A DNA stretch of 64,000 nt, from contig CP181398.1 of assembly GCA_047946875.1 (NCBI GenBank), positions 777,041 through 841,040 on the forward strand. Reading direction: 5' to 3'. Every line of letters begins with the position of its first letter. The first letter of the stretch is position 1. The notes below the pieces were generated by a model. That model saw only the letters and a program-made list of their open reading frames with translations. It was not told the origin of the DNA and searched no databases. Positions 1 to 64,000 of the stretch are shown here, piece by piece. Both the position numbers and the translations under genes were made by a program. This DNA comes from Candidatus Kerfeldbacteria bacterium. Its GTDB lineage: Bacteria > Patescibacteriota > Patescibacteriia > UBA10025 > JAHIVO01.

Positions 1-3000
1 GTAACCCTCCATCAAGACAATACCAAGTAGAAAAATTAGTATCAAAGTTATTATTGGTAGTAATAGTATCTATTTTAGGATATTGAACAGAATCTTCAAA
101 TGGTAAAGTTTCGCCAGCACTAACGTTTGGCCAAGGACTCTCACATAAAATATTCCTTATGGAAACATTCTGGGTCAAAGAACCATAATTAAAAGTTGAA
201 CCATCAGCACCTATGCTTAACGAAGCTGCTCCATTCTGATTATTTGAAGTTATGTATCGACTGTTATCTACTCCTGTTACTGTCGTAGTAAATATATCTA
301 CTGGATCATTCTCAGTCCATGCCCAGGTAAAAGAACCAATGGTAAGATTTTGATTATTATTATCACGGGGCGTTGCAGTATACAAATGTTGATTACCTGG
401 CATTGGTACATAATCTCCAAGACAAGCATCTCCTGCACAAGTAAATAAATCACCATAATATGAAATATCATAGGTGGATAATGGTAAAATAGTTGATTGA
501 ACTAATAAGTTATCAACCTGACAAATAATATCCCCCGTTGTAAATGAAATATGAAAATCAGGATATATATCAGGGTATACATTAGAAGTAAAATATACAG
601 GATCATGTTCCATAGCAATGCCTAGCGTAGATAACACTCCTTCCGGACCTGCTTTCATAAACAAATGATAAACTGTAGTTGGATCCATTAGGCCTGTTGG
701 ACTGATTATTATTTCGTCTCCGGCCAGACTTACAGAAGCTGTAAGTGGAATAAGCACTCCACCCTCTATTATCATAATATTAATGTCATTAACAGTGGCT
801 GGATCAATAGCAGCACCAGCAAAATAAATAGATATTGATGCATTCCTGCATACATTACCCGCACCATCAACTGGGATAGTACTCGTAATAAATGGGCGAT
901 TATAACAGCAAGTATCTTTACCACAAAACTCTGTACCACACTGCGCATCACCAGGGGCTGGGTCCGAAGGATCATAATCACAACCACAATACAGACCTCT
1001 TTGATTATTGGTACAATTACCTTTATTAGCTACGCAAGTCAAACCTGTGCTAGAAATTTGCTGATCATTTGGCTCATTCAGTACATTATTATTATTAACA
1101 TCTGGATCACAACATGTTATACAACTATTATTTGCAGGTACTCCTATAGTTGTTATTGTTTTTGGAGGAGCATCAAAATCTCCATTCCCATCTGGATCAA
1201 GATTTCCAGAATTATCTATACAACGATAATTATTGTCTGTAACTAAAGGTGCCGGTGCCCCACAAAATCCATTACTTGTAAAATTTGCCGGCAGTTGACA
1301 TGCACTTCCTGGACCACCTAAACTACAAAATCCACCAGATGGATCACATATATTAGTAGTAGTATTACAACAACTCCCAAAACCTGCATCGATACAGTGA
1401 CTATTATTACTACAACTGATGCCAAAATTTACCTCATTAGAATCACAATACAATGGTCCCGCAGGTTCAATCACAGAAATTCTAGTCTTGCCAGTAACAG
1501 CACCCAAAGGCACTGTAACATTATCAAAAGTTGTATCAAAACCTTGCCCAGTAATATCATTAATATATCCTCCAACTCCGTCATCAAATCGAGCTATCGT
1601 TTGTGGTGTATTATTCAAAGTTAAATTATAACCATTATAGGTAATTGGGTTAGTCCCTTCATAAGCAGCTGCTGGAACAACATTACATAACCCAGGTAAA
1701 CCCGTTATCGGTGGTTGCGCACCACTAGCACATAAGTTTGTTGCAGTAAACATTACTGTTGGCGCTTGTGCTGCATTTGATAATCCATCGACTGTATTAA
1801 TCCGTACACCATACAGACCTATAGCTGGTACATTTACAGTTGCGATTATTTCACTATCTGTCCAAGGATTAGCACAATTGAAGATTCCAGGGTTCCCACC
1901 AAATTCCAGAACTCCAGTAATATTACCAAAATTACATCCAGTAATTGTTACTGTAGTACCAGTCGGACCAGAGTCAGGATTAAGTCCCCAACCAAGAGGT
2001 TGTATAGGTGGTAATGGAACCGTCAAATCACCCACCCAAGGAGTACATTTAAAAGTAGTCAAATCACAAGTACTATGATTACCGTCAACAGGACAAGCGT
2101 TTTCACAATCAATATTATTAGTACAATCATTAATAGTTAACTCCCCTTGAATAGACGCATTACCGGGACCAATAATATCCTGAGCCGACGCCTCAACGAA
2201 TACTGGGGTTCCGTCGGTATTAACGTCAGTATGAATAACCGCATTATTACCACCTGGATTTGGAGGAACGATTGGGATTGTGGCACGTGCAGGACGTGGC
2301 GGTGCTGGATCAACTACCGTCCAAGTCCAATCAAATCCAATTGGATTCAATACTTGTCCAGCTAAGTTACAAGAATCAGGAAAACCAACCGCAGAACCTA
2401 TATAATTTAAATTTAGATTAATTTGTCTTGTAATAGGTATGCCAGGATTCATAACAACATTATCTATCTCACAAACAGTCGGATCAATCCTTGTTTTGAA
2501 TGTCCATGAATATGCATCAAGAGTTCCATCATCACTATCATCGAAATTCAAACCCCCTAAGCTACTTCCAGGGATAGCATTAATTTCTATCCCTTTCATT
2601 AAAACAACTCTATAATATGTATTTGGTGCAAGATTAGCATTAGGACTAATATCGATATTAGTAAAAGTAGTGAAAATACTAGTTGGATTATTACCTATCT
2701 GAGCTAAGCCAGTTACAAAGCTACAACTAGAATCTGTACAACTATATAATTTTACATTAGCAGCATTAATAGAAGCTGTGACGTCATAACTTACGTCAGC
2801 CTGAATCATCGCATTAACACAAGCGCTATCACAAACAGGACTTCTATTAATGACGACTGGATGGTTTGGAGGAATAGGCATAACTGTAAAATCTACTGGA
2901 TTACTGGCCCCAGCATTATTTATGATGGTTACAGCATTAAGTCCAAAAGTTGCAATATTAGGAGCAATACTTGGCACCTCTGTGCTAATAAAATTATCAA

Positions 3001-5218
3001 CCCAAGAATTAATTGGAGCGTCATTTGCATCAAAATTTACTACTTGAGTCACATTATGAGGATCAAATCTTATACCTGATAAACTCACCGTCGTACCATG
3101 ATAACCACTAGCTGGATTTATCCCCCAAATACAAGGTCCACCTGAAATATTAGGATCACTAACATAATAATAAGCACCAAGATTATCAGACGTAGCCACC
3201 CCAAAGGCTGGATCAATATAAGAAATCTCAATTTGTGGCTTCGGTCTCTCAAACTGCACAAACGGTGCAGGAATCGTACTTGTTAGATTTGTAGCTGTAA
3301 CCCCGCCAACTATACCAGGAGTAATTGGTGCTGGTGGTGGTGGTATAATATTGTGATCAGTAAATTCGAAATTTGTAATTGTTGCTGGATGCGCTGTTGT
3401 ACCTTGAAAACAAGAACCAACTACTGTAATACACTGTTCTCGTAATCCACTACCTGGGGCAATATGTGATATATATGGAGCACACTCACAAAGATCTGGA
3501 GTAGTTACTGAAAAACTCCAATCATATAGCAATGGATTTAAATCTTTATCTATTGGTTTATTTGTAATGACATGCACCGTGTAATCTACTCCGGAAACTA
3601 ATGGTACTGGATTAAGGGCGGCATCTGCTGGATGAAATTGAAATACTCTAAAATGATTATTTATCACATTACCAGCCACAGATAAATCCACGTCATCAAT
3701 TATTTCTATATAACCACCAATACCATAAATAGCATATGGACCAGCTGGTGGACGAGTAGAGGCGTCTATCATGGCCTCAAAATGATCTCCATTAGAACCA
3801 TCTATCATAATAGTAACTTCATCATAATACATGCTTGTATTGAAAGGTACGGTAATAACAATATCAGGACAGACTAATAAATCACCAGGAGCTGGATTTA
3901 CTAGTCCCACGCCAGGAACCAAATCATTAGTTTGAAATTCCCAAGGCAGATAAGCAACCATGTCATTGCCACACAAATCTTGTACTCCTGATACTGTTAC
4001 TCGATACCATGTAAATGGCTCCAAAACTAATCCAGCATCAAGATGAACACTAAAACCTTGTGGCGTAATATAAACATTAAGATCAGTAGTATTATTTACT
4101 GTACTATCTACAGCACCAAGCTGACCATCTAATTGCTCAAGTACAAAATTTGCTACTATTGGATGCCCAGGATTCATTGAATCATCTATAGTCGTCGCAT
4201 CTATTGCTTCATTAAAATTTATACTAAATATTGGGACTCTAGTTACATCTCTGTCTTCATAACTTGGACTTGCCTGATCAGACAATGGATATGTAGAAAC
4301 AATTTCGGGATCAACATCATCTACTGTAGTACCTACTTCAAACTGCCAATAATATGCATCATCAGTAGCTCCTGTTAGCGGATGATCATCTAAAATAGCG
4401 CCAGCTAAAGCATCAGCCAATGGATTAGACTTATTATCAGTTACTGATATAGGTATCCATAATCTGTAATTAGTATTTTGAACAAGACTGCCAAATAAAG
4501 TATCATCATGCTTCAAAGTAAAACCATTATTGAATGTTACTAATTCAAGCGGGGTTAGAAAAGGTGTGGCAGGAGGGCTAGGATAATGCCATCCACTCCA
4601 AATACCTGAGCCTTGTGGCAGAGTTTCTTCTTCAATATATATTAAGTCAGAATTGTCACCAGCAAATACGGCTGCAAAAGTAGCTGGATCAATTTTATTA
4701 TTAAACACAGACTGTAACCTACTACACATAGTTACATCCACAGCCCAATCAGTTCCAGAAGCAACACTTGTCTGAGTATAATTCCAAGTAAACTCATATG
4801 GTGGGAAAACACTACTAGAACCACTACCCGTACCAGGACCACCAGTAACTTTATTAGCTGTATCAACTATAAAGGAAACAATAGCCCAAGATAATAAAAC
4901 AATCACCAAGCCAATAGCAGCTTGGGTAATAATTTTCTTAGCTTTGGCAATTTTATCTTCGTTACCAGCTGCAGTCATCCAAATAAATCCACCGTAAATC
5001 ATCATTATAACCGCCACTAAACCAAGGAATCCTAAAGCCCACTGTATGATATTAATGATTGTTGACTCTAAATCTGCCGTACCTAAGCTCAATGTAGTAC
5101 CAATATTTGGGTCTACGGTCACAGCATATACCTGACTTGCAACAAGTAATCCACCAGCAATCAAAATGAATACAAACAAACCTGTGAATATTCCAAAAAA
5201 TATATTTTTTTTATTCAT
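1..5218 (-). CDS. Giant secreted/surface protein, paralog of the 3314-aa gene; N-terminal ~1740 codons only, 3' end runs off the window start
   Basis: The minus-strand frame is open from the ATG at 5218-5216 (MNKKNIFFGIFTGLFVFILIAGG...) to position 1. The DNA is near-identical to 10026-15243 (offset 10025). The encoded N-terminus matches the 3314-aa protein: signal-anchor, then a two-helix hydrophobic pilin-like segment. It is absent from the ORF track, presumably because it is truncated by the window edge. Confidence 0.6.
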   Translation of the reverse strand, partial: MNKKNIFFGIFTGLFVFILIAGGLLVASQVYAVTVDPNIGTTLSLGTADLESTIINIIQWALGFLGLVAVIMMIYGGFIWMTAAGNEDKIAKAKKIITQAAIGLVIVLLSWAIVSFIVDTANKVTGGPGTGSGSSSVFPPYEFTWNYTQTSVASGTDWAVDVTMCSRLQSVFNNKIDPATFAAVFAGDNSDLIYIEEETLPQGSGIWSGWHYPSPPATPFLTPLELVTFNNGFTLKHDDTLFGSLVQNTNYRLWIPISVTDNKSNPLADALAGAILDDHPLTGATDDAYYWQFEVGTTVDDVDPEIVSTYPLSDQASPSYEDRDVTRVPIFSINFNEAIDATTIDDSMNPGHPIVANFVLEQLDGQLGAVDSTVNNTTDLNVYITPQGFSVHLDAGLVLEPFTWYRVTVSGVQDLCGNDMVAYLPWEFQTNDLVPGVGLVNPAPGDLLVCPDIVITVPFNTSMYYDEVTIMIDGSNGDHFEAMIDASTRPPAGPYAIYGIGGYIEIIDDVDLSVAGNVINNHFRVFQFHPADAALNPVPLVSGVDYTVHVITNKPIDKDLNPLLYDWSFSVTTPDLCECAPYISHIAPGSGLREQCITVVGSCFQGTTAHPATITNFEFTDHNIIPPPPAPITPGIVGGVTATNLTSTIPAPFVQFERPKPQIEISYIDPAFGVATSDNLGAYYYVSDPNISGGPCIWGINPASGYHGTTVSLSGIRFDPHNVTQVVNFDANDAPINSWVDNFISTEVPSIAPNIATFGLNAVTIINNAGASNPVDFTVMPIPPNHPVVINRSPVCDSACVNAMIQADVSYDVTASINAANVKLYSCTDSSCSFVTGLAQIGNNPTSIFTTFTNIDISPNANLAPNTYYRVVLMKGIEINAIPGSSLGGLNFDDSDDGTLDAYSWTFKTRIDPTVCEIDNVVMNPGIPITRQINLNLNYIGSAVGFPDSCNLAGQVLNPIGFDWTWTVVDPAPPRPARATIPIVPPNPGGNNAVIHTDVNTDGTPVFVEASAQDIIGPGNASIQGELTINDCTNNIDCENACPVDGNHSTCDLTTFKCTPWVGDLTVPLPPIQPLGWGLNPDSGPTGTTVTITGCNFGNITGVLEFGGNPGIFNCANPWTDSEIIATVNVPAIGLYGVRINTVDGLSNAAQAPTVMFTATNLCASGAQPPITGLPGLCNVVPAAAYEGTNPITYNGYNLTLNNTPQTIARFDDGVGGYINDITGQGFDTTFDNVTVPLGAVTGKTRISVIEPAGPLYCDSNEVNFGISCSNNSHCIDAGFGSCCNTTTNICDPSGGFCSLGGPGSACQLPANFTSNGFCGAPAPLVTDNNYRCIDNSGNLDPDGNGDFDAPPKTITTIGVPANNSCITCCDPDVNNNNVLNEPNDQQISSTGLTCVANKGNCTNNQRGLYCGCDYDPSDPAPGDAQCGTEFCGKDTCCYNRPFITSTIPVDGAGNVCRNASISIYFAGAAIDPATVNDINIMIIEGGVLIPLTASVSLAGDEIIISPTGLMDPTTVYHLFMKAGPEGVLSTLGIAMEHDPVYFTSNVYPDIYPDFHISFTTGDIICQVDNLLVQSTILPLSTYDISYYGDLFTCAGDACLGDYVPMPGNQHLYTATPRDNNNQNLTIGSFTWAWTENDPVDIFTTTVTGVDNSRYITSNNQNGAASLSIGADGSTFNYGSLTQNVSIRNILCESPWPNVSAGETLPFEDSVQYPKIDTITTNNNFDTNFSTWYCLDGGL

Positions 5219-5227
5219 AAAATGATT
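1..5227. repeat. Copy 1 of a ~5.2-kb direct duplication; ~100% identical to copy 2 from ~1000 to 5227 and ~90% in 1-1000
   Basis: Six-frame ORFs 1001-1246, 1397-1624, 1419-1631, 1878-2078, 2147-2365, 2850-3047 and 2861-3079 have identical translations to ORFs at +10025. Direct reading of lines 4861-5220 against 14881-15245 shows only isolated SNPs, e.g. acctaaGctc versus acctaaActc. Confidence 0.9.
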
Positions 5228-5307
5228 TTTTGTAAAATATATATATTCTCCTATAAGAAACTCTAAAATTCATAGCACTTTAATAAAAATAATTTACTAA
5301 AATATTT

Positions 5308-8300
5308 TTATAACTCAATTATATCCCATATCGTTCCTACGCCAGGTATAGTTCCTTGTAAATTCCATGTTATCCCTTCATCATCCGAACGTGCAACATC
5401 ACCATTGCTTCCATAAACATATAATGCTCCATCTAGAACTTCTATTACTCCGCTCGAAATCGAGGCAGTGCCAACGTTAGTCCAAGTTACTCCATCATTA
5501 TTTGAACGATAAATTTGTGTAGCGGGACCGGACCCGACAGCCGCAAATAAATCACTATTAAATAAAACAATTGAGGATACCATTGTATAAATTCCAAAAT
5601 CTATCTGCATATTCCATGAAATACCATGATCAGGGCTAAGGTATATTCTGCCATACTGATCGTTTAATGCAGATGCTACGTCCTCGAAACGTGCGCCTAC
5701 AATTAAATTGCTATTTTGTTCAATTACCGCATCAACTCTCTTTACATCTACTCCTAAATCGCCGGGGTCGTCAAACCAAGTAATACCGTCATTTAATGAA
5801 TAAAACATATCACCATTTTCTTGAGTACCCGCCCAAAGGTCGCCACCAAAATCAATAATCGACCAAACGCGTATAGCACCCGCCAAATCACCGCTAGGAT
5901 TCCAACTTGCGCCACCATTATCTGAATAAAAAATATTACCTCCAGGACGAGTACCTGCCAGTAATCTATTATTATGATTAAGTATTATATCAATATTACC
6001 AGCATCAAATCCACCGATGGTTAAATTGGCTGTATCATACCACGTTGCCCCATTGTTATCTGAACGATAAATATTTCCATCAGGGCTTGAACCAACATAA
6101 TACGAACCTAATCGTTCGACAAAAGAATCTGCGTACACTTGTCCAGGTAAATCAACAATATGAGTCCAGGTGGCTCCACTATCATTTGTACCCCATATCC
6201 CTCCACTAACATTACCGGTAGCAGCTAAAAAGGTTGCGGCAGCAGGACAATCGGTGTCAGTTGCGAATGTACATACAGGAGCGCCTACTCCAGAAGGACA
6301 ACATCCGTTCCCATCTTGACATCCACAATCTGGATCTTGGACAACAGAACACAAAAGAGGACAACCACCACCACAGAGAGGTGTAGTTGGCACACAAGCA
6401 GGAGCCGCACCACCAAATGCATAAAGAGTAAACACAAAATCTACATCATTGGCAGGATTTACCAAATCAGCAAGTTTTATCCAATTATTACCATTGTCAG
6501 TTGATCTATAAACTGCAGCGCTTGTAGTACCAATAAACATTGCATTGTTATCAGAGGCTGAACTAATTATATTTAAAGCACCTGCGGGTACAGTTCCAAG
6601 GGCTGTCCATGTCCCAATACCAGATCTTCTATAAAAATTTTCACTATCTCCTCCAGCATAAACGAATCCTCCATTTTCCATTAATGTGTATATAGCAAGT
6701 GTAGGCATATTAGTAACAGTCCAAGTTACTCCACTATTTGTAGATTCATAAATATGTCCATTTTGACTAGCAACAATAATTGAACTTCCAAAGGATAATA
6801 TCTCACTTATAGTCCCTCCTCCGGTATCCATTACTTCAATACATGGTAAGGCTCCAGCAACGCATCTATAAACTTTACCGGTAAGCAATCCAGCATAAAC
6901 ATCAGAACCATCTTGAGCCAGGGCATCAACTTGAGTAGTAAAAACAGTCAGTAAATTCCACGTAGTTCCCAAATCAGATGATGTGAAAATTCCTTCATCT
7001 GTAGCTGCATATATTTTACCACCAAAAAATATGAGATCTTCAGCATCACCTGATGTACCAAGAGGATTAGGAGTAACAGCCCAATTAAGACCTCCATCGT
7101 TAGATATAAGAACAACATGTCCCCCTCCGGGTCCAAAAGAACCTTGTAAACCAGCAAATAAAACACCACCAACATTCAGAAAGGATTCAGGATAAGACGT
7201 ACCACCAGCACTAAAATTATTATTCCAAGTGGAACCGCCATCATTAGTTAAAAAAATATCTGCAGTTGAACCGGAATGTGTACCTACCATTATATCCGCA
7301 GCTATCGGTGGAATTGCCGGCGGTGGACAATCATTATCAGTTGCAAATGTACATCCCAATCCTGCAGGACAACACCCATTGTTATCTTGGCATGCACAGT
7401 CAGGATCTTCTACTATCGTACATATAGGAGGGCAAGCTGGGATACCACCACAGAGAGGGACACTAGGAACACAAACAGGGGCACCACATGCACCAGCCAC
7501 ACTAGGTATATTATCATAAAAACTAATATTGCCAGCGTTATCTTCTGCTATCACGTCTACATAAAATGATGTATTTGAAATATCAGAAGTCCAAACACCT
7601 TCAAAAATATTATCTAAGTCTGGGTCTGTCATTGCTACAGGATTATTAGCACTAATTACTGATATTCCATCAGGATTTTGTAATACTGCTTGTACACTAG
7701 CTATACCATCAGCGTCTGTAACCTCAGCCCTAAAACAAAAGTCAGTGCCTGTACCACCAGTAGGCGGATTAACAGTTGGCATGATAATTTGAGGTCCACC
7801 ATTTCCTCTAACATTAACCAATATTTCAATACTTTCACTCCTATTCCCAGCTGTATCTACTGCCTCTGCTTGAATAGAATGCCAACCATCAGTCAATACA
7901 TCTGTATTAATAGCATATGAGTATGGAACCAACGGATCAACAAACTGTCGATGATAATCAATATAGAAATTTACATGCTGAACACCACGATTATCATTAG
8001 CGTCTACTTCAATATCTATATCACCAACTACCGCTGTACCATAAATTGGCGTTGGTGGATGTATAAAAGATATTGTTGGCGCGATCTTATCATTCATCTC
8101 ATTATCTACAGGAATAGTTATAGTAGCACTACCAATATTCCCATACATATCATATGCATCTATCCGAATATCATGCTCTTCATTAAGATACCCTAAGGTG
8201 TCCCATTCCCAAGTCCATTGATTGTTAGCAACATGAGTTGCATTACCTCGGAAAATATTATCAACAAAAACTTGAACATAATCAATCCAATTCAAATCAT

Positions 8301-11300
8301 CTACTGTAATATCTATATCAATTACATCTTTTCTTTGACATATTATTCCAGCTCCACATGGAGTAACTTGATTACAAGGCGGGCCAACACCTGAACAAGT
8401 ACCCGGAATATTACCAATAGTAACTACTGGAGCAGTAGTATCAAAATTTTCTACCTTTACAAAAATAGTTTTAGTAGAAACAAGCGTTGTGTTATCTGTC
8501 GCCGTAGCTATAAGTGTATAAATACCATTTGGCGTATCTGGAGCAATTGGTGGACCAGTACAATCCCCAACAGTATCCCAAAGGTGTGTACCAGAATATG
8601 GATTTGATAATCCTCCAAACACATGAAGGGCACAAGGAGTTTCTACCCCATCACTATCAAACGCATGTATTTCTACACCTATAATACCGCCATCATCAGA
8701 AGCGACAACATCTATTGGTACAGTCCCCGTAATAGTCTGACCATCTGCCAAAGAAATAATATCAATGAAAGGAGGATTGTTAACAACTCCAGAATTATTT
8801 ATTACTAAAGTATATGTAGGGCTATTGCTCCAATTTCCAACATTGTCATATGCTTTTAATAGTAAACTATGATTACCATCAACATACTCATTAGAAATAA
8901 AATTCCATGACCAACTAGCAGGATCATCATCTGTATACTTGTATTGACCATCGATATAAAATTCTACTTTAGCTACACCCGTAGCTGTAGCAATAGGCAG
9001 ATCAGTCAAAATAACTTCTACGGCCTGTGTTCCATTAACATTATTAAAAATATTAGCTACCGGAGCAACAGTATTTAAAGTAACCGCATCAAACTGAGGA
9101 CCAACACGATCTGTGATCGTCCCAGTAACATTCTTAAAATAATTAAAACAATTACAATCTGCATTAGTAAAAGAACTGCATGGATCAAACACTCCAGCCA
9201 AACCGATATTCCAAGTATTGAATCCCCCATATATTAAGTATTCTAAATGTCCATAAAGATCTACATTCTTACCATCTGGAGATACTATATATTGATAAGT
9301 ATAAGAATTTGAAGGGCAGAAATATTCTTGATTTGTATCATCCCAACAAGTACTTGTATTAAAAGGTGCTAAACAAATATCAAAAATATTATAAGGATCA
9401 GTCGGCATACTCAATCCAAGACTTGAGCCCAACTTATCACTCCAAGAAGGCCAACCTGAAGAAGTAAGATTTTTGATATAAGTACCTCCTTCTAGTTTTG
9501 GAAATTCTCCATTTATTTCTTTATATTCCAAAGCGCCAGTATAAATGTCATTAAGATCACTAACTCTCTTCATATCTCGATGCATTTTTTCTTTATTAGT
9601 ATCTGTATCATTAATAGTAAATTTCCAATTAGCTAACAATGCATTATAAATACTTAATGTTTCAGCAGAAGCTCCTTCGTTATATGAAATCAAATATAAT
9701 TGTGGGTATAAGGCATCTCCAACCTGTGCTGCACCGTCAAAACCAGTACCTGAGATATTCCAAGCTGCTACATATACTGTTCTACCTGACCTGATCGCGT
9801 TATATCCATCCACTACAATATCTTGTGGGGCTGGGGCAGCAGAACCAAAATGATTAAAATACCATTCTCTAGCTGACTTACCTTCTTCATTTTCATAAAC
9901 CCTAATACCAATCGCATCGTCTGACAAATCTCGTAAGAAGAAAAATTCTTTTAATAATTCATCCACCCCAATAGTACTAGGTGTACCTTCATGAACCACC
10001 GTATCAATCACTAGTTTTAAGGTTGGTAACCCTCCATCAAGGCAATACCAAGTAGAAAAATTAGTATCAAAGTTATTATTGGTAGTAATAGTATCTATTT
10101 TAGGATATTGAACAGAATCTTCAAATGGTAAAGTTTCGCCAGCACTAACATTTGGCCAAGGACTCTCACATAAAATATTCCTTATGGAAACATTCTGGGT
10201 CAAAGAACCATAATCCGTACTAGCAACACCTATGCTTAACGAAGCTGCTCCATTCTGATTATTTGAAGTTATATATCGAGCATTTGGTGGACCTGGGTTT
10301 GTAGTTGTAAAAATATCTATTGGATCATTCTCGGTCCATGTCCAGGTAAAAGAACCGATGGTAAGATTTTGATTATTGTTATCACGGGGCGCTGCAGTAT
10401 ACGCATGCTGATTACCTGCCAAGCCTGGTACTGGTACATAATCCCCAAGACAAGCATCTCCTGCACAAGTAAATAAATCACCATAATCTGAAATGTCATA
10501 AGTGTATAATGGTAAAATAGTTGATTGAACTAATAAGTTATCAACCTGACAAATAATATCCCCCGTTGTAAATGAAATATGAAAATCAAGATATGGATCA
10601 GGGTATACATTAGAAGTAAAATAGGGACCTGGTTCCATAGCAATGCCTTGCGTAGATAACACTCCTTCCGGACCTGCTTTCATATACAAATCATAATTTG
10701 TAGTTTGATCCATTAGACCTGTTGGACTGATTATTATTTCATCTCCGGCCAAACTTACAGAAGCCGTAAATGGAATAGACACTCCACCATTTTCTAAAAT
10801 AATATTAGTATCATTAACAGTAGCTGGATCAATAGCAGCGCCAGCAAAATAAATAGATATTGATGCATTCCTGCATACATTACCCGCACCATCAGCTGGG
10901 ATAGTACTCGTAACATCTGGGCGATTATAACAGCAAGTATCTTTACCACAAAACTCTGTACCACACTGCGCATCACCAGGGGCTGGGTCCGAAGGATCAT
11001 AATCACAACCACAATACAGACCTCTTTGATTATTGGTACAATTACCTTTATTAGCTACGCAAGTCAAACCTGTGCTAGAAATTTGCTGATCATTTGGCTC
11101 ATTCAGTACATTATTATTATTAACATCTGGATCACAACATGTTATACAACTATTATTTGCAGGTACTCCTATAGTTGTTATTGTTTTTGGAGGAGCATCA
11201 AAATCTCCATTCCCATCTGGATCAAGATTTCCAGAATTATCTATACAACGATAATTATTGTCTGTAACTAAAGGTGCCGGTGCCCCACAAAATCCATTAC

Positions 11301-14300
11301 TTGTAAAATTTGCCGGCAGTTGACATGCACTTCCTGGACCACCTAAACTACAAAATCCACCAGATGGATCACATATATTAGTAGTAGTATTACAACAACT
11401 CCCAAAACCTGCATCGATACAGTGACTATTATTACTACAACTGATGCCAAAATTTACCTCATTAGAATCACAATACAATGGTCCCGCAGGTTCAATCACA
11501 GAAATTCTAGTCTTGCCAGTAACAGCACCCAAAGGCACTGTAACATTATCAAAAGTTGTATCAAAACCTTGCCCAGTAATATCATTAATATATCCTCCAA
11601 CTCCGTCATCAAATCGAGCTATCGTTTGTGGTGTATTATTCAAAGTTAAATTATAACCATTATAGGTAATTGGGTTAGTCCCTTCATAAGCAGCTGCTGG
11701 AACAACATTACATAACCCAGGTAAACCCGTTATCGGTGGTTGCGCACCACTAGCACATAAGTTTGTTGCAGTAAACATTACTGTTGGCGCTTGTGCTGCA
11801 TTTGATAATCCATCGACTGTATTAATCCGTACACCATACAGACCTATAGCTGGTACATTTACAGTTGCGATTATTTCACTATCTGTCCAAGGATTAGCAC
11901 AATTGAAGATTCCAGGGTTCCCACCAAATTCCAGAACTCCAGTAATATTACCAAAATTACATCCAGTAATTGTTACTGTAGTACCAGTCGGACCAGAGTC
12001 AGGATTAAGTCCCCAACCAAGAGGTTGTATAGGTGGTAATGGAACCGTCAAATCACCCACCCAAGGAGTACATTTAAAAGTAGTCAAATCACAAGTACTA
12101 TGATTACCGTCAACAGGACAAGCGTTTTCACAATCAATATTATTAGTACAATCATTAATAGTTAACTCCCCTTGAATAGACGCATTACCGGGACCAATAA
12201 TATCCTGAGCCGACGCCTCAACGAATACTGGGGTTCCGTCGGTATTAACGTCAGTATGAATAACCGCATTATTACCACCTGGATTTGGAGGAACGATTGG
12301 GATTGTGGCACGTGCAGGACGTGGCGGTGCTGGATCAACTACCGTCCAAGTCCAATCAAATCCAATTGGATTCAATACTTGTCCAGCTAAGTTACAAGAA
12401 TCAGGAAAACCAACCGCAGAACCTATATAATTTAAATTTAGATTAATTTGTCTTGTAATAGGTATGCCAGGATTCATAACAACATTATCTATCTCACAAA
12501 CAGTCGGATCAATCCTTGTTTTGAATGTCCATGAATATGCATCAAGAGTTCCATCATCACTATCATCGAAATTCAAACCCCCTAAGCTACTTCCAGGGAT
12601 AGCATTAATTTCTATCCCTTTCATTAAAACAACTCTATAATATGTATTTGGTGCAAGATTAGCATTAGGACTAATATCGATATTAGTAAAAGTAGTGAAA
12701 ATACTAGTTGGATTATTACCTATCTGAGCTAAGCCAGTTACAAAGCTACAACTAGAATCTGTACAACTATATAATTTTACATTAGCAGCATTAATAGAAG
12801 CTGTGACGTCATAACTTACGTCAGCCTGAATCATCGCATTAACACAAGCGCTATCACAAACAGGACTTCTATTAATGACGACTGGATGGTTTGGAGGAAT
12901 AGGCATAACTGTAAAATCTACTGGATTACTGGCCCCAGCATTATTTATGATGGTTACAGCATTAAGTCCAAAAGTTGCAATATTAGGAGCAATACTTGGC
13001 ACCTCTGTGCTAATAAAATTATCAACCCAAGAATTAATTGGAGCGTCATTTGCATCAAAATTTACTACTTGAGTCACATTATGAGGATCAAATCTTATAC
13101 CTGATAAACTCACCGTCGTACCATGATAACCACTAGCTGGATTTATCCCCCAAATACAAGGTCCACCTGAAATATTAGGATCACTAACATAATAATAAGC
13201 ACCAAGATTATCAGACGTAGCCACCCCAAAGGCTGGATCAATATAAGAAATCTCAATTTGTGGCTTCGGTCTCTCAAACTGCACAAACGGTGCAGGAATC
13301 GTACTTGTTAGATTTGTAGCTGTAACCCCGCCAACTATACCAGGAGTAATTGGTGCTGGTGGTGGTGGTATAATATTGTGATCAGTAAATTCGAAATTTG
13401 TAATTGTTGCTGGATGCGCTGTTGTACCTTGAAAACAAGAACCAACTACTGTAATACACTGTTCTCGTAATCCACTACCTGGGGCAATATGTGATATATA
13501 TGGAGCACACTCACAAAGATCTGGAGTAGTTACTGAAAAACTCCAATCATATAGCAATGGATTTAAATCTTTATCTATTGGTTTATTTGTAATGACATGC
13601 ACCGTGTAATCTACTCCGGAAACTAATGGTACTGGATTAAGGGCGGCATCTGCTGGATGAAATTGAAATACTCTAAAATGATTATTTATCACATTACCAG
13701 CCACAGATAAATCCACGTCATCAATTATTTCTATATAACCACCAATACCATAAATAGCATATGGACCAGCTGGTGGACGAGTAGAGGCGTCTATCATGGC
13801 CTCAAAATGATCTCCATTAGAACCATCTATCATAATAGTAACTTCATCATAATACATGCTTGTATTGAAAGGTACGGTAATAACAATATCAGGACAGACT
13901 AATAAATCACCAGGAGCTGGATTTACTAGTCCCACGCCAGGAACCAAATCATTAGTTTGAAATTCCCAAGGCAGATAAGCAACCATGTCATTGCCACACA
14001 AATCTTGTACTCCTGATACTGTTACTCGATACCATGTAAATGGCTCCAAAACTAATCCAGCATCAAGATGAACACTAAAACCTTGTGGCGTAATATAAAC
14101 ATTAAGATCAGTAGTATTATTTACTGTACTATCTACAGCACCAAGCTGACCATCTAATTGCTCAAGTACAAAATTTGCTACTATTGGATGCCCAGGATTC
14201 ATTGAATCATCTATAGTCGTCGCATCTATTGCTTCATTAAAATTTATACTAAATATTGGGACTCTAGTTACATCTCTGTCTTCATAACTTGGACTTGCCT

Positions 14301-15252
14301 GATCAGACAATGGATATGTAGAAACAATTTCGGGATCAACATCATCTACTGTAGTACCTACTTCAAACTGCCAATAATATGCATCATCAGTAGCTCCTGT
14401 TAGCGGATGATCATCTAAAATAGCGCCAGCTAAAGCATCAGCCAATGGATTAGACTTATTATCAGTTACTGATATAGGTATCCATAATCTGTAATTAGTA
14501 TTTTGAACAAGACTGCCAAATAAAGTATCATCATGCTTCAAAGTAAAACCATTATTGAATGTTACTAATTCAAGCGGGGTTAGAAAAGGTGTGGCAGGAG
14601 GGCTAGGATAATGCCATCCACTCCAAATACCTGAGCCTTGTGGCAGAGTTTCTTCTTCAATATATATTAAGTCAGAATTGTCACCAGCAAATACGGCTGC
14701 AAAAGTAGCTGGATCAATTTTATTATTAAACACAGACTGTAACCTACTACACATAGTTACATCCACAGCCCAATCAGTTCCAGAAGCAACACTTGTCTGA
14801 GTATAATTCCAAGTAAACTCATATGGTGGGAAAACACTACTAGAACCACTACCCGTACCAGGACCACCAGTAACTTTATTAGCTGTATCAACTATAAAGG
14901 AAACAATAGCCCAAGATAATAAAACAATCACCAAGCCAATAGCAGCTTGGGTAATAATTTTCTTAGCTTTGGCAATTTTATCTTCGTTACCAGCTGCAGT
15001 CATCCAAATAAATCCACCGTAAATCATCATTATAACCGCCACTAAACCAAGGAATCCTAAAGCCCACTGTATGATATTAATGATTGTTGACTCTAAATCT
15101 GCCGTACCTAAACTCAATGTAGTACCAATATTTGGGTCTACGGTCACAGCATATACCTGACTTGCAACAAGTAATCCACCAGCAATCAAAATGAATACAA
15201 ACAAACCTGTGAATATTCCAAAAAATATATTTTTTTTATTTCGTACCCCCAT
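5308..15252 (-). CDS. Giant secreted surface protein, 3314 aa. It has an N-terminal signal-anchor plus two-helix pilin-like hydrophobic segment, T/N/G-rich Ig-like/beta-rich repeats, two Cys-rich modules and two BNR/Asp-box (SxDxGxTW) beta-propeller-like repeat blocks at the C-terminus.
   Basis: Single 9945-nt ORF with ATG at 15252-15250. N-terminus MGVRNKKNIFFGIFTGLFVFILIAGG, then IINIIQWALGFLGLVAVIMMIYGGFIWMTAAGNEDKIAKAKKIITQAAIGLVIVLLSWAIV. C-terminal third contains about 11 Asp-box motifs (SNDGGLNW, SSDLGTTW, STNSGVTW, STDNGNNW, TNDSGATW, SDNNGATW, SDNGGASW, SLNDGITW, SPDHGISW, SNNDGVTW, SDDEGITW). Two CxxC-rich linkers are present (CGAPVCVPSVPLCGGIPACPPICTIVEDPDCACQDNNGCCP and ACVPTTPLCGGGCPLLCSVVQDPDCGCQDGNGCCP). 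Confidence 0.85.
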   Translation of the reverse strand: MGVRNKKNIFFGIFTGLFVFILIAGGLLVASQVYAVTVDPNIGTTLSLGTADLESTIINIIQWALGFLGLVAVIMMIYGGFIWMTAAGNEDKIAKAKKIITQAAIGLVIVLLSWAIVSFIVDTANKVTGGPGTGSGSSSVFPPYEFTWNYTQTSVASGTDWAVDVTMCSRLQSVFNNKIDPATFAAVFAGDNSDLIYIEEETLPQGSGIWSGWHYPSPPATPFLTPLELVTFNNGFTLKHDDTLFGSLVQNTNYRLWIPISVTDNKSNPLADALAGAILDDHPLTGATDDAYYWQFEVGTTVDDVDPEIVSTYPLSDQASPSYEDRDVTRVPIFSINFNEAIDATTIDDSMNPGHPIVANFVLEQLDGQLGAVDSTVNNTTDLNVYITPQGFSVHLDAGLVLEPFTWYRVTVSGVQDLCGNDMVAYLPWEFQTNDLVPGVGLVNPAPGDLLVCPDIVITVPFNTSMYYDEVTIMIDGSNGDHFEAMIDASTRPPAGPYAIYGIGGYIEIIDDVDLSVAGNVINNHFRVFQFHPADAALNPVPLVSGVDYTVHVITNKPIDKDLNPLLYDWSFSVTTPDLCECAPYISHIAPGSGLREQCITVVGSCFQGTTAHPATITNFEFTDHNIIPPPPAPITPGIVGGVTATNLTSTIPAPFVQFERPKPQIEISYIDPAFGVATSDNLGAYYYVSDPNISGGPCIWGINPASGYHGTTVSLSGIRFDPHNVTQVVNFDANDAPINSWVDNFISTEVPSIAPNIATFGLNAVTIINNAGASNPVDFTVMPIPPNHPVVINRSPVCDSACVNAMIQADVSYDVTASINAANVKLYSCTDSSCSFVTGLAQIGNNPTSIFTTFTNIDISPNANLAPNTYYRVVLMKGIEINAIPGSSLGGLNFDDSDDGTLDAYSWTFKTRIDPTVCEIDNVVMNPGIPITRQINLNLNYIGSAVGFPDSCNLAGQVLNPIGFDWTWTVVDPAPPRPARATIPIVPPNPGGNNAVIHTDVNTDGTPVFVEASAQDIIGPGNASIQGELTINDCTNNIDCENACPVDGNHSTCDLTTFKCTPWVGDLTVPLPPIQPLGWGLNPDSGPTGTTVTITGCNFGNITGVLEFGGNPGIFNCANPWTDSEIIATVNVPAIGLYGVRINTVDGLSNAAQAPTVMFTATNLCASGAQPPITGLPGLCNVVPAAAYEGTNPITYNGYNLTLNNTPQTIARFDDGVGGYINDITGQGFDTTFDNVTVPLGAVTGKTRISVIEPAGPLYCDSNEVNFGISCSNNSHCIDAGFGSCCNTTTNICDPSGGFCSLGGPGSACQLPANFTSNGFCGAPAPLVTDNNYRCIDNSGNLDPDGNGDFDAPPKTITTIGVPANNSCITCCDPDVNNNNVLNEPNDQQISSTGLTCVANKGNCTNNQRGLYCGCDYDPSDPAPGDAQCGTEFCGKDTCCYNRPDVTSTIPADGAGNVCRNASISIYFAGAAIDPATVNDTNIILENGGVSIPFTASVSLAGDEIIISPTGLMDQTTNYDLYMKAGPEGVLSTQGIAMEPGPYFTSNVYPDPYLDFHISFTTGDIICQVDNLLVQSTILPLYTYDISDYGDLFTCAGDACLGDYVPVPGLAGNQHAYTAAPRDNNNQNLTIGSFTWTWTENDPIDIFTTTNPGPPNARYITSNNQNGAASLSIGVASTDYGSLTQNVSIRNILCESPWPNVSAGETLPFEDSVQYPKIDTITTNNNFDTNFSTWYCLDGGLPTLKLVIDTVVHEGTPSTIGVDELLKEFFFLRDLSDDAIGIRVYENEEGKSAREWYFNHFGSAAPAPQDIVVDGYNAIRSGRTVYVAAWNISGTGFDGAAQVGDALYPQLYLISYNEGASAETLSIYNALLANWKFTINDTDTNKEKMHRDMKRVSDLNDIYTGALEYKEINGEFPKLEGGTYIKNLTSSGWPSWSDKLGSSLGLSMPTDPYNIFDICLAPFNTSTCWDDTNQEYFCPSNSYTYQYIVSPDGKNVDLYGHLEYLIYGGFNTWNIGLAGVFDPCSSFTNADCNCFNYFKNVTGTITDRVGPQFDAVTLNTVAPVANIFNNVNGTQAVEVILTDLPIATATGVAKVEFYIDGQYKYTDDDPASWSWNFISNEYVDGNHSLLLKAYDNVGNWSNSPTYTLVINNSGVVNNPPFIDIISLADGQTITGTVPIDVVASDDGGIIGVEIHAFDSDGVETPCALHVFGGLSNPYSGTHLWDTVGDCTGPPIAPDTPNGIYTLIATATDNTTLVSTKTIFVKVENFDTTAPVVTIGNIPGTCSGVGPPCNQVTPCGAGIICQRKDVIDIDITVDDLNWIDYVQVFVDNIFRGNATHVANNQWTWEWDTLGYLNEEHDIRIDAYDMYGNIGSATITIPVDNEMNDKIAPTISFIHPPTPIYGTAVVGDIDIEVDANDNRGVQHVNFYIDYHRQFVDPLVPYSYAINTDVLTDGWHSIQAEAVDTAGNRSESIEILVNVRGNGGPQIIMPTVNPPTGGTGTDFCFRAEVTDADGIASVQAVLQNPDGISVISANNPVAMTDPDLDNIFEGVWTSDISNTSFYVDVIAEDNAGNISFYDNIPSVAGACGAPVCVPSVPLCGGIPACPPICTIVEDPDCACQDNNGCCPAGLGCTFATDNDCPPPAIPPIAADIMVGTHSGSTADIFLTNDGGSTWNNNFSAGGTSYPESFLNVGGVLFAGLQGSFGPGGGHVVLISNDGGLNWAVTPNPLGTSGDAEDLIFFGGKIYAATDEGIFTSSDLGTTWNLLTVFTTQVDALAQDGSDVYAGLLTGKVYRCVAGALPCIEVMDTGGGTISEILSFGSSIIVASQNGHIYESTNSGVTWTVTNMPTLAIYTLMENGGFVYAGGDSENFYRRSGIGTWTALGTVPAGALNIISSASDNNAMFIGTTSAAVYRSTDNGNNWIKLADLVNPANDVDFVFTLYAFGGAAPACVPTTPLCGGGCPLLCSVVQDPDCGCQDGNGCCPSGVGAPVCTFATDTDCPAAATFLAATGNVSGGIWGTNDSGATWTHIVDLPGQVYADSFVERLGSYYVGSSPDGNIYRSDNNGATWYDTANLTIGGFDAGNIDIILNHNNRLLAGTRPGGNIFYSDNGGASWNPSGDLAGAIRVWSIIDFGGDLWAGTQENGDMFYSLNDGITWFDDPGDLGVDVKRVDAVIEQNSNLIVGARFEDVASALNDQYGRIYLSPDHGISWNMQIDFGIYTMVSSIVLFNSDLFAAVGSGPATQIYRSNNDGVTWTNVGTASISSGVIEVLDGALYVYGSNGDVARSDDEGITWNLQGTIPGVGTIWDIIEL
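10026..15252. repeat. Copy 2 of the ~5.2-kb direct duplication (5' half of the 3314-aa gene)
   Basis: Same as copy 1. Identity ends exactly at the start-codon region: both copies share ...aaaaaatatattttttttatt and then diverge (MNKK... versus MGVRNKK...). Upstream regions are unrelated. Confidence 0.9.
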
Positions 15253-15298
15253 AATTATAATTAAAAATTTATTGACAAGCTATTTAAATTTCTAAAGT

Positions 15299-15739
15299 CT
15301 AACCCAACTCATCTTTGACAATCTGGGTCACCAGTTTACCGTCAGCCTGACCATTCAATTTAGCCATTGTCTGACCCATCACTGCCCCAAAATTCTTATT
15401 ATCACCCATTTTATCGATAATTTCTAAAACAATTTTTTTTACATCATCTTCAGACATCTGCTCTGGTAAATATTTTTCTATAATCTTCAATTCATCTTTT
15501 TCTTTTTGTGCCATTTCTTCTCGCCCACCTTTTGCAAAAGAATCCGCTGCTTCTTTTCGTCTTTTTGCTTGGTTGGACAATACTGACAAAACCTCATCAT
15601 CACCTAATTCTTTTTTCTTTAATTCAATAGACTTATTTTGCAATGCACTTTTTACCATACGCAAAACAGACACTTCTAATTCATTTTTCTGTGTCATGGC
15701 TTGTCTAATATCTTGTTCTATTTTGTTTTGCAAAGACAT
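15299..15739 (-). CDS. yqeY: GatB/YqeY domain protein
   Basis: 146 aa. Full-length collinear resemblance to YqeY family (MSLQNKIEQDIRQAMTQKNELEVSVLRMVKSALQNKSIELKKKELGDDEVLSVL...AKRRKEAADSFAKGGREEMAQKEKDELKIIEKYLPEQMSEDDV). Confidence 0.8.
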   Translation of the reverse strand: MSLQNKIEQDIRQAMTQKNELEVSVLRMVKSALQNKSIELKKKELGDDEVLSVLSNQAKRRKEAADSFAKGGREEMAQKEKDELKIIEKYLPEQMSEDDVKKIVLEIIDKMGDNKNFGAVMGQTMAKLNGQADGKLVTQIVKDELG

Positions 15740-15770
15740 AGCTAATAAAAAGTTATGTTTTGTATAAAAA

Positions 15771-16070
15771 TTACTTTTTTATTCTTGCTTGAAGGAGTTT
15801 TTTTATTGTCCCTCTTTTATTAGGTCTTCTTGGATCAATAAAATCATCTAACTTACCGATCTTTCGAAGTAACTCTTTTTTATCTTTGATTAGAGTACGT
15901 CTAGCAGCATCTCCTTTTTTCTCCAATTTACTTTTTTTAATAGAGTAATATCTACCTTTTTTAGCCTGTAATAAAATACCACTTGATTGAACTCGTTTTG
16001 TAAATCTCCTTATTAAACTTTCGGCTGATTCACTGTCTTTCTTTTTTACTTCTACCACTTGAGAATACAC
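15771..16070 (-). CDS. rpsU: 30S ribosomal protein S21
   Basis: 99 aa, basic, with the motif ...SAESLIRRFTKRVQSSGIL...RRYYSIKKSKLEKK typical of S21. GTG start abuts an AAGGAGG Shine-Dalgarno; the true start may be the second GTG at ~16058. Confidence 0.75.
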   Translation of the reverse strand: MYSQVVEVKKKDSESAESLIRRFTKRVQSSGILLQAKKGRYYSIKKSKLEKKGDAARRTLIKDKKELLRKIGKLDDFIDPRRPNKRGTIKKLLQARIKK

Positions 16071-16227
16071 CTCCTTTTCAATATTTTTTTAGTTATTTAA
16101 TATTAATAATATACCACTTATTTAGCACTATTGTCAATTAATGTTATTAATATATTAGAAAAAACAACAAATATATTGTTTAATAATATTCATTAGCTAA
16201 TGTTAGCAATTATTGTTCTTTTTTAAG

Positions 16228-16268
16228 CTGTCCGCCCCCGCCTACGTCGTCACTTTGGCGGGCAGGTC
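16228..16268. other. GC-rich palindromic hairpin (ccgcccccgcc...ggcgggcagg) in an AT-rich intergenic region
   Basis: A ~40-nt island of >70% GC with inverted repeat CCGCC/GGCGG arms between rpsU and the HIT gene. No T-tract in terminator orientation. Resembles the GC-rich inserts in the tRNA-Val loci. Confidence 0.4.
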
Positions 16269-16591
16269 TAGAGGTCTGCCAAAAAATGTATATGTAGATG
16301 CATTACTTCTTGCCCACAATCTTTACCAGTATTTACTACCAACTTATACCCTTTTTCATTTAATCCTAGATTATTTGCAATTTCTTTTGTCCCTAACATC
16401 ATATCTGACAACAACTTACTATCATCCATATCTAGATGTAACATCGATTTGATATGTTTTTTCGGTATAAACAAGTAATGAATCGGCGCCTTAGGAACAA
16501 TATCTTTGATTACTATAAAATTATCTCGATCTAAAATATATTCCGTGGGTATTTCTTTGTTTATTATTTTACAAAAAATGCAATCATCCAT
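16268..16591 (-). CDS. HIT-family (histidine triad) nucleotide hydrolase
   Basis: 107 aa. Histidine triad HLHIHFL near the C-terminus and N-terminal CIFCKII motif typical of HinT-like proteins. Confidence 0.85.
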   Translation of the reverse strand: MDDCIFCKIINKEIPTEYILDRDNFIVIKDIVPKAPIHYLFIPKKHIKSMLHLDMDDSKLLSDMMLGTKEIANNLGLNEKGYKLVVNTGKDCGQEVMHLHIHFLADL

Positions 16592-16603
16592 AATTAGCTC
16601 TAA

Positions 16604-18055
16604 TTATAACTTCTTTTCTTTTTTTTCATTTTTCTCCTTGACTCCATATTTCTCCAATCTTTTTTGTAACTCTGGGATTATCTTATCAAAATCTACAGTT
16701 TCTTGAATTCCGTTTTCCATATCTCTAATTAAGATTGTTCCATCTAATATTTCTTTTTGTCCGATAATAATCGTATACTTTGCATATTTTTTATTTGCTT
16801 GTTCCATCTGATTTTTCAATCCATCTTTAGAAAAATTTTCTGCAATTTTAAAACCTAATAATCTTAAATCCTCAAATAATTTTAAAGATTTTTTTCTAGC
16901 TTCATCACCTAGCTGAGCTACGAATAAATCAGGTTTCTGCTCCCCAGGAACTTTTATATCTCTATTTTTTAGCTCAATAACCAACCTCTCCACACCACAA
17001 GCAAACCCCATGGCAGGAGTTTCTTGACCGCCGAGTGCTTCTACTAATTGATTATACCGACCTCCTCCTCCAAGAGCGCTCTGTGAACCAGGTTTAGCTT
17101 TCTTATCTTCATGATCAGATTCTATATTTTCTTCCTCTTTTTTATCATCTTTCTTTTCTTCAGTTTTAACCAATTCATTTTTTTCTTCCGTCTTTTCTAT
17201 CTCAACCGTATTATCTGGCCAAATTTCAAAAACTGTACCAGAATAATAATCCAAACCACGTACTAAACGTGAATTCAAAACATAAGGGACCTCCATACTA
17301 TCAAGATGCTCTAATACTTTAACGAAATGCTGATTTGAATCTTCATCTAAATAATCAATAATTTGCGGCGCATCTTGAGATAGCAATTTACAATCTTCTT
17401 CTTTACAATCCAGTAATCGTAAAGTATTTTTTGTCATTCTTTTTTTACAGTCTTCACACAATGAATTTTTTCGTGAACGATAATAATCCAATAAAGCTTT
17501 TCTATATACTTCTCTACTCTCAACAGACCCAATACTATTGACCTGCAATGATACTGGTAAACCAAGTTCTTTATATAAATTAAAAGACATCATCATGAGC
17601 TGTGCATCAACGACTGGATGATTCTCTCCAATAACTTCAAATCCAAACTGATGAAATTGTCTATATCGGCCAGCTTGTGGTCGATCATACCTAAAAAACG
17701 GCCCATAATAAAACAATTTAACGGGTTGTGGTCTATTTAGCATCCCGTGTTCTATATAAGCTCTAACTACACCAGCCGTCCCTTCTGGACGAAGTGATAT
17801 TGAATCGCCTCCCCTATCTTCAAATGTATACATTTCCTTTTCAACAATATCTGTCTCTTTACCCACCGATCTTACAAATAAAGATGTATCTTCTAATATA
17901 GGCATATCGATACGTCCATAACTATAAACATTAGCAATCTCCTCAACTTTATTTCTAATATAAATCCAATACTTCTGATCCTCAGGTAAGATATCTTTCA
18001 TCCCTCTTAATTTCTGCAATGATTTTTTTAATTTTACTGGTGCTTTTGTTGGCAT
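16604..18055 (-). CDS. hisS: Histidine--tRNA ligase
   Basis: 483 aa with class II aaRS motifs (RPEGTAGVVRAY, FYYGPFFRYDRPQAGRYRQFHQFG, GGGGRYNQLVEALGG) and a C-terminal anticodon-binding domain. Carries a ~45-aa E/K-rich low-complexity insertion (EKTEEKNELVKTEEKKDDKKEEENIESDHEDKK). Confidence 0.9.
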   Translation of the reverse strand: MPTKAPVKLKKSLQKLRGMKDILPEDQKYWIYIRNKVEEIANVYSYGRIDMPILEDTSLFVRSVGKETDIVEKEMYTFEDRGGDSISLRPEGTAGVVRAYIEHGMLNRPQPVKLFYYGPFFRYDRPQAGRYRQFHQFGFEVIGENHPVVDAQLMMMSFNLYKELGLPVSLQVNSIGSVESREVYRKALLDYYRSRKNSLCEDCKKRMTKNTLRLLDCKEEDCKLLSQDAPQIIDYLDEDSNQHFVKVLEHLDSMEVPYVLNSRLVRGLDYYSGTVFEIWPDNTVEIEKTEEKNELVKTEEKKDDKKEEENIESDHEDKKAKPGSQSALGGGGRYNQLVEALGGQETPAMGFACGVERLVIELKNRDIKVPGEQKPDLFVAQLGDEARKKSLKLFEDLRLLGFKIAENFSKDGLKNQMEQANKKYAKYTIIIGQKEILDGTILIRDMENGIQETVDFDKIIPELQKRLEKYGVKEKNEKKEKKL

Positions 18056-18057
18056 AG

Positions 18058-18708
18058 TTAATTTGTTATTAAATTATATTCTGGGGCTGAGAAACTACTA
18101 AATTGATCAAATGGCCATACTCTCAACCAAGCTCGCCCAATTATATTATCTCCATTTAGAGGTCCAAAACTTCTAGAATCTAAACTCACTGGCCTATTAT
18201 CCCCCATTAAATAATATTCTTCCTCGCCTATTTCTTCTTTTTTATAACCCGATGTTATCATACCATCTTTTAAATAACTTTCAGATAATAAAAATCCATT
18301 AATGTTTTCATTATTATGAATAATAATATCACCATCCTTAATCTCAACAGTTTCACCAGGTAAACCTATGATTCTTTTAATTAAATAATCAGATTTTTTT
18401 TCTGGAACTTTTACTACTACAACATCCCCACGTTCTGGATCAGTAAAACGATAAGTTATTTCATCAACAATTAAATACTCATTATCATAATAATTTGGCT
18501 CCATGGATGCTCCTCGAACATAAAAAGGTTGAAACAAAAAATATCTAATTGGTATTATTACCACTAGTGCTATCAAAACTATTTTAACCAATTCTATAAT
18601 AAAACCTTTTGGAGATTTAGCAAAAGATGGAATATCATCATTTTGATTATCTTTATTATCATTCTCACTCTTCTTATTTTGATTTACTGATTTGTCCGTT
18701 TGTTTCAT
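18058..18708 (-). CDS. lepB: Signal peptidase I
   Basis: 216 aa. TM helix, then catalytic Ser box GASMEP, Lys box YLIKRIIGLPGE and GDNR box typical of S26 peptidases. N-terminal N/K/D-rich low-complexity extension. Confidence 0.9.
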   Translation of the reverse strand: MKQTDKSVNQNKKSENDNKDNQNDDIPSFAKSPKGFIIELVKIVLIALVVIIPIRYFLFQPFYVRGASMEPNYYDNEYLIVDEITYRFTDPERGDVVVVKVPEKKSDYLIKRIIGLPGETVEIKDGDIIIHNNENINGFLLSESYLKDGMITSGYKKEEIGEEEYYLMGDNRPVSLDSRSFGPLNGDNIIGRAWLRVWPFDQFSSFSAPEYNLITN

Positions 18709-18749
18709 AAAATTTTTTTAGTATCGATTGTTTATTTTTATTTGGTGAA

Positions 18750-18811
18750 TGGTGGGTTCGAGAGGAGTTGCCCCGCAGTGCGGGATCCCGTTCGCGAGAA
18801 ACCTCTAAATT
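18750..18811 (-). other. Truncated duplicate of the 3' 28 nt of tRNA-Val(GAC) (T-arm 5' strand to CCA), interrupted in the T-loop by a 29-nt GC-rich palindrome
   Basis: 18750-18770 (tggtgggttcgagaggagttg) is identical to 18852-18872, the tRNA 3' end. 18805-18811 (aacctct) matches 18873-18879. The intervening ccccgcagtgcgggatcccgttcgcgaga forms a CCCGCA/TGCGGG hairpin. No 5' half of a tRNA is present. Confidence 0.6.
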
Positions 18812-18851
18812 ATGTTATCTCTTTCAAATGATTTTATAAAGTTTTCTAAGC

Positions 18852-18928
18852 TGGTGGGTTCGAGAGGAGTTGAACCTCTGACCTCCACAATGTCAATGTG
18901 GCGCTCTAACCAACTGAGCTACGAACCC
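18852..18928 (-). tRNA. tRNA-Val (anticodon GAC), CCA encoded
   Basis: The reverse complement GGGTTCGTAGCTCAGTTGGTTAGAGCGCCACATTGACATTGTGGAGGTCAGAGGTTCAACTCCTCTCGAACCCACCA folds as a canonical cloverleaf. Anticodon loop is TTGACAT; discriminator is A73. Confidence 0.9.
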
Positions 18929-18948
18929 AATATAAATAGTCCTATGAA

Positions 18949-19081
18949 TGGTCGAGGCTGAATTCGAACCAGCGACTTCTGCAATGTGAATACAGCGCTC
19001 CCCGCCCGTACCAAACGGGTACGTTCGGGCGGGTAACTTCATCCCGCCTGTTCTAGGCGGGGCAAGCTGAGCTACACGACC
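18949..19081 (-). tRNA. tRNA-Val (anticodon CAC) interrupted by a 62-nt GC-rich structured insertion in the D-loop (intron-like, or a pseudogene)
   Basis: The reverse complement reads GGTCGTG TA GCTC AGCTTG [62 nt] GAGC G CTGTA TTCACAT TGCAG AAGTC GCTGG TTCGAAT TCAGC CTCGACC A. All canonical positions are in place (U8, A14, U33, anticodon CAC, A37, T54-T55-C56, A58, A73) apart from a U6-U67 mismatch. No encoded CCA. Confidence 0.65.
19001..19062. repeat. 62-nt GC-rich palindromic insert inside the tRNA-Val(CAC) D-loop: two hairpins CCCCGCC-n7-GGCGGG and CCCGCCCG...CGGGCGGG
   Basis: cccgcccgtaccaaacgggtacgttcgggcggg taacttcat cccgcctgttctaggcgggg. >70% GC in a ~30% GC context, with two perfect inverted repeats. 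Confidence 0.7.
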
Positions 19082-19229
19082 ACATTATCTTAAGCGCTGA
19101 TACAAGATTTTTGATATTAAATTAATATTACCAATTCATCAAAAAAACCCTTTAAATACGTAATAATTGGTACAATTATACCACAAAAAAACAAAAAGTC
19201 AAGAAAAAATACCTACCTAAATCAATGCA

Positions 19230-21701
19230 TTACTTATCATCTTCAGGTGCAGAAAGATTACCTAAATCTGACGGTAAATCAGGAATATTTTTATCCTTCC
19301 TTACTTTAGTTTTTTTTGCTTTATCACTCTTTTTATTATTTTTCTTTACTGCTTTTTTTGTAACTTTTTTTTCAGCTGGAGGATTAACATCATTTTTATC
19401 ATCATCATTTGGATCTTTATCCATTACCACTTCTTCATCTTCAAGATGTATCTGCACATCTTTTTCATTCAAATGTTTAACGACCGTTTCTTCTTCACCT
19501 TTAACTTTCTTGTTAAGTTCTGCCGTAAAATGAATTGATCCACGATATTTTCCAATTGAAACTGTTTTACTATGGAAACTAGAATATCCTGATTTAACTA
19601 TAACTAAATAGTATTTACCAGATGGCAACAATGCATTAAATTGACCTCGTGAATTAGTAACTTTAGTAGCCACAACCATGCCAGTTTCTACATTATAAAT
19701 TCTGATAATTGCCATCTCAATTGGGTCTTCTGTATCCTTATCTTTAACTACACCCAAAGATTTACCAAGCCTCTTATTAATCAATGCTCTTAAAGCTAAT
19801 AATACTCCATAAAGGGATAAGATAACAAAATTACTTGTCTTTGGCTGTATAATTAAAGTACCCCAACTCAATAAAGTACCTACTATTAATAACGGTATAC
19901 TTATTTTTTCTAAGATATGACCAATATAACTAATAAATCTTAACCATTTTAATCTGCCTGGCGATATTGCTTTCATATTTGGATCTAACGGAATATTCAT
20001 CGCAAAAAATCCACCCTCTTTACCTTCAATTTCTAAAGTGTCCCCACGATAAACGTTATCATACTGACTAACAGAATCTGTCTTTAAGACATGGGATGGA
20101 AAGACATAACCAGGAGAACTAGCTGTAACAAAATATTTTCCTTTATCAATAATAAAACCAAATCTACCTTGACTATCAGCAATCTGACTTTCTTTTAACT
20201 TATTAAACTCACGGGTAAATATCTTGATAATAGCTCTAGGAATAGGTTTACCACTAATACTATCAAAAACCGTACCCCAAGAACGACGTTTTTTTCCTAA
20301 CATTATTGGTACAAGCCAGAAATATCCAAACCTGAAGAATAAATATAAAATATTATATATATTTGAGGTAGTGGCTACAACCAAAGCAATTCCAGTGGCA
20401 GCTATAACTGCTGAAGTTGCCATCACTGGTGTAACAACTGTTTCTACTACCTCGACAATCCCTTCATTATTTTTCAAAGATTTTAATGCATCGCCAATTG
20501 CTTCTGTAAAATCACGAATAGGTGCAGGTATAATACTATTAAAAGTATCTACTATTTTTTCAGCTAAAGGTTTTGCTAGTTCATCTATCTCTTCAATTAT
20601 TACACCTGGCTTAGCCTCTGGATCTATAATAATAAAACTATTACTAGCGCTCGTAGAATTACTCGCATTATCATAAGCTATAGCAGTCACTGAATGACTA
20701 CCTATTACTAATTCTGGTAAAGTAAATGGCGTAGTATCTCCAATATTAATTCCTACTGGATTACCTTGATCTGTTATTAAATCATAATGATGAATTCCTG
20801 ATGTATCGTCAGTAGTTTCAAAACTAATACGAGGATTTGTAACGGTAGTCCTTTTACCATCAAGTAATGTGATAGGAAAATTATTTGGAGGGGTTGTATC
20901 AATTTGTACTTTAAAGTGACTCGTAGGTCCCCAACCATCTTGATTTTGTGCACGAATATGGAAATACCATACTCCATCTCCAGTACCAACAAAACTAGTA
21001 GAGCTATCCGTAGTATCTACTATTTTGTCAGGGATATTCTCAGCCTGATCATCAAATGAAAAGCTATAACCAACATTATCATTCTCAGTTGACCATGAAA
21101 AAGATGTATCTGGATTTGCATACCAGGAATTCTGATCTGGGTGAGAAGATGAAGAAATAGTAGGTGTAGTAGGTAATTCTAAATCTGGTTCTGGGGGCTC
21201 TTCACCTGGCTCAGCAATAACATAAGTACCAGAGCCTGTACCACTCAACAAATCAGTGCCAACTGTAGCAGCTTCGTTGGACAGAACCAACGCTCCACCC
21301 ATCGTCGCATTTGCCGTCCCAGCTGACTTAGTTCTAAAACTAATTGTAAGCACTAAACCTGAAGTTCCATTATATCCACCTGCCAGACCACCTGGTAACC
21401 CGCCAGCGAATGTAATAGTACCACTAATATTTGAATAATTTGGAATTACTGGCCATAAAGTAAAAATACCACTACTAGAAACATTTGTTACTTCCAACAA
21501 GTTGGTCGGAAAAGATACTGTAGCCTGAGCAGCATTCATCGACTGTCCTCCAGAATTTACATATAATCCTACATTAAAACTATCACCAATCTCATATGAA
21601 GAATTTGAAGGACTAAAAAATAGAGTAGCTGCCTCAGCAATGTTAGGAGCAAACAATAAACCAAATATTAATAATATAGCAACAAAAATCTTTTTTGCCA
21701 T
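19230..21701 (-). CDS. Membrane-anchored surface protein. Domain order: N-terminal signal peptide, cohesin-like domain, FN3/Ig-like beta modules, TM helices, two carboxypeptidase-regulatory-like (transthyretin-fold) domains, K/D-rich C-terminal tail.
   Basis: ATG at 21701 (MAKKIFVAILLIFGLLFAPNIAEA) lies 8 nt after a GAGGG motif. The ORF track starts 22 codons upstream. The cohesin-like signature SFNVGLYVNSGGQSMNAAQATVSFPTNLLEVTNV is present, plus CarbopepD_reg-like stretches GKPIPRAIIKIFTREF...DSQGRFGFIIDKGKYFVTASSPGY and GMVVATKVTNSRGQFNALLPSGKYYLVIVKSGY. Confidence 0.6.
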   Translation of the reverse strand: MAKKIFVAILLIFGLLFAPNIAEAATLFFSPSNSSYEIGDSFNVGLYVNSGGQSMNAAQATVSFPTNLLEVTNVSSSGIFTLWPVIPNYSNISGTITFAGGLPGGLAGGYNGTSGLVLTISFRTKSAGTANATMGGALVLSNEAATVGTDLLSGTGSGTYVIAEPGEEPPEPDLELPTTPTISSSSHPDQNSWYANPDTSFSWSTENDNVGYSFSFDDQAENIPDKIVDTTDSSTSFVGTGDGVWYFHIRAQNQDGWGPTSHFKVQIDTTPPNNFPITLLDGKRTTVTNPRISFETTDDTSGIHHYDLITDQGNPVGINIGDTTPFTLPELVIGSHSVTAIAYDNASNSTSASNSFIIIDPEAKPGVIIEEIDELAKPLAEKIVDTFNSIIPAPIRDFTEAIGDALKSLKNNEGIVEVVETVVTPVMATSAVIAATGIALVVATTSNIYNILYLFFRFGYFWLVPIMLGKKRRSWGTVFDSISGKPIPRAIIKIFTREFNKLKESQIADSQGRFGFIIDKGKYFVTASSPGYVFPSHVLKTDSVSQYDNVYRGDTLEIEGKEGGFFAMNIPLDPNMKAISPGRLKWLRFISYIGHILEKISIPLLIVGTLLSWGTLIIQPKTSNFVILSLYGVLLALRALINKRLGKSLGVVKDKDTEDPIEMAIIRIYNVETGMVVATKVTNSRGQFNALLPSGKYYLVIVKSGYSSFHSKTVSIGKYRGSIHFTAELNKKVKGEEETVVKHLNEKDVQIHLEDEEVVMDKDPNDDDKNDVNPPAEKKVTKKAVKKNNKKSDKAKKTKVRKDKNIPDLPSDLGNLSAPEDDK

Positions 21702-21726
21702 AATATCTACCCTCTCTCTTATATTT

Positions 21727-22881
21727 TTAATCTTCTTTTTTTGGTTGTGAGCGAACTTTAAATGCAAGAAATAATAGTAGTAAGATAATTATACTTATAA
21801 CTATTATTAAAAATAATGAATAAACTGTATCATCTCCAAAAAATGGACTCTTATTTTCAAATGGAACTATACCTAAATTTTTCTGTGTATAATTACCAGC
21901 TCGATCAAATGCAGTGACTGTAATAAGATTACTTCTACTTTGATCTTCTAAAATATATGGTGATGTGACATGGGTTGTAGATTTGTCACCTTCTTTAACA
22001 TCATAATAGTCAATACCGGAGCCTTTGTCAGTGGTAGAAAAAATTAAAATATATTTTCCATCATACAAAGTTGGTTCTTTTGAAATAACTGTATCAATAT
22101 CTAATGGTGCCTTACTATCAATCATAGCTCTCCTCTTACCAATCACTTCCCAATCTCCATCACCTATTTTTTCTTTCAATATAAAATAATATACTCCATC
22201 AGCTAAATCAGAAAAATTGACTTTACCGGTCGTTGATTCTCTATTATTATCAGGTTCTTCATCTGAATAATTACTCAAAATATAACTATAGATTGCATCT
22301 TTCTTTTGCTCCCACTCAACATTAAAATTATTATTTTTATACCAAGTACTCTCTTCTGGATGAGTAGAAGATTCAATATTAATAAATGTTGTATCGCTTA
22401 CACTAAATATTCCTGAAATTTTATTTAATTCTACCTCTGTCCCCAATCCATCATTTAGTAAGACTTTTGTACTTTCATTATCAAAATCTACTTCACCAAC
22501 ACCTGGAATTTTTGTTTTGAAAGTAATTGTTGCAATCTTACCATCTAATACCATGCTACCGCCGGGAATTCCGCCAGCTAATGAAATAATTCCCGCTGAT
22601 TCCTCAACAATCGGTTCTTTTATCCATAAAGTTAAAAAAGAGCCCCCACGTGATACTTTAACAACTTCCAATAAATCTGTTGGATATGTTATTGTTGTTT
22701 TTACCGCATTAATAATTTCTTGCTCACTATTCAAATGTATTTCAGCTAAAAAAGTTTCCCCTTTTGCAAATTCTTTTTGTACGGGATTTACAGAAATTAT
22801 TGCAGCCTGAGCTTGACTGAAAAATATTACACCAAAAATAATTAGTGGTAATATGATTAAAGTTTTTTTGAATGTAAACAT
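21727..22881 (-). CDS. Secreted cohesin-like domain protein with FN3/Ig-like module and a C-terminal TM anchor; paralog of the N-terminal part of the 19230-21701 gene
   Basis: ATG at 22881 (MFTFKKTLIILPLIIFGVIFFSQAQA). The track's 22908 is a TTG start. Cohesin-like signature EIHLNSEQEIINAVKTTITYPTDLLEVVKV...ISLAGGIPGG parallels the neighbouring gene. C-terminal hydrophobic SLFLIIVISIIILLLLFLAF is followed by KVRSQPKKED. Confidence 0.55.
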   Translation of the reverse strand: MFTFKKTLIILPLIIFGVIFFSQAQAAIISVNPVQKEFAKGETFLAEIHLNSEQEIINAVKTTITYPTDLLEVVKVSRGGSFLTLWIKEPIVEESAGIISLAGGIPGGSMVLDGKIATITFKTKIPGVGEVDFDNESTKVLLNDGLGTEVELNKISGIFSVSDTTFINIESSTHPEESTWYKNNNFNVEWEQKKDAIYSYILSNYSDEEPDNNRESTTGKVNFSDLADGVYYFILKEKIGDGDWEVIGKRRAMIDSKAPLDIDTVISKEPTLYDGKYILIFSTTDKGSGIDYYDVKEGDKSTTHVTSPYILEDQSRSNLITVTAFDRAGNYTQKNLGIVPFENKSPFFGDDTVYSLFLIIVISIIILLLLFLAFKVRSQPKKED

Positions 22882-22895
22882 AATATTATAACAAT

Positions 22896-23807
22896 TTATT
22901 CTGTCCAATAAAATAGCATGATACTAAAGTCAACAATATTTACTATACCATCACTATTAATATCTGCTCTTTCATTAGCAGGATTTGCTGTATTCCAATA
23001 AAATAATAAAATACTAAAATCAACTAAATTCACAAAAGTATCACAATTAATATCCCCAGGTAATGCGCCATCACAAATATTTGGCTCATCAGCCGTTACA
23101 TTAAATATAACACTTTTACTAAATTCTGAGACCGCATCATTTACAGGTTCTATGGCTTGAGCCTTTGCCTCATGAGAGCCTTCTGCTAAATCATCAGCAT
23201 CATATAACTGTATCCATCTACCATTTGTATCAGCACTGGCTATACTTACTGCAATATGTTGTTCTCCAGCCGCAGCCCCGACCACTGGTGATGTTAATGT
23301 TACATTTACTTCACTATCAGGCACAGTAGTCCCTGATAAAGTAATAGTTTCACCACTAGAAATATTGGTTTGATCAGCTTCGATTGTCGGTCCTAAAAAG
23401 ATACCGCTGATCGTAGTAGTAGTACCTGTAGTTAAGGTTAATGTAAAATTTGATTGTTTACCCTCTAAACCATCTTGATCAAGACCAATCACAGAAAAGG
23501 TATAAGTGCCTGGATCAATAATTGCAGAAACTTCAAAGATTGCCTGAGATGTTGTAGAAATAATAGACAAAATTGATCCATCCTGACTAAAAGTCACAGT
23601 AGCAGATGGATAAGCTATCCCTCGAAATACAACTGTAGTATCTGGATCTTCTAATGGAGGTTCAGAAGCAACTGTAGCTGTAACAATAACCTGCTGAGAA
23701 GATTGTGCATCTACATAAGATACAACAGAATATCCCGCGACCAATAAGATCAGCGGGATAATCAGATATACAAAAAATTTAATTAAGTTAGGTCTTCTTT
23801 TTTTCAT
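22896..23807 (-). CDS. Secreted Ig-like/beta-rich protein with a C-terminal type-I dockerin domain
   Basis: 303 aa. N-terminal signal-anchor. The C-terminus carries two calcium-binding dockerin repeats: GDINCDTFVNLVDFSILLFYW and ADINSDGIVNIVDFSIMLFYW (D-x-N-x-D-G-x-V-N-x-x-D-F). Confidence 0.7.
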   Translation of the reverse strand: MKKRRPNLIKFFVYLIIPLILLVAGYSVVSYVDAQSSQQVIVTATVASEPPLEDPDTTVVFRGIAYPSATVTFSQDGSILSIISTTSQAIFEVSAIIDPGTYTFSVIGLDQDGLEGKQSNFTLTLTTGTTTTISGIFLGPTIEADQTNISSGETITLSGTTVPDSEVNVTLTSPVVGAAAGEQHIAVSIASADTNGRWIQLYDADDLAEGSHEAKAQAIEPVNDAVSEFSKSVIFNVTADEPNICDGALPGDINCDTFVNLVDFSILLFYWNTANPANERADINSDGIVNIVDFSIMLFYWTE

Positions 23808-23811
23808 TCAC

Positions 23812-24810
23812 CTATTTTTTTGCTTTTTTTATTATCCAAGCGTTATACTTTTTAAACAAGAATATTAATAATAATATCCCAAATACAATTACTATAAACC
23901 AGACTAATAATAAACGCCATGGCATGACCCAAAAAGTAACAGTTCCCGTATCTGAAACTATTTGGCTAGTTCCCGCGGTAATACTCAGAGTTGCTGTGTA
24001 TTTTCCAAAAGCAAAATTATCTTTTTCATTTCCAAATTCTTGCCAAAAGTCTGACCAAAAATTACCTGATACATTATCAACATTACCTTTTTCCCAAACA
24101 ATATCATATTTTCTGGTTGATTTTGGTAAAGTAGCACCTTTACTTGCATTGAAATCCAAAGTATCTGTAGTCTTACCAAATAAATTATTAATTTCTACAT
24201 TACCAACCGGTTTCAGATGAACATTACCAGTATTATTAAATCTAGAAACAAATCCTACAGGCAATCTATTAAACATTTTTTGACCATCTTCTACTATAAA
24301 TTCACTGATTGATCCCTGCTCATTAACATCACCCTCTACACTGGCCAAAATCAATGTACCAATTTTGGAGGCAACTTTAACCTGACCTTCTTCTGGTGCT
24401 GCTGAAGTAAAAAATAATGCTGCATAGTGACCACCTGGATCTGCATTTATCGGAGGATTAATAATAACCGAGACTTCATACCTTTCTCCAGATTCAATAA
24501 CAATAGGTCCTTCTTCGACATTCATCCAAGTACTTAAACCTATAGACTCAGTATTAAAGTCAAAATCAGGTTGACCAGTATCATCTTTTGCTGTGAAACT
24601 TCTAGCCTCTGTATAAAGCTCTATTGTTTCAGATGTTTCATTAAATAACTTAATAACTGTATTTACAGCTTGACCAGGTGTTAGACCTAATTCTAAAGTT
24701 GGAGGAATTAATGTGATTGCTTGAGCGGATGGAGCGATCCCAAAACCTATAATTGCAATAGCAAAAATAAACGCTATATAAATAATTTTCTTCTTAAAAT
24801 GTTGAAACAT
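23812..24810 (-). CDS. Secreted beta-rich cell-surface protein with C-terminal TM anchor (CscA/DUF916-like architecture, tentative)
   Basis: 332 aa. Signal peptide ending SAQA; conserved core ...PGGHYAALFF...KIGTLILASVEGD...; C-terminal LLLVWFIVIVFGILLLIFLF followed by KKYNAWIIKKAKK. Clear paralog of 24833-25768. Confidence 0.5.
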   Translation of the reverse strand: MFQHFKKKIIYIAFIFAIAIIGFGIAPSAQAITLIPPTLELGLTPGQAVNTVIKLFNETSETIELYTEARSFTAKDDTGQPDFDFNTESIGLSTWMNVEEGPIVIESGERYEVSVIINPPINADPGGHYAALFFTSAAPEEGQVKVASKIGTLILASVEGDVNEQGSISEFIVEDGQKMFNRLPVGFVSRFNNTGNVHLKPVGNVEINNLFGKTTDTLDFNASKGATLPKSTRKYDIVWEKGNVDNVSGNFWSDFWQEFGNEKDNFAFGKYTATLSITAGTSQIVSDTGTVTFWVMPWRLLLVWFIVIVFGILLLIFLFKKYNAWIIKKAKK

Positions 24811-24832
24811 TTTTTTTATTTTAACTAATTAT

Positions 24833-25768
24833 TTATTCTTGCTGTGGTGTCTCATTCTTACTAGATTTCTTAGACATTTTAATGATTAAAGCAATCAATA
24901 AAATTAATACTAGAATGATAACAATAACTATTACTATACCCGTAGTAGTCATTACCCAAAATTCAATAGCTTCCGTATCTGTTACAGTGCCGTCTGTCAT
25001 AGTCAATGTAGCTGTGAATTTACCAAAACCAGTAACATCCCAATTTGCAACTGCAAACTCTCTTACAGATCCTGCTAATATTGCACCTTTTTCGCTATTT
25101 ACTGCAATTGATTCAACGTCTTTACCAAACATATCTGTAATTACTACAGTACCAGCTGGTTTTATATGAGCTTCACCAGTATTTTTAAAACGTACTGCAA
25201 ATTTTACGGCACCATCAGAATAGTTTGTTTTATCTGAAGTAAAAGTAGCAATACTACCTGCTTCAGTATAATCTCCTGCTACAGTAGCCATGAATAGAGT
25301 ACCTAATTTTGACTCTATTAATAATTGACCGTCTTGTTGATCAGGTAATGTTTCATTAAAGAATACTGCTACATAATGTCCTCCAGCTGTTGCATTTGCT
25401 GGTGTATCAAAAGTCACAGTTACCTCTTGAGTTGCGCCAACTTTGATTGTAATAGGACCTTCATCAACATCTACCCAAGTAGCAATACCAGTTTGAGCAG
25501 CTTCAAAATCAAAAGCTGGTTGACCAGTCTCGCCCTCGGCAGTAAAATTGATTACTTCTGTTTCTAATTTTATCTCTTCTTGTGTGTCATTTTTTAGTTC
25601 TACGACTGCTACTGTCTTTTCTCCCGCCGTCAGATCAACCTCCATAATAGCGGGGGTAAGACCTAAAGCTGATACCTGTGAAGGTACAACCAGCAAAGCA
25701 GCGAAGAACAGAGTAGTGATTCCTAGAAAAATAGTTTTTTTAAACATATATTCTATTTTATTAATCAT
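24833..25768 (-). CDS. Secreted beta-rich cell-surface protein with C-terminal TM anchor; tandem paralog of 23812-24810
   Basis: 311 aa. AGGAGGGG Shine-Dalgarno upstream of the ATG at 25768. Collinear with the neighbouring gene (GETGQPAFDFEAAQTGIATWVDVDEGPITIKVGATQEV...AGGHYVAVFF...KLGTLFMATVAGD). C-terminal IVIVIVIILVLILLIALII followed by KMSKKSSK. Confidence 0.5.
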   Translation of the reverse strand: MINKIEYMFKKTIFLGITTLFFAALLVVPSQVSALGLTPAIMEVDLTAGEKTVAVVELKNDTQEEIKLETEVINFTAEGETGQPAFDFEAAQTGIATWVDVDEGPITIKVGATQEVTVTFDTPANATAGGHYVAVFFNETLPDQQDGQLLIESKLGTLFMATVAGDYTEAGSIATFTSDKTNYSDGAVKFAVRFKNTGEAHIKPAGTVVITDMFGKDVESIAVNSEKGAILAGSVREFAVANWDVTGFGKFTATLTMTDGTVTDTEAIEFWVMTTTGIVIVIVIILVLILLIALIIKMSKKSSKNETPQQE

Positions 25769-25835
25769 TAATATCTACTCCCCTCCTAATTGTTCTTAAA
25801 TGAATATTTAAGTGAGAGTAAAAAATTTAGTTAGC

Positions 25836-26852
25836 TTAAAATAAACCAGTTGTAACTAAGGTTACAGTGTTGGTATAAGTCCCGGCTTCAGTTGTACCAG
25901 CAATGGATGCCAAGAAACATAATGTAGTAGCATCAGTTGAAACAGCGCCAGTTGCAGCAGCAAAAGTCTGAGGAGAAGCAGTTAATGCTGTAGCATTTGA
26001 TGTAGTTCCTGTATCAGCACAAGATGTTGGACTCCAAATACCTATCGTATTACCTGAATCTGAAGATGAAGCACCAAATTCTTCTGTACCAGCAACGATA
26101 GTACCGCCAGCAGTATCAGAAATAGTATCAGAAGCAACTGAAGTTAATGTATTATCGTAATATACTGTAGAACTATATCCATTTGCAGCATTAGTAGTAA
26201 CTGTTGAAGTAATACCATCTTGTGAGATCAAGGAAGCTGATAATGTCCCAAGATCAATAGTATTGGCACTTAAAGCTACTGTAATTGTTGGTTCAACATC
26301 AGCCGAAACAACTACCTGATCATCAGCTATAATATCTACAGCTACTTGTTGACTATCAATTACTGCCTGAGCAGCAGTTCTAGTCTGAACGGTAATAACT
26401 CCAGTAGTACCGGTAGTTGGTGTACCAAGAGCACCAGCTCCTGAATCAGTTATTAAAACACCGTATTCAGTGGAGGCAGTTAAATTAGTAACCCCTGTAA
26501 TAGTTAGAGTATCTGGTGTACCAGCACAAGTGGCAACTAATGTACCTGGCAATGCATTTGCACCATAGGTTGTACTACCAGCAGCAATAATAGTGTCAGC
26601 TGTGCGACACCATAAACCATTATCAGCAGCCGGGAAAATAATATGCACCTCAGCCTCAGTACCACTATTTCCAGCTGGGACAGTAAATACGATATTATGA
26701 CTAACTCCGCTAGTCAAACTTTGTTTTTGTCGATTCATATGATCCTCGACTGTTTCCAATGATTCTGCTTTTGCAATTTGTGCTGGCAATAACATTACCA
26801 TAACAAAAATCGCCATAAACATTACCATGGACATTTTTTTGAGTAATTTCAT
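25836..26852 (-). CDS. Secreted T/S/G/A-rich surface protein whose C-terminal ~150 aa are homologous to the C-terminus of the 4784-aa giant protein (WxL-like cell-wall-binding domain, tentative)
   Basis: 338 aa. Signal peptide MKLLKKMSMVMFMAIFVMVMLLPAQIAKA. C-terminal TIDLGTLSASLISQDGITSTVTTNAANGYSSTVYYDNTLTSVASDTISDTAGGTIVAGTEEFGASSSDSGNTIGIWSPTSCADTGTTSNATALTASPQTF... aligns residue-by-residue with the giant protein's C-terminus. Confidence 0.6.
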   Translation of the reverse strand: MKLLKKMSMVMFMAIFVMVMLLPAQIAKAESLETVEDHMNRQKQSLTSGVSHNIVFTVPAGNSGTEAEVHIIFPAADNGLWCRTADTIIAAGSTTYGANALPGTLVATCAGTPDTLTITGVTNLTASTEYGVLITDSGAGALGTPTTGTTGVITVQTRTAAQAVIDSQQVAVDIIADDQVVVSADVEPTITVALSANTIDLGTLSASLISQDGITSTVTTNAANGYSSTVYYDNTLTSVASDTISDTAGGTIVAGTEEFGASSSDSGNTIGIWSPTSCADTGTTSNATALTASPQTFAAATGAVSTDATTLCFLASIAGTTEAGTYTNTVTLVTTGLF

Positions 26853-26969
26853 AAGTTTTCTTTATTAATTAACTTATTTTATTAATTTATTAATATTACT
26901 TTATTATTATATCATACTTTTTAAGAAATTGCAACCTAATATATAAATTTTACCACAATATTACAGCTA

Positions 26970-29900
26970 TTAATATAAACTTGTAGCAACTATTGTAATA
27001 GTAGAAGTATAAGCTCCTGCATCAGTTAAACCGCTAATAGAACCTAATATACATAATTCTGTTTGATGAGTGCTAACAACACCTGTGGCCCCTGCAAAAG
27101 TCTGAAGTGAGGTCGTTAAAGCGGTAGCATTCGATGTAGTCCCCGTATCTGCACAAGAAGTAGGACTCCAAATACCAATATCATATCCAGATCTCGATGA
27201 AGATGCACCATATTCCTCTGTGCCAGCTACGATAGTCCCTCCTGTAGTATCAGCAATCGTATTACCTATTGAAGTCAATGAATTATCATAATAAACCGAT
27301 GCTTGATATCCATTGGACGCATCAGTACTTACTGTCAGAGTCACTCCGTCCTGACTTACCAACGACTCTAATAATGTACCAAGATCAATACTGTTTGGAC
27401 TCAGGGATACTGTCATACCTACGAATAACCAACAATCGTTATTTTGAGAATTTACATTTGTCCCACCGGTAGCATCTATAGTATCTCCTCCACAAGCATA
27501 CGAATCTTGAACATCAGTATAAGTAACTATCTGCGTACCATCACTAGTCAGATTCCATTGAGTACCTGGAGTTGATGAGCGTAAAGTAACTAAGTTTCCA
27601 GAGGTGCCATTGAAACTTACGTTATTAAAAGTATAAGTACTACCCGCATTAAATTCTAATTGGGTATTGGCGGTATCAGCCGTGAAATTATTATCAACAT
27701 CAGCGGCTGCCGCAAAATCAACATCCGGATCAGAAGCGCCAGCATTTGTAATTGTAAGATTATAGAATCTATCGGAAGTACCAGTCATTTGACCCGATAA
27801 TATTTGCTGAGAAGAACCGTCTAGATAGACTGTACCGGACTGATCAGTGAAATTATCATTATTAGTCCAATCTCCCGCAAGATATATTGCATTGTCCTCT
27901 CCACTTTTTACATCTAGAGTACCACCGGTTATTAATAAATCATTATTTATATCAAGAATGGATTCAAGGGTAAAGGTAATATTATTTCCCGTATCATCAA
28001 AAGTAATATCATTGAAGTCGTCTGTAGTAGCGCCGGTAGAATCTATTGTCGGTGATCCGCTTGTAGCATCAAATGTTATAGTACCCGATCTGCATAAAAA
28101 TATATCATCATTATCCCAGCTTCCGCCAACTGTGATCGCATTATTTTCACCACTTACCGCATCCAGATGACCGTTTGTAATTGTAACGTTGTTAAGCACA
28201 ACTAACGGATCTTCTACTTCAACAATTAAATTATAAGTGCCAGCACCGTCATCTATAACGAGATTATAGAGTGAGCCAGTACCAGCGGTAATAAGATCAC
28301 TGGTTATATCACTCACAGAAGATGGTATATTAAAGGTTAAAGTAGAACCGACATTCGTTCCAGCGCTATTTAATAATGAAGCGCCTGACTGTAAATCAAA
28401 CTTACCATCTGTATTCATCTGTGTGCCATCTGTTTCTACATCATCATCAACATCCAAAGTACCGCCACCCGAGCCAGCATCAGTGGAAATAGTAATGCCA
28501 CCCAAACCAATATCAAGATCATATCCATTTGTATTAAGTATATCACCATCATTAATAGTTAGAGTTTTAGCTAATAAATCACTGGCTAGATCAGTGGTAT
28601 CCGGAGAAGTACCTATTTCCAAATTACCGACATCCTGCTGTGGTGAAGTATTGTCCGTAAAGGTCAAATCCCCATCCAGTATTAATTCTCCTGTTCCAGC
28701 GGTAGCGTTATTAAATGTCGTTCCGGACGCCAAGGTAAAATTACCTGCAGCATTGAGATTGCTATCTACTTCCTGCGTAAACACACCCGTATCGGCTATA
28801 TCAAACGTACCATTCACATCCATTGCATCAGCGCTAGCAACACTGCCAGTACCTGACACCTTAAAATTCTGCAATGTTTGGCTGGCTGAAGTAACGGTCT
28901 TTGTCGCGCCGGTCATGTCAATTGTCGATGTTCCAGCAGTGACTGTACCACCGGTCATATCAAGATTACCAGCCATGGTATGAGTAGCATTTGCCAGGGT
29001 AACAGAGCCTGAAAGAGTTAAATTTTGTAATGTCTGTGAGGCGGAAGTAAGGGTGCCAGTGCCATTCATTACCAAAGTATTACCTGAAGTAGCCGTGTAG
29101 GTTCCGTCAGTAAAATTCACATTACCGGAAACAGTCCAAGTTCCAGTGCCTGAGGTAATTATTTCAGATCCATCATCCGCACCGATGAAGTCAAAATCTC
29201 CCTCAATATCAAATGCTGGATTATTCGTCACGCCGGCAAACGTAACATTCTGTGTGCCGTCAGCTATGATATATAAATTACCGTCAATATCCTGGGTTGC
29301 CGTTGCAAGCGGAGTAATCGTGTACGGCGTGCTGTTATCATCATTAAATATTTCCACATCACTGCCATATGTGCGCGCGGGCATAGTCGTGGTATTGCCA
29401 TTTGATGTATCAAAGCGCACCAGTGAACTTAATGTACCTGCAGTAGGTATCGTGGTACCGGAATTAATAGTCAGACGGCCGGCGCCAGAAATCGTACCGT
29501 CAAGCGTGAAACCGCTACCGGTCCATGTGACCGTTCGGCTTGTTTCGATAGCAAGTGAATCTCCCGTATCAACATCAAGTGTATTGCTTACTAACGGATC
29601 GTCAGCCCCCGTATCAGTATCAACGGTGATCGTATTCGTCGTTGCACCGTCTCCAATGGTGAGATCATAAAATGTAGTGTCGCCCAAACCATTAATATCA
29701 TGGCTTGCCACGTTTTCACCGGTAAGTGTTACACTACCGGTCCCCGGGGTAAAATTTCCACTGTTGTTTGTCCAGTCACCCTGTACTTCCATTGCTTCAC
29801 CTTGTGCATCAAAATATATACCACTATCAAGTGTGTAGTTTCCCTTCAACACCAATAATTGCTGGCTCGCGTCATTACTCAATAAACACGGCGTACCGAC

Positions 29901-32900
29901 CGTACCGCGGCTGATTTGCAGATTATAAAATTCAGGCGCATCATCACTCCACTGGTACACCTGGCCTTGAGCAGAACTCGCGCCTGACGGATCATCAATG
30001 ACTATAGTCCCGCCGGTAACCGTCGTGGTAGTAAGTGGTTTCTCATTGTACACGATAAACGAACGGCCAGTTAATGTACCGCCGGTCATATTAAAAGTTA
30101 CTGTCTCTCCGCCGTCATTATGCCGCGCGAGTTCAATGGCTCCATCCGCAACAGTACTCGCCCGCACCGTTCCACCCGCCAGCGTGATTATCCCCTGATT
30201 CAAATTAATGTTAGTACCAACATCCACGCTGCCGTCATTGAAATTAGTAATCTGCGAATTACTTCCGCGCATGTTTAACGCACCCGTAACATCAACATTA
30301 GCTCCTGTATTGAAATTGAGAGTACCGGCTTCTTGCCAAATATTGCCGGCAACCGTCACTGCGCTTGCTATTGTTGCTGTACCACCATTAACATAAAAAT
30401 TATCCTTAACATCCACGGTTCCGCCACTAAACGAATTGGTGCCGCCGTTTATTATTAAGTCTTCTGTCGTACCATTACCAATCGTGAGTGTACCCGCGGT
30501 AACATTTATATTCCCGGCAGATGTTATATTATCTCCATTTACTGTTGCGTCGGCACTCACATTAAGTGTTGCATTCGCATCAATGTCTATATCCAGACCA
30601 ATAATCGATGTTGCCGTATCAAGATGAACTGTGGCATTGTCATCAATGTGCAGATTACCGCCAGTTGCGTCAGTGGTTACCATACCGCCAGGATCAAATG
30701 TATCACCGGTCCACGCATGCAGCTCCATGCCCGACTCTGTTGTCAGCGCGCCCGCAATAACCGCATACCGTATGCCAGCATCAGCATTATCACCGGTCAA
30801 TAACTTAGCGTTTGTCATTGGCCCGGCATTCTCATGTCGAACAATCATCCTATTTTGGTATAGATTAAGTCCGGAAATATTCGACGATATGTCAGCCGCT
30901 AGTGTTGCTGTAGTCGCATGTGGTGTTTCGCTATTATCAATATAGAGCACTATAGGATCGCCACCAGCTGTTGGATCTGTTGCCGGGATAGTGAACGTAC
31001 CACCTGCACTATCGCATTCATACTCGGATGCAGTTCCGCCGTTTGTTGCCGCGTGGACTGTCAATGGATCTGCGGAACAGTCATACACACTTATACCATC
31101 ATCACTGTAAATCGTTCCGGTCAACGTAATACCATCAAATATCCAGCAGTCGTTATTTCCGGAATCAGTGTTGGTGCCATTTGACGCATCAATCCAGTCG
31201 CCGCCGCACGCGTACGAGTACTTTACATCAATGTATGATACATCGGTCTGCGTGCCGGTTACCACCAAATTCCAGTCGCTGGTCGTAGAACTTTGGAACG
31301 TTATTTCATTTCCGACACCTGAAGAACCGGCCCAGTTGATATTTGGAAACGTATACGTCGATCCCGCTTCATATTCAACAGTAACGCCCGCTGTTGTAAT
31401 TGTATAGTTATTTTCGGTTTCAACGGCTGCTCCGAAATCAACAGTTCCGCCACTATTGGTAATAGTTAGGTTATAAAAATCAGAAGAACCTGTCATAGTG
31501 CCTGACAATGACTGAGTAGAAGAACCGGCCAAAACAACAGTTCCATTGTTATCAGTAAACGTGCCATTATTGGTATAGTTACCATTAATATCAAGTGTTG
31601 AACTACTGGAAGCAGATAGCGTGGTAGCAGTATCAATACTCACGTCTCCACTCACTACTAATGATGGATCGTTGGTATTCAAATCTACCGTGGTTGCGCC
31701 GGTACCATCTTGGATAAGTATTAAATCACCAGAGATTGGATACGACCCCGATGCGGCTGTAATAGAATTTGATGAATTACTTCCATACAACTCCACATCC
31801 CCTCCGTACGTACGGGCATCAAATGTAGTATTGGCAATATTACCAGCACTGGCATCATAGCGGACAATACTATTGATCGTTCCTCCCGTGCCAGGACCAG
31901 CGGATGTATCAGTAAACCTAAGTGTGCCAGCTCCTTCAACAGTACCTAAATTAGCAAAAGTTGAGCCGGTATGTGTTACTGTACGACCAGCGCCAATCGA
32001 GAGTGTACCACCCGCACCAAAATTTCCATAAGCACTACTGATTGTGAAATCCGTATTTATAACCGAGATAGCTACATCAGACGCCGAATCAAGTTTGAAA
32101 TCATAAAAAGTTTCCCCGCCAACATCTATAGTATTGTCAGCGCCATGCATTATAACTTCTCCGGTCCCTTCTATTAAATCTGTCAGATCGGCCTTAATAT
32201 ATAGATCACCATAAACACTTATATCGCCACTGATATCATAGGTGCCACCACTATCCGGATCGAGCGAAAGATTATCAAAACTTCCACCCCCCGACACAGT
32301 TACTGAGCCAGTATTAGTAAATTTAAATGTTGAATCCTCTGTCGTTTTATTAACTATAACCATACTTGTTATTGGTGTACCACTTCCTGACATTTCCCAT
32401 GTCTTAGCGCCACCTGCTGCAGCTGAAAGTTTAGCAAACCAAACATCGTCCCCTGCTCCAGCACACGTATCCCTTGCTAATGTATTTGTTATCTTGATAT
32501 CACCACTACCCGTAGCTGACAGTATTCGATCTCCACTACACGCCCCTATAATATCAAAATATAAATCATAAAATGTCCACGTACTACTATTGCCACCAAT
32601 ATTACCTGCAGCGGGCAGCCCAACAGTTACTGTCCCACCGGTCATTGTGATAACGCCATCACCTGTAATATCCCCGCCGTTGGCGGTAAGATCGTTTGAA
32701 CCGGTCAGTGTCGTGCCGGTACCAACGGTGACATCACCGTTTGTAGTCAGCGCATCAGCTAAGGTAATGGTGCCGGTACCGGATGTCTCAAAATCATACA
32801 GAGATTTACCCGCCGCGGTGAGTGAGGGAGTAACACCGTCCATTACCAAAGTATGCCCAGAAGTGGCTGTAAATGTATCACAATTAGTAAGGTCTACGTT

Positions 32901-35900
32901 ACCCTCAATGTTCCAGGTTCCAGTGCCGGTATTAATCGTGTTAGTAGACGCTCCGCAGGAGAAATTGCCACCAACGTCTAAACTGACATTATTATCAGCA
33001 CCATCAATCGTTACGCTGTTAGTCCCGTCACCAATTGTTAGGTTATTATTTATATCATTAGCGAGAGCAGAAGCATACTCAAATGTGTATGATGGTGAAC
33101 CTCCTGACGGTATTAATTCTAAGTTATAGTAAGATCCTCCAGATCCATCTCTGGCAATGTCTGTATCCCCAGTACCGGTGTACTGAAAAGTAGAAGTATT
33201 TCCTATTAACCTCCCCTCGTTAAAAAAAGGCATAGTCTCATCAGTAGTACCAGATCCTGAAAGAATCCATGTTTTTTCACCGGCATCCAATGTATGAAAT
33301 CGTTCTATTACCTCACAAAAATCCCAGGTTGTGATCAGCTGATTGGTAATGGTCATACTGCCAGTCCCAATAGCCGTCGTAGTATATTCACCACATGGAA
33401 GTTGCGTAAAAGAGAGATTATAAAATGTCCAGTTGCTGTCTCCGCCTATAGTCCCATCCGTAGACAAGGTTACCGTACCGCCGGTCATATTGACCGTACC
33501 ATCACCAGTCAGGTTACCACCGTGAACAACCAGAGAGCCAGTACCTTGCACGGTGGCACCGGTATCCACATACTGATTACCACCAGTGCCTGACGTGGTC
33601 ACCCCACCACCCGGATCATAGGTATCACCAGTCCAAATATGCAATTCAAATTCTGAATCAATAGTCACGTTATTTGAATCAACCTTAAACTTAATATCGC
33701 TATCACCTGTATCCCGATCGCCTGACTCAAGATTGGTGTTGGTAATAGACGCTCCAGTATCATTCCTGACAATGACTGCGGCCGCGTACACATCAACATC
33801 AGCTGTATCAGTTCCGTCAACCTTGAATGCAGTTGTTCCTTCATAGGTGCCGTGATCATCCAGGTAAATAGTGACAATATCTCCGCTTGAGGATGCAATA
33901 CTGCCGACTGAATAATCCCCATTGCCATCCGTAGTACCAAAATTCATATTATTACCATTAACATTCACCTGAACTAATATGCCAGAACCGGCATTCGTTG
34001 ACTTATTCTCCTGATACACCGTGCCACCAATGGTAATAATATCGCTAAAAAGCCAATTCGTATTGTTTCCACAATGAGTATTAGTCCCGTCATCAGCATC
34101 AATTTGAAAACCAGTATCTGTTGCATCAGACCGCGACACATCCACATACGAAACCACACTAGTATTAGCTACATCCAGAAGCCATGTGCCGGAAGTAAGG
34201 TTTGAATTTCTAAATACAATATCATTACCGGAAGAACCAGTCCAATCAATATTAGTGAACGCATATGTAGATCCAGAATTATATTCCACTTTTACGTTAT
34301 CATTAACGGTAAAGGTGCCGGTAGCTGTAGCTGCGGCCGCAAAATCAATACCAGGGGTAAATGAAGTAGCACAGCCAGAAACACTTCCAGTGGTATTAGT
34401 AATGGTCAGGTTATAAAAATCAGAGGAACCGGTCATCGTACCCGATAAGGTCTGTTGCACGGTACCGGCCAAAACGACTGTCCCGCTGTTGTCAGTAAAC
34501 GTGCCGTTATTGGTATAATCGCTCTTTAAAGTTAGGCTAGTACTGCTTGGCGCGGAAAAAATCGTATTAACGCCAATAGTGATAGTCTTGGTAAAATTAA
34601 TAGTTGGATCGTTTGTATTCAGATCAAAAGTAGTGGCTCCAGTTCCGCCCTGTATCAGTTCCAAGTCTCCATAAACATTATATGTACCCGCTGCTGATGT
34701 GACCGTATTAGAAGAGTTATTACCATATATTTCAACATACAGATAATCACGAGCTGACATCGTTTGGCTGTTGCTTGACGAATCAAAACGCACGATAATA
34801 TTAGTTGCAAATGCTCCTGTTGTTGGGAATGCGGCTGATGGTTGGTAGACCAAAGTGCCATTACCCATCACGTAGCCGTCGAAAGTAAATGATCCCGTAC
34901 TCGTTACAGTCAAAGAACGATCTATACTAATATACAAAAAATCATTAGTGTTAACGTCAAGCGTACCGGTAACGATAGGATCATCAGTGCCCTCTATTGA
35001 TACTGTACCTGCAGATCCATCACCAATAGTAAGATTATTAAACGTGGTATCACTTGAGCCATTTATTGCAGGAGAGCCTGTCATGGTAACGGTACTTGTA
35101 CTTGCTGTAAAGGTGCCATTATTATCCCAATTACCATCCAAGCTATATGTATTAGCTCCATCTGAGGCAAGTGTGCCATCAATACTAATAGTAACATTAT
35201 GCGCGTTCATCGTTCCTGCGGAATCCATAGTTAATGTATCATCAGCCAAAATATCTATGGTGTCGTCAGCATACGCACCATCTTCATCCACATTCAATAC
35301 ACCCGCATTGGCAGTATGCATGATATTGCCATTTTGATCATTATCATAAGAGCCCAGCTGGGTAACAGTTAATGTCACTCCAGTATCAGCACTTCCAACT
35401 GACAATACGTTCTGATTTAGTACCATGCCGGTAATATCATCCGCACCGTCATACTCTGTAACAGCAGTAGATTGATCCCCATCTGTCGCTGTGTCAATGA
35501 ATACGGTTATTACTTCTCCTCCTGACAAAGCTGGGTCCGTATCAACATTCCAGGCACTTGCGCTTATTACGAAACTATCAGCTTGCAACACACCATTGAC
35601 TGCAATTTTCACCGTACCGGAAGAATTTGATGAACCTGCAACATTTGTATTAGATGAAGGAAAAGTCCAAGCAGTATTATTGCTACAGTCGGTGTTAGTA
35701 CCGTCATCAGCATCAATATCCACACCGGGAGTAGCATCAGACCATGACACGTCCACATAGGAAACAACACTTGAGTTGGTCACATCCAAATCCCAAGCGG
35801 ATGAGCCCGTTGAACCTTTGAAGTAGATTTCATTTCCAGATGAACCCGTCCAATCAATATTAGTAAATGCGTAGGTTGATGTGGAATTGTACTCTACGTT

Positions 35901-38900
35901 TGCATTGTCATTAACCGTGAAAGTACCTGTAGCCGTAGCAGCATCAGCGAACACAATGCCAGCAGTAGTAAATGATGCGCAGCCCGTGACAATTCCGGAT
36001 GTATTTGTGACAGTCAAATTATAAAAAGATTCTGAGTCTGATGTTATGGTTTGTGTTGATGAACCATCCAAGACAACCGTATTTCCACTGGTGGCAGTAT
36101 ATGTCCCGTCTGTAAAATCAATGGCTCCAGATACAGTCCACATACCTGTTCCAGAAGTTATAATCCCAATTCCAGAACCACCACCACCATAAGCTAATAC
36201 ACTTGTAATATTTACTGTTGGGTTGTACGTTCCGCCGTCAAGAGTAATATTTTGCGTATTTTGCGCCGAGACATACAAGGAATTCGAAAAATTTAGAGTT
36301 TGACTTGCACCAGTACCTAACATAACTGTACGTGCATTGGTGGTGCTATTATTGTACACCTGAACCTGATGGCCATACGTACGCTGTGACAATATTTGAT
36401 CATTAAACGTAGCGTCCATCCTGAGCGACGATGAAAGCGTTCCAGTCGTAGGGAAAGCTGATGAAGGCTGATATGCAAAAAGTCCACCTCCTGAAATCGT
36501 ACCATCAAGCGTGAGTGAACCCGCATTACCAAGCGTAACAATATTTGAAACGCCAAGTGATAATGTATCACCCGAGTCTATATCAAACGTACCCGTAACA
36601 GTTGGATCTTCAGATCCACCCACTGTTACTGTCCCTGCGGTCCCATCACCAATAGTAAGATTATTAAATGTAGTATCACTAGCGCCATTTATAGAAGAAG
36701 TTCCTGTCATAGTGACTGTACTTGTATCAGCTGTGAAGGTACCGCCATTAGTATAATCTCCTGCAATACTTATAGCACTAGATCCTGCAGTAAACACGGC
36801 ACTACTATTAATAACTAAATCCCCTCCAATAGAAAGGGCTTCATTAGTGGTACCAAATGTTTGAGAACCGTTAATAGTTAAATCATTCGCAACATTGAAT
36901 CCCAAAGAATTCACATCAATAGTCGTAGTATCTGCAATCACAATATTATAGAAACTTACACCGGCCTTACGAATATCAATTCCTCCTACTGAATTATCAT
37001 CATCAATAATAAAAGTTCCCCCTGATATAGTGCCCCATCTAGCCAGCGCTGTATTCGACAAATTTATCTCCTCTGTGGTAATTGTACCTGATCCGGTCAT
37101 GGTAAAATCAAGACCTGTGTCATTTGGAGCCATATAAAAATATCCGGAAGGACCTACAGAATGAGTACCACCATTGAAATTGAAATCACCTTCATTTATT
37201 ACCCAGTATCCAACTTCCGTAACTACAGACCCTGCATTCAGATTTAATACACTTGTTGCCCCGTCAAGAGTAACTCTATCTAGAATATCCACATCAGCGC
37301 TACCACTTATTGTTGCCGTACCACCAGTCAATATAAAATCATCACCAATATCCGTGGTACCACCACTGATATTCACCGCACCTGATGTCATATTTAAATC
37401 TTCTGTAGTGCTATTACCAATTATAAAAGTTCCAGCGGTATGATTCAGAGTCCCTCCACTTACCAAAACTTCATTAGCTTCTACGATTGTAGAATTTTGT
37501 ACATGAAGCGTACCTCCGGATGGAACATCAATATCTCCAGCAATAACATTACTAATCGTATCAAGATAAGCAGTCCCTCTGACATCAAAATCTCCAGTTA
37601 CACTAGTCGTAGTAATCCTACCATTTGGATCAAAAGTATGACCAGTATATACAAAAAGTTGAATCCCTGTCTCCACAACCAAAGTATCAGTTATTGCATC
37701 TATAGCATCATAAAGCATATCTACTGAGTTTTGGTCATTATCATATGCATCCATATCGTCAACATTTATACTGGTTCCTTGCTCATGCCTCACCATTACC
37801 GTATTTTGATATATTCTCAAATTATCTCCGGTAACTATATCCCCTCCGTCACTAACAGTAACCGTATTACCCAATATTGATCCGCCGTCAATATAAAATG
37901 TCAGCTGGTCTCCTGCGCTGGTAGTAACTCCGGTAATGGAAAAATTACCACTAGAATCGGTTGCATCACAATCTCCGCCCGCAGTCGCATTTACAGCCAC
38001 ACAAACACTAGTACCTGTAGTAATTGGGGTTCCTTCAGTATCATCAGTATAAGCTATACCATCAAAATCATAGCCACCGCCACCACCGCCACACGATGTA
38101 CATTCAGCTAATATAAAATTAGTTTGAAGTGGATCATGCGCGGGGGCATTATATCCAGACAATGTAATATCATGCTTATGACCAGCTGTTGCAAATTGAC
38201 TACCTGCGCTTGCACTACCATCTATACCTGCTGAATCTCCTGAAGTCCCAACTGTATTTGAATGAGCAACTCCAGCACTACCACTAGTAGTACCTGAGCT
38301 ATCTGCTGTTTGGATATATCTGTTTTGATAAGGACTAGTGTTAGAGATAGTAGTCCAACCAGTTGGTGGGGTTCCGTCAAATAGAGCAATCATCCCAATA
38401 GGAACAGATGGTGGTGTACCATTTTGCTCATATAATTTAAGAGTTACATATTCAGGTACTGATGTAGCACTAGCCGTAGTAGTAGGAGTGCTAGGTGCAG
38501 CATGAGTATGAACTATTGCATCATGGACATTGGGAGTAATTCCTGAAAATACACCGACACTACCTGAACCAGCGTTAAGAGACCCCCAGGTAACTCCGTG
38601 TGTATGAGTATCACTTCCACCGGTCGTATGTGATGAGTCAAGTTTCACTAAGCGACTATCGGCCGCTGAAAAACGTACCCAAGGACTAGATGGTTCTGAT
38701 CCAGTCTTAAAAAAAGCGAAAGCATCAAGCGGTATAGTGCTTGGCGTGGAATCAAGTGAATCATAACGATAAAGATAATATGTATAATGTGCCGGATTAT
38801 TATCAGCAGCTGCCACAGTAGTAGTATTAGCTGTATGAGTATGAGCTCCTGTCGATATCAACGTACATCCTCTTCCACATATAGTATCTGGACCCGTACT

Positions 38901-41270
38901 ACTTGATCCACTACCAACGCCCGTAGAGAAAGTATGACTATGAGTTGCCGCGCCACCACTAGTAGAAAATGCAGATGCTCCTCTTACAAAATCACCATCA
39001 TAGGTTGTAATATTAGTCCAACCAGCTCCTGGCGTAGAATCAGCACCTAATAAATATAAATAAGTTGCATCAATAGCCATCTGCCATTGTCGTCCTTCAT
39101 CCCAAGTATCTCCTACTGAAGCTGGTCCTACAAAATAAAGAGCTGGACTTTCTTCTGGAGTTTTAAAATTATAAGTTACTTCTATAGATTCCCCTGCCTT
39201 AATAGTTCTATTCCAAGATAAGGTATTTAATATTTCTGTACCCGAATCATATTTACCCAAAGAAGCATCACCATAATCTTTTAATTCATAATCACTGTTC
39301 ACAATTTCTTTAATTTCACCAACGATATCTTCATAAGCAGTAACTTTTAATGTCATTGGTTGATATATGTAAGGAAATACCCTAGTTGGACCATCTCTCT
39401 GGATTGTAAATCTTGGCGATTCTTTGATTTGAAAAGTATCCGATATCGAATTGGTACCATTATAATGAGTAGCGGTAACATTAATTTGATAAGTTCCTGG
39501 AACATCGGTTGTATAAGTAGCAAAATAATCAGGTCCATGATATTCACCCTTAATCTGGCAAAATTCACTAATTGTTATAGTTCCATCAGCTGTTTTTTTT
39601 GTTATTACATTTCCATTTGGATCAATAATATCTAACACAACATCAGCATTACAAACTATGTCACCTGCATGATCTAGAACACCAATTGAAAAAAGTGTTT
39701 CCTGACCTATTTTTTGAATAGCAAAGTCAGGATTAATAGCTAATACCCCCCAAGTAAAGTCTTGTATTATTTCCTTTATCACACCTTCCTGGTCAATAAT
39801 CATTTTGACCTGATATTTGCCTGGTTTATCAAATTTCGCGTTATCAAATGAATATTTATCAGTTTTTATCTTACCTTTATCAACCTTTTCTACTGTGTAT
39901 GTTGCCTCAATAACCTCTCCTTTTGGATTTAATAATTGTATATCAGTCACTACTCTTTGTTTTGGATCAACTCCCAAAAATGCAAAAGATGATTCTTCTT
40001 CTACATCAACTTCAATTATAGGTTTTTCATTTACCGTCAGATCATTGTCTTCGATAGTAACACTTTGTTCTATTTCTGCTACCACTTTTTCAGCTTCTTG
40101 TAACTCAATGTCAAAAAATAGTCCATCTAAATATGCCGTTGATTCTTCTGCCCCTGGAACAGCATTATAATCTAATTTAACTTGAAACTTATTAAATTCT
40201 TCTAATTCATAGATATTATCAATATCAACTTTAAAATATCCCTCATTGGTTGCATTACTCACTTCTTCATAAAGAGAAATTGATCTAGCAATCTGCCAAG
40301 TATCTCCATCATCAACAGAATATGATAAAATTACCACATCTTCATTATCGGGAAATGTATCCGCAGCAAATGAGACATATAGTGAAATTCTGGTGATCAG
40401 CGCTGTATCTAACACAGAATCTGGAATGCTATATCCCCAAGCCTTGAAAATATTATTTTGATTCGGTACTACCAACTCTGGCTCAGCAATTTCTACAACT
40501 ATATCTTCTACTTCAGTGGCAACTTCAATCTCCTCAACTAGAGGATCTGGTTTCTCAATAATTTCTATTATAGTTTCTTCTGGTTCAGTTGTAGTATCTT
40601 CAATTGGCACTTCTGGTAAATCATTAACATCTGAAGTAACAACTTCATCTATCGTACCTACTGGAATAATAATTTCGTCTTCCTCTCCCAATACTTGAAT
40701 TGGCTTGTTGTTAAAAAAAGCAGAATTATCTTTTGTGAAATTATTTTTAGGAGAGTTGGATAATAAATCTACCTTCTTAGCATTTTCTGCACTCATCCAA
40801 CCGCTTACTTCTGTTGGCTCTAAAATAATATTATAAATTTTAGATGAGTTTTCATCCGCTTGGACCATAAATATATATGTAAAAAAAGTTACCTGAATTG
40901 TTAAAAATGCAAAAGCAACTAGCGACACCGAGTAAATAAAGACGGAAAACTTTTTACTGATCCATAATAATTTTATTTTTTCAAAAGACCAACCAGGTTG
41001 AATAACATACTTACTTACTTCTGGCTCAGGTAATTTTTCTTTATCATTTTCATTTCCAAAGTTTGATTTTTTAGAAGAAGGTAGTAATTCCAAATACAAT
41101 TTTTCTACTGTTTCATTTTCATATCGTCTATCTTTTCTTACTCCGATTCTTACTGCTTTTAATTTTCCCGTTTTATCCCAATTCCGGAGTGTGTTTGGAT
41201 GAATACTAAAGATCTTACTGACTTGATCAATAGTCAATAAAGTAGGCAAAGACTTAAAATTAACCCCCAT
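26970..41270 (-). CDS. Giant (~4766-4784 aa) cell-surface protein. Domain order: N-terminal MerR/excisionase-type HTH, TM signal-anchor, acidic linker, Ig-like domains, phage-tail-collar-like HxH modules, >3000 aa of T/G/N/S-rich beta-helix-type repeats in four large modules, C-terminal ~150-aa domain shared with the 338-aa protein.
   Basis: One uninterrupted 14.3-kb ORF. The track start at 41324 is TTG; the first ATG is 41270 (MGVNFKSLPTLLTIDQVSKIFSIHPNTLRNWDKTGKLKAVRIGVRKDRRY = HTH_17-like). The only TM segment is FSVFIYSVSLVAFAFLTIQVTFFTYIFMV, 110 aa further on. The module-terminal motif ...YTF.NIDW.GSSGN...SYVDV...GTNT..NN..W.F recurs four times. Confidence 0.8.
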   Translation of the reverse strand: MGVNFKSLPTLLTIDQVSKIFSIHPNTLRNWDKTGKLKAVRIGVRKDRRYENETVEKLYLELLPSSKKSNFGNENDKEKLPEPEVSKYVIQPGWSFEKIKLLWISKKFSVFIYSVSLVAFAFLTIQVTFFTYIFMVQADENSSKIYNIILEPTEVSGWMSAENAKKVDLLSNSPKNNFTKDNSAFFNNKPIQVLGEEDEIIIPVGTIDEVVTSDVNDLPEVPIEDTTTEPEETIIEIIEKPDPLVEEIEVATEVEDIVVEIAEPELVVPNQNNIFKAWGYSIPDSVLDTALITRISLYVSFAADTFPDNEDVVILSYSVDDGDTWQIARSISLYEEVSNATNEGYFKVDIDNIYELEEFNKFQVKLDYNAVPGAEESTAYLDGLFFDIELQEAEKVVAEIEQSVTIEDNDLTVNEKPIIEVDVEEESSFAFLGVDPKQRVVTDIQLLNPKGEVIEATYTVEKVDKGKIKTDKYSFDNAKFDKPGKYQVKMIIDQEGVIKEIIQDFTWGVLAINPDFAIQKIGQETLFSIGVLDHAGDIVCNADVVLDIIDPNGNVITKKTADGTITISEFCQIKGEYHGPDYFATYTTDVPGTYQINVTATHYNGTNSISDTFQIKESPRFTIQRDGPTRVFPYIYQPMTLKVTAYEDIVGEIKEIVNSDYELKDYGDASLGKYDSGTEILNTLSWNRTIKAGESIEVTYNFKTPEESPALYFVGPASVGDTWDEGRQWQMAIDATYLYLLGADSTPGAGWTNITTYDGDFVRGASAFSTSGGAATHSHTFSTGVGSGSSSTGPDTICGRGCTLISTGAHTHTANTTTVAAADNNPAHYTYYLYRYDSLDSTPSTIPLDAFAFFKTGSEPSSPWVRFSAADSRLVKLDSSHTTGGSDTHTHGVTWGSLNAGSGSVGVFSGITPNVHDAIVHTHAAPSTPTTTASATSVPEYVTLKLYEQNGTPPSVPIGMIALFDGTPPTGWTTISNTSPYQNRYIQTADSSGTTSGSAGVAHSNTVGTSGDSAGIDGSASAGSQFATAGHKHDITLSGYNAPAHDPLQTNFILAECTSCGGGGGGYDFDGIAYTDDTEGTPITTGTSVCVAVNATAGGDCDATDSSGNFSITGVTTSAGDQLTFYIDGGSILGNTVTVSDGGDIVTGDNLRIYQNTVMVRHEQGTSINVDDMDAYDNDQNSVDMLYDAIDAITDTLVVETGIQLFVYTGHTFDPNGRITTTSVTGDFDVRGTAYLDTISNVIAGDIDVPSGGTLHVQNSTIVEANEVLVSGGTLNHTAGTFIIGNSTTEDLNMTSGAVNISGGTTDIGDDFILTGGTATISGSADVDILDRVTLDGATSVLNLNAGSVVTEVGYWVINEGDFNFNGGTHSVGPSGYFYMAPNDTGLDFTMTGSGTITTEEINLSNTALARWGTISGGTFIIDDDNSVGGIDIRKAGVSFYNIVIADTTTIDVNSLGFNVANDLTINGSQTFGTTNEALSIGGDLVINSSAVFTAGSSAISIAGDYTNGGTFTADTSTVTMTGTSSINGASDTTFNNLTIGDGTAGTVTVGGSEDPTVTGTFDIDSGDTLSLGVSNIVTLGNAGSLTLDGTISGGGLFAYQPSSAFPTTGTLSSSLRMDATFNDQILSQRTYGHQVQVYNNSTTNARTVMLGTGASQTLNFSNSLYVSAQNTQNITLDGGTYNPTVNITSVLAYGGGGSGIGIITSGTGMWTVSGAIDFTDGTYTATSGNTVVLDGSSTQTITSDSESFYNLTVTNTSGIVTGCASFTTAGIVFADAATATGTFTVNDNANVEYNSTSTYAFTNIDWTGSSGNEIYFKGSTGSSAWDLDVTNSSVVSYVDVSWSDATPGVDIDADDGTNTDCSNNTAWTFPSSNTNVAGSSNSSGTVKIAVNGVLQADSFVISASAWNVDTDPALSGGEVITVFIDTATDGDQSTAVTEYDGADDITGMVLNQNVLSVGSADTGVTLTVTQLGSYDNDQNGNIMHTANAGVLNVDEDGAYADDTIDILADDTLTMDSAGTMNAHNVTISIDGTLASDGANTYSLDGNWDNNGTFTASTSTVTMTGSPAINGSSDTTFNNLTIGDGSAGTVSIEGTDDPIVTGTLDVNTNDFLYISIDRSLTVTSTGSFTFDGYVMGNGTLVYQPSAAFPTTGAFATNIIVRFDSSSNSQTMSARDYLYVEIYGNNSSNTVTSAAGTYNVYGDLELIQGGTGATTFDLNTNDPTINFTKTITIGVNTIFSAPSSTSLTLKSDYTNNGTFTDNSGTVVLAGTVQQTLSGTMTGSSDFYNLTITNTTGSVSGCATSFTPGIDFAAAATATGTFTVNDNVKVEYNSGSTYAFTNIDWTGSSGNDIVFRNSNLTSGTWLLDVANTSVVSYVDVSRSDATDTGFQIDADDGTNTHCGNNTNWLFSDIITIGGTVYQENKSTNAGSGILVQVNVNGNNMNFGTTDGNGDYSVGSIASSSGDIVTIYLDDHGTYEGTTAFKVDGTDTADVDVYAAAVIVRNDTGASITNTNLESGDRDTGDSDIKFKVDSNNVTIDSEFELHIWTGDTYDPGGGVTTSGTGGNQYVDTGATVQGTGSLVVHGGNLTGDGTVNMTGGTVTLSTDGTIGGDSNWTFYNLSFTQLPCGEYTTTAIGTGSMTITNQLITTWDFCEVIERFHTLDAGEKTWILSGSGTTDETMPFFNEGRLIGNTSTFQYTGTGDTDIARDGSGGSYYNLELIPSGGSPSYTFEYASALANDINNNLTIGDGTNSVTIDGADNNVSLDVGGNFSCGASTNTINTGTGTWNIEGNVDLTNCDTFTATSGHTLVMDGVTPSLTAAGKSLYDFETSGTGTITLADALTTNGDVTVGTGTTLTGSNDLTANGGDITGDGVITMTGGTVTVGLPAAGNIGGNSSTWTFYDLYFDIIGACSGDRILSATGSGDIKITNTLARDTCAGAGDDVWFAKLSAAAGGAKTWEMSGSGTPITSMVIVNKTTEDSTFKFTNTGSVTVSGGGSFDNLSLDPDSGGTYDISGDISVYGDLYIKADLTDLIEGTGEVIMHGADNTIDVGGETFYDFKLDSASDVAISVINTDFTISSAYGNFGAGGTLSIGAGRTVTHTGSTFANLGTVEGAGTLRFTDTSAGPGTGGTINSIVRYDASAGNIANTTFDARTYGGDVELYGSNSSNSITAASGSYPISGDLILIQDGTGATTVDLNTNDPSLVVSGDVSIDTATTLSASSSSTLDINGNYTNNGTFTDNNGTVVLAGSSTQSLSGTMTGSSDFYNLTITNSGGTVDFGAAVETENNYTITTAGVTVEYEAGSTYTFPNINWAGSSGVGNEITFQSSTTSDWNLVVTGTQTDVSYIDVKYSYACGGDWIDASNGTNTDSGNNDCWIFDGITLTGTIYSDDGISVYDCSADPLTVHAATNGGTASEYECDSAGGTFTIPATDPTAGGDPIVLYIDNSETPHATTATLAADISSNISGLNLYQNRMIVRHENAGPMTNAKLLTGDNADAGIRYAVIAGALTTESGMELHAWTGDTFDPGGMVTTDATGGNLHIDDNATVHLDTATSIIGLDIDIDANATLNVSADATVNGDNITSAGNINVTAGTLTIGNGTTEDLIINGGTNSFSGGTVDVKDNFYVNGGTATIASAVTVAGNIWQEAGTLNFNTGANVDVTGALNMRGSNSQITNFNDGSVDVGTNINLNQGIITLAGGTVRASTVADGAIELARHNDGGETVTFNMTGGTLTGRSFIVYNEKPLTTTTVTGGTIVIDDPSGASSAQGQVYQWSDDAPEFYNLQISRGTVGTPCLLSNDASQQLLVLKGNYTLDSGIYFDAQGEAMEVQGDWTNNSGNFTPGTGSVTLTGENVASHDINGLGDTTFYDLTIGDGATTNTITVDTDTGADDPLVSNTLDVDTGDSLAIETSRTVTWTGSGFTLDGTISGAGRLTINSGTTIPTAGTLSSLVRFDTSNGNTTTMPARTYGSDVEIFNDDNSTPYTITPLATATQDIDGNLYIIADGTQNVTFAGVTNNPAFDIEGDFDFIGADDGSEIITSGTGTWTVSGNVNFTDGTYTATSGNTLVMNGTGTLTSASQTLQNLTLSGSVTLANATHTMAGNLDMTGGTVTAGTSTIDMTGATKTVTSASQTLQNFKVSGTGSVASADAMDVNGTFDIADTGVFTQEVDSNLNAAGNFTLASGTTFNNATAGTGELILDGDLTFTDNTSPQQDVGNLEIGTSPDTTDLASDLLAKTLTINDGDILNTNGYDLDIGLGGITISTDAGSGGGTLDVDDDVETDGTQMNTDGKFDLQSGASLLNSAGTNVGSTLTFNIPSSVSDITSDLITAGTGSLYNLVIDDGAGTYNLIVEVEDPLVVLNNVTITNGHLDAVSGENNAITVGGSWDNDDIFLCRSGTITFDATSGSPTIDSTGATTDDFNDITFDDTGNNITFTLESILDINNDLLITGGTLDVKSGEDNAIYLAGDWTNNDNFTDQSGTVYLDGSSQQILSGQMTGTSDRFYNLTITNAGASDPDVDFAAAADVDNNFTADTANTQLEFNAGSTYTFNNVSFNGTSGNLVTLRSSTPGTQWNLTSDGTQIVTYTDVQDSYACGGDTIDATGGTNVNSQNNDCWLFVGMTVSLSPNSIDLGTLLESLVSQDGVTLTVSTDASNGYQASVYYDNSLTSIGNTIADTTGGTIVAGTEEYGASSSRSGYDIGIWSPTSCADTGTTSNATALTTSLQTFAGATGVVSTHQTELCILGSISGLTDAGAYTSTITIVATSLY

Positions 41271-41484
41271 TTTTTTTGGGTGCTTATTTTTTTTACCTAG
41301 TTTAAACACTTTAAATATATGCAAAACTTTTTTATTATTTTAGCTTTGCTTAAGTTAGCAAAAAATTTAACTTAACTTAACAAACATAACAAAACTATTA
41401 TATAATATTATTATGATTTTGTCCAATAAAAATAACTCTCATCATCTTTATAAATGATTCGAATGATTTAAATTATGATTAAAC

Positions 41485-42195
41485 TTATTTAACTTTAGAA
41501 AACCTTAACTTAATAACATTGATAAAACTTTCCAATATTATCCCACTATTAAATTTTGAATTACCTGCTCGCCTCTCAACAAAAATGATCGGAGTCTCTA
41601 CAATTGAAAAACCTTTTTTTTCTGCTTTGTAAGATAGCTCTATCTGAAAATTATATCCGCTCGATTGAATGTTATCCAAATCTAAATTTTCCAAAACTTT
41701 TCTATTCCAACATTTATAGCCACCTGTTAGATCTTTGATAGGTGTCATTAGTATTGCCCTAACCATAGTATTGGCTAGCCAGCTAATAAATCTACGAAAC
41801 CAATTCCAATTCTCTACTCCACCGCCAGGGATATTTCTGGAACCAAGCACTACATCATATTTTTTTGCCTTGTCTAAAAAATCAGGAAGATACTTTGGCT
41901 GATGAGAAAAATCGGCATCCATTTCAAAAATATATTCGTTGCTCGGGTCTTCTAATGCTTTTTTGAAACCTGCAACATAGGCAGGGCCTAAGCCTTCTTT
42001 TTTTTCACGATGTATCACTGAAATATTTTCGTTACTATTGGCCAGTTGATCAGCAATCTGACCCGTACCATCTGGAGAATTATCATCAACAATTATTATC
42101 TTCAAATCTCTTATTCCAATAGAAAAAATTTCCTTGGTGATTGCCAAGATATTTTCCTTCTCATTATAAGTAGGTAATATAATTATCGGTCTCAT
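41485..42195 (-). CDS. Family 2 glycosyltransferase, polyprenol-phosphate mannose/glucose synthase (DPM1-like)
   Basis: 236 aa. Motifs ILPTYNE, IIVDDNSPDGT, DADFSH and GSRN are typical of Dpm1/GtrB-type GT2 enzymes. Confidence 0.8.
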   Translation of the reverse strand: MRPIIILPTYNEKENILAITKEIFSIGIRDLKIIIVDDNSPDGTGQIADQLANSNENISVIHREKKEGLGPAYVAGFKKALEDPSNEYIFEMDADFSHQPKYLPDFLDKAKKYDVVLGSRNIPGGGVENWNWFRRFISWLANTMVRAILMTPIKDLTGGYKCWNRKVLENLDLDNIQSSGYNFQIELSYKAEKKGFSIVETPIIFVERRAGNSKFNSGIILESFINVIKLRFSKVK

Positions 42196-42277
42196 AATAT
42201 TGGCATTTTAGCATAACTAATACCCCTTTTCAACTTTGACCTAAGCTGATTTTTTTATTATAATATAATAAGTTTAT

Positions 42278-43762
42278 ATGCCAAACTTAATTGATGAAAA
42301 TGAAAAAAAGATAGACACAAAGGTAGATACTAGTGTATATCATACCAAAACCAAAAATAAGAAAAAGTCGCGATGGTGGTGGTCGACTTTAATATTATTT
42401 CTGGTAATTTTTTTAATTGGCGTAGGATTTTTGTCAAAGATTGTCTTAGCAATTAATAGTACTAATAGTGAATCAGGTGAAAAAGTTAATTTTTTCGACC
42501 AAATTAGGCATCTTATAATCAACCCAGAAAAAAATATTGTTGGAGAAGAAGAGGATAGAATTAATATTCTACTTGCTGGAATTGGTGGATCGGGACATGA
42601 TGGTGCTTATTTAGCTGACACTATCATAATAGCTAGCATTAAACCGTCCACTCAGGAAGTTGCAACTATCTCAATTCCACGTGATCTATATGTAGAAATA
42701 CCTGAATATGGTTGGCGTAAAATCAATAATGCTCTGGCTTTTGGTTATATATATGATTATCCGGGTGGCGGAGAAATATTATTAAAAGAAACAATAGAAA
42801 ATTTACTAGATATTCCTATTCATTATTACGCTCGTATTGATTTTAATGGTTTTAGTCAGGTAATAGATGATGTAGGTGGTCTAGAAATTATGGTTGAAAA
42901 CAGCTTTACAGACTATTCATATCCCGATAACAACTATGGGTATCAAACAATCAGCTTTACCGAAGGATTGGAGAAAATGGATGGTGATCGCGCCCTAAAA
43001 TATGTACGTTCCCGAAAAGGAACAAATGGTGAAGGGTCGGATTTTGCAAGATCTAGAAGACAACAAATAGTATTACTTGCCCTTAGAGACAAACTAGTTT
43101 CACTAAATACCCTACTAAATCCCTCAAAAATTATTACAATCCTTGATAATTTAGGTAAACATAACAAAACCAACCTTGAAATATGGGAAATACTTGAATT
43201 AGGAAAAATGGTACAAGGATTAGATCAAAATAGTATTATTACGCAAGTTATTGACAATGGGACAAACGGTTTACTCATATCTGATCATACGATAGATGGT
43301 GCATATATTTTGAGACCAGAAAGTGGTGATTTTTTAGAAATACAATATTTAGTAAAAAACATTTTTGATAATACCTTTATAAATAAAGAAAATGCTCGTC
43401 TTGAAATCCAAAACAGCACAAAAGAGGCAGGCCTTGCTTCAAAAACAGCAGATAAACTTGAAGCGCTAAATTATACTGTCGCTGGTATTGGGAATGCTGA
43501 CACTGATACACCACTAGAAAAAACAACTATTTATGACTTGTCAGGAGGAACAAAACCATATACTATAATAAACCTTAAGAATATGTTAAATGCTGACATA
43601 TCCTCATTATTACCTCCTTTTATGGTAGAAAGTCATCCAACTTACCAAGCATTAATAGCTCCCACTACCAATAAAAATCTAAATACTAACGAAGAAGAAG
43701 TAGATATTTTGATAGTCATAGGTAGTGATCAAATCATTACTAACGAAACTGAAACTCAATAA
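42278..43762 (+). CDS. LytR-CpsA-Psr (LCP) family cell-envelope phosphotransferase with C-terminal LytR_C domain
   Basis: 494 aa. N-terminal TM; LCP core (INILLAGIGG...TIIIASI...ISIPRDLYVEIP...DGDRALKYVRSRKG...DFARSRRQQ). C-terminal domain with conserved patterns. Confidence 0.8.
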   Translation: MPNLIDENEKKIDTKVDTSVYHTKTKNKKKSRWWWSTLILFLVIFLIGVGFLSKIVLAINSTNSESGEKVNFFDQIRHLIINPEKNIVGEEEDRINILLAGIGGSGHDGAYLADTIIIASIKPSTQEVATISIPRDLYVEIPEYGWRKINNALAFGYIYDYPGGGEILLKETIENLLDIPIHYYARIDFNGFSQVIDDVGGLEIMVENSFTDYSYPDNNYGYQTISFTEGLEKMDGDRALKYVRSRKGTNGEGSDFARSRRQQIVLLALRDKLVSLNTLLNPSKIITILDNLGKHNKTNLEIWEILELGKMVQGLDQNSIITQVIDNGTNGLLISDHTIDGAYILRPESGDFLEIQYLVKNIFDNTFINKENARLEIQNSTKEAGLASKTADKLEALNYTVAGIGNADTDTPLEKTTIYDLSGGTKPYTIINLKNMLNADISSLLPPFMVESHPTYQALIAPTTNKNLNTNEEEVDILIVIGSDQIITNETETQ

Positions 43763-43777
43763 AAAAATAACCACTTT

Positions 43778-45100
43778 ATGAAAAAAAATTTACCACGCGT
43801 TGCCTTAGTTGGGAGGATAAATGCTGGCAAGTCAACTCTTTTTAATACCCTAACAGAAACCACCAAAGCAATCGTCTCGCCCGTACCAGGCACGACGCGT
43901 GATTTAAATTTATCTGATATTTCATGGCGAGACAAATCATTCACTCTTATTGATACTGGTGGTCTTGATGCCGCATACTTAGGAGAGATAGAAGGATATG
44001 TCCAGAAGAAGGCTTACGAAACTATCATGGACTCAGATCTTATTTTATATGTAATAGATGGTAAACAAGAAATCACAGCCGAAGATAGGAAAATTGCCAG
44101 GTTTCTTAAAAAAAGTAAAAAGAAAGTAATTTTAGCAATAAACAAAGTTGATGGACCAAGAATAAAAAAAAATGTTTCCCCAGACATCTTTAAACTAGGC
44201 TTCAAAGTTATTGCTTATTGTTCAGCTGCTTCTGGAGTAGGCACAGGAGATTTATTAGATACATTAATTAAACATGTACCTCTAAAAAAACTAGTTGAAC
44301 GACAGATAGACCTTCGCTTATCGATAATTGGTAAAACAAACGTAGGAAAATCATCCATCTTAAATTCATTGCTTGGAGATGACAGAGCTATAGTTACTCC
44401 CGTTCCTCACACTACTCGTGAACCACAAGATACTGAGATTAAATACAAAGGAAAAAATATTCTAATAGTTGATACCGCAGGATTAAGAAAAAAAAGAAAA
44501 CTTTCAGATGATATAGAAAAAAAGAGCGTCCTAAGAACCTATGAAGCGATAAAAAGCTCTCACATATCTTTATTCGTCGTAGATGCCGACCAACCACTTA
44601 GTAGCCAAGACCAAAATATAGCTGAACTTGCCTTGGAAAGTAAAAACGGCGTTATTATAGTTGTAAATAAATGGGATTTAATAAAAGATAAAGACCCGGC
44701 TACCATAAATAAGTTTACCAAATATTACGATCGTTTTTTACCTTGGATGGACTGGGCTCCATATATATTTACCTCTGTCAAAGAGAAAAAAAGAATTCAT
44801 AAACTATTACAATTAGCTCTAGATATACAAGCTGAACGTGAAAAAGAAATACCAGAAGAAGAACTAAAAAACATTGTCAAAAGGACGTACAGAAAGAAAG
44901 CAAAGGCAAGTCGTGGGAAAAAATCCACAGAACCAATTACTATGCAACAAAGTGGAATCAATCCCCCATTTTTCGAATTACTTGTTTACAAACCACACCT
45001 CATTCATCAGGCATATCTAAACTTATTAAAGAATAAAATCAGAGAAAAATATGGCTTCAAAGGTACGCCTATTGTAATTAATATGAAAAAAGTAAAATAA
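43778..45100 (+). CDS. der: Ribosome-biogenesis GTPase Der (EngA), two tandem GTPase domains plus KH-like C-terminus
   Basis: 440 aa. Two P-loops (GRINAGKSTLFN and GKTNVGKSSILN) and two DTGG/DTAG motifs. Confidence 0.9.
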   Translation: MKKNLPRVALVGRINAGKSTLFNTLTETTKAIVSPVPGTTRDLNLSDISWRDKSFTLIDTGGLDAAYLGEIEGYVQKKAYETIMDSDLILYVIDGKQEITAEDRKIARFLKKSKKKVILAINKVDGPRIKKNVSPDIFKLGFKVIAYCSAASGVGTGDLLDTLIKHVPLKKLVERQIDLRLSIIGKTNVGKSSILNSLLGDDRAIVTPVPHTTREPQDTEIKYKGKNILIVDTAGLRKKRKLSDDIEKKSVLRTYEAIKSSHISLFVVDADQPLSSQDQNIAELALESKNGVIIVVNKWDLIKDKDPATINKFTKYYDRFLPWMDWAPYIFTSVKEKKRIHKLLQLALDIQAEREKEIPEEELKNIVKRTYRKKAKASRGKKSTEPITMQQSGINPPFFELLVYKPHLIHQAYLNLLKNKIREKYGFKGTPIVINMKKVK

Positions 45101-45104
45101 TTAT

Positions 45105-45686
45105 ATGAAACTTATCGTCGGCTTAGGAAATCCAGGAAAAGAATATCAAAATACAAGACATAATATTGGTTTTCAAATTTTGGATACATTAAATAATCTA
45201 CCAAATTATAATCACCTTTCTTTCAATGAAGATAAAAAATTCCATGGAATTATGGCTAAAGACCAAAATATTATTTTATTTAAGCCGTCTACTTTTATGA
45301 ACAATTCTGGAGAAGCAGTGAGAGCAGTTACTGATTATTTTAAAATTAATTCAAAAGATATACTAATAATTCATGACGACCTAGATATTGATTTTGGTAA
45401 CATTAAAATCCAACAAGGTAAGTCAGCTGCTGGACACAATGGGGTATCCTCTATTATTAGTCATCTTGGCAACAATGATTTCTGGAGACTTAGATATGGG
45501 GTAGCAGGCGAATCAAGAGGTCAAATACCTGGTGATAAATACGTATTATCTAGATTTTCCGCTGAAGAAGAGATTGATCTTCCAGAAAAAACAATGATTG
45601 CTACGAATGCTGTAAAAAACTTTATTGAACAAGGAGCTGAAATAACTGCTCAAAAATATAACCAAATTGCTAAAAAAGAGGTATAA
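45105..45686 (+). CDS. pth: Peptidyl-tRNA hydrolase
   Basis: 193 aa. MKLIVGLGNPGKEY...TRHNIGF signature and conserved catalytic His in HN. Confidence 0.9.
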   Translation: MKLIVGLGNPGKEYQNTRHNIGFQILDTLNNLPNYNHLSFNEDKKFHGIMAKDQNIILFKPSTFMNNSGEAVRAVTDYFKINSKDILIIHDDLDIDFGNIKIQQGKSAAGHNGVSSIISHLGNNDFWRLRYGVAGESRGQIPGDKYVLSRFSAEEEIDLPEKTMIATNAVKNFIEQGAEITAQKYNQIAKKEV

Positions 45687-45713
45687 TAAAAACATAAATA
45701 ATAACTACTCTTT

Positions 45714-46787
45714 ATGGACACACAAAGTAAGCTACTGATGGATAAAATATTAAGTGTTGTAGCAGAACAAAGAGCCTCTGACTTACATTTGTCAGTAGGG
45801 AGTGTTCCTATTATTAGATTAGATGACAAACTTATTACTCTTGAGAATGAAGATGTTATTACTAAAGAATTTATTCAAGGATTTGTTGATGATCTACTTG
45901 ATAAAGACCAAAAAAAAACATTGGAAGAGAAAAAAGAAGTAGTCCTTGCTTATCAATTCCAAAAAAGAGCAAGATTTAGAATTAATATTTTTTATCAAAA
46001 AGGTGTATTGGCTGTATATTTTAGACTTATTGGTGATACCATTATCCCATTACAAAAACTTGGTCTACCGGATACCCTCCAAAAATTTACTCAGCTACCC
46101 AAAGGTTTGGTCATAACTAGTGGATCATTTGGCTCTGGTAAAACAAGTACTGCAGCTTCAATGATAGATTATATCAATCAAACGACTTCATCATATATAC
46201 TTACTATAGAAGAGCCGATCGAATATATCTTTCAAAACAAAAAAAGCATTATCGAACAACGAGAAGTTGGTCGTGACACTATCTCTTTTGAACAAGCATT
46301 GAGTACAATCACTCAAGAAGATGTTGACCTACTATATGTTTCTGAATTAACAACAAAAAAAATAATTAAAGATATTTTGAATATTGCTGCCTCAGGTAGA
46401 TTGGTCATCGCAAATATTGAAGCAGATACAATTATAAAAACATTTGAAGCAGTCATATATAATTTCCCATCAAATGAACAACAGCAGATAAGAGAATTAT
46501 TATCACAAAACTTAGCAGGTATTATCTGCCAAAGATTAGTACCAAAGATTGGCGGCGGACAAATAGCAGTAGCAGAAATTCTAACTTCTACTCCCCCAAT
46601 CCAATCACTAATCAAAGAAGGATCTCTATATCAAATGAATAATATAATCCAAACATCTAGAGAAGAGGGTATGGTTTCCTTAGACTGGTCACTAGCAGAA
46701 CTAATAAAAACAAATCAAATTTCTTTAGATGATGCTCTTAAAAACGCAAGCGACCCTCAACAACTAAAGTATATGCTCAAAGCCTAA
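45714..46787 (+). CDS. pilT: Type IV pilus retraction ATPase PilT/PilU family
   Basis: 357 aa. ASDLHLSVGSVPIIRLDD..., ARFRINIFYQKG..AVYFRLI, Walker A GSFGSGKTS. The size excludes PilB (no N-terminal domain). Confidence 0.8.
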   Translation: MDTQSKLLMDKILSVVAEQRASDLHLSVGSVPIIRLDDKLITLENEDVITKEFIQGFVDDLLDKDQKKTLEEKKEVVLAYQFQKRARFRINIFYQKGVLAVYFRLIGDTIIPLQKLGLPDTLQKFTQLPKGLVITSGSFGSGKTSTAASMIDYINQTTSSYILTIEEPIEYIFQNKKSIIEQREVGRDTISFEQALSTITQEDVDLLYVSELTTKKIIKDILNIAASGRLVIANIEADTIIKTFEAVIYNFPSNEQQQIRELLSQNLAGIICQRLVPKIGGGQIAVAEILTSTPPIQSLIKEGSLYQMNNIIQTSREEGMVSLDWSLAELIKTNQISLDDALKNASDPQQLKYMLKA

Positions 46788-46799
46788 CTTTATAAAAAT

Positions 46800-47855
46800 A
46801 TGTTAAAAAAATTATTCACAAACAAAGATAGTACTAACTCAATGGTAGGAGTAGATCTTGGTGTTGCAACTATTAAAATTGTAGAATTAAAAAATGAAAA
46901 TAAGAAACCAACTCTAGTCACTTACGGGGTGTCCTCAGGAGACCGCCAAGCTACCAAAGAAATACATCAAAATATTTCCCCAGATTTAATATACTTAATG
47001 CAACAGGCAAGAACAACAACAACTAACGTTGTTGGCGCTCTACCAACATCAAGTGTCTTTAGTACAATTATTGATTTTCCAAAAATGCCTACCAAAGAAA
47101 TTGATTCTGCAATCAAATGGGAAGCTAGAAAATTAATTCCCCTACCTTTAGAAAAAATGTCACTTCACTGGCACATTTTACCGACAGTCGGTAAAACCAA
47201 AGATGATGATTCTATTAAAGTAATACTGAGCGCGGCACCAACTGAAACAACTACAAAATATCTTAAAATTTTTAAAGCGGCAAATTTAAGTCTACTTAGT
47301 CTAGAAACAGAAATCAAAGCTCTACAAAGATCTTTACTAACCCCCACTGATAAAACCAGTTTAATTATAGATATTGGCGCAAATAATACTAATATGATTA
47401 TTTATGATAATAATCTTCCTTTACTAAATAAAAATATCGATATTGGTGGAGAAACTCTAACCTCTCATATTGCAAAAACTATAAATATTAATTTTGAACG
47501 TGCAGCCCAATTAAAAAAACAACTAGGAATGTCTACTTTTGACCAAGCTTCACATCCTGCAGTCAAAGCTATGAAATTTGCTATTGATAATATTATTATT
47601 AGAGATATTAAACATTTAATTACAGTACTAGGAAACTCTACACAGAATAAAATTAATAATATTATTTTAACTGGCGGTGGTGCCCACTTAAAAAATCTAG
47701 ATAAATATCTGGAAAATGAATTAAAAATAAATACAAGAGTAGGAGACCCTTGGCATAAAATATCTTATCCAAAAGAACTAAAATCAGAACTAGGAAAAAT
47801 TGGTACGAAAATGTCAGTAGCCATAGGTCTAGCTCTCAAGGTAGTTGAAAAATAA
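46800..47855 (+). CDS. pilM: Type IV pilus assembly protein PilM (actin-like ATPase)
   Basis: 351 aa. VGVDLGVATIKIVEL N-terminus and ILTGGGAHLKNL near the C-terminus, typical of PilM. No pilN/pilO follows. Confidence 0.75.
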   Translation: MLKKLFTNKDSTNSMVGVDLGVATIKIVELKNENKKPTLVTYGVSSGDRQATKEIHQNISPDLIYLMQQARTTTTNVVGALPTSSVFSTIIDFPKMPTKEIDSAIKWEARKLIPLPLEKMSLHWHILPTVGKTKDDDSIKVILSAAPTETTTKYLKIFKAANLSLLSLETEIKALQRSLLTPTDKTSLIIDIGANNTNMIIYDNNLPLLNKNIDIGGETLTSHIAKTININFERAAQLKKQLGMSTFDQASHPAVKAMKFAIDNIIIRDIKHLITVLGNSTQNKINNIILTGGGAHLKNLDKYLENELKINTRVGDPWHKISYPKELKSELGKIGTKMSVAIGLALKVVEK

Positions 47856-48100
47856 ATATAAAAAAAATACCGCCCAATTTACTGCCTCCAAGCGTAAGGT
47901 ATCATAGAATAATCTACAAAACCTTAACTCAAGGCTACTCGTAGGATTCTAGGAGGGGTGAATCATACTTTTACCGCTTGATAGGCAGAAAACTAAACGA
48001 TATCGTTTTTTAGTTTTCCACTTGATTTTTTAAGATTCAACTGTAATAATGCATAGTAGCAAACCTTAAATAATATGTCAAGACTTCCCATCAATATGTT

Positions 48101-51100
48101 ATGGGAAAATTGGCTTATTTAAGCGTTTTTTGCCATTTTAACCAAAACAAAGTGACGGAAAAATCCAAAAAATTGAAGACCGGCAAACCTGAAATTAATC
48201 AAAATATTGCAAAAATACTAAAAAAAGAAAATGCAATATCAATTACAGGACTGCCCAATCTTACTTCTCTAACATATTTCATATCAGTAAATCATGCCTT
48301 AGATGAAAAGGTTGTCTTTTGGTTGATAAAAAAAGAAGAAATGTCCGCAAGTCAGCAACTTCTGTACCATTGGCACAAAATATTTAAAAACAAAAGAATT
48401 ATCTGGTCACTTGATGAAATAAATCCAATGCGCGCTCAAGAATTATCTAGTCAAATACCACAAATTATTCTCGTCGATATTGCCAGCCTTAATGAAAAAC
48501 TCCCCTCTCTAAACAATAAGATTGAACATGAACTAACATTATCAAGAGGTCAACAATTTACCCCAGCTACTCTTTCACAAAAAATGATCTCTTTTGGCTA
48601 TGAATTTAGCAACCACGCAAGTCAATCAGGATATTTTTCTAGGCGAGGTGGCGTTGTAGACATTTATCCAACTAACCATGAAGATCCGATCAAAATAGAA
48701 TTTGATAATAACAGTATAAATCAAATAAACACCTATAATCCTATCAACAAAAGGATCAATGAAGAAATAAAAAATATTACATTAATAGCTAATAAATTCT
48801 CAGGAGCAAATAGTCGTACTAATTGGTTAGGCTACTTAGAAAGTATTAATAAATCTATAATTATTTACCAGGATAATGAAGAATTCAATAATATTCTAGT
48901 CAACTGGCGAGAATTAAGAAATAAAATAAAACCTTATCAACAAATTATAATTAAAGATTTTGAAAAAAATGCTACAGACCTTGGTTTCAAAACAGCTGAT
49001 ATATATCATCAAGATTACAATAAATTTGTTTCTGATTTAAAATCTTATAATAAGAATAAATGGAAAATTGGGATAGCAACTGACAAAATTAAAAATATTC
49101 AAGAATTATTAAAAGAAAAGAAATCAGATAAAATTCCGATCGCATATTGGCCATTTATTAATCATCTAAATGGCTTTGTTAATGAAACAGAAAAAATTGC
49201 CCTCATAACTGACAAAGAAATTTTTGGTGAAGAGACTATAAAAAGCGAGTCACCTCATCAGCGAGTTGATCAAGCTTTTATGATTGGTTTAAAAGAAGGT
49301 GATTACGTAGTTCACCTCGACCATGGTATAGGTAGATTTGTTGGTATGAGCAAACATGAAATTGAAGGAATATTAAAAGAATATTTTGTAGTACAATATG
49401 CAGAAGGTGACAAAATATCTGTACCAGTAGAAACAGCTGATAAGCTTTCAAAATATATTGGTATGGCTCATCCAAAGATGCATCGACTCTCAGGCGGACA
49501 TTGGTATCAGATTACTAGAAAAGTGAAACAAGAAGCAAAAGTACTAGCGCAAGAATTATTAAAAATATATGCCAGTAGAGAAATGATAAAAATAAAGCCC
49601 TTTGCAAAAAATCTAGAAATAGAGAATGAACTAGCAGAAACATTCCCCTACAAAGAAACACCAGATCAAGCAAGGGCAATTGCCGATGTAAAAAATGAAT
49701 TAGAGAAAGAAACTCCTATGGATCACTTGATTTGTGGTGATGTAGGGTTTGGTAAAACAGAAGTTGCTGTTCGAGCTGCCTTCAAAGCAGTAGCTAACAA
49801 AAAACAAGTTGCTCTACTATCTCCTACTACTATCCTAACTCAACAACACTATGATACTTTTAGAGAAAGATTAAAAAAATTTCCAATCAAAGTTGGTATA
49901 TTATCCAGATTTGAATCTGATAAAGAACAAGCCGATACCATAGAAAAATTAAAAAGTGGTTTAATAGATATAGTTATAGGTACTCACAGGCTACTCTCCA
50001 GTGATGTTAATTTCAAAAATTTAGGATTAATCATTATTGATGAAGAACAGAGATTTGGAGTAAAAGCTAAAGAAAGATTAAAAGCTTACAGGTCTCAATC
50101 TCATATCCTCACCTTAACAGCCACTCCAATACCACGTACTTTGAATATTGCTTTATCTGGTGTACGTGACGTTAGTATTATTGAGACTCCACCAGAAGGT
50201 AGACTACCAATCGACACTTTCATAGAACCATATACAGATGAAACTGTTAAAAAAGCAATAGTAAAAGAGCTTAAACGTGATGGTCAAGTTTATTATCTTC
50301 ATAACAAAGTAGAAACAATAAATATCGCCGCTCGTGAAATACAAAAACTAGTCCCCAAAGCTAAAATTGGAATCGCCCACGGTCGTTTACCAGAAAAAGA
50401 TCTAGCAAAAGCAATGGGAGATTTTGATACAAGAAAAACAAATATTTTGGTATGTTCTACAATTATAGAAAATGGACTAGATCTACCAAATGTAAATACA
50501 ATGATAGTTAATAATGCTACTAATTTCGGACTAGCCCAACTTTACCAACTTCGAGGAAGAATAGGACGCGGAAATAGACAGGCCTATGCTTATTTTCTTT
50601 ATCATCGCAAGAAACTAAAAGGAAACGCCAAAAAAAGATTACAAGCTTTAATGGAAGCAAAAAAATTAGGAAGTGGTTTTCAACTTGCTCTAAGAGATCT
50701 AGAAATTAGAGGGGCTGGTAATATTTTAGGAAAAGAACAACATGGTAAAGTTTCGGCAATTGGCCTCTCATTATATACAAGGTTATTAGCCCAAGCGATT
50801 GAAGAACTAAAATTTGGCAAAGTGCAAGATCCTATTCGTGATATTATTATAGATCTTCCTCTCCCCGCATATATACCTGCAGAATTTTTACAAGAAGAAG
50901 AAAGATTATTGCTCTATCAAAAAATGGCAAGTATTACTAAGCTAGAAGAATTAAAAGAACTACATGATAGAATTATTCGTTCGCGAACTCGCGAAGAGCA
51001 AAGGACTTTCCCACAAGAAATTACAAATCTATTTTCAATTTTAGAAATAAAACTACTTTGTCAGCAAACTGACATCTCTCATATTGACACTACACAAATG

Positions 51101-51301
51101 ACTGACGATTTCGGACATAAACAACGTCGAATTATTATTAAATTCCTCTTCCCACTCAAACCAGAACCACTAGCAAAACTTTTGCAAAAGAATCCTAAAT
51201 GGCAATTCAAAGATGATAATATAAAAATCGATCTTACTGATCTAGGTACAGAATGGTTAACTGAACTAAAAAAAGTGCTCAGACTATTTAAAAATAAATA
51301 A
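48101..51301 (+). CDS. mfd: Transcription-repair coupling factor
   Basis: 1066 aa. UvrB-homology N-region, RNAP-interacting domain, superfamily-2 helicase motifs (CGDVGFGKTEVAVRAAF, DEEQRFGV, TATPIPRT) and TRCF C-terminal domain. Confidence 0.9.
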   Translation: MGKLAYLSVFCHFNQNKVTEKSKKLKTGKPEINQNIAKILKKENAISITGLPNLTSLTYFISVNHALDEKVVFWLIKKEEMSASQQLLYHWHKIFKNKRIIWSLDEINPMRAQELSSQIPQIILVDIASLNEKLPSLNNKIEHELTLSRGQQFTPATLSQKMISFGYEFSNHASQSGYFSRRGGVVDIYPTNHEDPIKIEFDNNSINQINTYNPINKRINEEIKNITLIANKFSGANSRTNWLGYLESINKSIIIYQDNEEFNNILVNWRELRNKIKPYQQIIIKDFEKNATDLGFKTADIYHQDYNKFVSDLKSYNKNKWKIGIATDKIKNIQELLKEKKSDKIPIAYWPFINHLNGFVNETEKIALITDKEIFGEETIKSESPHQRVDQAFMIGLKEGDYVVHLDHGIGRFVGMSKHEIEGILKEYFVVQYAEGDKISVPVETADKLSKYIGMAHPKMHRLSGGHWYQITRKVKQEAKVLAQELLKIYASREMIKIKPFAKNLEIENELAETFPYKETPDQARAIADVKNELEKETPMDHLICGDVGFGKTEVAVRAAFKAVANKKQVALLSPTTILTQQHYDTFRERLKKFPIKVGILSRFESDKEQADTIEKLKSGLIDIVIGTHRLLSSDVNFKNLGLIIIDEEQRFGVKAKERLKAYRSQSHILTLTATPIPRTLNIALSGVRDVSIIETPPEGRLPIDTFIEPYTDETVKKAIVKELKRDGQVYYLHNKVETINIAAREIQKLVPKAKIGIAHGRLPEKDLAKAMGDFDTRKTNILVCSTIIENGLDLPNVNTMIVNNATNFGLAQLYQLRGRIGRGNRQAYAYFLYHRKKLKGNAKKRLQALMEAKKLGSGFQLALRDLEIRGAGNILGKEQHGKVSAIGLSLYTRLLAQAIEELKFGKVQDPIRDIIIDLPLPAYIPAEFLQEEERLLLYQKMASITKLEELKELHDRIIRSRTREEQRTFPQEITNLFSILEIKLLCQQTDISHIDTTQMTDDFGHKQRRIIIKFLFPLKPEPLAKLLQKNPKWQFKDDNIKIDLTDLGTEWLTELKKVLRLFKNK

Positions 51302-51345
51302 TTAATTTTCTTGCTATAAATCAAATACCAATGTATAATTGCAAT

Positions 51346-51376
51346 AGACCTTCCCCAAAGAAAGGTCTTTTTTTAT
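51346..51376 (+). terminator. Rho-independent terminator after mfd (agacctt-ccccaaaga-aaggtct + T7), abutting the dprA start codon
   Basis: Perfect 7-bp stem, 9-nt loop and a run of 8 T. A TATAAT box at 51334-51339 lies just upstream, so dprA expression may involve read-through. Confidence 0.6.
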
Positions 51377-52483
51377 ATGCAAACAAAAAAATCTAATTTA
51401 TCAACAGACATTCAATATTGGATAGCCTTCTCATATATAAATGGGATTGGTCCACAAAAAATTAAATTAATTTATAATCATTTTTCCAGTTTAAAAGATG
51501 CCTGGCAAGCACCCAAAGAAGAGTATTTTAAAATTGGTTTAAATACTAAAGATATTCATGCTCTCAACGAAGCAAGAAATAAATTAATACCAGAAAAATT
51601 ATACAATGATATAATAAAAAATAAAATTAATATAGTTACGCTGAAAGATAATAATTATCCTCTTCTTTTAAGAGAGATTTATTCTCCACCACCAATTCTT
51701 TATTATAAAGGTAAATTGCCAGATAACTCTAATATGTCATTAGGGGTAGTAGGTACTAGGAAAACAAGTATCTACGGTAGACAGGCTTCCCTTGATCTGG
51801 TTAGCATACTAGCTAAGACTGGATTAATAATAGTGTCGGGTCTAGCTCTTGGCATAGACACCCTAGCTCATCAAACTACTCTGAAATATGGAGGAATAAC
51901 CATGGCTATTCTAGGCTGTGGACTTGATATTATTTATCCATCATCGAATTATCAACTAGCTAAAAATATTGTTTTCAATGGTGGGTGTATAATATCTGAA
52001 TATCCACCTGGTACCAAGCCACTAAAACAGCATTTTCCAGCCCGTAATCGTATTATTGCAGGTATTACCAAGGGAGTGCTTGTTATAGAAGGTGGTCATA
52101 AATCCGGCTCACTGATCACTGCTCGCTTTTCACTAGACTATAATAGAGAGGTAATGGCTATTCCGGGTAGCATATTTAATACTAATGCGGAAGGAACTAA
52201 CCATTTACTAAAAAATGGCGCTCATTTAATAAGTAATGCAGAAGATGTATTAAATGTTCTAGACTTACAATATATTCAAAAATATAAAGAAACTCAACAA
52301 GCTTTACCAAAAAACTCAGAAGAAAAAATATTATACGAAATAATAACAAAATCACCTATCCATATTGACGAAATAATTCAACAGTGTAAACTACAAATCA
52401 GTATTATAAATGCCACACTGACTATCATGGAAATGAAAGGTTTAATAAAAAATCTTGGTGGTGGAAATTTTATACGAAATTAA
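51377..52483 (+). CDS. dprA: DNA-processing protein DprA (Smf)
   Basis: 368 aa. Rossmann-like core GVVGTRKTSIYGRQ...VSGLALGIDTLAHQTTL...ILGCGLDIIYP. Confidence 0.85.
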   Translation: MQTKKSNLSTDIQYWIAFSYINGIGPQKIKLIYNHFSSLKDAWQAPKEEYFKIGLNTKDIHALNEARNKLIPEKLYNDIIKNKINIVTLKDNNYPLLLREIYSPPPILYYKGKLPDNSNMSLGVVGTRKTSIYGRQASLDLVSILAKTGLIIVSGLALGIDTLAHQTTLKYGGITMAILGCGLDIIYPSSNYQLAKNIVFNGGCIISEYPPGTKPLKQHFPARNRIIAGITKGVLVIEGGHKSGSLITARFSLDYNREVMAIPGSIFNTNAEGTNHLLKNGAHLISNAEDVLNVLDLQYIQKYKETQQALPKNSEEKILYEIITKSPIHIDEIIQQCKLQISIINATLTIMEMKGLIKNLGGGNFIRN

Positions 52484-52573
52484 TATCTACCTGCCTATTC
52501 ATGGGCACAATAAATTTTTTCTACTTTAAAAAACTTGCATTATTTTTCAAAGTATTGTACATATATAGTTATT

Positions 52574-54769
52574 ATGAAATTATTAATAGTTGAGTCGCCA
52601 ACCAAAGCAAAAACAGTTTCCAAATTATTAGGAACAAAATCTCCTTACACCGTTAAAGCAAGTGTTGGGCATGTTCGCGATTTACCAAAAAGTAATAAAA
52701 AAGCGATTGACATTGAAGGTGGTTTTATTCCTCATTATGAGATATCCCCCAAGAAACAAGATATAGTAGATGAATTACGAAAATTAGCAAAAAAATCTGA
52801 TGAAGTTCTATTGGCCACTGATCCAGATCGTGAAGGAGAAGCAATCGCCTGGCATATTGCTGAAATATTAAAAGAAGCTAATTATAAAAAAGAGATAAAA
52901 AGAGTTGAATTTCATGAAATAACCAAAGCAGCTATTGACGAAGCAGTTAGCCATCCAAAAGAAATAGACCAAAACCTACGTATAGCTCAGGAAGCTAGGC
53001 GTGTTTTAGATAGACTAGTGGGCTACGATCTAAGTGGCTTAATATGGAAAAAGCTAAGATATGGTCTATCAGCTGGTAGAGTACAATCACCCGCTCTTAG
53101 AATCATAGTAGAGAAAGAAAGAGAAATACAAAAATTCACCCCCGAAACGTTTTGGGTACTGACTGCCGATCTAATTTTAAATAAAAAAGATCCCATAACC
53201 TTTAACTGTGCTGTAGAACCTCGAGACAAAAAAGAAGTTGATAATATTGTAAAACTAGGAAAAAAGGGAAATTGGGAAATTATCAGTGTAAAAGAAACAG
53301 AAACCAAACGATCCCCTCGCGCACCATTTACCACCTCTACTCTACAACAAACTGCAAGCTCCCGTTTTGGCTATACTCCATCTCGTACTATGAGAACTGC
53401 TCAAAAACTATATGAAGCGGGACATATCACTTATATGCGTACTGATAGCACAAATCTTAGTACCGAATCTCTAAAAAATATTAACAAAACTATATCTGAT
53501 GAATTTGGTGCAGAACTTTTTTTAGAAAAAACATATAAGACTAAAAGTAAAAATGCTCAAGAAGCTCATGAAGCAATAAGGCCATCTGATTTTTCCAAAA
53601 AAACTGCTGGTAATACAGATGATCAAAAAAAAGTATATGAATTAATATGGAGTAGAACTGTAGCCTCTCAGATGATAGATGCAAAATTATTAAGAACAAA
53701 AATTATTGCCAACATTACTAATGGTGAAATTCCAAATTTTAGTATTAATGGCACTCGCATCTTAAGCCAAGGATGGCTAATGGCAGATCCTGCCGCTCGA
53801 AATGATGAAGTAAATTTACCAATAGTTCAAGCATCAGATCCTCTTACTCTAGAAAAAATGAATTCACTAGAAAAAGAAACTCAACCTCCTCCACGCTATT
53901 CAGAAGCTGGTTTGGTTAAAGAATTAGAAAAACGAGGAATCGGACGACCCAGTACTTATGCTTCAATTATAAAAACTATAATTACTCGTGGGTATGTAGA
54001 AAAAGAAGGAAGTGCTCTCAAACCTACAGACACTGGAGAAGTTGTTAGTAAATTTCTTGAAGATCATTTTACTGATTATATTAGCGACTCCTTTACAGCA
54101 GAAATGGAAAATAATCTTGATGATATTGCAAATGGTAAAAAAGAATACAAAAAGACTCTAACTGATTTTTATAACCCATTTACTAAAGTAGTTAAATCAA
54201 AAGATAAAATTGATAAAATCACCAACCTCGGAGATGCTGATCCAAAACTTAAATGCCCAGAATGTGATGGCAAGATGATAATCAAGTTGGGTCGAACTGG
54301 TAAATTTATAAGTTGCGCAAAATTTCCTGACTGCAAAGGTGCTAGGACTATAGATGGCAATGAACTAGCCGGACCTAAAGAAATCGGAGAAGACTGTCCA
54401 AAATGTAAAGATGGTAAATTAGTAGAAAGAGAAGGTCGTTTTGGACTTTTTATCTCTTGTAACAATTATCCAAAATGTAAATTTATTAAAGATAGTGAAA
54501 ATAACCAAAATTCAACTGGTATTAAATGTCCAACATGTAATAAAGGTGAGATGATAGAAAGAAGAGGTAGGTTTGGATTATTCTATAGTTGTTCAGCATA
54601 TCCTGATTGTAAATATGCTATTAAAGCAAAACCAACTGGAAATCATTGTGAATATATGGGAGAGAATGGTAAATGTGGAGCATTAATGATGGAAGGAACA
54701 AAAACCATACCTGAAAGATGTAGTGACAAAGCATGTCCAAATCATAATCCTCATAAATTAAATAAATAA
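52574..54769 (+). CDS. topA: DNA topoisomerase I with four C-terminal C4 zinc ribbons
   Basis: Start MKLLIVESPTKAK (TOPRIM); the track ORF begins 13 codons earlier. Active-site region GHITYMRTDS. Zinc ribbons CPECDGKM...CAKFPDCKG repeat four times. Confidence 0.9.
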   Translation: MKLLIVESPTKAKTVSKLLGTKSPYTVKASVGHVRDLPKSNKKAIDIEGGFIPHYEISPKKQDIVDELRKLAKKSDEVLLATDPDREGEAIAWHIAEILKEANYKKEIKRVEFHEITKAAIDEAVSHPKEIDQNLRIAQEARRVLDRLVGYDLSGLIWKKLRYGLSAGRVQSPALRIIVEKEREIQKFTPETFWVLTADLILNKKDPITFNCAVEPRDKKEVDNIVKLGKKGNWEIISVKETETKRSPRAPFTTSTLQQTASSRFGYTPSRTMRTAQKLYEAGHITYMRTDSTNLSTESLKNINKTISDEFGAELFLEKTYKTKSKNAQEAHEAIRPSDFSKKTAGNTDDQKKVYELIWSRTVASQMIDAKLLRTKIIANITNGEIPNFSINGTRILSQGWLMADPAARNDEVNLPIVQASDPLTLEKMNSLEKETQPPPRYSEAGLVKELEKRGIGRPSTYASIIKTIITRGYVEKEGSALKPTDTGEVVSKFLEDHFTDYISDSFTAEMENNLDDIANGKKEYKKTLTDFYNPFTKVVKSKDKIDKITNLGDADPKLKCPECDGKMIIKLGRTGKFISCAKFPDCKGARTIDGNELAGPKEIGEDCPKCKDGKLVEREGRFGLFISCNNYPKCKFIKDSENNQNSTGIKCPTCNKGEMIERRGRFGLFYSCSAYPDCKYAIKAKPTGNHCEYMGENGKCGALMMEGTKTIPERCSDKACPNHNPHKLNK

Positions 54770-54777
54770 TATATAAT

Positions 54778-55269
54778 ATGACAGATACAAATCAAATGTG
54801 TGAAAAATGTGGGAAACCATTGGCAGTAAAAGAAGGTAAATTTGGAGAATTCTTAGCTTGTACTGGTTACCCAGAATGCACTAACACACAACAAATGAAT
54901 CCTGCAGATAAATCCCCTGGCGAAATTGAAATCCCAGCCGAAGATAAAACTTGTGAAAAATGTAGCAAACCGATGGCTATCAAAAATGGAAAATTTGGTC
55001 CTTTCTTAGCTTGTACTGGTTATCCTGACTGTCATAATATAAAAAATATTGAACAAAAGACTGGCGTCAAATGTCCTGAATGTGGCAAAGGTGATATAAT
55101 AGTAAAAAGATCAAGACAAGGTAAAATATTCTATGCTTGTAATCAATATCCTCAATGTAAATTTGCCCTCTGGTCAAAACCAACAGGTAAAAATTGTGAA
55201 AAATGTAAATCATTAATGATAGCGTCTGGTCAAGATTCTTCCATCTGCTCAAATAAGGAATGTAAGTAG
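54778..55269 (+). CDS. Stand-alone topoisomerase-type C4 zinc-ribbon protein (four zf-C4_Topoisom-like repeats)
   Basis: 163 aa of CEKCGKPLAVKEGKFGEFLACTGYPEC-type repeats, immediately downstream of topA and in a different frame. Confidence 0.7.
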   Translation: MTDTNQMCEKCGKPLAVKEGKFGEFLACTGYPECTNTQQMNPADKSPGEIEIPAEDKTCEKCSKPMAIKNGKFGPFLACTGYPDCHNIKNIEQKTGVKCPECGKGDIIVKRSRQGKIFYACNQYPQCKFALWSKPTGKNCEKCKSLMIASGQDSSICSNKECK

Positions 55270-55293
55270 TAGTAATAAATACACTCTAGTATT

Positions 55294-57726
55294 ATGTCCC
55301 ATAATAACGGCGATAATATATCCAATGAAACAATAAACAATAATTGGTATTTTAATAATACCTTTTTATATTTTATTATATTTTTTTCTGGTTTAGCTGC
55401 TCTTATTTATGAGCTAATTTGGATCAGGATGTTAAACTTAACCTTTGGAGTAAGTAGCTTTGCTATTGCTACTGTTATTTCAGTTTTTCTTCTAGGGATT
55501 GGCTTAGGTAGTTACTACTTTGGTAAAAAAGCAGAAACTATAAATAATATTTTAAAGACATACGCGTTTATTGAGTTGAGTATTGGAATTTTTTCTATTC
55601 TATCTTTCTTAATACTAAAATATGCCAATATTTATGAATTTATTATTTCTAATATTGGTAGCAGTGAAAACCTTTACCTACTTTCTTTAATTAGACTAAT
55701 TATCTCCATCATAATATTAATTATCCCAACTTTTCTAATTGGTGGAACTATTCCATTAATTGTTAAATTTTTAATTACTACTAATAAAAATTTAGGATCA
55801 AAATTCAGTACTATTTACTATATAAATATTTTAGGGGGTGTTACTGGAATTCTTCTAACTGGCCTAGTATTAATTCGTCAGTTTGGCGTCTGGAAAAGTT
55901 TTTCTATTGCTATTATTATAAATATTATTATTTTTATTAGTATAATTATTTTTAAAAAAAATATAAATTTTCAATCAGAAATTCATAACGAAATAACCGA
56001 ACAAGAAAATAATCAGTATAAACCTATAAAAAATTTCCTGCCAATCCTCTTCTTTAGTGGATTCATTGTACTTGGATTTGAGATCTTATGGATGCGGGTA
56101 CTTATTAACTTTGGTTCTGGAACCACCCTTTCATCAACCATGATTTTAGGAGGATTTTTACTAGGATTTTCGGCCGGAAGTTTTTATATTGCAAAACGAA
56201 TTGATAAAATGCTCAAACCTCTTAAAAACTTTGTTATATATTCTTTTCTTACTGGTTTGACCGGAGCTTTAATAATTTTCTTATTTGGACAATTAAATAC
56301 ATTTCTATCAGCACAATTCAGTACCTATGCCAGACTATTATTAGAATCGTGGTTAGGGCTTATTTTTGCATTTATTATTGCTGCAATCAGTGGCACCCTA
56401 TTTCCTTTAGGTCTTCGTTTATATGCAGGAAATAAAGAATCCATTGGAATAAAGACTGGAAAAATATATTTTATAAACTCAATTGGAACGGTGTTAGGGA
56501 GCTTGGTAACCGGTTTCATATTTATCCCGTTTTTTGGAATAAAAATATCTGGAATAATACTAATTATGCTCTGTTTCATTATTTCAATATATATAATATT
56601 TAAACAAAATTTAAATAAAAAGAAACTGCTAACACCAGCTATATCATTTTTTATTATTTCCTTAATATTTATTATTGTTAGTGGAAACACATTCCACCGT
56701 CAAAATGAAAATGAAACTGAGCTTTTTTATTCAGAAGGATTATCCGGAACTGTTACTGTTTTAGAAAATAATAATACCAACATTCCATATAAAACATTAT
56801 ATGTTGACAGCCAAGCAGTGGCAGGAACCTATCCGTCTGGCATTATTGATTCTAAAATTTTGGCACACATACCTATCCTTCTAACAAAGAACCCTTCCTC
56901 TGTGGCAACAATAGGTTATGGTACCGGTGGTACTAGTTATAGCATGATGCAATATGGTTTAGAAACTTATGCTATGGAAATTGAAGAACAGGTCATTGAA
57001 GCAAGTAAATTTTTTAATGATTTAAATCATGGCATAGAAACTGATCCATCTTTACATATTATTATTGACGATGCTAGATATACACTACAACAAACTAATA
57101 AAAAATTTGATACTATAGTTACTGATGTAACAAATCTTAAATATAAAAGTAATCCGTACTTATATACTGTAGAATATTTTCAAATAATGAAAGACAGCCT
57201 TACTCCACAAGGTGTTGGATCTGCTTGGGTCCCTCTTGGTGGTCTTTCATTTAACGATTTAAAAATTTTAACAGCAAGTTTTGAAAAAATATTCCCCCAT
57301 ACAACAATCTGGTATTACAATCTTGAAATAACAAGCTTTCTTGTTTTGATTGGTACGCCAGAAAAATTATCTATTAATCTTAATGATATAAAAAATAAAA
57401 TGGAACCAGTTCAAGAAGATCTATCAAGTATTTATATTAACAATGAATATGTTTTTAGTTCAATGCTTTTTCTTGGTGAAAATGATGTGGATGACCTAGT
57501 ACAAGGAATGCAACTACATACTGACGACTTTCCAATTTTAGAATTCTCAGATATTAGCTTCTATGTTTTATTCAACCCTATGGATAACTTAAAAAAATTA
57601 TTAAACTATCAAAAAGAATTATATAACACTTACTTTATTATGGATGAAGAGCAGGACTCCAACCTAATACAAGAATTTTATAATGGCAGACAATTAATCC
57701 ATCACTATATTGATGAACACAATTAA
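55294..57726 (+). CDS. Polytopic membrane protein fused to a spermidine-synthase-like (class I SAM-dependent) domain
   Basis: 810 aa. N-terminal ~470 aa has 10 or more TM helices (FFSGLAALIYELIWIRMLNLTFGVS...). The C-terminal fold is signalled by TIGYGTGGTS...IIIDDARYTL...FDTIVTDVT. Confidence 0.6.
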   Translation: MSHNNGDNISNETINNNWYFNNTFLYFIIFFSGLAALIYELIWIRMLNLTFGVSSFAIATVISVFLLGIGLGSYYFGKKAETINNILKTYAFIELSIGIFSILSFLILKYANIYEFIISNIGSSENLYLLSLIRLIISIIILIIPTFLIGGTIPLIVKFLITTNKNLGSKFSTIYYINILGGVTGILLTGLVLIRQFGVWKSFSIAIIINIIIFISIIIFKKNINFQSEIHNEITEQENNQYKPIKNFLPILFFSGFIVLGFEILWMRVLINFGSGTTLSSTMILGGFLLGFSAGSFYIAKRIDKMLKPLKNFVIYSFLTGLTGALIIFLFGQLNTFLSAQFSTYARLLLESWLGLIFAFIIAAISGTLFPLGLRLYAGNKESIGIKTGKIYFINSIGTVLGSLVTGFIFIPFFGIKISGIILIMLCFIISIYIIFKQNLNKKKLLTPAISFFIISLIFIIVSGNTFHRQNENETELFYSEGLSGTVTVLENNNTNIPYKTLYVDSQAVAGTYPSGIIDSKILAHIPILLTKNPSSVATIGYGTGGTSYSMMQYGLETYAMEIEEQVIEASKFFNDLNHGIETDPSLHIIIDDARYTLQQTNKKFDTIVTDVTNLKYKSNPYLYTVEYFQIMKDSLTPQGVGSAWVPLGGLSFNDLKILTASFEKIFPHTTIWYYNLEITSFLVLIGTPEKLSINLNDIKNKMEPVQEDLSSIYINNEYVFSSMLFLGENDVDDLVQGMQLHTDDFPILEFSDISFYVLFNPMDNLKKLLNYQKELYNTYFIMDEEQDSNLIQEFYNGRQLIHHYIDEHN

Positions 57727-57776
57727 CTAATAATATTATCTTATAAAATCCTATACTAATCTAGTAAAAATTAAAA

Positions 57777-57806
57777 AGTCCTGTTTTTAGGAAGCAGGAC
57801 TTTTGT
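57777..57806. terminator. Bidirectional rho-independent terminator (agtcctg-n11-caggact flanked by A and T runs) between convergent genes
   Basis: 7-bp perfect stem, TTTTGTG on the plus side and AAAAA before the stem. Sits between the 55294-57726 (+) gene and the 57808-58233 (-) gene. Confidence 0.65.
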
Positions 57807-57807
57807 G

Positions 57808-58233
57808 TTACTCATTTGTGAGTAAATCACTTTCGTTTATATCAAGAAATTTCAAAACTGTTATATTCTTCATAACATCATTAGTTTCAAAATATACCAA
57901 CAAAAACATTTTAAATACTAAGTCAGCAGCATTATCAATACTGGTACCAGGAAATAATTCTTGATGATGTTTTTTTACAAATTCAGCTAAATTATCACTT
58001 AGCACATCAGCAAGATGAGGAATTGGCAATTTTTTCAAAATTGAAAATCCAAATCCAGAGACCTGACTTATTACTTGTAAAGTACTATTTGCGTTATCGA
58101 TATCAAAATCGACATTTGCTATATCAGTATTGTTGGTAATTAACTTCTGTATTAATCTCATTTCATCACTAGATTTACCTAGTTTTGTTTCATATTTGAT
58201 TAATACTGCTTTCAACAAATCCTGTAATTGCAT
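57808..58233 (-). CDS. Hypothetical protein
   Basis: 141-aa ORF with an ATG start. Compositionally coding. No motif recognised. Confidence 0.45.
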   Translation of the reverse strand: MQLQDLLKAVLIKYETKLGKSSDEMRLIQKLITNNTDIANVDFDIDNANSTLQVISQVSGFGFSILKKLPIPHLADVLSDNLAEFVKKHHQELFPGTSIDNAADLVFKMFLLVYFETNDVMKNITVLKFLDINESDLLTNE

Positions 58234-58308
58234 CTCCTCTATCCTTTTTTATTATTATTTTTGTACAATAAAACGATTATAACACACAAGGCCCTGGTGT
58301 CAAAAAAA

Positions 58309-60555
58309 TTATTCTACAATCTCTTTAGGGTTGATCTCAGATAGAGATTTATTCAATTCTTCAATTTTTTGTAAAACTGTTTGATTATTAACATCTAATA
58401 CTATAATTCTCTCAAGATATTCTATTGATTTATCGATATCCCCTTTTAGTTCAAAAATGAATGCTACCTGCCATAATAAATCTATTGCATCAGGATACCT
58501 ATTTAACTCTTTTATAAACAACTCTAAAGATTTATCATATTCACCTTTTGTTTGATAAACTAGGCCAATATTATAATCAACTAAAAGATAATTTTCTTTT
58601 AATTGACGAGTTTTCTCAAAATCTTGTATCGCATAATCTAAAACAGACATAGCTTCAGCTAAAGATGATTCACTATTACTTGCAGTTAATATTGTTTGTG
58701 CCAATAATAATTTTGAACGACCTAAATTGAAATGAATTAATGGATTGTTCGGCTCAAGTTCTACAGCTAATAAATAGTCTTTTACGGCTAACTCATCTAC
58801 ATTGCCGACTATAGGACGTAGACTGTCATATATTATTGCCGATTTTTTATATACCAATGAATTTCCTTCATCGTATTGTTTGGCTAAATTTATATTATTT
58901 ATAACTTGCTGAGTAATTGTTCTGATATTTTCACTATTAACATCCTCAGTTTGACTAACTAACAATACTTGAGTTGTATAACCTTGTGCCAATGTTAAAT
59001 AATATTTCGACTCATACTTATTTAAATCTATTGCCTTATCAAGCTGCTTAAAAATATTATCCATATCTTCACCGGAGTTTATTTCATCTTGAACTTTTGT
59101 ATAATTATAATCAGCTAACCAAACGCGCAACCCAAATACTAAAAATAATATAATGCCTGCAGAAAAAATAATTATAATTGGTAAAAATACACGCTGCTCT
59201 TTACTTTTATTATTTAATTTTATTTCGTAAACATTATCATCTTTTTTATTCTCTTTGAATAAAGAAATACCAATAGCAAGAAACAACCAAAACATCCAAT
59301 AAATAATAAAATTAAATGGTATAAAAAATCCAACAACAAAAATGATTAATGAAATTGAAAATATCAATATCAACCAAACTGACTGACTATTTATTTGTTT
59401 ATAACTCATTATAAAGAAGAATCCTCTCTTAATATAGAACATCCCAAGTAATACAAATGCCAACATACCTCCTAAGCCTATGGTTGTAAAAATATTCCAA
59501 AATTCACTGCCTGATTTCAAAAATTGTAAATCCCATAATCCAGTAGAATTCAACATTTCCGGTCTTAATAAAGTAAAATCATAGACAAACGTTTGAGGAC
59601 CCGATCCAAACAAAGGAGATTTCACAAAACTATCCCAAGCAATTGAAGCAGATGTTTTTTGGTTTAAAAATATACTATCACTTACACCCTCAGGAATTAT
59701 ATTAGTAAAATCAATTAAAATAAATACTAATAATAGTACAACCAATAAAGTTGGAATAATAATCCATAATTTGGAAAGTTTCTTATCATCTAAAAATATT
59801 ATTTTTAATAACCAGATTAATAATATCCCTACTAATAAATAAATTATTAAAACTTTATTTAATAATAGTATTAATATTAAAGATAAAACTGTAACGATCC
59901 CTGCTGTAATTTTAAGCCACTTTTTATCATTAAATAACAAAAATCCAAAAGACAATACAAATATAATTAAAGAAAATATAGCTAAAGTTAGCGAAGAATT
60001 AGCTAATAAATTAAAATTAATATTCTGAGTAAATTCCCAAGGCAAAATGTGAATATTTCCTAATTGAAATAAATTAAACAGAACTATAATTATTCCTGAC
60101 CACCAAAATGAATATATTAATTTTTTTATCCCTTCCCAATCTCTAAATATATTAATAATCAAATAAAAAAATAGTATGTAACTAACAATACTAATAATAC
60201 TGGCACTAAAATATCCACTTATACCAACCGTACTAATATAATAATTTTTTGAAAATAAAAATGATATCAAATTAAAAAACAAAAACGCCAAAATAAACCA
60301 ATCTAAAAATGTTTTATTAAAATTTATTTTTTTTAATATAAATAACCTCCAAAGGTATAAACCAGTAATAATAAAAACGACAATCTGAAACAATAATGTT
60401 TTATTAAACTCTAATGGACTACTACTTACAGACAAAAAGAAAATCGGTAACACAAAAACCAACCCAATCATTATCCATTCGATTACTTTTCCTAAAGTGT
60501 CAGTATCTTTTTGGCGATTAAAAATACTTTTTTTAAATAGAGTCTTGAAATTCAT
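58309..60555 (-). CDS. Polytopic membrane protein with C-terminal TPR repeats (O-antigen-ligase/Wzy_C-like, tentative)
   Basis: 748 aa. ~12 predicted TM helices in the first 450 aa, with a large loop. C-terminal ~250 aa has TPR-like helical repeats (YESKYYLTLAQGY..., NNPLIHFNLGRSKL..., DYNIGLVYQTKGEYDKSLELF...). Confidence 0.4.
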   Translation of the reverse strand: MNFKTLFKKSIFNRQKDTDTLGKVIEWIMIGLVFVLPIFFLSVSSSPLEFNKTLLFQIVVFIITGLYLWRLFILKKINFNKTFLDWFILAFLFFNLISFLFSKNYYISTVGISGYFSASIISIVSYILFFYLIINIFRDWEGIKKLIYSFWWSGIIIVLFNLFQLGNIHILPWEFTQNINFNLLANSSLTLAIFSLIIFVLSFGFLLFNDKKWLKITAGIVTVLSLILILLLNKVLIIYLLVGILLIWLLKIIFLDDKKLSKLWIIIPTLLVVLLLVFILIDFTNIIPEGVSDSIFLNQKTSASIAWDSFVKSPLFGSGPQTFVYDFTLLRPEMLNSTGLWDLQFLKSGSEFWNIFTTIGLGGMLAFVLLGMFYIKRGFFFIMSYKQINSQSVWLILIFSISLIIFVVGFFIPFNFIIYWMFWLFLAIGISLFKENKKDDNVYEIKLNNKSKEQRVFLPIIIIFSAGIILFLVFGLRVWLADYNYTKVQDEINSGEDMDNIFKQLDKAIDLNKYESKYYLTLAQGYTTQVLLVSQTEDVNSENIRTITQQVINNINLAKQYDEGNSLVYKKSAIIYDSLRPIVGNVDELAVKDYLLAVELEPNNPLIHFNLGRSKLLLAQTILTASNSESSLAEAMSVLDYAIQDFEKTRQLKENYLLVDYNIGLVYQTKGEYDKSLELFIKELNRYPDAIDLLWQVAFIFELKGDIDKSIEYLERIIVLDVNNQTVLQKIEELNKSLSEINPKEIVE

Positions 60556-60557
60556 AT

Positions 60558-61421
60558 TTAATTTACTATCTTTCTTATTATTTCTTGAAGCTCCGCATTA
60601 GAATAAAAATGTATAGAAATTACTCCCTGACCTTTTTTATAACTTAATTCTACTTTGGTTCCTAGTGCTTCCTGTAGTAATTCTTCTTTTTCAGTCATAT
60701 TTACATCTTTAGAATTTCGATTTCGAGTATGTTTTTTTATAATGACTTTACCAGCCTTACTCTCAGTCTTTCTAACACTTAAACTGCCTGATAATATTTC
60801 CTTGAATAATCTTCTCCGTTGATCAACATCTTTTATTCCTAATAATACCTTAGCATGCCCTTCCGTTATCTTTCCTTCCTGCAATGATTTTTGTATCTCT
60901 GCTGATAATGTCAAGAGTCTAAGACTATTAGTTACAGCTGTGCGAGATTGTCCAATTTTTTTTGACACCTCCTCTTGAGTCAGATTAAACTCAGCTGCTA
61001 ATCTCTGATAGCCATAAGCTTTTTCTATTGGATTCAAATTCTGTCTCTGTACATTTTCGACTATGGCTAATTCCAATTTTTGCTGTTCTGTTGCTGTCCT
61101 TACTACAACAGGTACTTTTGATAAGCCAGCAATTTTAGATGCTCGCAAACGTCTCTCACCCGCGATCAATTCATATCCACTACCAACTTCATTAACAATC
61201 AAAGGTTGAATAATCCCATGCTCTTTGATGGAATTTACCAAATCTTCCAGCATATCTCTATCAAAATGATGACGAGGTTGATGGGGATTTGGTTGTATTT
61301 TATCCAAAGAAATTTCAAAAGTCTTTTCTTTGCCACCTATAATTTCTTCACTGATATTTTCTTTAATACTTTTTACTGGGATCAATGAGCCTAACCCTCG
61401 GCCAAGTGAACTATTACTCAT
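60558..61421 (-). CDS. parB: Chromosome partitioning protein ParB/Spo0J
   Basis: 287 aa. GRGLGSLIP, ParB box IQPLIVNEVGSGYELIAGERRLRASKIAGL, HTH region. Confidence 0.9.
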   Translation of the reverse strand: MSNSSLGRGLGSLIPVKSIKENISEEIIGGKEKTFEISLDKIQPNPHQPRHHFDRDMLEDLVNSIKEHGIIQPLIVNEVGSGYELIAGERRLRASKIAGLSKVPVVVRTATEQQKLELAIVENVQRQNLNPIEKAYGYQRLAAEFNLTQEEVSKKIGQSRTAVTNSLRLLTLSAEIQKSLQEGKITEGHAKVLLGIKDVDQRRRLFKEILSGSLSVRKTESKAGKVIIKKHTRNRNSKDVNMTEKEELLQEALGTKVELSYKKGQGVISIHFYSNAELQEIIRKIVN

Positions 61422-61427
61422 ATTATA

Positions 61428-62189
61428 TTATTCTAAACTAATTAATTCTTGTGCTAATCTTTTGTAAGCCTTACCACCAGCAGACCTCTTATCATAGTGT
61501 AAAATACTTTTACCAAAACTAGGCGCTTCAGCTAGTTTTACATTACGAGGAATTACTGTTCGAAAAATTCTATCTGGAAAATATTTATATAATTCTTCAA
61601 AAACATCTTTTGATAATTTATTTCTATCATCATACATAGTCATGACCGCTCCCATTATTGATAAACCTGGTTTTAAACCATCTCTCACTAAATTAACAGT
61701 ATTTAACAACTGACCCAATCCTTCTAAAGCATAATATTCTGTCTGAACAGGTATCAAAGCATGATCAGAAGCAACTAAACCATTGACTGTTAGTAAACAT
61801 AAGGATGGCGGACAATCAATAAGAATATAATCATAATCATTACGTACTTCCAATATTGCGTCATGTAGTCTAAACTCTCTTTTTTCCATATCAACCAACT
61901 CAACTCTTGCTCCGGCCAAAGAAGGTGTGGCTGGGGCAATACTTAATCCATCAACATTAGATGGTTTGATTACTTTTTTAATAGATAGTTCTGAAATTAT
62001 GGGGTTATATATACCATGCTCTAATTCATTATTATTAATACCTAATCCTGAAGATGCATTGCCTTGAGGATCAAGATCAACTAATAAGACAAATTTACCA
62101 TGATGTGCTAAAAATGCAGCTAAATTAACTGCTGTGGTAGTCTTACCAACCCCCCCTTTTTGATTAACTATTGATATTATTTTAGACAT
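61428..62189 (-). CDS. parA: Chromosome partitioning ATPase ParA/Soj
   Basis: 253 aa. Deviant Walker A NQKGGVGKTTTAVNLA, then DLDPQGN, DCPPSL. Confidence 0.9.
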   Translation of the reverse strand: MSKIISIVNQKGGVGKTTTAVNLAAFLAHHGKFVLLVDLDPQGNASSGLGINNNELEHGIYNPIISELSIKKVIKPSNVDGLSIAPATPSLAGARVELVDMEKREFRLHDAILEVRNDYDYILIDCPPSLCLLTVNGLVASDHALIPVQTEYYALEGLGQLLNTVNLVRDGLKPGLSIMGAVMTMYDDRNKLSKDVFEELYKYFPDRIFRTVIPRNVKLAEAPSFGKSILHYDKRSAGGKAYKRLAQELISLE

Positions 62190-62228
62190 AAGTAAAAATA
62201 TTTATGAATATATTATAGCAAATAAACG

Positions 62229-62257
62229 TTGACAAAAACAGTGTTTTTCTTTAGAAT
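62229..62257 (+). promoter_or_regulatory. Consensus sigma70-type promoter TTGACA-N17-TAGAAT, 22 nt upstream of tRNA-Leu
   Basis: The -35 TTGACA (62229-62234), a 17-nt spacer and the -10 TAGAAT (62252-62257) are read directly from the sequence. Confidence 0.6.
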
Positions 62258-62279
62258 CAGTCTATCATCATTTTTATAA

Positions 62280-62363
62280 GCCGGGATGGCGGAACTGGTA
62301 GACGCACAGGACTCAAAATCCTGCGGGGGCAACTCCATGAGAGTTCAAGTCTCTCTCCCGGCA
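62280..62363 (+). tRNA. tRNA-Leu (anticodon CAA), class II with long variable arm, no encoded CCA
   Basis: GCCGGGA TG GCGG AACTGGTAGA CGC A CAGGA CTCAAAA TCCTG [variable arm] GAGAG TTCAAGT CTCTC TCCCGGC A. Confidence 0.9.
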
Positions 62364-62380
62364 TATTTAATCTCAAATAC

Positions 62381-62409
62381 TTGCATTTATTAGCAATTTC
62401 CTATATAAT
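62381..62409 (+). promoter_or_regulatory. Consensus sigma70-type promoter TTGCAT-N17-TATAAT, 20 nt upstream of the initiator tRNA
   Basis: The -35 TTGCAT (62381-62386), a 17-nt spacer and the -10 TATAAT (62404-62409). Confidence 0.6.
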
Positions 62410-62429
62410 TGCTAAGAACTTTTATACAA

Positions 62430-62504
62430 CGCCGGGTAGAGCAGTGGCAGCTCGCGGGGCTCATAATCCCGAGGTCGTCGGTTCGAATCCGACCCCGGCA
62501 ACCA
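62430..62504 (+). tRNA. Initiator tRNA-fMet (anticodon CAT), CCA encoded
   Basis: C1-A72 mismatch, A11:U24 pair in the D-stem, G-C run in the anticodon stem, loop CTCATAA, T-loop TTCGAAT. These are hallmarks of bacterial initiator tRNA. Confidence 0.85.
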
Positions 62505-62634
62505 AATTTAACATCTTTTTATATAATATATCTCCACCGAACTCCGCATTGCGGGGTGAGGAAAAGGAGCAATGCAGGAAAGGTGGAGCTTTCTGGTTTA
62601 CCAGTAAGCGTAACCTGTGATGCTATTGCGACGC

Positions 62635-62708
62635 GGCAGGGTAGCTCAGATGGTTAGAGCGCGGGACTCATAAGCCCGAGGTCGCGGGTTCAATTCCCGC
62701 CCCTGCTA
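62635..62708 (+). tRNA. tRNA with anticodon CAT (elongator Met or lysidine-modified Ile2), no encoded CCA
   Basis: GGCAGGG TA GCTC AGATGGTTA GAGC G CGGGA CTCATAA GCCCG AGGTC GCGGG TTCAATT CCCGC CCCTGCT A. G1-U72 wobble and an A31-G39 mismatch. Confidence 0.8.
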
Positions 62709-62719
62709 TAAATAACTCT

Positions 62720-63520
62720 TCAAACTGAGTTATTTTTTTTGAAATTTATATAAATAAAAAATATTGTCCCAATAAAAAGTAAAATACTTATCCACTGAGT
62801 TAACAATAATGGCCCTACTGTTAATAAATCTACTTTAATGAAATCCAAACTAAAACGTACAACAGAAAACATAATAAAATACATCAAAGTCAACTTACCA
62901 ACTGGCCAATGTTTTTTATTATTAAACAACCAAAGCATCACGAAAAACACTCCCAACATTAATATTGATTCATACAAAAAAACTGGGTGAAAAAAATTTT
63001 CATTTATATACTCCAACGGCCTTCTATTAGTTTCTATAGGTAGTCCCCAGGTCACACTTGTGGGTAAACCAAATAATTCTTGATTGAAATAATTACCCCA
63101 ACGACCTATAGATTGCATCAATGGAAGCGCTATTACAATTAGATCTGTAAAGGCTAGAAAATTAATTTTTTTTATTCGTCCATAAATATACACTACCAAC
63201 AAATCCATTATCATTATCCCCTGTATCGCTAATCCACCATGCCATATTTTTACCAGCTCATTTAAATTTTCTACATAATAATCCCATTCACCAATAATAT
63301 GTCCAATTCTTCCACCAATCAAACTACTAATCAAAAGAATAAATAACAAATTATAAATGTGATTAACGTCAATGTTTCTTTTTTTTGCAAATTTTGTTAT
63401 CAATAATAATCCAACTATAACTACTAAAGCAATAATAATCCCATACCAATATATATCCAAAAAGCCAATCGAAAATGCGATTGGCTCTGGATTATAGTTA
63501 TGGAGAAAATTAATCCCCAT
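62720..63520 (-). CDS. lgt: Prolipoprotein diacylglyceryl transferase
   Basis: 266 aa. Seven TM helices and the Lgt signature GRWGNYFNQELFG. Confidence 0.9.
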   Translation of the reverse strand: MGINFLHNYNPEPIAFSIGFLDIYWYGIIIALVVIVGLLLITKFAKKRNIDVNHIYNLLFILLISSLIGGRIGHIIGEWDYYVENLNELVKIWHGGLAIQGIMIMDLLVVYIYGRIKKINFLAFTDLIVIALPLMQSIGRWGNYFNQELFGLPTSVTWGLPIETNRRPLEYINENFFHPVFLYESILMLGVFFVMLWLFNNKKHWPVGKLTLMYFIMFSVVRFSLDFIKVDLLTVGPLLLTQWISILLFIGTIFFIYINFKKNNSV

Positions 63521-63525
63521 ATTAT

Positions 63526-64000
63526 TTATTTTGCTAAAGCAGCATCAATAGCAGCAGCGAAACTTGCATAAGGCTGAGCACCTGATATCATTGTACCATT
63601 TACAAATATAGCTGGTGTACCCTGTACTCCTATTGCAGCCCCTTCATTAAAGTCATCAGTAATATCACTTGCATGTTCACCACCATCTAAACAACTGTCA
63701 AAAGTAGAAGTGTTCAAACCTAAAGTTACGGCATGAGCTTTCAAATCAGCAATAGTAATATTATCTTGGTCTGCATAGATTAAATCGTGCATCTCCCAAA
63801 ATTTATCTTGATCAGCTGCACACTCAGAAGCCTCAGCTGCTTTTTGTGCATTCTCATGAAACGATAATGGGAAATGTCTATAAATTAATTTAACTTTTCC
63901 ATCATACTCTTCTAATACCTGTTCAATTGTAGGTACTACACGACTACAAAATGGACATTCAAAATCAGAATATTCAATCAATGTTACAGTAGCATTTTTA
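63526..64000 (-). CDS. DsbA-like thiol:disulfide oxidoreductase (thioredoxin fold), probably N-terminally truncated by the window end
   Basis: CPFC active site 9 residues after the first Met of the listed ORF. The frame is still open to position 64000; DsbA proteins normally have a signal/TM segment upstream of CxxC. Confidence 0.7.
   Translation of the reverse strand, partial: KNATVTLIEYSDFECPFCSRVVPTIEQVLEEYDGKVKLIYRHFPLSFHENAQKAAEASECAADQDKFWEMHDLIYADQDNITIADLKAHAVTLGLNTSTFDSCLDGGEHASDITDDFNEGAAIGVQGTPAIFVNGTMISGAQPYASFAAAIDAALAK

Follow-up and report, generated by a model that had tools for sequence, protein, structure and literature searches.

The locus lies on contig CP181398.1 of a Candidatus Kerfeldbacteria bacterium (Patescibacteria, CPR; GCA_047946875.1) and was analyzed within a 64-kb window, the whole stretch of DNA under study. 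Here, we report a giant minus-strand gene whose product consists of a K-rich tail, a cytoplasmic winged helix-turn-helix (wHTH), a flexible tether, one N-in membrane helix, and a very long ectodomain; a promoter and a conserved TAAGT-containing element precede it (Table 1). A glycosyltransferase, an LCP protein, and secreted wall proteins are encoded by the neighboring genes. Translation probably begins at TTG 41324 rather than any ATG, because orthologs carry GTG or TTG at the equivalent place (18 to 25 codons upstream of a conserved [IV]DF motif), together with a homologous K-rich tail. The product is 4,784 amino acids (aa) long counted from TTG 41324 and 4,766 aa from ATG 41270, from which HTH residues are numbered here.

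Table 1. Features of the giant gene and its upstream region
Feature	Position	Strand	Details
Giant gene	26970..41324	-	Uninterrupted open reading frame; stop codon at 26970-26972
Candidate sigma-70-type promoter, TGGACA-17 nt-TATAAT	41397..41425	-	11 of 12 consensus positions
Box A, TTGTTATGT/TTGTTAAGT/TAAGTTAA, candidate operator	41367..41392	-	Tandem pair of 9-nt units with TAAGT
Box B, GCTAACTTAAGC	41348..41359	-	Partial inverted copy of Box A, exactly 16 nt past TAAGT
Winged HTH, HTH_17/MerR superfamily, BldC/Xis-like	41094..41240	-	Pfam scores, AlphaFold, structure matches, conservation
Flexible linker	40950..41093	-	pLDDT, 51 to 59; in-frame indels among orthologs
Single transmembrane helix, FSVFIYSVSLVAFAFLTIQVTFFTYIFMV, N-in	40863..40949	-	Sole hydrophobic segment; flanking charges
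Extracellular part, T/G/S/D/N-rich	26973..40862	-	About 4,630 aa, beyond the sole helix
C-terminal domain common to the next gene's secreted protein	26973..27419	-	70% identity over 149 aa

Domain architecture

Residues 11 to 59 scored 30.5 bits against HTH_17 (Pfam cut-off, 27) and 30.2 bits against MerR_1 (cut-off, 21.6) and were modeled with AlphaFold as a beta-alpha-alpha-beta-beta-alpha wHTH (pLDDT, 93 to 95), which bears out the MerR/excisionase-type HTH placed at the N terminus in a preliminary description. The best PDB matches to the model were BldC (6AMK; TM-score, 0.86; rmsd, 1.1 to 1.5 Å; 37% identity) and mycobacteriophage Pukovnik Xis (4J2N; 36 to 37% identity), and RacA, which has a MerR-like wHTH, was also among the fold matches. 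Across 16 loci, the HPNTLRNWD and R.G.R.DRRY motifs are invariant, as are N26, T27, R29, and N30, which face the DNA from the recognition helix, and the wing residues R41, R45, R48, and R49. Codon changes in the HTH between the window locus and ortholog L004 were 17 synonymous and 7 non-synonymous, and the domain is under purifying selection.

A Kyte-Doolittle scan of the whole protein detected one hydrophobic segment (residues about 108 to 136, modeled by AlphaFold as a helix at a pLDDT of about 95), in keeping with the earlier claim of a lone export segment downstream of the HTH. The N-in orientation is indicated by the flanking charges: the 15 residues preceding the helix contain four K/R and one D/E, and QADEN follows just after it. 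The helix retains conserved polar residues (S, Y, Q), differs from that of L004 by 13 codon changes that are synonymous and 2 that are not, and, taken together with the juxtamembrane motif, is 94% identical in the ortholog comparison. This motif (KYVxxPGWSxxKIKLLxISKK) forms the C-terminal end of the linker, which is ~45 residues long and 66% identical to that of L004; linker and motif are both selected at the protein level. The HTH and the membrane helix are the best-conserved parts of the protein, and the ectodomain, only 39 to 42% identical to its closest ortholog, evolves fast.

We regard the ectodomain as a fast-evolving extracellular fiber or adhesin. Its conserved N-terminal module (residues about 280 to 650) defines a large family of giant proteins, with 789 representatives at E<1e-30 in a profile search, and its C-terminal domain matches the C terminus of the product of 25836..26852. 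Besides the HTH, no further Pfam domain was found in the giant protein. The HTH fusion is kept in 15 orthologous loci from Patescibacteria metagenome-assembled genomes, and the 150 best-scoring family representatives include 26 that have it. In other relatives that share the ectodomain module, the protein begins with an ordinary signal anchor, and such plain anchors are confined to the more distant family members.

The fusion could be an artifact, with the HTH a separate small protein and the giant protein starting at an internal non-ATG codon, to be secreted without it. The HTH does exist in stand-alone versions, and in the window two in-frame TTG codons, L58 and L60, lie immediately after it (positions 56 and 58 when numbering begins at residue 3). 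Neither TTG is preceded by a Shine-Dalgarno-like sequence, however; L58 occupies a conserved hydrophobic helix position, and the two codons are not conserved as starts in orthologs. Four orthologs have no ATG, GTG, or TTG in the interval, and in the rest such codons fall at non-conserved positions and are likewise without Shine-Dalgarno-like sequences. Even if translation began at either TTG, the protein would have a cytoplasmic tail of 47 residues and no signal peptide. Between HTH and helix, no stop codon occurs in any of the 16 loci, indels are in frame, no in-frame start codon is conserved among the orthologs compared, and the window gene has no in-frame ATG, as the preliminary description had stated. 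With protein-level selection on the linker and juxtamembrane motif also against it, we consider the artifact barely credible. The single polypeptide first proposed (HTH inside, one pass, giant ectodomain) stands, given the unbroken reading frame, the N-in charges, and the like architecture of the orthologs.

Promoter region and HTH relatives

The promoter recurs in orthologs as GGACA-17-TGnTATAaT, and its distance from the HTH coding region varies little (128 to 154 nt in 16/16 loci). Downstream of it lies a composite bipartite element, TTGkTAAGT-N16-CTAAnnnRAGC, and the TAAGT of Box A is invariant in all 16 aligned loci. Adjacent 9-mers agreeing at 8 to 9 of 9 positions, for which the background frequency is about 0.001, were found in five loci (tabulated for L003, L002, and L008; identified by eye, at 8 of 9 each and in the shifted register TTGTTATGT/TTGTTAAGT, for the window and L004). 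TAAGT-N16-CTA[AG] occupies the same position in 13/20 HTH-bearing loci, with 8 other matches in 1.29 Mb, and the strict form of the composite motif is missing from 7/20. In one sub-clade a variant element lies at +36, and in two distant members the element precedes a promoter or is inverted with respect to one. A distant HTH-bearing member (L089) repeats the layout of the window gene. The composite motif is present as a single copy in the 64-kb window and, across the loci, only upstream of HTH-bearing giant genes; a wider regulon may have sites outside the scanned 64 kb.

Over the 160 nt upstream, the window locus shares 88% identity with L004, and the two differ at one third of HTH third-codon positions. 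Because the spacing is rigid and the conserved upstream element shows neither RNA covariation nor an Rfam match, a DNA site fits better than an RNA structure. The pairing of HTH and element is proposed from their co-occurrence, and the element could alternatively be a site for another factor, act as RNA sequence, or belong to a second promoter, for which a TTGkTA/TAACTT pair spaced by 20 bp is a candidate.

Among the closest HTH relatives, 62 of 65 are genes of about 60 residues, and in nearly all of the 25 stand-alone loci tabulated a large same-strand gene is directly next. A Pfam scan of 10 such following genes identified 5 as restriction-modification, helicase-nuclease, or OLD-type, and one HTH relative is fused to HsdM. 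Upstream of the stand-alone relatives, G[GT]TAAGT (25% versus 4.8% background) and ACTTA-N2-4-TARGT palindromes (11% versus 0.2%) are enriched, measured on phylogenetically related loci against a background of mostly coding DNA.

Comparison with known systems

The best sequence and fold match to the HTH is BldC of Streptomyces (6AMK/6AMA; NF033787), likewise a minimal MerR-like wHTH lacking both a coiled coil and an effector domain. It has no dimerization domain and occupies 9-bp direct repeats in a head-to-tail arrangement (PMC5859096), and 9-bp tandem units are also present at the giant gene's promoter. BldC is, however, a soluble protein of 68 residues, whereas this HTH heads a membrane protein of 4,784; the HTH scores 32 bits against the BldC NCBIfam model (cut-off, 77), and the base-contacting K26 and R30 of BldC are replaced by N26 and N30, so its binding mode is not simply transferable. 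Excisionases/recombination directionality factors (Pukovnik Xis, RdfS) share the fold and are small wHTHs that oligomerize on DNA repeats, as predicted for this HTH, but its TIGR01764 score is 18.2 (cut-off, 28.8), and neither an integrase nor an attachment site was found near the giant gene.

Controller (C) proteins and the N-terminal HTHs of restriction-modification methyltransferases are small HTHs that autoregulate a costly or dangerous gene, standing at its head or fused to it; the classical C proteins bind palindromic C-boxes as dimers with an XRE-type HTH. The closest relatives of our HTH similarly head restriction/defense operons, one being the HsdM fusion, but this domain is of the MerR/excisionase type, and autoregulation by the Patescibacteria proteins is putative. 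RodZ also has an N-terminal cytoplasmic HTH, a single pass, and an extracytoplasmic domain; its HTH is XRE-type (HTH_25), binds MreB rather than DNA, and has no sequence relationship to this one. RacA anchors DNA to the pole. ToxR and CadC combine an OmpR-type winged helix with small sensory periplasmic domains (about 100 to 250 residues). Like the transmembrane regulators (ToxR, TcpP, CadC, BcrR), the giant protein joins a cytoplasmic DNA-binding domain through a membrane span to an extracytoplasmic part, and it falls within this known class, which is widespread and 56% single-pass (Demey et al. 2023, PMC10269533); the census lists 151 HTH_17, 350 MerR_1, and 386 MerR examples (PMC10269533). 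It departs from ToxR and CadC in that its HTH is not OmpR-type, its outer part is a fiber-like structural protein of ~4,630 residues, and that ectodomain type is also found in relatives without the HTH.

Discussion

We give an even chance to the giant protein being a BldC-like "fused controller" that is tethered to the membrane and regulates its own gene through a site just after the promoter. This is our first reading because a conserved site lies at the gene's own promoter and the operon-heading stand-alone relatives carry the same motif. One-component signaling of the ToxR/CadC kind, put forward in the preliminary description, in which the ectodomain would sense host or surface contact, or mechanical load, and alter the action of the HTH at target promoters (its own or others), has the matching topology, the wide occurrence of such regulators, and a helix plus juxtamembrane motif, both very strongly conserved, that could relay a signal. 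We think it rather unlikely, since Pfam recognized no sensory domain, the motif occurs once in 64 kb, the flexible low-confidence linker offers no obvious conformational path, and the ectodomain diverges fast while HTH and DNA element stay constant, and is used without an HTH by relatives. Signaling would be compatible with autoregulation.

Two further roles would leave the HTH as a tether or release it. It might hold the chromosome or some partner protein against the membrane at the fiber site without being a transcription factor, as the RacA fold match and the RodZ layout suggest; bound close to the 5' end of its gene, it would keep the locus at the membrane for the minutes in which the 14-kb mRNA is made. 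The closest relatives are nonetheless small genes at the head of operons, where a regulator would sit; the conserved element overlaps the transcription start, the usual place for a repressor; and the invariance of the basic residues in wing and recognition helix makes protein-only binding unlikely. The tether role is quite unlikely overall. Regulated proteolysis in or near the helix, freeing the HTH as a soluble BldC-like regulator, was also raised in the preliminary description and would suit the conserved polar residues of this best-conserved segment and give a fragment similar in size to the stand-alone relatives, but neither a linked protease gene in the window nor a cleavage motif was found, and helix conservation is otherwise explicable by oligomerization or by insertion of a type II anchor that bears a 4,600-residue passenger, leaving cleavage very unlikely.

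For the fused controller, we infer that the HTH would bind TAAGT-containing repeats just downstream of its own promoter, as its closest stand-alone relatives would, with the tandem 9-bp units of Box A read head-to-tail in the BldC manner and Box B as a second contact 16 bp on (two helical turns, center to center). As the protein is tethered and transcription, translation, and insertion would be simultaneous, the operator would be held beside the membrane, where HTH concentration would be highest. Binding would repress transcription, so that production from the costliest gene of the cell would be subject to feedback from the amount of membrane-inserted protein.

Gene, start codon and domain architecture

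The giant gene is read on the minus strand of the window (G+C content, 35.5%) and runs for 14.3 kb without interruption. Its 5' end translates to ...KKMGVNFKSLPTLLTIDQVSKIFSIHPNTLRNWDKTGKLKAVRIGVRKDRRYENETVEKLYLELL..., reproducing the N-terminal translation of the preliminary description. The TTG at 41324 (4,784 aa) is probably the start codon, since in orthologs, which also have a basic tail in common, a GTG or TTG stands 18 to 25 codons before a conserved [IV]DF motif; the ATG at 41270 would give 4,766 aa. When the 18 codons between these two starts were compared by eye with the closest ortholog (L004), four non-synonymous changes and no synonymous ones were counted, and because all changes are non-synonymous, the segment hints at nucleotide-level constraint (a leader or a binding site) overlapping the coding sequence.

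The first 157 residues were scored against Pfam and NCBIfam, and the first 178 were modelled with AlphaFold2. HTH_17 (PF12728; 30.5 bits, gathering threshold 27) and MerR_1 (PF13411; 30.2 bits, cut-off 21.6, with only profile positions 2-47 of 69 matched) scored above their cut-offs, and MerR model PF00376 fell marginally under (28.1 against 28.2). The AlphaFold2 model consists of a disordered K-rich tail, a beta-alpha-alpha-beta-beta-alpha winged helix (residues 21-80; pLDDT 93-95), a linker (pLDDT 51-59) and a membrane segment formed by a single long helix (pLDDT ~95). A hydropathy scan of 4,766 residues found this helix (~108-136) to be the single hydrophobic segment, with no further anchors in the protein, and Pfam found no further domains beyond the head. 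Both the MerR/excisionase-type HTH and the single downstream membrane anchor of the preliminary description are thus borne out. The 15 residues preceding the helix hold 4 K/R and 1 D/E, QADEN follows it, and the charge pattern is kept in most orthologs; by this positive-inside signature the helix is a predicted N-in type II anchor. The juxtamembrane and helix motif, KYVxxPGWSxxKIKLLxISKKFSVFxYS..LVAFAF..IQ..FF.YIF..QAE (94% identity to L004), is the best-conserved stretch of the protein, and polar S/Y/Q residues inside the helix suggest a specific membrane partner.

Features on the minus strand of the window
Feature	Position	Strand	Remarks
Second giant gene, 3,314 aa	5308-15252	-	T4SS_pilin (PF18895) multi-pass N-terminus, without HTH; then Big_5, Big_7, Big_13, Sortilin-Vps10 and DUF6242 domains
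Secreted-protein run	19230-25768	-	WxL-interacting-protein-like, dockerin, cohesin-like, CarboxypepD_reg/PEGA; downstream of giant gene
Next gene, 338-residue secreted protein	25836-26852	-	C-terminus common with giant protein
Giant gene	26970-41324	-	
Last 149 residues of giant protein	26973-27419	-	70% identical to C-terminus of next gene's product
Juxtamembrane and helix motif	40863-40990	-	
Codons from TTG 41324 to ATG 41270	41271-41324	-	
Promoter and bipartite element	41348-41425	-	conserved in upstream regions of the orthologs (L002-L016) and of a distant HTH-bearing member (L089)
Box B (candidate)	41348-41359	-	
Box A (candidate)	41367-41392	-	contains TAAGT

Class of the HTH head

In a Foldseek search against PDB, BldC-DNA complexes ranked at the top (6AMK; TM-score 0.86, rmsd 1.1-1.5 A, 37% identity), followed by Xis of mycobacteriophage Pukovnik and then by classical MerR proteins, matched over their N-terminal 50 residues only (MtaN, TipAL and SoxR among the matches). 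Beyond helix 70-80 the model has just a short helix (83-89) and a low-confidence linker, with no coiled-coil dimerisation helix after the winged helix. Neither Pfam nor NCBIfam found a C-terminal effector-binding domain; linker and membrane helix follow the head directly. By modelled fold the head belongs to the MerR superfamily and is of the minimal BldC/excisionase kind, because BldC and Xis lead the ranking and both the coiled coil and the effector domain are missing. These two absences rule out a classical MerR regulator (MerR, CueR, BmrR). BldC (NF033787) is the best NCBIfam match, but 32.1 bits against a family cut-off of 77, for a head that sits in a 4,784-residue protein where the family has stand-alone proteins of ~68 aa, exclude membership in that family. 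An excisionase or RDF is ruled out by TIGR01764 (18.2 against 28.8) and by the lack of an integrase nearby.

With its DNA-binding domain and membrane helix, the giant protein has the make-up by which Demey et al. 2023 define transmembrane transcription regulators (one protein combining a recognised DNA-binding domain with one or more transmembrane regions; PMC10269533), a group that is widespread and includes HTH_17 and MerR types (PMC10269533). Its cytoplasmic N-terminus and single pass match the topology of ToxR, TcpP and CadC, whose C-terminal part is a periplasmic sensor and which carry an OmpR/PhoB-type winged helix in place of HTH_17/MerR. Trans_reg_C (OmpR/PhoB-type) had no Pfam match in the giant protein, and membership in the ToxR family is ruled out by the differing type of DNA-binding domain.

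Conservation of the fusion

Among GTDB species representatives, a scan returned 15 loci in Patescibacteria (CPR) MAGs matching residues 3-650 (34-45% identity). All 15 carry the HTH, the hydrophobic helix and, between the two, a linker whose indels are in-frame, so that the fusion described from the window holds in its orthologs. One locus is labelled Zixiibacteriota (L004; JAYEHE010000194.1, a 3.3-kb contig) and two Gammaproteobacteria (L011 and L012; CAZBNI010000001.1 and CAZVMV010000004.1); given the gene family that they carry, these three contigs are probably mis-binned or mislabelled Patescibacteria. Because the scan was seeded with HTH peptides, and orthologs without the HTH were undetectable by design, residues 1-650 were also searched without this bias as a profile against 1.84 billion representatives. 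This gave 3,245 matches at E<1e-3, of which 789 were at E<1e-30; a word-indexed protein search was far poorer (2 and 6 matches). Among the best 150 profile matches, 26 are HTH-headed (HTH at ~7-100, helix at ~96-143), all but a few of them giants (2,250-6,700 residues). P0006, a truncated gene call starting within the HTH, means that there is at least one more HTH bearer. Most of the others among the 150 have their hydrophobic segment at the extreme N-terminus, as a plain signal anchor or signal peptide. The expectation that orthologs would not lack the HTH thus stands for the 15 loci of the HTH-seeded scan and fails only for more distant members of the wider family, in which the HTH is an optional but recurrent head. 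The N-terminal ectodomain module that marks this unnamed family (residues ~280-650; motifs DxFPxNEDV..SYS.D.G.TW, SNAT..GY and FxWGVLAxNPDxS) is present in the giant protein, and many of the profile matches have 2,000-7,700 aa.

A non-ATG start between HTH and helix had been named as the finding that would separate the two. No in-frame start codon is conserved in this interval across orthologs; four have none at all, and those of the others are scattered and lack Shine-Dalgarno-like sequences. Against L004, codon changes are mostly synonymous in the HTH (17 synonymous, 7 non-synonymous) and in the membrane helix (13 and 2), and identity is 66% in the linker and only 39-42% in the ectodomain, a pattern that marks the cytoplasmic head and helix as the constrained parts and the ectodomain as fast evolving. 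The conserved fusion, the unbiased profile search and the start-codon and selection evidence argue that HTH, linker, helix and ectodomain form a single polypeptide, and separate translation of the HTH from the giant protein is highly improbable.

Promoter and candidate operator

A GGACA-17 nt-TGnTATAaT promoter precedes the HTH coding region by 128-154 nt in 16 of 16 loci. In the canonical layout (12 loci), an invariant TAAGT, inside TTGkTAAGT, starts 17-19 nt past the -10 box; in a sub-clade of four orthologs (L005, L006, L007 and L012) it starts at +35 to +36. TTGkTAAGT occurs as a tandem 9-mer pair with 8-9 of 9 positions matching in five loci (background, ~0.001), of which L003, L002 and L008 were tabulated and the window and L004 (8 of 9) were read by eye in a shifted register (TTGTTATGT followed by TTGTTAAGT). 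A partial inverted copy, CTAAnnnRAGC, lies exactly 16 nt after TTGkTAAGT. Of 20 HTH-bearing upstream regions, 13 (that of the distant L089 among them) contain TAAGT-N16-CTA[AG], with 8 other matches in 1.29 Mb, and the composite motif is single copy in the 64-kb window. Over the 160 nt upstream, the window and L004 share 88% identity, higher than at synonymous sites in the HTH; the conservation of the non-coding promoter element also exceeds that of much of the coding sequence.

The upstream element had no Rfam match beyond chance level at a permissive threshold, RNAalifold predicted no consensus structure, and of two hairpins drawn by hand, one pairing Box A with Box B and a small one within Box B, neither exceeded shuffles in pairing or covariation; an RNA element is thus unsupported. 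The element keeps rigid distances and its primary sequence at the beginning of the transcript, as fits a candidate protein-binding site. In classical MerR regulators the operator dyad lies within a promoter whose spacer is overlong (19-20 bp). Here the conserved promoter has a 17-nt spacer, with the element past its -10 box; Box A (TTGkTA) and Box B (TAACTT) may alternatively be the two hexamers of a second promoter, separated by 20 bp. BldC, the closest relative of solved structure, assembles as head-to-tail multimers on direct repeats of 9 bp and has no dimerisation domain (PMC5859096), and the promoter of the giant gene has candidate tandem 9-bp units at which the head would bind.

Stand-alone relatives of the head

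The recognition helix HPNTLRNW was found in 65 other loci (L019-L081; 40-63% identity) from Saccharibacteria, Doudnabacteria, Parcubacteria and others, 62 of them stand-alone genes of ~60 residues. A large same-strand gene directly follows the stand-alone HTH in nearly all of 25 tabulated loci. In 5 of 10 following genes, Pfam identified Eco57I/MmeI-type methylase-nucleases, SNF2/ResIII helicases, a PLD nuclease-helicase or an OLD-type ATPase-TOPRIM, and an N6_N4 methylase is also among the restriction-modification or defense genes downstream. Other fusions join the head to HsdM, a HAD hydrolase, a PAS domain, multi-pass proteins and, in a 119-residue protein, a C-terminal hydrophobic (membrane) segment. 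The stand-alone HTH resembles a MerR-type counterpart of controller proteins that is so far undescribed.

The top 7-mers upstream of the stand-alone genes are TGTTAGG, GTTAAGT and TAAGTTA. G[GT]TAAGT occurs upstream of 25% of them (4.8% of background chunks) and ACTTA-N2-4-TARGT palindromes upstream of 11% (0.2%), and some loci (L033 and L051 among them) reproduce the whole layout of -10 box, tandem TAAGT pair and inverted ACTTAA. This enrichment offers independent but correlative support for recognition by HPNTLRNW-type HTHs of TAAGT sites at their own promoters.

No giant-protein modules were found within 3 kb of stand-alone HTH genes, and a search upstream of HTH-less relatives for small ORFs or regulators turned up one TrmB-family gene (L082) and a Cys-rich ORF of 70 residues that is not an HTH; a split version, with separate HTH gene and giant, is thus unsupported by either search. 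The TrmB-family gene (L082, 57-797) lies 700 nt upstream of the HTH-less relative P0014 on the same strand, and a different palindrome, CGTGAAA-N9-TTTCACG, follows a similar promoter there (1400-1450). In this single case the TrmB-family regulator may stand in for the fused head, acting in trans.

Genomic neighborhood

The giant gene is set in a cell-envelope neighborhood, with a GT2 glycosyltransferase gene and a divergent LCP (LytR-CpsA-Psr) gene upstream; an LCP gene also adjoins the giant gene in three distant HTH-bearing loci. Six secreted proteins are encoded downstream, and the run resembles a surface-assembly cluster. The C-terminal domain common to the giant protein and the next gene's product may serve assembly or wall binding. 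Four other loci (L083, L084, L087 and L089) likewise have a gene of 340-370 residues behind the giant gene.

Proposed mechanism and alternatives

The domain architecture, the topology read from charge, the conserved fusion and the conserved promoter-proximal element are observed; from these, the giant protein is predicted to regulate transcription while membrane-bound, with a candidate operator at its own promoter. It would work like a transmembrane transcription regulator combined with a controller protein fused to its controlled gene. We give an even chance to autoregulation, in which the head would bind Box A and Box B and repress its own promoter; coupled transcription, translation and insertion would hold the operator close to the membrane, and the repression would amount to negative feedback on a gene taking up more than 1% of the genome, which in this group we take to be ~1 Mb. 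A more elaborate self-limiting device is unlikely. In it, the HTH would leave the ribosome first, when RNA polymerase has barely moved beyond the beginning of the 14-kb gene, and the nascent head would bind in cis at the operator, a few tens of base pairs away from the promoter, blocking re-initiation; once inserted, it would keep the locus at the membrane, and the number of available heads would be tuned by mechanical load or host contact acting on the fiber of 4,600 residues, or by its shedding.

The remaining readings overlap partly with autoregulation. ToxR-like signaling by the membrane-tethered head would suit the shared topology, but Pfam finds no sensor domain in the ectodomain, and we hold it to be rather unlikely. 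That the HTH serves as a tether or adaptor is quite unlikely, and its release by proteolysis, as the preliminary description had entertained, is very doubtful.

Significance

The HTH-headed giant surface protein appears undescribed: no description of an HTH-giant adhesin fusion in CPR was found in the searchable literature, and a preprint on giant genes (10.1101/2023.11.21.568195) makes no mention of HTH domains. The family reported here is a conserved one of surface giants bearing their own DNA-binding head, with a precise DNA site (TTGkTAAGT-N16-CTAAnnnRAGC) and a recognition helix (HPNTLRNW) that are both open to testing. Patescibacteria are tiny, mostly uncultured and presumed to spend their lives on host cells; among the molecules that might hold them there, their giant surface proteins are prime candidates. 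A widespread small HTH heading defense operons in these bacteria is now linked to a candidate binding motif. If autoregulation is true, the 'controller protein' logic of restriction-modification would reach structural surface proteins, and a BldC-type domain would join the membrane-bound transcription factors. Episymbiotic CPR cells have few classical signaling systems, and the self-limiting device, if true, would give such a cell a direct line from surface to gene.
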